A program made the translations under genes and the position numbers. DNA of 32,000 nucleotides from Pirellula staleyi DSM 6068. Lineage in GTDB: Bacteria > Planctomycetota > Planctomycetia > Pirellulales > Pirellulaceae. Position 1 is the stretch's first letter, and every line of letters begins with the position of its first letter. Positions 1-32,000 of this stretch are shown here, one piece after another. The stretch lies in NCBI GenBank assembly GCA_000025185.1, contig CP001848.1:2460001-2492000 (forward strand). The letters are read 5' to 3'. Below the pieces are notes generated by a model. The model saw only the letters and a list, made by a program, of their open reading frames with translations. It had not been told where the DNA came from and ran no database searches.

Positions 1-217
1 TCGATGCCAACAGCCGAACTTTACGAACTGATAAAAACGATGTTGCAGCCGGGGAAGTAGCCCTCTATAGTCCCGCCCCGGTGAAGGAGAAACTGCGCAC
101 GGCGTAAGTCACTCCGGAGCTGTTTCCGTGTGCTCTGCAACTCGGTTTGGCAACATAGTTTGTGCAGCTGACAAGTGAGGTCAGTGGCGCGAGCAATTGA
201 GGTAAGGAAACCTGCGT

Positions 218-1690
218 TTGCCGCATTGCTTTGCTAAGTTTGTGCCGCTCGCGATTCTCCTCGGCTTGATCGAGGCGAGTCCGATCTGCGCGCAAAGCTA
301 CGGTGATCCCTACGCACAAGCGCCCCCCGCTGCTGGTCCAGCGCCGGTGAATCGCTATCCTCTGCCGCAGCAGCCAGCAGCGCCGAGCTATCCACCGCCA
401 GTTCAGCAGCCGCAGTATCAGGTTCCCCAGTACCAAGTTCCTCAGTACCAGCCTCCACAAAATTCGGCACCGCAATATCAGCAGCCCCAGTATCCACCAG
501 CAGCAGCTGGCTATCCCTTGCCGCAAGGGGAGGGGGGAGCGGCCAATTATCAAGCAAGCGCAGCGGCTACCGGTGGTGCTTCGGCGCCAGCATCGAGCAA
601 GTTTGCTCCTTCGCAGATTGTGGCCCGTGTGGGCAACCAATTTGTGCTTGCCGGGGATGTCGATGCCATTGTGAATCAAATGATTGGCCCCGCACTAGCG
701 CGAGCCAAATCGGATCAAGAGCGCGAAGCCATTGAGTCGAGCCGAGCGAATGCATCGAAAATGGTGCTGCAGCGCATGATCGACATGAAGGTGCTCTACG
801 GCGACTTCGAGCGGAACATCGAGAAGAACGCCGGTCGCGACAAGCTCGACGAAATTCGAAAGAACATCGATCGCCGGATGCGCGATCAGTTCGAAAAAGA
901 GCTCGCTTCGATGCGCGAGAAGGTTCGCAAAGCCAAGCCAGCTGAACTGCAAGCGATGCTCGCCCGCGATCCACAGATGCCTGTCGTCGCGATGCTGATG
1001 GAAGAACATCAGATTGAAAATCTCGGCGATCTCGACTTGCTGCTCCGGAAGTATGGTTCGTCGCTCGAGAAGACGCAGCGGTACTATCGCGAAAGCACTC
1101 TTGGTCGAAGTCAGGTGGCCGAGAATGTCCGCGAGATTCCGGAAGTGACCCATAAGGCGATGCTCGACTACTATCAGTCGCACGCGGAAGATTTTGCCCT
1201 GCAGGCGCGAGCACGCTTTGAAATGATGAGCGTGAAATTCGTCGGCTTTCCTACTCGGCAAGCGGCCTATCAAACAATCGGCCAGATGGGGAACGAAGTT
1301 TTTTACGGTGCGCCGTTTGAATCGGTGGCGAAGAAGTATTCGCAAGATCCGAGCGCTTCGCGCGGTGGCTATTTCGACTGGACTCAGCAGGGTGCATTGT
1401 CGACCGAAGTGCTCGACCGCGCTGTGTTCTCGCTCGAACCGGGCAAGTTGAGCCAGATTCTTGAGGACGAACGGGGCTACTACATCGTCCGAGTGATCGA
1501 GCGCGAAGAAGCGGGAAGCGTGCCGTTTGAAGTTGCCCAAACGAAGATCAAAGACGCTATCGAAACGCAGTACCGCGAAGAGAACTACCGCAATTACCTC
1601 ACCAAAGTGAAGCAGCAGACCACCATTTGGACCATCTACGACGAAACAGCTGGGCGTGGCTCGGCTGCTCCGGGAACAGGTTCGCGGTAG
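218..1690 (+). CDS. Secreted parvulin (PpiC)-type peptidyl-prolyl cis-trans isomerase, SurA/PrsA-like chaperone, with Pro/Gln-rich N-terminal linker
   Basis: 490-codon ORF with a TTG start at 218 preceded by AAGGAA (204-209). The N-terminus FAKFVPLAILLGLIEASPICAQS looks like a signal peptide. The C-terminal third carries the parvulin rotamase pattern (FESVAKKYSQDPSASRGGYFDWTQQGALSTEVLDRAVFSLEPGKLSQILEDERGYYIVRVIERE). The central region is helical and charged, as in SurA/PrsA N-domains. The His usually found at the start of the rotamase core is not evident. Confidence 0.8.
   Translation: MPHCFAKFVPLAILLGLIEASPICAQSYGDPYAQAPPAAGPAPVNRYPLPQQPAAPSYPPPVQQPQYQVPQYQVPQYQPPQNSAPQYQQPQYPPAAAGYPLPQGEGGAANYQASAAATGGASAPASSKFAPSQIVARVGNQFVLAGDVDAIVNQMIGPALARAKSDQEREAIESSRANASKMVLQRMIDMKVLYGDFERNIEKNAGRDKLDEIRKNIDRRMRDQFEKELASMREKVRKAKPAELQAMLARDPQMPVVAMLMEEHQIENLGDLDLLLRKYGSSLEKTQRYYRESTLGRSQVAENVREIPEVTHKAMLDYYQSHAEDFALQARARFEMMSVKFVGFPTRQAAYQTIGQMGNEVFYGAPFESVAKKYSQDPSASRGGYFDWTQQGALSTEVLDRAVFSLEPGKLSQILEDERGYYIVRVIEREEAGSVPFEVAQTKIKDAIETQYREENYRNYLTKVKQQTTIWTIYDETAGRGSAAPGTGSR
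413..502 (+). repeat. In-frame 15-nt tandem repeat (6 units) encoding the pentapeptide QYQxP
   Basis: cagtatcaggttccc / cagtaccaagttcct / cagtaccagcctcca / caaaattcggcaccg / caatatcagcagccc / cagtatccaccagca translates to QYQVP QYQVP QYQPP QNSAP QYQQP QYPPA. It lies inside the PPIase linker. Confidence 0.8.
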
Positions 1691-2193
1691 TCATTCTTCG
1701 GGCCGCTGAGCGGTACAAGTTGTGTAGGCGCTAGGTCTTACCGACTTCTGCAGGCATTTCTTTCGCCCCGGAATGAATCGAGCTAGCTGCATACTTTCTA
1801 CAGCCTGCCGGGCCAGCTATACTTCCCACTTGCCCGAGAACGGACGTGTGGAATCGCTCGGCCCCCACTGCCGTTATCGCCTGGTTGCGTCCGGGATTAG
1901 TGACACTCGCCACTGCCCCGCTGCGATCGCTATAACGCCGCAAACGGGGCATTCTCTCCCGCCAATCCACGCACACTCTTCTCGTGCGATCATGGTTGAA
2001 CTGCGCCAGATCCCGACGCTCCAGTGCGCTCGTTTTCCTCTGGAAACGAGCTTGTTGGGCTGGAAATGTCGCGGGTCTGCACCAGCCGCACGATGGGACT
2101 TGCCCCATCACCTCGACCGTTGAAATTCACACCTTGGAAACGTCAGCCGACAGACTCTTGTCAAAGAGCGCGGCAGCGGAAAGGAACGCGACG

Positions 2194-3474
2194 ATGACCA
2201 GTCCGGCTCGTTTGATTTTGGGCGAGAAAGAAATCGAACTCCCCGTTGTAGTGGGGACGGAAGATGAGCGTGGCATCGACATTTCGAAGCTGCTGGCGAC
2301 GACTGGTCACATCACAATCGACGACGGCTACGGCAACACCGGCTCGACTCAGTCGGCGATCACCTTTCTCGACGGCGAGAAGGGGATTCTTCGTTATCGC
2401 GGCTATCCGATCGAACAACTGGCGGTGAACTGCGACTTTCTCGACGTCGCCCACCTGCTGATCTTCGGGGAACTCCCCACGGCCAAGCAGAGTGAAGACT
2501 TCCGCCGGATGACGCTGCGGCACACGATGATTCACGAAGAAATGCGTGCCTTCTACGGCGGCTTTCCTCGCGAAGCGCACCCGATGGCCATCCTCTCGAG
2601 CGTGGTGAGCGCCCTCTCGACCTTCTATCAAGATTCGCTCGACCCGAACGATCCACGCCAGGTCGAAGTGTCGATCTATCGACTTTTGGCCAAGCTCCCG
2701 ACCATCGCGGCTTATAGTTATAAGAAGTCGATTGGTCAGCCTTTTGTCTATCCTCAAAATGATTTGAGTTATAGCCAAAACTTCTTGCAAATGATGTTCG
2801 CAACCCCTTGCGAACCTTATGAGGTCGACCCCGATGCGGTCGCCGCTCTCAATCTGCTCTTGATTGTACATGCCGACCACGAACAGAACTGCAGCACCAG
2901 CACGGTGCGCATGGTCGGTTCGTCGAATGCAAACCTGTTTGCCTCGATTTCCGCAGGAATTTCGGCACTTTGGGGCCCGCTGCACGGTGGTGCCAACGAA
3001 GCTTGTGTGCTGATGCTCGAGCGGATTTTGGAAGAAGGTGGCGACGTCAAGAAGTTCGTCAACATGGCGAAAGATAAGAAAAGCAACTTCCGTTTGATGG
3101 GCTTTGGTCATCGCGTTTATAAGAACTACGATCCACGCTGCATTATTATTAAGAAGGCATGTGATAAGGTTCTCTCGAAGCTGAAGATTCGCGACCCGCT
3201 GTTTGATGTGGCCAAGGAACTCGAAGAAGTCGCTTTGAATGATCCTTACTTCATCGAACGAAAGTTGTATCCCAACGTCGACTTCTATAGCGGTGTGATC
3301 TATCGCGCCCTGGGTATCCCAGTGCAGATGTTCACGGTGCTGTTTGCGATGGGCCGTCTGCCAGGCTGGATCGCTCACTGGGTCGAAATGCACAAGAACC
3401 CGAACAAGCGGATCTGCCGCCCTCGCCAGATTTATACCGGTCCTGCTGAACGACCCTTCAAGCAGCCCGAATAG
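2194..3474 (+). CDS. gltA: Citrate synthase (type II, about 426 aa)
   Basis: Diagnostic citrate synthase motifs are present: LIVHADHEQNCSTSTVRMVGSS and GFGHRVYKNYDPR, plus DFYSGVIYRALGIP. The ORF is open from 1984, but homology-like sequence begins at MTSPARLILGEKEIELPVV (ATG 2194, preceded by GGAAAGGAA). The 70 upstream codons are Arg/Cys/Trp-rich and look non-coding. Confidence 0.95.
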   Translation: MTSPARLILGEKEIELPVVVGTEDERGIDISKLLATTGHITIDDGYGNTGSTQSAITFLDGEKGILRYRGYPIEQLAVNCDFLDVAHLLIFGELPTAKQSEDFRRMTLRHTMIHEEMRAFYGGFPREAHPMAILSSVVSALSTFYQDSLDPNDPRQVEVSIYRLLAKLPTIAAYSYKKSIGQPFVYPQNDLSYSQNFLQMMFATPCEPYEVDPDAVAALNLLLIVHADHEQNCSTSTVRMVGSSNANLFASISAGISALWGPLHGGANEACVLMLERILEEGGDVKKFVNMAKDKKSNFRLMGFGHRVYKNYDPRCIIIKKACDKVLSKLKIRDPLFDVAKELEEVALNDPYFIERKLYPNVDFYSGVIYRALGIPVQMFTVLFAMGRLPGWIAHWVEMHKNPNKRICRPRQIYTGPAERPFKQPE

Positions 3475-3640
3475 CCCCCACGGAGGGCGGTTGTTAGAGC
3501 CACGCTCGTCAGAAATTGATGCTGGCGGGCGATTTTTGCAGCGGCTCAGCCTGGCGAGCCTCCGTTGCTCAGATGGTGGTTCCCCGCTACACTCCTATGC
3601 TTTCCCAGGTCGGACCTTCGATTCACAAACGGTTCCTACG

Positions 3641-3775
3641 ATGCGCAGTCGTCCCCGCACTAAGTTCAAGCTCGCCACCAATGCCCGTCGTTGCCCCAAG
3701 TGCGGCGCAAAGATCAATAACCAGCGGGTTCGCTGCCGCAAGTGCAGCTCGGCTCTCGGGCGCCCCAAGAAGTAA
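3641..3775 (+). CDS. Hypothetical 44-aa highly basic C4 zinc-ribbon microprotein
   Basis: MRSRPRTKFKLATNARRCPKCGAKINNQRVRCRKCSSALGRPKK has two CxxC pairs (CPKC-x10-CRKC) and 16 of 44 residues are Arg/Lys. Third codon positions are mostly G/C, as in neighbouring genes. ATG at 3641, stop TAA at 3773-3775. No clear Shine-Dalgarno sequence and no family recognised. Confidence 0.45.
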   Translation: MRSRPRTKFKLATNARRCPKCGAKINNQRVRCRKCSSALGRPKK

Positions 3776-4410
3776 GTAGTCGGCGCCGGATGCATCTCCT
3801 CAGCGAGATCTTCTCCGTGATCGGGCGCTCCCCTCTCGCGAGCCCCCTCGATTCTGCAATTTTCCTGCCGACGCTCCAGCTTTCGGTGGGTTTTTCTCTG
3901 CGCTAAGTGTGTCGATGTGCGCGCTTCAGCTACGGTCTTCTTTTCTAGGCTTCTAGGTGTCGTAAGTCATTACTAGTAAATGGCTTGCATCTATTTGTGC
4001 TGCTTTTCGGGGCACGCTCCTCAGCATTCTGCCACAGCTATGTGGCGAGCAGACCACAGGCGATGCGTTTTCGCTGCAGCGGAAATGTGGAGCACTCCGG
4101 AACTTCTGAGGGGCTACAGACGTCCAAGGTAGGTTCGGAACGTCTGGAGCGATGATTTCGCGCACACAGTCGAGCGACACCCATCGCGGGGGTTCAGAAA
4201 AATCGACTATGCCGAGAAGAGGGGCTGACGAGCCTGGGTAACAAGATCCCGGCCGGCAACTGGCAGAGATGCCACCTTCCGGGCATGTGATTTGCCAGAT
4301 ACCCGATGGCGGTTCGCAGTTTGACGGTTGGAAGGCGGGATGATCGTTACGACCGGAAGAGTTGCAGCGGAAACTTTGGGACTGGTGCTAGTGAGGGACG
4401 CGCAATTTTG

Positions 4411-4438
4411 TTGCAGCGGATGTACCCCTAACTATAAT
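4411..4438 (+). promoter_or_regulatory. Candidate sigma70-like promoter of the giant gene
   Basis: TTGCAG (4411-4416), a 16-nt spacer, then a perfect TATAAT (4433-4438). This implies a roughly 200-nt leader before ATG 4645. The -35 element is part of a repeated TTGCAGCGGA motif (also at 4362-4371). Planctomycete promoters are poorly defined, so this is tentative. Confidence 0.3.
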
Positions 4439-4644
4439 CCGTCTTAAGTGCCCGAAATGCTACCGGTCTAGTGACGTATTCGCTAGTCTCGTCTTACCAA
4501 CAACTTACGGCAAACAATCGCGATCAGGTTGGGCGAGTTTTAGCGTTCAGGCAACAGGCGTGTTCGTGGTGGTGTGGCAATTCTGCCACCAGGAAGAAAA
4601 AAGAAGACCGGGCTATCGGTTTTTGACTCACAAAGGGCTGGTTC

Positions 4645-7600
4645 ATGACCACTCGGCGTTCGCAGCAAGTGTCGGCAATCAAAAAGAGCAGCAAGTATCG
4701 TCAATTCGCCCGTGATAAGGCGCGTCGGCTGCACCTCGAGCAACTCGAAGATCGTCGGGTGATGGCAACCGCCACTCCGCCAGTCTTTATTCTCCCTAAT
4801 TCGGGCGTACTTCTTAACGAAGGCGATACCCGCAATGTCGCGCCGAAGGATCTCACCTTCCGCTTCAACAGCCTCACTGCTGTCGACCCAAGCACGCTGG
4901 CCAACGGCATTCGTTTGATCCGCAGTGGCGGCGACGGGCTGTTCGGTCAGCCGAACGACCAGGTAATCACCCCCGGGTTTATCGGCATTGGCGATAACTC
5001 GCGCGAAGTGATCATGCGTTTTGCAGACACCCTGCCCGACGATGTCTATCGCATCGAAGTGGTAGGTGCTGGTGTCACCCCGCTCCGCGATACCGCTGGC
5101 AACCCGTTTAACAGCGGCGTGAACTACACGGTCAATTTCAATCTCGACCTCGGTGCCCAGGTCATCGCTGTGGTGCCACAGCCGATCGTTCGAACCGGCA
5201 CCACCCTCACGCAGCGTCGCGATCAGATTGCCGTCTACTTCAACGACGACGATTTGCTGCAAGATGCACTCGCCTCGGGCCGCGCCACCAATCCGCAGCT
5301 CTATCGTTTGTACGCCACGCGCAACACGCTCGATCCGACCGACGATGTCGAGTTCCTGCCGTCGAGCGTGGTCTATAACCCTGCCACCGATTCGGTCACG
5401 CTGACATTCGCCAGCGACATCGATCAACTCCTGACGGGAACGCTCGTCACCAATCAGTTCGAAGATCAAGTGGGTGCTTTCCGTCTCCGTATCGGCACCA
5501 CCGAAACGGCCCGTGGAACAACGCAAACCATTCGTCTGGGGACGGTCGATCCAGGTTCGAGTTTTGCAACCGCCTTGCCGATCGACGGCACACTGGTGGC
5601 TGGCACCCAAGGTGGCAGCGTGGCTTATTCGCAAGCCATTGAAGCTCAGCCGTACAACCTCGACTGGCCAGGTGGTAACGACGAACCAGGTCATCGCGAC
5701 ATCCCCACGCAGGGGCACGTTGCCGACGACGCCAACACCCAAGCGGGCGGTGCTCCGAATGCCGGTGACAACACCGATGGCATCACCACCGTTTACTACA
5801 ACTTCAAGCAGCAGATTGGTGTGATCAATGGCGGCATTGGTGGTAGCCAACCAGCCTTCAACCTGATCTCGGAAAATCAAAAGGCGCGTGCTCGCGAAAT
5901 CTTTGATCTCCTCAGCCGCTATGCCGGTGTACAGTTTGTCGAGTCGGAATCGCAAGGGCTGATTGTCGCCACGGGCGACATGCGCGCGGTCGGCACTCCG
6001 TCCGATGGCGTGGGTGGCACGATCGGCACGTTCGGTCTCAATGCATTCCTCGAACCTGTGGTGCTGCTCGATTCGGCCGAAAGCTGGAACGATCAGATCA
6101 GCACCATTCTCACGACCCTTCCCGGTCAAGAGAGCTGGTTCCAAGAGGCGATGCGCAACATCAACCTCTTCTTGGGTCTCGGCTCCAACGTCGAACTCCC
6201 TGGATTGCAAGCCCAAGGGGCCGATCTCTCGCTGCAAGGTTCGGCGCCACTGCCAGAACCTGTACTGCCAGGTGATGCTGACATTGTCCACTTGCAGCAC
6301 CTCTACCGTCCCGAGAGCAAGGACATCGACCTCTATACGTTCACCGTACCTGCCGGTCAGTCGGGCCTGTTTACGGTAGAAACATTTGCCGAACGTCTCG
6401 CGAACTCGAGCACGCTCGACACGCATGTTGCGATCTACCGCGTGACTCCCACCGGCGAAATCGAAGTCATTGCTCGCAACGACGACTACTTCAGCAAAGA
6501 TTCCTACGTCAACGTCAACCTCACTGCGGGCACCTACTACATCGGTGTTTCGGCCTCGGGTAACGACAAGTACGACGGCGACGTGGTCGATTCCGGCATG
6601 GGTGGAACGACGCAAGGGAAGTACGAAATCAAGTTCGACTTCCGCAAAACTCCTACGGGCACGCTTGTCGATTCGACCGGTGTTGCATTCGACGGCGACA
6701 ACGATGGTTTGCCTGGTGGTGTGCACAACTTCTGGTTCCGCGCTGCATCGCCCATGCCGCAAGGGACCACGGTTGCCAACCGTCCTGCCAACGACGCCAG
6801 CCGCACGATTTTCGTCGACAAGCGTAACACGCAAACCAGCCAAAACGGCTCGATTCAAAATCCCTTCAGCAGCATTCCGAATGCGATTGCCGCCGCACGG
6901 CCGAACGACATCATTCGTATCGTGGGCAACGAAGGGACCGACAACGTCGATGATGGGCTGAACGACGTGCTGGCCTACCGCATCGGTTTCGACACGTTTG
7001 GCAATCCGCTTGCCGACGGTGCCAACCTGCAGGTGCCGAAGGGTGTAACGGTGATGATCGATGCCGGCGCTGTCTTCCAGATGCGTCGTTCGCAAATCAG
7101 CGTCGGTAGCACGGCTCCTTCGGTTTCGTCCGATCGCAGTGGTGGCGCGCTGCAAGTTCTGGGAACTCCGACCGACAACGTCTACTTCACCTCGTACAAC
7201 GAGAATGGCAACGGCAGCATCGGTCTCGACCAGAACCCACTCAGCACAACCCCTGCTGCTGGCGACTGGGGTGGGATCTCGTTCCAAAACGACTTGGATC
7301 GCGCCGACGGCCGATTCAATTTCGAAGATAGCGGTATCTTCCTCAACCACGTGAACAACGCCGACATTCGCTACGGTGGTGGTCAGGTGATCGTCGATTC
7401 GGTCTCGGTGGTGGTAACCCCGATTTTCATCACCGACTCGCGCCCGACGATTTCTTACAACACCATCACGCGCAGCGCCGTGGCGGCAATGTCGGCCAAC
7501 CCCGACAGCTTCGAGGAAACCAACTTCCAGGCGCCTAAGTACTGGACGAGCTACTCCGACGATCAATCGAGCAATCCAGGCATTGCTTCGCGCAGCTTCA

Positions 7601-8502
7601 CGCTCGACTACAGCCGCGTCGGTCCCGACATCCAAGGGAACAAACTCCGCGTGCTCGAAGGCTCGATCGCCTACACCAACACGATCAACGGCCTGTTCAT
7701 TCGCACGGGAACACCCGCTGGTGCCACAACGGAAGAGCTGACCGTTACGGGTCGTTTCGACGACACCGATATCGTCCATATTCTCCAGGAAAACCTGACG
7801 GTTCGTGGTCAAGCAGGTGGCTCGTTCATCGAAGAATCGTTCCCACCAGCTGCCCTGATCATCGCCGCTGAAGAATTCGTTCCAGCGCAGATCTCGAGCG
7901 CGACCCCTGGCTTTACCGCTGGCTCGCAACCTGAATACAAAATCACCTACGTCGATCTGCTCGGCAATGAAGGGGTGGCTTCGGAAACGTTTGTCACCAC
8001 TCAGCCCACGCTCGAGGCTGGTTCCTTCATCCGTCTGACGCAGCTGCCAGTTCCCACCGGCAACTTTGTCGCACGCAATCTCTACCGTCGTGAACTTTCG
8101 ACCGGTCGCTATGTGCTGGTCGATTCGATCCCAGCATCGACCACCGAGTACGTCGATCGCAATGTGCCGCAGCCTGCCGAGAAGTCGTACCTCACCGTGG
8201 CTGCAGCCGACGATACGGTGCTGCCAGACACGACGAATTCGACCATCACGCAATCTGCCGGTGGCACTTATGTCGCGGGGACAACGGTTCGCTACGAACT
8301 CCGCTATGTGAACGCAACAGGACAGGAAGGGCCCCCCCCTCAATCCTGGCGCAGTGATTCCACCAGTTCAGATCCCTGGTGTATTGTTCCCAGCGTTCAC
8401 CGTGACCACCGCCAGCGCTCAAATCACGCTCAGCGGTTTGCCTGTCACGCCGAGCAACCCTTCGTTCGTCGATCCACCGCTCGGCTCAGCGGCTCCGCAT
8501 AA
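4645..8502 (+). CDS. Giant extracellular/surface multidomain protein, N-terminal part (as-read fragment 1; frame lost at the C8 run 8332-8339)
   Basis: 1,285-codon ORF from ATG 4645. The N-terminus MTTRRSQQVSAIKKSSKYRQFARDKARRLHLEQLEDRRVMA is a basic stretch plus LExLExR motif with no hydrophobic signal-peptide core. It is followed by SbsA/Big_5-type Ig-like modules (...RDTAGNPF...) and a metzincin-like region lacking zinc ligands (5779-6315). Next come a PPC-like module (KDIDLYTFTVPAGQ...ARNDDYF...GTYYIGVSASGN, about 6310-6645) and a parallel beta-helix segment (GDWGGISFQN..., about 7260-7500). FN3-like units close the sensible sequence (PEYKITYVDLLGNEG...LYRRELSTGRYVLVDSIPASTTEYVD). After the C8 run the last 54 codons (8341-8502) are Arg/Ser/His-rich and look out of frame. 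Confidence 0.85.
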   Translation: MTTRRSQQVSAIKKSSKYRQFARDKARRLHLEQLEDRRVMATATPPVFILPNSGVLLNEGDTRNVAPKDLTFRFNSLTAVDPSTLANGIRLIRSGGDGLFGQPNDQVITPGFIGIGDNSREVIMRFADTLPDDVYRIEVVGAGVTPLRDTAGNPFNSGVNYTVNFNLDLGAQVIAVVPQPIVRTGTTLTQRRDQIAVYFNDDDLLQDALASGRATNPQLYRLYATRNTLDPTDDVEFLPSSVVYNPATDSVTLTFASDIDQLLTGTLVTNQFEDQVGAFRLRIGTTETARGTTQTIRLGTVDPGSSFATALPIDGTLVAGTQGGSVAYSQAIEAQPYNLDWPGGNDEPGHRDIPTQGHVADDANTQAGGAPNAGDNTDGITTVYYNFKQQIGVINGGIGGSQPAFNLISENQKARAREIFDLLSRYAGVQFVESESQGLIVATGDMRAVGTPSDGVGGTIGTFGLNAFLEPVVLLDSAESWNDQISTILTTLPGQESWFQEAMRNINLFLGLGSNVELPGLQAQGADLSLQGSAPLPEPVLPGDADIVHLQHLYRPESKDIDLYTFTVPAGQSGLFTVETFAERLANSSTLDTHVAIYRVTPTGEIEVIARNDDYFSKDSYVNVNLTAGTYYIGVSASGNDKYDGDVVDSGMGGTTQGKYEIKFDFRKTPTGTLVDSTGVAFDGDNDGLPGGVHNFWFRAASPMPQGTTVANRPANDASRTIFVDKRNTQTSQNGSIQNPFSSIPNAIAAARPNDIIRIVGNEGTDNVDDGLNDVLAYRIGFDTFGNPLADGANLQVPKGVTVMIDAGAVFQMRRSQISVGSTAPSVSSDRSGGALQVLGTPTDNVYFTSYNENGNGSIGLDQNPLSTTPAAGDWGGISFQNDLDRADGRFNFEDSGIFLNHVNNADIRYGGGQVIVDSVSVVVTPIFITDSRPTISYNTITRSAVAAMSANPDSFEETNFQAPKYWTSYSDDQSSNPGIASRSFTLDYSRVGPDIQGNKLRVLEGSIAYTNTINGLFIRTGTPAGATTEELTVTGRFDDTDIVHILQENLTVRGQAGGSFIEESFPPAALIIAAEEFVPAQISSATPGFTAGSQPEYKITYVDLLGNEGVASETFVTTQPTLEAGSFIRLTQLPVPTGNFVARNLYRRELSTGRYVLVDSIPASTTEYVDRNVPQPAEKSYLTVAAADDTVLPDTTNSTITQSAGGTYVAGTTVRYELRYVNATGQEGPPPQSWRSDSTSSDPWCIVPSVHRDHRQRSNHAQRFACHAEQPFVRRSTARLSGSA
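5779..6315 (+). other. Metzincin (matrixin/serralysin)-like domain with the HExxHxxGxxH slot degenerated to RNINLFLGLGS
   Basis: ITTVYYNF...FNLISENQKARAREIFDLLSRYAGVQFVESE...GLIVATGDM...SWFQEAMRNINLFLGLGSNVE...PGDADIVHLQHLYRP parallels the M10 layout. That layout is: sequence block, 'Qk..a...al..W..va.i.F.E', HExxHxxGxxH, then 'DDI.aIQ.LYG'. The RNINLFLGLGS stretch is at 6154-6186. Confidence 0.45.
8332..8339 (+). repeat. C8 homopolymer at the point where the giant gene changes reading frame
   Basis: gaagg gcccccccct caatcc. Frame 1 reads GGG CCC CCC CCT CAA. The +1 frame (open from 8312) reads ..CCC CCC CTC AAT CCT and continues for 3,945 codons. Confidence 0.95.
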
Positions 8503-11500
8503 CCTGCGCGTCTATCGCTCGGTCAATGGTGGCAATTTCGAACTGCTCGCCACGCTTCTGCCAGGACAAACGTCGCTCGTCGACACCGGCGCGGCGATTG
8601 CCAACCCGGTTCTGATGGCCGAACCCACAGCTACTGGCACCACGGCACGCCCTCGTCCCGATGCCAACCTGGTTATCGACCCCGCGATTGTGGTGAAGTC
8701 GGACGGTGCCCGCATCGATGTCGGTGTCGGCGCAAGCTTCATTGCCGAAGGTCAAGCGGGACTCGAAGTGGTCCTCACCTCGCTGTCGGATGATCGCTAC
8801 GGTGCCGGTGGCACCTTCGATACCGGCAACGATGGTGGCACCAGCACCTCGTCGGCAGCTCAAGAGGGAGATTGGGCCGGTATCTACTTCTCGCCCGATT
8901 CCAGCGGCAGCATCGACCGCGCTGTGATTGCCTACGGTGGTGGTCTCAACCGCATCGAAGGTAACTTCGCCGGTTTCAACGTCATTGAAATTCGCCAGGC
9001 CGATGTTCGGATCGCGAACAGCGAGTTCGAATTCAACGCCGATGGCACCGGTGGTCAAGCGCCCGCCGATCGCTTTGGTCGTGGCTTCAATGAAGCCGCC
9101 ACGATCTTCGTGCGTGGTGCTCAGCCGGTCATTCTGAACAACGCCGTGCACGACGACGAGTCGGCCTTCATCAACATCAACGTCAATTCGCTCACCAGTG
9201 AACTGATTGTCGACACTGGCCGCCAAACAGGCTTCGTTGGCCGTTTTGCCGGCTATCAAGACAACAACGGTCCTCTCATCCGTGGCAACCGTTTGCAAGA
9301 CAACGGTATCAACGGCATGGTGGTCCGTGGCGCTGTGCTCACCACGGAAGTGGTCTGGGACGACACCGATATCGCCCATGTCCTGTTCGACACCATCGTC
9401 ATTCCCGACCTCCACACCTTTGGTGGTTTGCGACTCGAAAGCTCGGGCACGGAAAGCCTCGTGGTCAAGTCCTCGGGTGCTACCGCTGGCTTCGTGGCGA
9501 CGGGACGTCCGCTCGAAATCGACGACCGTATTGGCGGCGTGATCCATGTCCTCGGTCAGCCTGGCTTCCCGGTCGTGTTGACCTCGTTCAGCGACGATAC
9601 AGCGAGTGCCGGTATCGACTTGCAGGGCAATCCCCAGAACGACACCAATGGCGACGGTCTCGGCTCGGGACTCCTCCCAACCGGTCCCGAAGTAAACAAC
9701 GGCCTCTTGATCGACAACGATGTGGCCATCGGTACCGTCGGTCAGTTTGCTTACAACGTTGGTCCTGCTGGTTCTTCGAATTTTGGTGGTGGTGTGACTG
9801 CTCAAGGGCAGTCGATGCTGTTCGCCAATCAAGATTTCATCTTCGAGTTCCTGAACTACGTCGATGTCGGCAGCGATGGACTGGCGATTGATCTCGCCAC
9901 CTCGACCATCACCCAAGCTCCCACGCTGCTCGCCGACGACTTGGTCGAAAGCCGCGGTACGTTCCAAGGGCAAAATGGTCTGATCACTTGGATCGTGCAG
10001 ACTCGCCTCGACGACGGTGTGGCGACGGTGTTCAACACCATCACGTTCACCAGCACCGCGCCGCTCGGCAACTTGCAATTCATCAACTACCTCGATGAAG
10101 ATGTGCTCGGCATTTCCGACGACGTCCTCTATCGCGTCGGTTCACCAGGACAAGCCGACTTCCGTCTCTTCACCTTGGATGGCCAGGAGAAGATCGGTTT
10201 TGCTCAAGGTGGTATCTACACCGCTGGTCCAGGACTTGTGAATGCTACGTACACCGGCTGGGCCGCTGATGAGTATTCCGATCTGAGCTTCGACATCGAG
10301 ACCACTGGCACCACCTACTCCCCGACCGGAAATGTCGACCTCATCGCCCTGCCGGTAGTGGCCGATCCGGACCTCGGGAACGTGAATGGTCCTGCCGACG
10401 TCACGACCGCCATGGCTTGGACGGTCAACCCCACAGCCACCACTGCCACCATCACCACGTTCCTGGAACTGATTGCACGCAACCCAGTTTCGTCGGGTAC
10501 TGCCGGTGAATGGCAAGGGATTGTCATCGACGAGTACAGCCACGACCGCAACGTCGAGACAGTGCTCGAACAAGAGTCGGCTGTAAGCGACGGCACGGTG
10601 AACAACAGCCCATCGAAGGCCCAGTACCTCGGTGGTTTGGCCTCGGCCGAGAAAAACGGCGACGAAAACCTCCGCCTCGGCTTCACGGTGCATGGTCTCA
10701 TCAATCGTAACGACGACATCGACGTCTACAGCTTCAAGGCACTCCCTGGAACGGAAGTGTGGTTTGATATCGATCGGACTTCGGTCGCTTTCGATGCGGT
10801 GATTGAGCTGGTCGACGAAAACGGCATCGTGCTCGCCCGCTCGAACAACTCGACGGCCGAAAATTCCGGTGCCGAAGCGCTCTTCGGAACAGCTCGCGAC
10901 ATGCAGAAGACCCCTCCTTACCAAGGGCAGGACTTCTACACCACGAACGTCAAAGATCCTGGTATGCGAATCGTGCTGGCTGGTCCTGCCGGACAGCAGA
11001 GCACCTACCACATTCGCATTCGCAGCAACACCACCAACTTGCTCGCCAATCCTCCGATTGCCGGCCAAACCAACGGTGCTTATCAGCTACAAATTCGCCT
11101 GCGTGAAGTGGACGAGTTTGGTGGCAGCACGGTTCGCTACGCCGACATTCGCAACGCTGTGAACGGCATCGCGGTGCTCGGTCAGCCTGCTCACTCGCCA
11201 CTGGCGGGTGAACGAGGGGAAACCACGGCCAACAATAACACGTTTGCCAACGCCCAGAACCTCGGTAACTTGCTCACCAACGATCGTGGCACCCTGTCGG
11301 TCGCCGGTTCGCTCTCGGCTTTCGACGATGTCGACTGGTATCGCATCACGCTCGACAACACACTCCCATCGCAGGCCGCTTTCTGGAATGCGATCTTCGA
11401 TATCGATTACGCCGATGGTTTGGCTCGCCCCAACACCGCACTCTACGTCTTCGATGAACTCGGTCGGTTGATCCTCACTAGCCGCGATTCGAACATTGCG

Positions 11501-14500
11501 GAAGATCGTCCGAGTGCTGCCCCCGGGAGTGGCATTAGCGATCTGAGCCGAGGTTCGGCCGGTGGTGGTGATCCGTATATCGGCACCGTCGCTTTGCCGA
11601 CGAACATTGTGAATCCTAATCCTCCTGATGCGACCGAGTTCTACTACGTCGCCATCTCGTCGGATCTGCGGATGCCTGCTCAGCTCGAGCAATTCTTCCA
11701 GGCCAATGCCAGCAACCCGCTGTTGCGTTTGGAACCCGTGGAGAGCGTGCAGCGCATTGTGGAAGACCACATCGGCGCGTTCATGACCCGCAGCACCGCT
11801 GCCGCTCCCGATGTCCAGGTCTTCATCGAAGCTCAAAACGCCATCCAGTACACGATCAGTGACGTGGTGCTCTACGTCAACATGTCGGCCGACGACGGAA
11901 CCGAGCAGACGCGTCTGGTGACGGTCGATCCATTCACGGGCGATAACGAAACCTACCTGTCGAACTTCGCTCGTGACACGGGCGACCTGGTGCTGCGTGA
12001 AGACAATCGCCTCTTTTCGTACACCATCGATCTCGACGACAACTTTACGCTCGACGATGCTGAATCGGGCAACTACATCGAACTGAACACCGGCACCGGT
12101 GCTTTCACGACGATTGGTGACGACGGCATCATCACCTACGAGTCGAACCTGGGGGCTCCACCTGCTCCTGTCGTTTCGAACCTGGGTGTCAACAACACTC
12201 GCTGGGGCTACGGTCTGCAGTTCAACGCCATGGCGTTTAGCGACATTGGCTACGCTTTTGATGCCAACGGCAACCAACTCTCTGAACGTTTGATCGCTGT
12301 CGGTAATCGTGGTGACGTCAACAGCAACAACCCTGCTTCCACCGCCATCGATCGTCGGCAGAACATTGTTTACTCGATGGATGCCAACACCGGTGCCGCC
12401 CAGATCACCGGCGCGGGAGCTCGTCTTTCGGGCTCGGGGACCGGCGTCTACGAAGTGGGTGAGATTCTCACCTCTTCCCGTTTGACTTTCCTCTCGGATG
12501 CCACCACGGGAACTGGCCTCGCCGGTTTCGCGGTGAACGATGGCTTGACCTTTGGCGTCAACACCGAAGCAAGCAGCACGACTTTTGAGTTCGATTCCGG
12601 TTTTGATGTGCAGCAGCTGATCAATACAGCGACCGGTCAAACGATCCAGGACGGTTACTTCTTCATCCTCGATTCCGACACAACCCTCGGCAATCAAAAT
12701 GAAGTGCTCTATCAGTTCGACACCGGTGTGGTGATCACGGTCAATCCAGGCCTGCTCTCCACTGGCATTGTCGACGGCAGCACATTCACCGTTCGCGTGA
12801 ATGGTGTGCCTCGCGTGTTTGAATTCGATAACACAGGCGCAGTAACGGCCGGTAACATTGCCGTGAACGTCGGCGGTGGCATCTTCGGTGCCGACGTCAT
12901 TGCCGCACGCATTTCCAATGCGATCGATACCCAGACGGCTGCGGCCTTCCCAGTCGATGGCTATGTCGAGCCGCTTGGCAATCGTATCTCGCTCATCCCA
13001 ACAGTCGCGACACCGATCCCGATTACCGCCACCCTTGGCACTTCGAGCGCTTACCTCACCTTCCAAGGTGCTAACGGTACCGCCCCTGTGTTGCAAGGTG
13101 TCAATCCAGCAGGAATCGGCGAAGGGACCACGTTTACCGTCTCCAACGGTGTGACCAATTTCACCTTCGAGTTTGACCGCGACAACGCCGTCTCCGGCAC
13201 CAACATCCGGGTCAATATCTTCGGTGCTACGACCTCCACGGATGTGGCTGGCGCGATCGAGGCAGCGGTAGCCACGTTGCCAGCGACATCGGGTCTGAAT
13301 GCCACACGGTTCGGCGATCGCGTGATCGTCAACGGTCAAGGCGTCACCTTCTCGCGACAGACTTCGGCTGTTTACAGTCTCACCGATTCCATCGCGAATG
13401 GTGGTCTGCAGACGGTGCAAGTCTCCGTGGAAGAACGGGATGGTTCGGCAGTCGTTGGAGCTGCAGTGCTCGCGGCGATGAACAACGGTAATCCACGGTT
13501 TGCTGCTGGTGCGGCCTTCGATCGCATCAACTTCCCACCGATCAACACCGGTGGACTTACTCCTGTGGCTTCCATCGACATCTCGGCTGTTCCGGTCTGG
13601 TCGCCAGTTGCCGGTACTGCTCCAGGTGTCGCAGGTGGTCGCGAACAGATTCCATTCCTCGCATCGGATACGGCAAATCAGCTTGCCAATCGTGCGGTAA
13701 CCGCCATCAATGCTGCTCTGAATGCCACCGAAGGGATCACCGCGCAGTTCTCGGGTGGAAACGTCGAACTGAATCGTGGCACGTTCACGATTGGGGCCAC
13801 GACAGCTTTGGCAGTTAGTGGCCAAGGTCCTGGTGGCAACATCACGGGCATTGTCGACATCACGCCGCCGCCTGGCATCGCCCAGGGTATGAATCAGCTG
13901 ATTCGTTATTACCTCGCAGTGAGTGACAATGGTGGTTTGTATATCGTCGAACTCGATCTGTTTGACAACCAAAACATCACTCCGAACTCGCCCGCTGCGA
14001 TTGCGAACAAGACGAATCAGGTTCGCACGTACTACATCGGCAACTCGGCCGACTCCCTGTCGGGAATCGCCTTCCAGGCGCTCACCAAGGGGCCTGAGAA
14101 TGTCGAAGGTGGCCGCTATCAAAATGTTTGGTACGCAGTGGCGGATGGTCCCGGCAACGGCGACAACCAGAGCCGCTTGCACGCCTTCAATTTCGACGCC
14201 ACGTTCGAAACGACGGCCGAATGGAATGCATTCCGGAATGCCTTCCTCACTAACAACACAGCCGCTCTCAATGCACGCTTCACCGGACGCGCTCCTGTGT
14301 TCGTGGATGGTGCCACGAGCATTCCGCTGTTCTACACCGTGCCGCAAGGTGCCGAAGGAAATGCTGTTCCGATTCGCCGGGCTGTGACCGATGCCAAGGG
14401 TATCGCCTTCTCGTCGCTCGATCAGAACTTGTGGAAGCAAACCACCACACAAAGTGGCGCAGCTGGTCACGAAGGTGGCAACAGCTTGGTCTTCGGCAAC

Positions 14501-17500
14501 GACGGTCAAGAGCAATGGGCCGGTAACACCTACAACTTCCCTGGTGGTGCCACGGGCTCGATTGTGTCGAACGAGTTCAGCCTCGAGAACTACTCGGTGG
14601 GCGATCAACCGGTGCTGTACTACAGCTACCTCGGTGCCACCGATGGCAGCAACGACAGCGTGCGTGTTTACATCAGCGGCGTGAACGATGCTGATCGCGA
14701 CGGCATTGCTGATAACAACCCTGGTCAATGGACGCTGCTGACTCAAAGTGGTGGCTCAACCTACCTCAACACCGGTTGGCGTCAGGTTCGTCTCAACCTG
14801 GGTGACTTTGCAGGCTGGTCGAATCTCCGCCTTCGTTTCGACTTCAGCACCGCTGGCGAAATGAACGTCGGCGATGCCGGAACAACGGGCGACGAGCTTC
14901 GCGCTGTCGATGCCAAGTACATCCTCGATGGAGACGTCGTGACGATTGGTGGCACCACGTTCGAATTCGAATCGGGTGTGACGCTGACCATGCCTAGCGG
15001 CCGTGCGATCAACGACGGTGAAAACTTCACCATCCAGATCAACGGTGCACCGCAAGTTTATGAATTCGACAAGAACGGTACACAGTCGATTCCTGGTTCG
15101 ACGCTGATTCCTGTCACCAACGCCACAACCCCCGAGCAAGTGACGCTGCTTCTGCGTGATGCGATCGTCGCGAATCAAGCAGGCCCTGGTCCAATCGTTA
15201 CACCACGCATCGAAGGTGGTGTGGAGTGGATCTTCCCCGATGCTAGTGCCTATGCACTGATTCCCGACAATCAGCTGCAGTTCACACTCGATGACGGCAC
15301 CAATCCACCGGTGACGTTCGAGTTGGACCGCGACAATGCTTCGACTCCGGGCACGATCCCTGTCGAATTCAGCCTGGCGATGGACTCGGCTCGAATCGCT
15401 CTCGAAGTGGCACGTGCGATTCAGGGCTACGCCAACGGCTTGCAAACTGGCGACAATTTGCATGTAACGGCCAGCTATCGTCAGCCGAACATCGTGCAGA
15501 TCGAAGGCTTGGTGGACTACAATGCTAACTTCGCCCTGCAACTGCTGAAGGAAACGCCTTACTCGGGTAACCGTCTAAACCTGCAAGGGGCCGAGGCCTT
15601 CACGCAGAGTGCTGTCCATGCGATCGTTGCCACGGGTGCTGTAGGGGTCGCCAATCCGAACAATGTGCCAGTGAACATTCACCTGGCGATGCGAGCTCGC
15701 GATGTGGCCCAGTCGTTCGACGCCGTACTCGAAACGGCGTTCCGCAATCAGCAACTCGTCGTGCAGAACGGCAGCTTGTACGAAGATGGTCAGGTGATCG
15801 ATATCGATCACGATGGCGACGGCGGACTCCTGACCCCCGATATCCGCTTCGAGATCGAAACTGGCTTGATCGTCTCGATCCCGGGCAATGGTGCGGTTGG
15901 TCCTGGTGGTGTTGCCGATGGCGATACGATCACGATCACCAATGGTGGTGCTCCGGTGACCTTCGAGTTCTCGACGGACGGAGTCCCGGCTGTTCCCACG
16001 AATGTTCTCGTGTCGTTCCGGGCCACCGATTCGCAAGCGGTGATTGCTCGAGCCTTCGAAGCTGCGATCAATGGTCAAGGCTCCCTAGGCATTACCGCTC
16101 GCGTTGTGAGTGGATCACGCATCCAGCTCTCGAGTGGTGCCCTCTCTCCAAACCTTACCTTCGCCACCAGCGACGTAACGAAGTACAACACGGGCAACAC
16201 GTTTGCCGGTGTCGCAGTGGGCAATACGCCGATCATCGTCTCGCCGACCGCACAGTTCACCGCTCAGCAGATGGCTGCAGCTGTGGCTGCTGCGATCAAC
16301 GCTGCCGGGGTGGTGGGCTTCTCGGCTCAAACCAATGCAGGTGTTCCAAACCAAGTGGAATTGCTTTCGACCGATGTCCGTGTCTCGGCACTCGATTCGA
16401 TCGGCCTGACGATTCCAGCTCCTCAGCCAATCAACGGCACCGGAGTGGCCCCAGCCGCTCCGAACATTGTCTTCGAGACAGGTGTGTTCGACATCGCTAA
16501 ACGCGAACGCGACTTGATGCGAATCATCGGACGCAATGTCACTGCTCGTGGACCACTCGGTTTGCAGTCGTTCGGCATGACCGGTGAACTGCCTGACCAC
16601 TTCCAGAACGGCAACGGCATTGTCGCGGGCTTCACCAGCAGCCTCCGTGGTCAAGACAACAACCACGAAGGTTTCTACATCGACGACATCATCATCGGCC
16701 TGGCCGAGCGTGGTGAAAGTGCCAGTGGCGCGACGACGGCAACCGGCTTTGTGGTGAACCCACTCGGCACTGGCAACACGAGCGGTGCTTACCAACTCGA
16801 AATTCGCCGCGGCCCTGCCTACGATCGATTTGTCGGCACTAACCCAGGTGAAACAGCTAACTCGAACGATCGCTACGCTCAGGAATACACGATCGTAGCC
16901 AAGTCGGGTGCTGAACTGGCCGATGGTGTGACCTTCACCCTCAGCGATGGCATCAACCGAGTCACGTTCGAGTTCGATGAAGTCGCGCTCCCCGGCCGTC
17001 CAGCTCTTCCAGTGGCTGTCACCCCGGGTAATCAGCGCATCGCCTTCAGCTCGACCGATACGGCCGACGAAGTGGCTGTTCGCATCCGCGACGCCATCAA
17101 CTCGTCGCAAGTGCAAGCGGTGCTGAAGCTGACCGCTGGACTCGCCGATGGCACGCTGGTTGGCAACGTCACCACCTCGAACCGCGTGAACGTCGTCGGT
17201 GCTGCTACGGTAGCCATTGAAGGACGCAATGCGGTCGAAGTGAACGACACCCTGTCGCAAGCTGTGGCCACCAACTTCAACGGTACGCAGTACTTTGCTC
17301 AAGGAACGATTGGCGACAATCCCGAACTGAGCATCAGCCGCGATACAGAAGGTCATGATGTCGATCTCTTCTCGATCCGCCTGAGTGCTGGTCAGACGAT
17401 TCGCATCGATATCGATACCGAGAACCTCAACTTCTCGAGCGAAGTGGGCAACTTGCTCGATACGGTCCTTCGCATCTTTGATTCCACCGGTGCCGAACTG

Positions 17501-20191
17501 GCATCGAGCGACGACGATTTCGCTCCTGGCGAAGAACGTTCGTTCGACCTAACCACACGCGAATCGTACCTCGAGTTCCGGGCTCCCCACGCCTCGGGTA
17601 CGGTCACCTACTACATCGGTGTGAGTGGCTTCGGTAACCAGACTTACAGCTTCCCCAATGCCACCACCGTGGTGGGCACGGAGAGCAGCAGTACGCTCGG
17701 CTTCTATCAACTTGAGATTTCGACCGCGCTCACTAGCTCGCTGGAAATCGAGAAGTTCGAAGAAGAACTGGGCGACAAGAACCTGTTCCGCGATCAGGGT
17801 CAGATCCTGCTCTACGGCAACACGATCAGCAATAGCTCGCAGTGGGGTATCTTGGTGAACAACGGCACGCGTACAGCTGCCGATGGTAACGCACCGCATC
17901 AAGGACCTGTTCGCAACCTGCGTGAGCAGAACATCGATCGCCTGGTGCCAGGTGTGGTGATCTCGAACAACGTGATTCACTCGAACACGGTGGGTGGTAT
18001 CCGCTACAGCGGCGATGGTGGCATCGATGCTCCAGTGTCGTTCGGGCGGATCATCAACAACACCCTGTACGGAACGGGTGGCAACGATGTGGGTATCCAA
18101 GTGGATCAGGCTGCCAGCCCCACGCTGCTCAACAACATCGTGGCCAACTTCGGTCAAGGTGTGAATGTCGATGCTCTCAGCAGCTCGACGGTGCTAGGTG
18201 GCATGGTCTATCAAGGAAACACTTCGAACTCGAACGTGGGTGTGGGTGGCGACTTCCCACTTGTGCTCGGTCCAACCGACCCGCTGTTTGTGAATGCCGG
18301 TCTCCGCAACTTCTACCCAGCTCCGGGATCGCAAGTGATCGATAGCTCGGTCGGCTCGCTGCTCGACCGAACATCGCTGGTGACCGTGAAGAACCCGATG
18401 GGAATTGGTCTCTCGCCAATCATCGCTCCTGAGCGTGACGCGGTGGGTCAGCTCCGGACCGACGATCCTGCGGTATCGACCGCCAACGGTTTCGGTCTCA
18501 ATCCGAATATCGATCGCGGTGCGATCGATCGCGTCGACTTCACCGGCCCGACCTCGATTCTCGAGAATCCTCGCGACAACGATGCGGAAGGTGTTGACCT
18601 CGATCCAACGGTCAGCGTGGTGACGCTTGAGAACACCGTTCTCAACGACTTCACGATTCGTCTGGTCGATCGCTTCGACGTGAATGGACCTGCTGAAGGT
18701 TCGGACATCGATGACTTCACCGTGACGGGTGACAAGGTGACGGTAACGTCGACCGTTGGCACCACCACAGTGACGCTGGTTGAAGGTGTCGATTACTCGT
18801 TCAGCTACGATTCGACGAACAACATCATTCGTCTCACGCCACTCGGTGGATTGTGGCCACTATCGCGAACCTATCGCATCACGCTCGATAACTCGGCCAC
18901 TGGCATCCGCGACTTGGCGGGCAATGCTCTGTCGCCAAACCAAATCGACGGTATGCACTACTACACGATCTTCCTCGGATCGGCTGTCGATTGGGGGGAT
19001 CTGCCAGATTCGTACGGCACGCTCGCCGCCAACTTGTTGGTGGGACCAAGCCATCAGGTGGTGGGTGGTATTCAGCTCGGTGCACTCGTTACCTCGGAAC
19101 CCGATGGCAACCCCGCTGCTCCTGGTACGGATGCCAACCTCGACAACGGTGACGATGGTATCCAGTTCGTCAATTTGCAGCCAAGCAACGCTCCCAATAC
19201 CTCGCAGATCATCGTCACCGCGACGGCGACCGGTAATCTGTCGGCATGGTTCGACTACAACCGCAACGGTGTGTTCGACACCAATGAAATGGTGCTCGAC
19301 AACATTGTGATCGGAACGACTCCAGGTGTTGGCGAAACGATCTTCTTCCAGATTCCAGCAGATGTGGCCAAGGGGGATATCTATGCCCGCTTCCGCTTCA
19401 GCACGTCGGATGTCGATTCGCCGAACGGTGCACTCCCCGATGGTGAAGTCGAAGATTATCGGTTGACCTTGACGGGTGCTCCGTTTGAGAACACGGCTCC
19501 ACTCGATCAGAACAACGACTTGATCAACGATGGATTCCTCGATGTGACCGCCGATGGCGCCATCACCCCGCTCGATGCCCTCATCGTGATCAACTTCCTG
19601 AACCTTTTGTCTCCACAGTTTGGTGGTGGTCCGATTCCGCTGCCCAATGCAACGCTCGACTCGCCACTCCCTCCACCTCCCGGTCAAATCAACCGCTATG
19701 TGGATACCGATGGCAATGGAGTTCTGACCCCGTTTGATGCACTGCAGGTCATCAACTACTTGAACCTGAACCCCAACCAGTTCTTTGGTGAAGGTGAACC
19801 AGCCGCTGATGGAGCGGAAGGTGAGCCATCGTCGACCTCGGCGATCAGCTTCAGTGCTCCTGCGAGTGTGGAAGTGGCCTCGGCCCCTCAGCTTGAGTTG
19901 TCGATTCCATCGGTCCTGTACAGTTCTCCAAGTGTGGTTCTGGAAGTTCGCGAACGTGCTCCCCAATCGGTGGCCACGGTTTCGAGCAGCAGTGCTTCCT
20001 CGGGTTCGGATTGGTCGTCGGACGACGAGTTCGCCAGCTTGGCCTTGGCCGACTACGCCCTCAGCGGAGTTAGCAGCCACGGTGGACTTGAAGTTGGACC
20101 GGTTGGCCATACCAACTGGGACGATCTGCTGAGCGATATCGCACTGTCACACGAAGAGGAAAACGAAGACGATTTCTTCGCTAACCTCTAA
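8354..20191 (+). CDS. Giant extracellular/surface multidomain protein, main part (as-read fragment 2; continuation of 4645..8502 in the +1 frame)
   Basis: 3,945-codon ORF. Its frame is open from 8312, and the GTG at 8354 is merely the first possible start codon, probably not a real initiation site. It continues the FN3-like unit (ITLSGLPV...LRVYRSVNGGNFELLATLLPGQTSLVDTG). Beta-helix segments follow (GDWAGIYF..., about 8870-9330; PbH1-type repeats NNVIHSNTVGGIRYSG / IINNTLYGTGGNDVGIQV / LLNNIVANFGQGVNVD, about 17800-18175). There are three more PPC-like modules (about 10670-11108, 11252-11665, 17240-17725) and about ten 'FEFD' modules (12500-17220). The C-terminal part has a GEVED domain (18978-19470), two dockerin-type repeats (19541-19765) and an acidic tail ending EENEDDFFANL. 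Confidence 0.9.
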   Translation: MIPPVQIPGVLFPAFTVTTASAQITLSGLPVTPSNPSFVDPPLGSAAPHNLRVYRSVNGGNFELLATLLPGQTSLVDTGAAIANPVLMAEPTATGTTARPRPDANLVIDPAIVVKSDGARIDVGVGASFIAEGQAGLEVVLTSLSDDRYGAGGTFDTGNDGGTSTSSAAQEGDWAGIYFSPDSSGSIDRAVIAYGGGLNRIEGNFAGFNVIEIRQADVRIANSEFEFNADGTGGQAPADRFGRGFNEAATIFVRGAQPVILNNAVHDDESAFININVNSLTSELIVDTGRQTGFVGRFAGYQDNNGPLIRGNRLQDNGINGMVVRGAVLTTEVVWDDTDIAHVLFDTIVIPDLHTFGGLRLESSGTESLVVKSSGATAGFVATGRPLEIDDRIGGVIHVLGQPGFPVVLTSFSDDTASAGIDLQGNPQNDTNGDGLGSGLLPTGPEVNNGLLIDNDVAIGTVGQFAYNVGPAGSSNFGGGVTAQGQSMLFANQDFIFEFLNYVDVGSDGLAIDLATSTITQAPTLLADDLVESRGTFQGQNGLITWIVQTRLDDGVATVFNTITFTSTAPLGNLQFINYLDEDVLGISDDVLYRVGSPGQADFRLFTLDGQEKIGFAQGGIYTAGPGLVNATYTGWAADEYSDLSFDIETTGTTYSPTGNVDLIALPVVADPDLGNVNGPADVTTAMAWTVNPTATTATITTFLELIARNPVSSGTAGEWQGIVIDEYSHDRNVETVLEQESAVSDGTVNNSPSKAQYLGGLASAEKNGDENLRLGFTVHGLINRNDDIDVYSFKALPGTEVWFDIDRTSVAFDAVIELVDENGIVLARSNNSTAENSGAEALFGTARDMQKTPPYQGQDFYTTNVKDPGMRIVLAGPAGQQSTYHIRIRSNTTNLLANPPIAGQTNGAYQLQIRLREVDEFGGSTVRYADIRNAVNGIAVLGQPAHSPLAGERGETTANNNTFANAQNLGNLLTNDRGTLSVAGSLSAFDDVDWYRITLDNTLPSQAAFWNAIFDIDYADGLARPNTALYVFDELGRLILTSRDSNIAEDRPSAAPGSGISDLSRGSAGGGDPYIGTVALPTNIVNPNPPDATEFYYVAISSDLRMPAQLEQFFQANASNPLLRLEPVESVQRIVEDHIGAFMTRSTAAAPDVQVFIEAQNAIQYTISDVVLYVNMSADDGTEQTRLVTVDPFTGDNETYLSNFARDTGDLVLREDNRLFSYTIDLDDNFTLDDAESGNYIELNTGTGAFTTIGDDGIITYESNLGAPPAPVVSNLGVNNTRWGYGLQFNAMAFSDIGYAFDANGNQLSERLIAVGNRGDVNSNNPASTAIDRRQNIVYSMDANTGAAQITGAGARLSGSGTGVYEVGEILTSSRLTFLSDATTGTGLAGFAVNDGLTFGVNTEASSTTFEFDSGFDVQQLINTATGQTIQDGYFFILDSDTTLGNQNEVLYQFDTGVVITVNPGLLSTGIVDGSTFTVRVNGVPRVFEFDNTGAVTAGNIAVNVGGGIFGADVIAARISNAIDTQTAAAFPVDGYVEPLGNRISLIPTVATPIPITATLGTSSAYLTFQGANGTAPVLQGVNPAGIGEGTTFTVSNGVTNFTFEFDRDNAVSGTNIRVNIFGATTSTDVAGAIEAAVATLPATSGLNATRFGDRVIVNGQGVTFSRQTSAVYSLTDSIANGGLQTVQVSVEERDGSAVVGAAVLAAMNNGNPRFAAGAAFDRINFPPINTGGLTPVASIDISAVPVWSPVAGTAPGVAGGREQIPFLASDTANQLANRAVTAINAALNATEGITAQFSGGNVELNRGTFTIGATTALAVSGQGPGGNITGIVDITPPPGIAQGMNQLIRYYLAVSDNGGLYIVELDLFDNQNITPNSPAAIANKTNQVRTYYIGNSADSLSGIAFQALTKGPENVEGGRYQNVWYAVADGPGNGDNQSRLHAFNFDATFETTAEWNAFRNAFLTNNTAALNARFTGRAPVFVDGATSIPLFYTVPQGAEGNAVPIRRAVTDAKGIAFSSLDQNLWKQTTTQSGAAGHEGGNSLVFGNDGQEQWAGNTYNFPGGATGSIVSNEFSLENYSVGDQPVLYYSYLGATDGSNDSVRVYISGVNDADRDGIADNNPGQWTLLTQSGGSTYLNTGWRQVRLNLGDFAGWSNLRLRFDFSTAGEMNVGDAGTTGDELRAVDAKYILDGDVVTIGGTTFEFESGVTLTMPSGRAINDGENFTIQINGAPQVYEFDKNGTQSIPGSTLIPVTNATTPEQVTLLLRDAIVANQAGPGPIVTPRIEGGVEWIFPDASAYALIPDNQLQFTLDDGTNPPVTFELDRDNASTPGTIPVEFSLAMDSARIALEVARAIQGYANGLQTGDNLHVTASYRQPNIVQIEGLVDYNANFALQLLKETPYSGNRLNLQGAEAFTQSAVHAIVATGAVGVANPNNVPVNIHLAMRARDVAQSFDAVLETAFRNQQLVVQNGSLYEDGQVIDIDHDGDGGLLTPDIRFEIETGLIVSIPGNGAVGPGGVADGDTITITNGGAPVTFEFSTDGVPAVPTNVLVSFRATDSQAVIARAFEAAINGQGSLGITARVVSGSRIQLSSGALSPNLTFATSDVTKYNTGNTFAGVAVGNTPIIVSPTAQFTAQQMAAAVAAAINAAGVVGFSAQTNAGVPNQVELLSTDVRVSALDSIGLTIPAPQPINGTGVAPAAPNIVFETGVFDIAKRERDLMRIIGRNVTARGPLGLQSFGMTGELPDHFQNGNGIVAGFTSSLRGQDNNHEGFYIDDIIIGLAERGESASGATTATGFVVNPLGTGNTSGAYQLEIRRGPAYDRFVGTNPGETANSNDRYAQEYTIVAKSGAELADGVTFTLSDGINRVTFEFDEVALPGRPALPVAVTPGNQRIAFSSTDTADEVAVRIRDAINSSQVQAVLKLTAGLADGTLVGNVTTSNRVNVVGAATVAIEGRNAVEVNDTLSQAVATNFNGTQYFAQGTIGDNPELSISRDTEGHDVDLFSIRLSAGQTIRIDIDTENLNFSSEVGNLLDTVLRIFDSTGAELASSDDDFAPGEERSFDLTTRESYLEFRAPHASGTVTYYIGVSGFGNQTYSFPNATTVVGTESSSTLGFYQLEISTALTSSLEIEKFEEELGDKNLFRDQGQILLYGNTISNSSQWGILVNNGTRTAADGNAPHQGPVRNLREQNIDRLVPGVVISNNVIHSNTVGGIRYSGDGGIDAPVSFGRIINNTLYGTGGNDVGIQVDQAASPTLLNNIVANFGQGVNVDALSSSTVLGGMVYQGNTSNSNVGVGGDFPLVLGPTDPLFVNAGLRNFYPAPGSQVIDSSVGSLLDRTSLVTVKNPMGIGLSPIIAPERDAVGQLRTDDPAVSTANGFGLNPNIDRGAIDRVDFTGPTSILENPRDNDAEGVDLDPTVSVVTLENTVLNDFTIRLVDRFDVNGPAEGSDIDDFTVTGDKVTVTSTVGTTTVTLVEGVDYSFSYDSTNNIIRLTPLGGLWPLSRTYRITLDNSATGIRDLAGNALSPNQIDGMHYYTIFLGSAVDWGDLPDSYGTLAANLLVGPSHQVVGGIQLGALVTSEPDGNPAAPGTDANLDNGDDGIQFVNLQPSNAPNTSQIIVTATATGNLSAWFDYNRNGVFDTNEMVLDNIVIGTTPGVGETIFFQIPADVAKGDIYARFRFSTSDVDSPNGALPDGEVEDYRLTLTGAPFENTAPLDQNNDLINDGFLDVTADGAITPLDALIVINFLNLLSPQFGGGPIPLPNATLDSPLPPPPGQINRYVDTDGNGVLTPFDALQVINYLNLNPNQFFGEGEPAADGAEGEPSSTSAISFSAPASVEVASAPQLELSIPSVLYSSPSVVLEVRERAPQSVATVSSSSASSGSDWSSDDEFASLALADYALSGVSSHGGLEVGPVGHTNWDDLLSDIALSHEEENEDDFFANL
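12500..17220 (+). repeat. Array of divergent protein-level 'FEFD' modules inside the giant gene
   Basis: The recurrent pattern is [DG]G.TFT[VIL]..[ND]G.....FEFD..(G/N).......[IV].V, then an amphipathic A..I..AI helix. FE[FLI][DES] cores sit at 12584-12595, 12818-12829, 13166-13177, 14960-14971, 15059-15070, 15317-15328, 15848-15859, 15962-15973 and 16967-16978. One example is DGSTFTVRVNGVPRVFEFDNTGAVTAGNIAVNV...ADVIAARISNAIDT. Another is DGVTFTLSDGINRVTFEFDEVALPG...TADEVAVRIRDAINS. Confidence 0.7.
18978..19470 (+). other. GEVED domain (C-terminal domain of secreted bacterial proteins)
   Basis: GSAVDWGDLPDSYGT...GPSHQV..LG...SEPDGNP...NLDNGDDGIQF...LSAWFDYNRNGVFDTNE...YARFRFSTSDVDSPNGALPDGEVEDYRLTL reproduces the DYGD.P.SYGT ... 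W.D.N.DG.F ... RfR.s ... GEVEDY signature. Confidence 0.75.
19541..19765 (+). repeat. Pair of dockerin-type (EF-hand-like) repeats at the C-terminus of the giant protein
   Basis: DVTADGAITPLDALIVINFLN (19541-19603) and DTDGNGVLTPFDALQVINYLN (19703-19765). Both fit D.[DN].[DN]G.[IVL][TS]P.DAL.VIN.LN. Confidence 0.8.
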
Positions 20192-20216
20192 TCACCAAAA
20201 GGTTTACCGTGGGCTG

Positions 20217-20238
20217 AGAGTTGCCATTGGGCAGCTCT
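20217..20238 (+). terminator. Weak terminator candidate after the giant gene (hairpin without a U-tract)
   Basis: AGAGTTGCC (20217-20225), loop ATTG, GGCAGCTCT (20230-20238): 9 bp including one G-U pair, starting 26 nt after the stop at 20191. Two further hairpins follow (about 20253-20279 and AGAGTGTC...GACACTCT about 20290-20316). None is followed by a T-run. Confidence 0.25.
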
Positions 20239-20848
20239 TGGCGATCGATAAAGCCCCTCTAGCTACTTCACTAGGGGGCTGTGAAATGGAGAGTGTCACG
20301 GAATCTTAGACACTCTTGGGCACGAGGCCCCCGGCCAGAGGATTGAATTTGCTGTAAGTGATTGCAGCAAAGTAGTTTGCGTTGATCGGGTGGCGATCTA
20401 GTGACGAGCGATTCTGCTCGAGCGAGCTGCGTAAAATAGCTCGCAATTACGTGCTCACTTGAGGCCTTCTGATCGGAAAACCAAGAAATCGATCGTCAGT
20501 TGTAATGGCCAGGTTAGCAGTAGGGTTTATGACGGCTGGGGATGGGCGAAAACTCTTCGTGACACGCGCAAATTCGTTGCAAAGAAAATTGAGCCCGACT
20601 AGTCTGAAATTGAAACGCATCCCAGAGATTCAGGCACAGTCGGTCGGGATGCGACGGAACAGAAAGTGCAACATCTTATCTAGCTTGAGGTTGCGCTAGT
20701 TAAGGCGGTCGGTGATCCAGCGGCAATGGCGATCGGACGAAGGTTCGTCCCTGGTGGCCAGTTGCGTGGCAAACTTCGTTCAAAAAGTTTGCCCCCGGAT
20801 CATTCTTCCAGCCACAACCGGCGTCACTCGGGCTGCATGGAACCAAGT

Positions 20849-23800
20849 ATGACCAAGCATCGTCGTCGGTCGCCACTCACGGCTGGTTCACGCTCCCTTT
20901 CGACCGCACGCAAAGCCGTGGCGGTTCGCAAGCTGTTCGCTGCCGAACGGCTAGAAAGTCGCTCGATGATGGCGGGCGACCTGTTTGTTTCAGACTACTG
21001 GAACAACATGAAGCCGACCGACGTGAACGGTGACGGCAACGTCACTCCGTTTGATGCGTTGGCTGTCATCAATGAGCTCAATCAGCGCGGGGCCCGATCG
21101 CTGGGAATTCGTCCCGCGACTGTCTCCGCCGGTGGAGAAGGGGAATCGAGCCCCGACGACTTTTTCTTCGACGTGAACAACGACGGCATGGTCACGCCGT
21201 TTGATGCTCTCGCGGTGATCAACACCCTGAACGCCGAAGGGGAAGATGGGGACGACCTGATGGCGTTCACCATCCATGCCTATTCGCCCGACACAGACAC
21301 CCCGATCACCACGCTCGCTCGCGGCGAAGAGTTCGATCTGGTGGTGAAGGTGGACGACCTCCGTCTCGGTGGCAGCGGTGTGTTCTTCGGCCAAGTCGAC
21401 ATTTTGCACGATCGCTCGAAGGCAGACCTGGTCACTCGCGAAGTGACGCTCCTGTCTTTCACGCCTGAAGTGTCGGGCGGTTCGTTCACCTTGACATTCA
21501 ACGGACAAACAACGGCCCCGATTAACTTCTCGAGCACGCAGTCGACGATGTCGAATCGTATCGAGAACGCGCTGCTGGCCCTGCCGAACATCGATCCCTT
21601 TGATGTCGATGTGACCGTGAACTACGCGGATGTGTTCAGCACGCGTCAGTACTGGGTGACGTACAAGGGACAGTTCGGCGGCATCGATCTGCCCAACGAC
21701 ATTCTGACTGCCAACACCACCGGTCTCACCGGCACCGGCGCTGCACTCAACATTTCGACGTTTGCTGACAGCAACGTGGCGAATTCCAACTCGGTGCGAG
21801 AATCGTTCCGCACCTACGTGATTCCAGATGTAGTCGACGAATTGTCGTACATCGCGAACCTTAGTGCTTCGCTCGGCACCGATCGCTTCAACGATGTTAG
21901 CGCACAAGCCAGCTTGGGAACACCTCCCGGTTCCGACCCCGTCGAACTCGTGCGTGCTCGCGTACGTGCGACCGATGGTGGCACCTTGACCTTCACGCTC
22001 GATCGATCGTCGCTGGGTCTTTCCGAAGTCAGTCTGTTCAACTTCAATCGTCCTCTGCTCGAGTCGGAAATTGCCTTCAACATTCCGGCTGTAACGCTCA
22101 CGGTTACCGAAGCAGCGACTGCGAATCCCGACGTCGCTACGGTTGCGGAAGGAAATGCCACCGGTGTGGTGATCTCGCCACTTGGTAACGATACGGTTCA
22201 AACCGGCACCAAGCAGATTCCAGCGTTCACGTCGTTCACCACGGTCAATGGTGGCCTTGTCGAGCGACTCAACAGCACCCAGATTCGCTATACCAACACG
22301 ACCAACTTCGCTGGTGTTGACGAGTTTAACTACACGCTCTCTAACGGCCTGGGGGCTACCGATACCAGCACGATCTCGGTCACGGTGACCGGTGTTAACG
22401 ATGCACCAGTCATCGGTTTGCCACCCGCTGGTCAGACCACCGCAGAAGATACTGCCTTGCTGCTGACCGGTGCCAACGTCATCTCGATCAGCGACGTCGA
22501 TATTCTTCCTAGCGCCACGATGGTTGCCACGCTCAGTTCGAGCCAGGGGACATTCAGCTTGACATCGGTTCCCGGTGTTTCGATCTCAGGCAACTTGAGT
22601 GGTAGTGTCAACATTAGCGGCACACTGTCGGCGATCAACAGTGCTCTGGCGACCCTCGTCTTCACCCCCACGAGTAACTTTAGCGGCACGGCCACGATCA
22701 ATGTGACCGCCAACGATGGTGGCTCGTCGGGTACGGGTGGTGCGCTGCAGACTAACAGCAGCTTCACGGTGAATGTTACGGCGGTGAACGACGGCCCCGG
22801 CATCACTGCGCTCCTGTCGCGGACGATGTTCGAAGACGAAGTGCTCCTCCTGGGAAGTCCAACCCCAATTACGGTGAGCGACGTTGACGTCGGTGCCGGG
22901 CTGATGTCGATCACGGTCACGGCACCCAACGGCACCCTGACGGCAGACATGCCTGCCGGTACCGGTGGTGCACGATCGGGCCAAGGAACCAGCACACTGA
23001 CGCTGACCGGCTCGCTGGCGAACCTCAACGCCGCGCTCCTGACCCTCACCTACGATCCGAACAACGGATTCTTCTCGACCGAAACGATCTCGCTGGTCGT
23101 TTCCGACAATGGTAACACCGGAACTCCGGGGGCTTTGACTGCGTCGGCCGACATTGTGGTCAACGTGCAGCCGACCGTTCGTCCTCGTGCTCGCGACGAC
23201 GTCTTCAGTGTCGCTGAAGGTAACACGACCCAGATGGATGTGCTCGTCAATGACGAAGCGAACATCCCTGATCCAACGGTTTACAACCGCGTGCTTGATT
23301 CGTTCGATATCGACGCCATGGCAGATATCAACGGCACCCCCACGGCCGTGGGCACGATCTCGCGCGTCGAAGCTGGTTTGGCCGGATCTGCCGATGATCT
23401 TCTGCTCTACACCCCCAAGGCAGGTTTTGAAGACTTCTTTGGAACGGTGGTGTTCAGCTACACGATGACCGACGACAAGCCAGGGAGCATTCCTGTTACG
23501 GCGATCGTCACCCTCACTGTCACCAACGTGAACGATGCTCCAGTTGCTATCGACGATAGCTACTTCATCGACGAAGACACGACGCTGATCGTCCCAGGCT
23601 CTGGAAACTTGGACACCCTCATCGCGAACGACGAAGATGTCGATGGCGACAATCTCTCGGTAACTGTGACCCAACTCCCAACCAACGGCACGCTGAGCTG
23701 GAACCCCAACGGTTCCTTCACCTACACGCCCAACAGCAACTACAACGGCGTCGATGAGTTCAGCTACACCGTGAGCGACGGAGTGATCACCTCGAACGTG

Positions 23801-25834
23801 GCGACGGTTTCGATTTTCATTGCCGCTGTGAACGATGCCCCGGTGGGAGTTGTCGACTCGTACACCACGCTCGAAGATACGACCCTCAACGTCAACGGCA
23901 CGATCGCATTCCCTTCGGTCCTCGCGAACGACACCGATGTGGAAAACGACCCTCTGACCGCTGATCTGCTCACCACGACCACACGTGGCACGCTGACCTT
24001 CAACGAAGCAGATGGAACTTTCACCTACGTCCCAACGCTGAACCTGAACGGTCCTGACAGCTTCACGTACCGTGCTTTCGATGGCGACAAGTACTCGGCC
24101 CCAGTCACGGTGACGATCAACGTCACGCCGGTCAACGATGCACCGACCGCCACCACCGACAACTATGTGGTGGAAGAACGTGCGACCCTCACTGTGGCCG
24201 CTCCGGGCGTGCTGGGGAACGACGTCGACACCGTGGAAGGTTCGCCTCTGACGGCTCAGCTCCAGAGCAGTACCTCCAACGGCACGTTGAATTTCAATGC
24301 CAACGGTAGCTTCACCTACACGCCGAACAACGGCTTTCTAGGTACCGATAGCTTCACCTATCGTGCTTCGGATGGAACGGCATTCTCGGCCATCACCACG
24401 GTGAATATCCTGGTGACCGACGTCAACGATCCACCGACCGCCAATCCCGATTCGTACACCACGGCGGAAGATACGGCTCTGATCGTTCCTGGTGCTGGCT
24501 TGCTTCCCACGCTGCTGGCTAACGACACCGATCCTGAAAGCGTGAACACCTCGCTGACCACTTTGCTTGTGAGTGGCCCCACCAGTGGCTCGCTCACGCT
24601 GAATGGAAATGGGACGTTCACCTACACCCCAGCTACTAACTTCAACGGCACGGCCACCTTCACCTATCGCGTGAGCGATGGTGTCCTCTTCTCACCACCC
24701 ACCACAGTAACAATCACTGTTACTCCGGTGAACGATGCCCCTGTTGTCACTAACAAGAGCATCTTGGCAGTGAAGGATATCGCCGACCAAGATTTCATCA
24801 TCGTCACGGCAGCTGATACTGACGTCGAAAACAATAACCTCACGGTCGTGGGACTCAGCACCACTAATGTGGTTTCGGCGTCGAACTCGATCACCACGAT
24901 TGCTGGTGGCACCGTCACGATCAGCGGTACGAAGGGAATTCTCTACACGCCCGCTGCTGGCTATGAAGGACCGGACAGCTTCTTCTATACCGTTTCCGAC
25001 GGCACTGCTCAGGTCGTGGCTCAGGTGAATGTGAGCGTCGTTTCGTTCCGCACCACCGATGTCACGGGACGTGTCTACTACGATGCCGACAAGGATGGCG
25101 GACTCGACCCAGCAGAGTCGGGTATCGCGGGGGCGAAGGTCCGAATCGTCGGTACCGACTTCCAGGGGAACTCGGTCAGCACCGGCTATGTCCTGACCGA
25201 TGAGAATGGCTACTACTTGTTTGAAGATGTTCTCCCAGGTAGTTACCACATCGAACAGCTGCAGCCTGCCAGCCTCGCCGATGGTGCTGAAACTGCCGGC
25301 AACGGTGGAGCTCTCACGCTGGCGAACGACAAGATCGCTCTGTCGCTACCAATCCTGGGTATCATCGGCGGCTCGAACGGTCACCTGTTCGGCGAGAAGG
25401 GTATCGATCCGCTGGCTCTCACAAGCCCCGCAGGTCTCTATGCAGAGATGCTCGCTTCCTCGGGTAGCAACGGAGTGGTGTTCGAATTCGATATCAGTGG
25501 CAACACCACTTGGTTCTATAAGATGCAAGGTTGGAGCGGTCTCGAAGAGATCACCTTCCAGCTGAGTGCCGATCGTGCTTCGGGCATCCTGACGGTCAAC
25601 GGCGGTTCGCCGACGACGATCTATCAGGCTCCACAGACAGGAAGTGCCTCGGCACCTCGCTTCCGCATCCTGGGAACCACGCACTCGGGCAACATCATGA
25701 TTCGTCTCGACGGGACAGCCACCGGTTTTGGGCTGAACCTGGCTGCTGCGGAAGGTGAACCTGCCGACCCAGCGATGCAGCAGTACGAGCACGCTGTCGA
25801 TGCAGCCTTTGGCGACGAATCGACCTGGGCCTAG
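20849..25834 (+). CDS. Large extracellular adhesin-like protein: N-terminal LExR motif, dockerin pair, VNDAP-type cadherin/Ig-like tandem repeats ('tandem-95' type), SdrD-B/Cna-B-like domain
   Basis: The ORF is open from 20726. Likely starts are ATG 20849 (MTKHRRRSPLTAG...) or ATG 20837, since the upstream codons look non-coding. RKLFAAERLESRSMMAG is followed directly by two dockerin-type repeats. Next comes a GGSFTLTFNGQTTAPINF...IENALLALPNI...YWVTYKGQFGG...GLTGTG module. Repeats then follow, each ending in VNDAP or VNDGP and containing ED(T)xL...ANDxDv(D/E)gd.L...GTL..N.nGsFtYTPn.NfnG.D.FtY...DG. The C-terminal part has VTGRVYYDADKDGGLDPAESGIAGAKVRIVG...TDENGYYLFEDVLPGSYHIEQ (SdrD B-like). 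Confidence 0.9.
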   Translation: MTKHRRRSPLTAGSRSLSTARKAVAVRKLFAAERLESRSMMAGDLFVSDYWNNMKPTDVNGDGNVTPFDALAVINELNQRGARSLGIRPATVSAGGEGESSPDDFFFDVNNDGMVTPFDALAVINTLNAEGEDGDDLMAFTIHAYSPDTDTPITTLARGEEFDLVVKVDDLRLGGSGVFFGQVDILHDRSKADLVTREVTLLSFTPEVSGGSFTLTFNGQTTAPINFSSTQSTMSNRIENALLALPNIDPFDVDVTVNYADVFSTRQYWVTYKGQFGGIDLPNDILTANTTGLTGTGAALNISTFADSNVANSNSVRESFRTYVIPDVVDELSYIANLSASLGTDRFNDVSAQASLGTPPGSDPVELVRARVRATDGGTLTFTLDRSSLGLSEVSLFNFNRPLLESEIAFNIPAVTLTVTEAATANPDVATVAEGNATGVVISPLGNDTVQTGTKQIPAFTSFTTVNGGLVERLNSTQIRYTNTTNFAGVDEFNYTLSNGLGATDTSTISVTVTGVNDAPVIGLPPAGQTTAEDTALLLTGANVISISDVDILPSATMVATLSSSQGTFSLTSVPGVSISGNLSGSVNISGTLSAINSALATLVFTPTSNFSGTATINVTANDGGSSGTGGALQTNSSFTVNVTAVNDGPGITALLSRTMFEDEVLLLGSPTPITVSDVDVGAGLMSITVTAPNGTLTADMPAGTGGARSGQGTSTLTLTGSLANLNAALLTLTYDPNNGFFSTETISLVVSDNGNTGTPGALTASADIVVNVQPTVRPRARDDVFSVAEGNTTQMDVLVNDEANIPDPTVYNRVLDSFDIDAMADINGTPTAVGTISRVEAGLAGSADDLLLYTPKAGFEDFFGTVVFSYTMTDDKPGSIPVTAIVTLTVTNVNDAPVAIDDSYFIDEDTTLIVPGSGNLDTLIANDEDVDGDNLSVTVTQLPTNGTLSWNPNGSFTYTPNSNYNGVDEFSYTVSDGVITSNVATVSIFIAAVNDAPVGVVDSYTTLEDTTLNVNGTIAFPSVLANDTDVENDPLTADLLTTTTRGTLTFNEADGTFTYVPTLNLNGPDSFTYRAFDGDKYSAPVTVTINVTPVNDAPTATTDNYVVEERATLTVAAPGVLGNDVDTVEGSPLTAQLQSSTSNGTLNFNANGSFTYTPNNGFLGTDSFTYRASDGTAFSAITTVNILVTDVNDPPTANPDSYTTAEDTALIVPGAGLLPTLLANDTDPESVNTSLTTLLVSGPTSGSLTLNGNGTFTYTPATNFNGTATFTYRVSDGVLFSPPTTVTITVTPVNDAPVVTNKSILAVKDIADQDFIIVTAADTDVENNNLTVVGLSTTNVVSASNSITTIAGGTVTISGTKGILYTPAAGYEGPDSFFYTVSDGTAQVVAQVNVSVVSFRTTDVTGRVYYDADKDGGLDPAESGIAGAKVRIVGTDFQGNSVSTGYVLTDENGYYLFEDVLPGSYHIEQLQPASLADGAETAGNGGALTLANDKIALSLPILGIIGGSNGHLFGEKGIDPLALTSPAGLYAEMLASSGSNGVVFEFDISGNTTWFYKMQGWSGLEEITFQLSADRASGILTVNGGSPTTIYQAPQTGSASAPRFRILGTTHSGNIMIRLDGTATGFGLNLAAAEGEPADPAMQQYEHAVDAAFGDESTWA
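21020..21232 (+). repeat. Pair of dockerin-type repeats at the N-terminus of the second large protein
   Basis: DVNGDGNVTPFDALAVINELN (21020-21082) and DVNNDGMVTPFDALAVINTLN (21170-21232). The signature matches the pair at 19541-19765. Confidence 0.85.
22394..24742 (+). repeat. Tandem protein repeats bounded by VND(A/G/P)P motifs; the last four units have a regular period of about 300 nt (100 aa)
   Basis: VNDAP-type boundaries lie at about 22394, 22781, 23528, 23828, 24131, 24422 and 24728, with a degenerate boundary (VVNVQPTVRPRARDD) near 23157. Spacing among the last five boundaries is 291-306 nt. The units are divergent at nucleotide level, so the duplications are old. Confidence 0.8.
25055..25262 (+). 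other. SdrD B-like / Cna-B-type beta-sandwich domain
   Basis: TDVTGRVYYDADKDGGLDPAESGIAGAKVRIVGTDFQGNSVSTGYVLTDENGYYLFEDVLPGSYHIEQLQP matches the 'G.V..D.n.nG..D..E.g..gv.V.L......v..T.Td.nG.Y.F..l.pG.Y.v' pattern. Confidence 0.7.
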
Positions 25835-25878
25835 AGCAGAATGAAAATCAGCTACGGCTGATCCGTAACATCCACCAC

Positions 25879-25918
25879 AATCCCTCGACTTAGTTCGGCT
25901 GAGTCGAGGGATTTTTTT
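25879..25918 (+). terminator. Rho-independent terminator between convergent genes
   Basis: Perfect 12-bp stem AATCCCTCGACT (25879-25890) / AGTCGAGGGATT (25902-25913), an 11-nt loop, and a T7 run at 25912-25918. It lies 45 nt after the stop of 20849..25834 and 4 nt before the stop codon of the minus-strand potD-like gene (25922). Confidence 0.8.
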
Positions 25919-25921
25919 GCG

Positions 25922-27025
25922 CTACGAGCGTACCTCGCGCCACACTTGTTCGACCGGCACAATCCCCGCGCCGCGCGATTTCAAATAGACGCTCTTGGCA
26001 ATCACGTCGTCGGGTGGATAGATGGCAGTATCGTTCTTCAGCTCATCGGGAAGCAGAGCTCGCGCTGCTGTGTTGGGGCTGCCGAAATGAACGAACTCAG
26101 CGTTACGGGCAGCGATCGCCGGATCGAGTAAAAAGTTGATCAGCTCGTGGGCCAGTTCCGCGTGAGGGGCGCCGCTCGGGATCACCATGCTGTCGAGCCA
26201 GACCATCGTCCCTTGGGCGCGATTGATCACTTGGATGTGGGGCTCTTCATCGGCCGCTTGCCGCAGATCGCCATTCCACCCCACTGCCACCCAGGCATCG
26301 CCAGCGATCAGCTTTTCTTTGTAAGCATCGGAGGTGTAGGCCTGTACGAGTGGCACTTGCGACTTGAGTAGTTTTCCCGCCAAACGCAAATGCTCGGGAT
26401 CGGTCGAGTTCATCGGCAGACCTAGATGCAGCAGCGCCACGGCGACCATGTTTTCTGCGTCATCAAGTGCCACGATGCGGCTGCGATACTTTGGGTCGAA
26501 CAGCGGCGCGAAGTCGACAACCTTCTCGCTGACGAAATCGTCGCGAATTGCCACCGCCACAGTTCCCCAAAAATAGGGCAAACTGAATTCGTTCTGGAGG
26601 TCGAATTCGTGTCCCAAGAAACGCGGGTCGAGGTGCGAGGCGTTCGTCAGTCGCGCGTAATCAAGGGGCTCCACCAGCTTGCGCGAGATCAGCAGGTCCA
26701 TGGTGCGGTCGGATGGAAAAACGACGTCGTAGCCGCTCGAGCCAGTCACCAGCCGACTTTCGAGTTCGGTTTCACTGGCATAGTTGTCGTAGACCACGAG
26801 CGCGTCGTGGGTTGCTTCGAATTCGGCGAGCACATCGGGATCGATATAGTCACTCCAGTTGAACACATGGAGTCGATGCCGCCTTTCGTTCGTTTCACGG
26901 TTACAGCCAGTGCCGAGTGTCAGTGCCCCGGCGGCGGCCATCGATAGCGCAAACGATCGACGCCCAAACTCGCGCCGATGGAGCTGCTCGCGCTTACGAT
27001 GCGTGCTTGGCTGCGGTGAGTTCAT
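25922..27025 (-). CDS. potD: Spermidine/putrescine ABC transporter periplasmic substrate-binding protein (PotD/PotF family)
   Basis: LHVFNWSDYIDPDVLAEFEATHDALVVYDNYASETELESRLVTGSSGYDVVFPSD...LPYFWGTVAVAIRDD aligns by eye with E. coli PotD ([35 protein letters not shown]...DLVVPS...IPYIWGATAIGVN). The N-terminus HRREFGRRSFALSMAAAGALTLGTGC is a twin-arginine-like signal with a possible lipobox Cys. Its start overlaps the potC stop (ATGA). Confidence 0.9.
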   Translation of the reverse strand: MNSPQPSTHRKREQLHRREFGRRSFALSMAAAGALTLGTGCNRETNERRHRLHVFNWSDYIDPDVLAEFEATHDALVVYDNYASETELESRLVTGSSGYDVVFPSDRTMDLLISRKLVEPLDYARLTNASHLDPRFLGHEFDLQNEFSLPYFWGTVAVAIRDDFVSEKVVDFAPLFDPKYRSRIVALDDAENMVAVALLHLGLPMNSTDPEHLRLAGKLLKSQVPLVQAYTSDAYKEKLIAGDAWVAVGWNGDLRQAADEEPHIQVINRAQGTMVWLDSMVIPSGAPHAELAHELINFLLDPAIAARNAEFVHFGSPNTAARALLPDELKNDTAIYPPDDVIAKSVYLKSRGAGIVPVEQVWREVRS

Positions 27026-27834
27026 CGAGTTTCTCCCACCAATTTGCCACGAAACATCCGGCTGGCACCGAGCGCAACGAAGAACACCACCAGGAGCATC
27101 ACCGTGAAAAGGGCGTTGGTATCGCTCCGCAATCCAAACCGCATGCGGCTAAAAATTTCCATCGGAAGGGTGTCGGTGCCGACCCCTTTGGTGAGCAGCG
27201 TAATCAGCACATCGTCGAGCGAGATTGCAAATACCAGGAGCCAGGCCACTGCAAGGCTCGGTAGCAGTAGTGGAATGATGACGCGTCGCGTGGCTTGCCA
27301 CGGTGTAGCGCCGAGATCGATAGCCGCGGCGTAGAGGTTTTCGTCGAAGTCGGCGATCGCACTTTGCATCACCACAAAGGCATAGCCGATGCCAAACACG
27401 CCATGTGCGAGCAGCAGCGTGAAGTAGCCACGATCGAGAGCAATTGCTTGAAAGGCGAGAGCGAGCGAGATGCCGGTGATCATGTCGGGCGTTACTAGTG
27501 GCAGGGCCAGAAGTCCCGAGGCTGCTTGCTGTGAGGTGGGCTTCCATTTTTTGAGCCCCCACGCGGCGAGCGAACCGAAGACTACCGACAAACTACTCAC
27601 AGCAGCACCGAGCAGCACGCTGGTGCGAAGAGCGATCCACAATTCCGATTCCTCAAACAGGCGCTGATATCCGGCGAGCGAGAATCGTGTGAAGACACTG
27701 CCGAAGCGAGAGTCGTTAAACGAGTAGACGATCGTCATCACCACTGGCGCGTACATCGCCAGCAGCACCACGACCATTGCCAGTTGGCAAAGTCGGCGCG
27801 CGAGGAGGACGAGTGTATCGCGTTCTCCTTTCAT
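27022..27834 (-). CDS. potC: Spermidine/putrescine ABC transporter permease (PotC-like)
   Basis: 270-aa polytopic membrane protein. It has the PotC-type N-terminus (...APVVMTIVYSFNDSRFGSVFTRFSLAGYQRLF) and an EAA-loop (YAAAIDLGATPWQATRRVIIPLLLPS). ATGA overlaps are present at both ends. Confidence 0.9.
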   Translation of the reverse strand: MKGERDTLVLLARRLCQLAMVVVLLAMYAPVVMTIVYSFNDSRFGSVFTRFSLAGYQRLFEESELWIALRTSVLLGAAVSSLSVVFGSLAAWGLKKWKPTSQQAASGLLALPLVTPDMITGISLALAFQAIALDRGYFTLLLAHGVFGIGYAFVVMQSAIADFDENLYAAAIDLGATPWQATRRVIIPLLLPSLAVAWLLVFAISLDDVLITLLTKGVGTDTLPMEIFSRMRFGLRSDTNALFTVMLLVVFFVALGASRMFRGKLVGETR

Positions 27835-28700
27835 GCGGCGGCTCCTGACTGAGGAGAAGTCTCAGGGGTGGTTCGTCTAGCAGCTGCGATGGGGGCCACT
27901 GGCGAGCGCGATTTGAGCGCAGTCAGCACCATCGTGATGATCGTCGGCAGCAGTACCATGCCGGTGAGGATCGCGGAATAGGCGGCGGCCAAGGGCCAGT
28001 TGCGCTCGTCAAACGCTTGTTTCACGGCGATTCCGAGGAGAGTCACTTTCCCTTGCCCGATGAAATGCGGCACGACATACTCGCCGAGCGATGGCACAAA
28101 CACCAAGATCGCACCTGCCCACCTCCCGCCGCGCGTGAGTGGCCAGGTGACACGCCAAAACGCTTGCCACGGAGTCGCGCCAAGATCGCGGGCTGCGGAA
28201 AGGATGTTCGGATCGAGTCGCTCGAAGGCACGCGTGAGTGGCAGCAGCATCAGAGGGAGATAATTCGCTGCGACAACGATCACTACAGCGGTGTAGGTCC
28301 CTTGCCACTCAAGTGGAATCAAATTCATCCAGCCATAGGTACGGAGCAGCACCGAGGTGATGAGTGGAAAGCTCGTCGCAAGCAGGAGCATTTGTCGCCA
28401 GTGACGAGGCAGGTTCATGATCGCCATCGCAGCGGGATAGCAGATGGCGAGGACCGAGAGTGTGACCGCCAGTGCCACAACGAGCGAGCGCGCGATGATC
28501 CGGAGCGAAATCGAGTCGGTAGCTGTTTCCCAGGCTGTGCTCGAAAATTCGGGGAGCACACCGAGAGGAAAGTCGCGTGCCAGAAGCGAGTAACCAAGCA
28601 CAGCCACCAGAGGTACGACGAAGCCCAAGAGCATGTACAGTGTCGCGGGAAGTGCCAACGCGCGGCGCAGTCCCCCGGACGAAGCAAGGATGTTTTTCAT
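27831..28700 (-). CDS. potB: Spermidine/putrescine ABC transporter permease (PotB-like)
   Basis: Polytopic membrane protein with the EAA-loop LDPNILSAARDLGATPWQAFWRVTWPLTRGG. The ORF is open to 28751, but ATG 28700 (MKNILASSGGLRRALALPATLYMLLGF) gives an ATGA overlap with the potA stop (28697-28699), matching the other two junctions. Confidence 0.88.
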   Translation of the reverse strand: MKNILASSGGLRRALALPATLYMLLGFVVPLVAVLGYSLLARDFPLGVLPEFSSTAWETATDSISLRIIARSLVVALAVTLSVLAICYPAAMAIMNLPRHWRQMLLLATSFPLITSVLLRTYGWMNLIPLEWQGTYTAVVIVVAANYLPLMLLPLTRAFERLDPNILSAARDLGATPWQAFWRVTWPLTRGGRWAGAILVFVPSLGEYVVPHFIGQGKVTLLGIAVKQAFDERNWPLAAAYSAILTGMVLLPTIITMVLTALKSRSPVAPIAAARRTTPETSPQSGAAA

Positions 28701-29773
28701 GCATCGGGCTCCGCCACATAAGGAAACAGATGGAGCGCCGCTGGCTCCCACGACAGCCGTACTCGCGAGCCGGGTGTTGGTGGCTCTTCTCGCGTTTGCA
28801 TTTCCAAACGTGTGCCGTCATCGAGTCGCAACACAACCGTATGCACATGTCCGGCGAATTGCTCGCTGACCACTGTTGCCTCGATCGGGCCATGCTGATC
28901 GACGCGCAAATCGTCGGGACGAATGCCAGCCAGCAGATGTTCGGGAAGTTGCTCGGCCTTCGTACGATCGACAGGAATCGTCGCGCCACCAAGGGTAATG
29001 CTCGGCCCCGCGCCGCTCTTCTGCAGATGGGTCTCAATCCAGTTAATCCGTCCCAAGAACGATGCCACGTAGGGAGTCTGCGGACTCAAGTACAGATCCT
29101 CGGGCGATCCCACCTGGACCAGTCGACCCCGATGAAGCACCCCCAGCCGATCTCCGATTCGCATCGCCTCATCGCGGTCGTGCGTGATGTAGAGATAGGT
29201 GGTCGAAAGACGCTGCTGCAGGTCGTCGAGCAGCAGCAAGGTGGCGAGTCGAAGATGCGGATCGAGTGCCGAGAGAGGCTCGTCGAGCAGCACACACTGG
29301 GGAAGGTTCACTAAGGCTCGCGCGAGAGCCACCCGCTGTCGTTCACCGCCCGAAAGGGTATCGATGCGGCGCGTAGCATCGCCGGCCAGCTGCACCCAGT
29401 TGAGCGCTTCGTGAACGCGGCGTTTTTGCTCAGCAGGACTAACGCCCGCCACAGAGAGAGGAAACGCCACATTTCCCGCGACATCGAGATGGGGAAAGAG
29501 TGCGTAGTTCTGAAAAACCGTATGCACCGGACGCTGATGCGGCGGCAGATGATTGGCCAGTTCCCCCCCGAGCAGCACTTCCCCTTCGTCGGGCTGATCG
29601 ATCCCCGAAATCAGTTTCAGAAGTGTACTTTTACCACTTCCGCTTCTTCCGAGCAGAACAAACACTTCCCCTCGGGCAATGGTGAGATTGACTTCCGAAA
29701 GGACGACGCGACTTCCAAAGCGACGTGTGACGCGGCGCAGTTCGACGGCAGGTGACGGGGAACCGGTGTTCAA
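28697..29773 (-). CDS. potA: Spermidine/putrescine-type ABC transporter ATP-binding protein (PotA/MalK-like, with C-terminal TOBE-type regulatory domain)
   Basis: Walker A GRSGSGKSTLL, Q-loop VFQNYALFPHL, ABC signature LSGGERQRVALARAL and Walker B VLLDEPLSALD are all present, with a C-terminal extension of about 120 aa. It has a TTG start at 29773 and is the first gene of the A-B-C-D order. Confidence 0.92.
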   Translation of the reverse strand: MNTGSPSPAVELRRVTRRFGSRVVLSEVNLTIARGEVFVLLGRSGSGKSTLLKLISGIDQPDEGEVLLGGELANHLPPHQRPVHTVFQNYALFPHLDVAGNVAFPLSVAGVSPAEQKRRVHEALNWVQLAGDATRRIDTLSGGERQRVALARALVNLPQCVLLDEPLSALDPHLRLATLLLLDDLQQRLSTTYLYITHDRDEAMRIGDRLGVLHRGRLVQVGSPEDLYLSPQTPYVASFLGRINWIETHLQKSGAGPSITLGGATIPVDRTKAEQLPEHLLAGIRPDDLRVDQHGPIEATVVSEQFAGHVHTVVLRLDDGTRLEMQTREEPPTPGSRVRLSWEPAALHLFPYVAEPDA

Positions 29774-29984
29774 TGGAGTGCTGGCTCCTGGGCGCTCGAG
29801 TGACGGGGCCTCACGCTACGGCGCAGCATTGTGCGCGGTGGGAGTCCTCCTCTGCAAGATCGAGGCTGAAGTTCGCGGAAGATTGCCCCGGGCCCGGAGT
29901 TGCTTCTGATAGAGATGAGAAGTCGCCGCAGCCGCGAGAATCTCTCGCAGACGCTGCTGCGGGCCGGACATTGCAGCGAGCAAT

Positions 29985-31574
29985 CTACCTTCCTCGCGAG
30001 GGAAACAGGACGGAGCGAATCCCGTAGTAGATCATTCCCAGAATGCCCGAGCCGATGAGGGCGACCGCGAGAAAACCGAAGGTTTTTTCCCCGGGAAAGT
30101 ATTTGCCGTACCGCTGGACGAATCTTATCTCGTGATCGTCCCAAAAGAGTTCGTGGCAATGGGGACAGCGGCTCCCCTCGTAGTAGAGATCGCTCCCTTT
30201 CTGCTTGAGGTCGAGTCCTCCGCGACAGGCACTGCAAAGCCCTTGTCGCGCACTGGTACGACCATCGTAGATCACCTGGGCATAGACTGTTTTCGGTGGA
30301 TCGGGTTGGCGTGTTGGCGGCGAGGTGGAAAATCTCGTCGCTGGAGGGGCGAGCACGGAAGGAAGGGAGCCCACGGGATTCGGAATGCTGGCCAGACCGC
30401 TCGGCATCGACTGCGTCGGAACACTCTTGTAAGGGGACCCGGGATAATCGGTGCTGGGATAGTTTTGCGCCGCCGGAAGTGAGGGAGGAGAGTAGCCCGG
30501 CGGTGTGTAAGACGGAACTGGCGGACTATACGAAGGCACGCTCGGCTGAGGATAGGATGGCTGCGGAGAAGAAGGCTGTGGAAACGACGGTGGACTGCTC
30601 GGCGTATAGCTGGGCATTCCAGTCGCAGGATTCATCGGCGGGCTGGAGGGATAAGTCGAGGCTGGTGAGGGATTGTTCTCAGGAGGTAAGTAGGGTGGCG
30701 GTCCGAAATCGGGCTGTGAAAAAGGAGGGGGCGCAAAGCCACTCGCTTCCGGGCTTGCTGCGGGAGCAGCCTCCGAACGAGCGGCACCGAAATCTCCTGG
30801 CGAAGGCTCAAAACCGGGCGTGTTCGGAACGAAAGCCGGGGCCACATCGGGGAGAGGTTGAGCTGGCATCGTGCGGGGATCCCCCGGAACGAGCGCGCCT
30901 CCCGGCTGTGCCAGTGGGTCTTTGGGCTTGCCAAGGTTGGCGATCATTTCTTCGGTTGGGAGCGAGTCGAGCGAAATGGTGTCACCCCGTGCGGCGAGAA
31001 GCTGGCGCACATACTCCCGATCATCGACCGACAAGAGGACGAACGAAACCTTCGAGACACGCGAAGCACGTTGCAGCACCACATCCGACCCCACTATCCG
31101 CAGGAACTTACCGTTCACGGTGTTCCCTTGCACATCGGTCCAGTCGCGTGCCACTGCTTCACCTGGAGTCGACTTGCCACCGGTGGGACGGCTGCCGCCG
31201 CCCGCTTTAGGTGGCGAGTCGGTGTGGGACGCCGATTTAGGGGGACCAAACGGATCGAACTCTTGGGCCGACCCACTAGCAGTCCCCGGCGAGGATGAAT
31301 CGTTTTGGGGCGGAGCTTCTTTCCCCTCGGCGAGATCGCGAATGATTTGCTGGTCGGCAGGGGCGAACTTCGAAATCGGCAGCGTGACGAACTTCCCCTG
31401 GGTCAAGAACGTGACTTGATCCCCTTCTTGTCTCACGAAAGTGCCGCGCATGTTCCGGCCATCGGCGCCGGTCCAGATACGCTCCTGAGCCGAGGCCAAG
31501 CCAGCCCACAAAATAACCAACACCAGGTGTAGCGACACGCAAAGCAGTCGATTGGCTAGGTTGGGGCGTTTCAT
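29985..31574 (-). CDS. Hypothetical exported/membrane-anchored protein: signal peptide, 2 x SHD1 (SLA1 homology domain 1)-like repeats, long Pro-rich region, C4 zinc ribbon, C-terminal TM helix
   Basis: ATG 31574 (MKRPNLANRLLCVSLHLVLVILWAGLASA|QE); an alternative GTG lies at 31586. The SHD1-like units are RIWTGADGRNMRGTFVRQEGDQVTFLTQGKFVTLPISKFAPADQQIIRDL (31332-31481) and RDWTDVQGNTVNGKFLRIVGSDVVLQRASRVSKVSFVLLSVDDREYVRQL (30996-31148). A Pro/Ser/Tyr-rich region (PSYTPSSPPSFPQPSSPQPSYPQPSVPSYSPPVPSYTPPGYSPP) spans 30297-30914. CSACRG...CPHCHE lies at 30153-30236 and the TM helix FGFLAVALIGSGILGMIYYGI at 30009-30080. Confidence 0.8.
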   Translation of the reverse strand: MKRPNLANRLLCVSLHLVLVILWAGLASAQERIWTGADGRNMRGTFVRQEGDQVTFLTQGKFVTLPISKFAPADQQIIRDLAEGKEAPPQNDSSSPGTASGSAQEFDPFGPPKSASHTDSPPKAGGGSRPTGGKSTPGEAVARDWTDVQGNTVNGKFLRIVGSDVVLQRASRVSKVSFVLLSVDDREYVRQLLAARGDTISLDSLPTEEMIANLGKPKDPLAQPGGALVPGDPRTMPAQPLPDVAPAFVPNTPGFEPSPGDFGAARSEAAPAASPEASGFAPPPFSQPDFGPPPYLPPENNPSPASTYPSSPPMNPATGMPSYTPSSPPSFPQPSSPQPSYPQPSVPSYSPPVPSYTPPGYSPPSLPAAQNYPSTDYPGSPYKSVPTQSMPSGLASIPNPVGSLPSVLAPPATRFSTSPPTRQPDPPKTVYAQVIYDGRTSARQGLCSACRGGLDLKQKGSDLYYEGSRCPHCHELFWDDHEIRFVQRYGKYFPGEKTFGFLAVALIGSGILGMIYYGIRSVLFPSRGR

Positions 31575-31868
31575 ACGCGCACGCACTTCTACATAGTATA
31601 TGGGTGGTGAATATCCCCAATGGTGACTATTTTCAGAGGCCGAGTCAACAGAATTAACTCAGCTATTGGCGAAAATTTACCCACTCAGGGTGGTTCTTTG
31701 GTCGCTCTTGTAGGGGAAGCGTCGCCGGTGACTACCGGTCAGGGAGCTACCCCCTCAAAAAGCAGCCTTGGCTGGGGACGCGATCGCAGCTGGGAGAGAG
31801 CCTCAGGGGAGAAAACTGCGATCGACTGACAGCAATCAACTGATAGTGAGCCAGTCTGTCAGGTACGT

Positions 31869-32000
31869 TTAGTACGTTCTGGTTTCGGGCTCGCGCGACC
31901 AATTCGCCAGCCGCATTCCGATGCCAATCACGGCGACGATACCGATGCCAGCAAACATCCCGGCGTAGACCACCCAGGAAGGGATGCCGCTATCGATCCA
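31869..32000 (-). CDS. 3' end of a membrane protein gene (partial, continues beyond the window)
   Basis: The minus-strand frame entering at 32000 reads WIDSGIPSWVVYAGMFAGIGIVAVIGIGMRLANWSREPETRTY, then TAA (31871-31869). This is a clean TM helix with G/C-rich third positions, and the other two minus-strand frames hit stops quickly. It is not in the ORF track because it is truncated. Confidence 0.45.
   Translation of the reverse strand, partial: WIDSGIPSWVVYAGMFAGIGIVAVIGIGMRLANWSREPETRTY

Follow-up and report, generated by a model that had tools for sequence, protein, structure and literature searches.

A single extra cytosine divides a giant secreted-protein gene in the Pirellula staleyi reference sequence

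Laboratory strains lose adhesion and motility genes by frameshift, as in the poly-A tract of B. subtilis swrA and in hfsA of C. crescentus NA1000, and the giant adhesin gene ebh of S. aureus is split by a frameshift into ebhA and ebhB in some strains. At the poly-G/C contingency loci of Neisseria, Haemophilus and Campylobacter, the frame of a surface protein gene is switched by one unit of a coding tract, and in programmed +1 frameshifting, as in prfB or with tRNA-Pro on CCC-C, the shift takes place on a slippery sequence. Sequencing itself also breaks genes: in 454-era and nanopore assemblies, a one-base difference in a run of at least 8 nt splits a gene into adjacent ORFs. A genome sequenced with 454 only needed 35 homopolymer-length corrections (PMC4102724), and in nanopore data the read-level calling of 8-9 nt runs is weak, especially for cytosines (PMC9262707). 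Every planctomycetal genome analysed has giant genes of more than 5 kb (Kohn et al. 2016, PMC5177795; also Reva and Tummler 2008).

Here we describe a locus in the reference genome of Pirellula staleyi DSM 6068, within a stretch of 32,000 nt that was analysed as a whole (the window), where a C8 homopolymer separates two ORFs which, by comparison with conspecific sequences, together make up one gene of 5,181 codons that encodes a giant secreted protein. As in the broken genes of 454-era and nanopore assemblies, a one-base difference in a run of at least 8 nt divides the gene into adjacent ORFs; here, however, the assembly includes 10.6x Sanger and Illumina data, the window holds no other homopolymer discrepancy, and a sequencing error is something that we infer. 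As with swrA and hfsA, a long-cultured reference carries a one-base frameshift while the surface or adhesion function is intact in wild relatives, but the P. staleyi case is known from the reference sequence alone. With the contingency loci the locus shares a coding poly-C tract in a surface protein gene and a one-unit frame switch; unlike them, its tract is short, unenriched, unconserved beyond the species and unvarying in three natural alleles. The slippery CCC-C, a purine-rich 5' stretch and a +1 shift that gives the wild-type protein recall programmed +1 frameshifting, whereas the orthologues are in frame, no stop or rare codon adjoins the site, and background slippage of about 1% is to be expected. 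The restored 15.5-kb gene, encoding a secreted multi-domain protein with dockerin repeats, is typical of planctomycete giant genes, but the reference hides it as two CDSs, the larger of which is counted at 11.6-11.8 kb instead of 15.5 kb. The features around the junction are the following.

Positions 8332-8339, + strand: C8 homopolymer, with GGG on its 5' side and TCAAT on its 3' side, one C above the conspecific C7.
Positions 4645..8331, + strand: 5' part of the giant gene, frame 1, codons 1-1229 (ADB16607.1 / WP_012910870.1).
Positions 8339..20191, + strand: 3' part, frame 2, codons 1232-5181 of the intact allele (ADB16608.1 / WP_052303618.1).
Positions 8338..8502, + strand: out-of-frame tail of ORF1, 54 codons (PQSWRSDSTSS...LSGSA), then TAA at 8500-8502.
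Positions 8312..8502, + strand: the span of the finding, where frames 1 and 2 are open together, frame 2 having its last upstream stop at TGA 8309-8311.
Positions 8346..8455, + strand: stem-loops predicted in the RNA (z about -3), beginning 7 nt downstream of the C-run.
Positions 7897..8640, + strand: tandem beta-rich modules, two copies of about 95 aa, with the C-run inside the second copy.

ORF1 runs from ATG 4645 to TAA 8500-8502 and encodes 1285 aa, ending in a nonsense-looking tail after ...ATGQEGPPP, and frame 2 is open from 8312 to 20191 with its stop at 20189-20191; ORF2 is open for 3,945 codons. The first-pass annotation had placed the C8 run, ORF1 at 4645-8502 and the opening of the +1 frame at 8312, and all of these coordinates were confirmed. 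Without one C the two frames become one ORF, 5,181 codons and a stop codon (15,546 nt), which reads ...GQEGPPLNPGAV... at the junction; the junction peptide is YVNATGQEGPPLNPGAVIPPVQIPGVLFPAFTVTTASAQITLSGLPVTPSNPSFVDPPLGSAAPHNLR. The C8 run is the longest homopolymer both in the giant gene and in the window, neither of which is enriched in homopolymers. Its codons are rare ones: GGG is the rarest Gly codon (6% of Gly) and CCC the rarest Pro codon (18%), and among 16 Pro-Pro dipeptides this one alone is encoded by CCC-CCC. Rfam, tRNA and promoter/terminator scans around the C-run gave no matches.

The database record reflects the same break. DSM 6068 carries two CDSs at the locus in both GenBank and RefSeq (ADB16607.1/WP_012910870.1 and ADB16608.1/WP_052303618.1), and UniProt lists the halves as D2R0K9 and D2R0L0; a search for papers mentioning the accession numbers of the two CDSs found none. 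In a protein-cluster look-up the ORF1 product and ADB16607.1 (P. staleyi DSM 6068) were identical, and their 90% cluster holds no second 1285-aa member. Exact look-ups of ORF1 and of a strain-specific 367-aa binding protein in a contig index gave no match; across all exact look-ups of strain-specific proteins the reference alone came up, and DSM 6068 has no second assembly on record. The frameshifted tail was shared by no cluster representative in a search of 5.8 billion, which, being confined to representatives, is weak negative evidence. The 54-codon tail results from the extra C and is not conserved coding sequence.

We compared the window with three conspecific environmental assemblies (L054, L055 and L056) from three different samples, which are 98.6-98.8% identical to it. 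All three read GGG-C7-TCAAT, and C7 gives GGG CCC CCC CTC, that is, G-P-P-L. An intact 5,181-aa product is called in two records, one of the conspecific assemblies and the MAG GCA_002483025.1. The conspecific protein P0129 (5,181 aa) equals the fused product in length, departs from it at 23 residues and includes the junction peptide that had been predicted from the window alone, ATGQEGPPLNPGAVIPPVQIPGVLFPA. The proposal that C8 splits one gene of about 5,181 codons, which C7 would restore, thus proved exact, and aligning orthologous genes across the junction, a check suggested with it, placed the conspecifics in frame with C7; of the two rescuing lengths named at the time, C7 is the allele of all three conspecifics and C10 became unnecessary. 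The alignments with conspecific contigs cover about 28 kb, in which the extra C is the sole coding indel, and in the conspecific-covered part of the window all other homopolymers of at least 6 nt match the conspecifics in length. These include the in-frame C7 at 29563-29569, offered earlier as a control, which does lie inside a potA-like ORF and has equal length in the conspecific contig. Two scans of metagenome contigs for further alleles and population tract lengths, one with a variable-C-run DNA pattern and one with peptide patterns, returned no conspecific contigs, and a genome-contig search returned relatives only at 38-55% identity.

Substitutions against the conspecifics change their coding phase at the run. 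Upstream, 42 of 47 fall at position 3 of frame 1, and downstream, 100 of 114 fall at third positions of frame 2, where dN/dS is 0.04, the remaining two frames giving 11 and 3.7; such a split coding signature is, on these counts, far beyond chance. For the 5' part, dN/dS is 0.007-0.035 against the three conspecifics, and for the 3' part it is 0.03-0.04, so that both halves are, as measured by dN/dS (0.01-0.04), under strong purifying selection. The codon changes private to the window are all synonymous (15 synonymous and 0 non-synonymous upstream, 8 and 0 downstream, 23 and 0 in total), and no relaxed constraint, stops or non-synonymous excess was found in the 3' part downstream of the lesion. 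An old, decaying pseudogene does not fit the open ORF2, the 8 synonymous and 0 non-synonymous private changes and the dN/dS of 0.03-0.04. Since both halves are under purifying selection and the private changes are all synonymous, the break is either very recent or not real. A GC3-by-frame profile near the junction was too noisy to locate the frame switch, and the codon-position and dN/dS analysis was used instead.

The restored protein begins with a planctomycete export-type motif, 'LEQLEDRRVMA', at aa 27-41 (PF07595, a weak match of 17.4 bits against a cutoff of 25.5 bits) and carries the following domains.

aa 561-637, positions 6325-6555, + strand: N-terminal copy of the PPC domain (PF04151), 29.7 against 25.9 bits, passing the cutoff.
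Positions 17357-17629, + strand: C-terminal copy of the PPC domain (PF04151), 25.1 bits, just below the 25.9-bit cutoff.
Positions 17792-18247, + strand: right-handed beta-helix (PF13229), passing the cutoff.
Positions 19235-19465, + strand: GEVED (PF20009), passing the cutoff.
Positions 19541-19765, + strand: two dockerin type I repeats (PF00404), passing the cutoff.

With a length above 5 kb, the N-terminal motif (below cutoff) and the dockerin repeats, the predicted product of the 15,546-nt gene fits a planctomycete giant secreted protein. The C-run interrupts the second of the two tandem modules after its first strand (Y.LRYVNATGQEG|PP). The earlier proposal that the sequence beyond the run finishes a repeat of a unit lying upstream is clearly borne out by homologue alignments, where the module repeats with the pattern G.Y.Y...FVD..G.E(G/S)..S ... 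I.L..LP ... RR.YR ... LVA.L...T.Y.D over about 95 aa, whereas direct pairwise BLASTP of the two copies is weak (30% over 46 aa, E 3e-4). An AlphaFold2 model of the first copy shows a confident beta-rich domain (pLDDT 78-92 over residues 1-90); a Foldseek comparison with the PDB gave no significant match for the module (best E 0.034), and the fold gives no function.

Four causes had been listed for the split, with none chosen: a sequencing or assembly error, an inactivating mutation, slipped-strand switching, and ribosomal or transcriptional slippage. To these the database entries add two genuinely separate adjacent genes, as in GenBank, RefSeq and UniProt, a reading that deserves almost no credence and has the existing annotation as its only support. 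Both halves are collinear with single proteins: 55 of 120 distant homologues cross the junction within one HSP, the intact conspecific protein is collinear as well, and the junction lies inside a conserved folded module. The annotated starts of ORF2, moreover, disagree (ATG 8615 for ADB16608.1, GTG 8402 for WP_052303618.1); both cut into conserved sequence, neither has a recognisable SD upstream, and a promoter scan found no promoter-like site near them. The intact C7 allele refutes the two-gene reading. That full-length protein is routinely made from C8, by +1 ribosomal frameshifting on CCC CCC CC or by transcriptional slippage, is very improbable, even though tRNA-Pro is known to slip +1 on CCC-C, a purine-rich GGAAGGG lies directly 5' of the C-run and a +1 slip would give exactly the protein of the C7 allele. 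A frameshift requirement is not conserved: the conspecifics are in frame with C7, and 41 of 49 more distant homologous loci read in one frame, 23 of them spanning the junction in a single frame. The other 8 loci change frame, none of them at a run of at least 5 nt, and their use as examples of homopolymer error in other assemblies was rejected for that reason. Nor does a stop or hungry codon follow the slip site, after which frame 0 continues for 54 codons. The 121 nt downstream do fold unusually well (z about -3; only 2 of 258 gene windows reach -3.0 or lower), but C7 alleles, which need no shift, have these flanks and this fold too, and a -1 shift, the kind usually stimulated by downstream structure, meets a stop after 6 codons. 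Two conspecific SNPs, at 8353 and 8355, break the middle stem without compensation, and the predicted stem-loops are probably incidental. Recoding is disfavoured because the natural allele is C7 and already in frame.

A phase-variable contingency locus, in which the tract would change reversibly and at high frequency between C7 (ON) and C8 (OFF) and the sequenced clone would be OFF, has more to recommend it and is still unlikely. The architecture is the classic one, a poly-C tract of 7-8 nt in the 5' third of the coding sequence for a surface protein: here a simple-sequence tract (C7/C8), built from rare GGG and CCC codons, sits at codon 1230, within the gene for a giant secreted protein; purifying selection on both halves would be expected if the gene were ON in part of the population. 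Yet C7 is the length in each of the three natural alleles read at the junction, a fourth record has an in-frame call, and the window alone differs, no other tract length having been seen; one CCC-CCC-C among 16 Pro-Pro is not improbable (about 0.1, a rough estimate from counts), 7-8 nt is at the low end of known switching tracts, the Pro-Pro is not conserved in distant homologues, 22 of the 49 homologous loci lack the whole module, and homopolymers are not enriched. With no variation in tract length among natural alleles, switching is unsupported, while error and mutation come out about equally likely. A genuine and very recent replication slippage from C7 to C8 that became fixed in the type-strain stock used for sequencing is a real possibility. 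It would leave a null or truncated allele, with a secreted N-terminal fragment of 1,285 aa and the remaining 3,950 codons untranslated or, if an internal start were used, made without an export signal; through leaky +1 slippage on CCC-C roughly 1% full-length protein could still be made, and some read-through is plausible, as wild-type E. coli shifts +1 at CCC-C motifs at a level of about 0.9% (PMC8324841). No site of the gene is more prone to slippage than this tract; the 15.5-kb gene, with its costly surface protein, is a large target and plausibly dispensable in axenic culture, and the type strain has been kept axenically for decades. The authors of the genome already counted 56 pseudogenes in it (PMC3035237), and a recent mutation is enough to account for the lack of decay. 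Against this, fixation of a change in one C7 tract within a short culture history is rare unless selected, C8 occurs in none of the three natural alleles read at the junction, with the fourth record an in-frame 5,181-aa call, and the comparative pattern is the same as for a miscall and hence lends mutation no specific support. A residual homopolymer-length miscall, with a base-calling or assembly origin that we infer, is slightly favoured, at close to even chances. A miscall is plausible because 454 GS FLX, which is prone to homopolymer-length errors, was used for this assembly: the 2009 hybrid combined 10.6x Sanger with 20.4x 454 GS FLX pseudo-reads and was then polished with Illumina (PMC3035237). 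The assembly is, however, of 'finished' grade, with an Illumina step designed against 454 homopolymer errors (PMC3035237), and such a polished, multi-platform product lowers the prior for error; 10.6x Sanger normally resolves C7 from C8, and since the remaining homopolymers of at least 6 nt match the conspecifics, there is no sign of an error-prone assembly.

The natural allele is C7, and the C8 of the reference shifts the frame after codon 1231, adding the 54-codon nonsense tail and leaving 3,950 codons without a start or signal sequence. Under the slightly favoured miscall, the extra C would be a residue of the 2009 hybrid assembly. The organism would then have an intact gene, and the pair of CDSs in the databases would be an annotation artefact. 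Overall, the split appears to be an ordinary sequencing error or a fresh mutation and not a regulatory device, and it points to no new biological mechanism. Were the tract phase-variable after all, the switch would toggle a 5,181-aa surface protein, tying giant-gene expression to attachment heterogeneity in populations, and would to our knowledge be the first contingency locus described in Planctomycetota.

The main value of the finding is for curation: confirmation of C7 would call for merging the two entries, and confirmation of C8 for marking them as a frameshifted pseudogene. The affected reference genome is that of the type species of Pirellula, and the split distorts giant-gene counts, pangenome and orthology tables, proteomics databases and any inference of attachment or surface phenotypes in the type strain as compared with wild P. 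staleyi. If the mutation is genuine, the type strain would lack a giant surface protein that is kept under strong purifying selection in natural populations.

The C-run at 8332–8339 is exactly 8 nt long, with 8329–8343 reading GGG CCCCCCCC TCAA, and the window holds no longer homopolymer. Two plus-strand frames overlap around it, and are annotated in the DSM 6068 complete genome (6,196,199 bp) as follows:

4645–8502, plus strand, frame 1: ORF1, ATG 4645 to TAA 8500–8502, 1285 aa, identical to ADB16607.1 / WP_012910870.1
8312–20191, plus strand, frame 2: ORF opening behind TGA 8309–8311
from ATG 8615, plus strand: the 3′ part in GenBank, ADB16608.1, 3,858 aa
from GTG 8402, plus strand: the 3′ part in RefSeq, WP_052303618.1, 3,929 aa

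Deletion of one C yields a single ORF of 5,181 codons (15,546 nt including the stop) with the junction ...GQEGPPLNPGAV..., and the final 54 codons of ORF1, past ...ATGQEGPP, were similar to nothing found in a tail-peptide search. The first-pass annotation had proposed one gene of about 5,181 codons split at C8; its coordinates and numbers were all reproduced on recomputation from the sequence, the observation is real, and this central interpretation is right, being borne out by conspecific C7 alleles and by an intact conspecific protein of the same length (P0129).

Conspecific contigs, found by exact look-up of neighbouring proteins, come from independent samples and share 98.5–98.8% identity with the window:

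L054 and L058: Logan, SRR845265
L055: ENA, ERZ27292800
L056: Logan, SRR28423922
L050: NCBI MAG GCA_002483025.1

L054, L055 and L056, the three contigs that extend to the C-run, all read GGG-C7-TCAAT there, and gene callers predict a 5,181-aa product for both L054 and GCA_002483025.1. P0129 equals the hypothetical fusion in length and shares its junction peptide; the two are distinguished by 23 residues. The extra C is the sole coding-sequence indel over ~28 kb aligned to conspecifics, the four other indel sites (3790, 3860, 3940–3949 and 20336; 1 or 10 nt) being intergenic, and all other homopolymers of at least 6 nt within the window's aligned portion match those of the relatives in length. 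At the level of sequence, the conspecific alleles settle the intact state of the gene, and two genuinely separate genes are barely conceivable.

The same alignments hold a 10-bp indel upstream of the giant gene: the window and L054 have the segment (CTTTTCTAGG), which L055 and L056 lack. The stretch 17023–20248, spanning the last 3.2 kb of the gene and 57 nt past its stop, is 100% identical to L050, with 8–37 substitutions per kb in the flanking sequence, a pattern that points to either a recently recombined tract or an allele in common. Differences of the giant gene from L054 lie mostly at third codon positions; 11800–12400 is hyper-divergent from this contig, peaking at 24 mismatches in 200 nt against 2–5 in neighbouring bins, and may be a segment imported from a more distant lineage.

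In pairwise comparisons with conspecifics, dN/dS was 0.007–0.035 for the 5′ part and 0.034–0.043 for the 3′ part in frame 2, compared to 11 and 3.7 in the two wrong frames, and downstream of the run 100 of the 114 substitutions hit the third codon position in frame 2. Changes that only the window lineage has are all synonymous (15 upstream and 8 downstream, with no non-synonymous change in either part), and therefore the 3′ part was translated in frame 2 through essentially all of this lineage's private history. Judged from these substitutions, the frameshift is either very recent or absent from the cells. Minus-strand ORFs of up to 1,267 aa (4540–8343, 8486–10078 and 11087–14746) shadow the giant gene, and one long antisense ORF terminates at the C-run; we read them as non-coding shadows of a codon-biased, GC-rich gene. 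The substitution pattern fits the plus-strand frames only.

A junction-spanning query of 1,000 aa retrieved 214 homologues (E ≤ 0.001), mostly from Pirellulales. In 55 of the best 120 of the 214, the junction residue lies inside one BLASTP HSP, and alignments continue uninterrupted through it. Among 49 homologous genomic loci from other species compared for frame continuity, 41 keep a single frame across the whole match, and 23 of the 49 cross the junction in that one frame. The junction sits within a repeated, beta-rich module of ~95 aa (G.Y.Y...FVD..G.E(G/S)..S...I.L..LP...RR.YR...LVA.L...T.Y.D), whose upstream copy has a confident predicted fold (pLDDT 78–92 over residues 1–90) that matched nothing significantly among solved structures. 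The whole module (aa ~1060–1335, carrying the C-run) is absent from 22 of the 49 loci (among L018–L048), about half of the distant homologues, so that this tandem region is a variable insert in the giant-protein family. Eight of the 49 homologous giant genes (L021, L022, L031, L037, L038, L039, L044 and L045; five 'MFD' MAGs and one Rhodopirellula baltica BR-MGV among them) change frame once or more, L044 repeatedly, and none of these changes occurs at a homopolymer of at least 5 nt. The longest match among those listed in the junction-query protein search was 1,744 aa, despite intact homologues of ~5,000 aa, and no cluster is represented there by the conspecific 5,181-aa protein; the search therefore seems to under-represent giant proteins or to contain them in pieces, and not too much should be read into matches that look split.

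The restored protein carries the following features:

N-terminal: LEQLEDRRVMA motif, a weak PF07595 'planctomycete extracellular' match (17.4 bits, below the 25.5-bit cutoff)
PPC, two matches: one above the curated cutoff (29.7 bits), one just under it (25.1 vs 25.9 bits)
right-handed beta-helix region
GEVED domain
near the C-terminus: two dockerin type I repeats

The protein is typical of the giant secreted proteins of planctomycetes, and all planctomycetal genomes analysed have such genes of >5 kb (PMC5177795). Directly downstream, 20726–25834 encodes a second large secreted protein (1,702-aa ORF, called as 1,661 aa in L050), which combines Big_9 repeats, cadherin-like repeats and a dockerin domain. 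The minus strand then carries, at 25922–29773, an operon for a potABCD-like spermidine/putrescine ABC transporter, made up of genes for a binding protein, a pair of permeases and a TOBE-domain ATPase, and the C7 at 29563–29569, a homopolymer control in the first-pass annotation, does lie in frame within the ATPase gene. In L050, DotU and IcmF-related genes stand just past the window's end.

The comparative data fit a residual miscall and a genuine recent mutation alike, and these two ordinary readings remain. A residual homopolymer miscall in the 2009 reference genome, which would split the giant gene, is our tentative choice. Homopolymer-length errors are typical of 454 sequencing, and 35 corrections were needed in one 454-only genome (PMC4102724). 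The DSM 6068 genome had 10.6x Sanger and 20.4x 454 GS FLX coverage, with Newbler contigs used as pseudo-reads, Illumina GA polishing of the consensus, a stated error rate of <1 in 100,000, gene curation by GenePRIMP and 56 pseudogenes (PMC3035237). Sanger coverage and Illumina polishing should have removed most 454 homopolymer errors, and this high assembly quality speaks for a genuine recent mutation by slippage in the type strain, which has long been in culture. That is a serious if somewhat less probable possibility. Surface functions lost through frameshifts have precedents in laboratory strains; however, fixation of one given slippage event during a brief culture history is rare, and because the run is also a classic 454 error site, the miscall is slightly favoured.

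Phase variation at the C7/C8 tract is unlikely. Each of the three natural alleles whose junction was read has C7, and the gene is in frame in a fourth record as well. The tract is short, and although it is built from the rarest glycine and the rarest proline codons, a single CCC-CCC-C among the 16 Pro-Pro dipeptides of the gene is not improbable; Pro-Pro at the tract is not conserved across homologues. Programmed recoding past C8 is very improbable, as conspecifics and most homologous loci are in frame, with no conserved requirement for a shift, and neither a stop nor a rare codon follows the slip site. A well-folding RNA segment does begin 7 nt 3′ of the run (predicted stem-loops at 8346–8455, z ~−3.0, a value of −3.0 or lower being reached by just 2 of the gene's 258 windows). 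The in-frame alleles contain this segment just the same, and it is probably incidental, because conspecific SNPs at 8353 and 8355, both within the fold, break pairs without compensation. A −1 shift at the run meets a stop six codons on. Slippage of +1 on CCC-C reaches ~0.9% in wild-type E. coli (PMC8324841), and if C8 is real, such background slippage could yield a trace of full-length protein. The phenomenon is an ordinary one, a one-base homopolymer discrepancy that splits a giant gene, and its practical consequence is a correction of the annotation.
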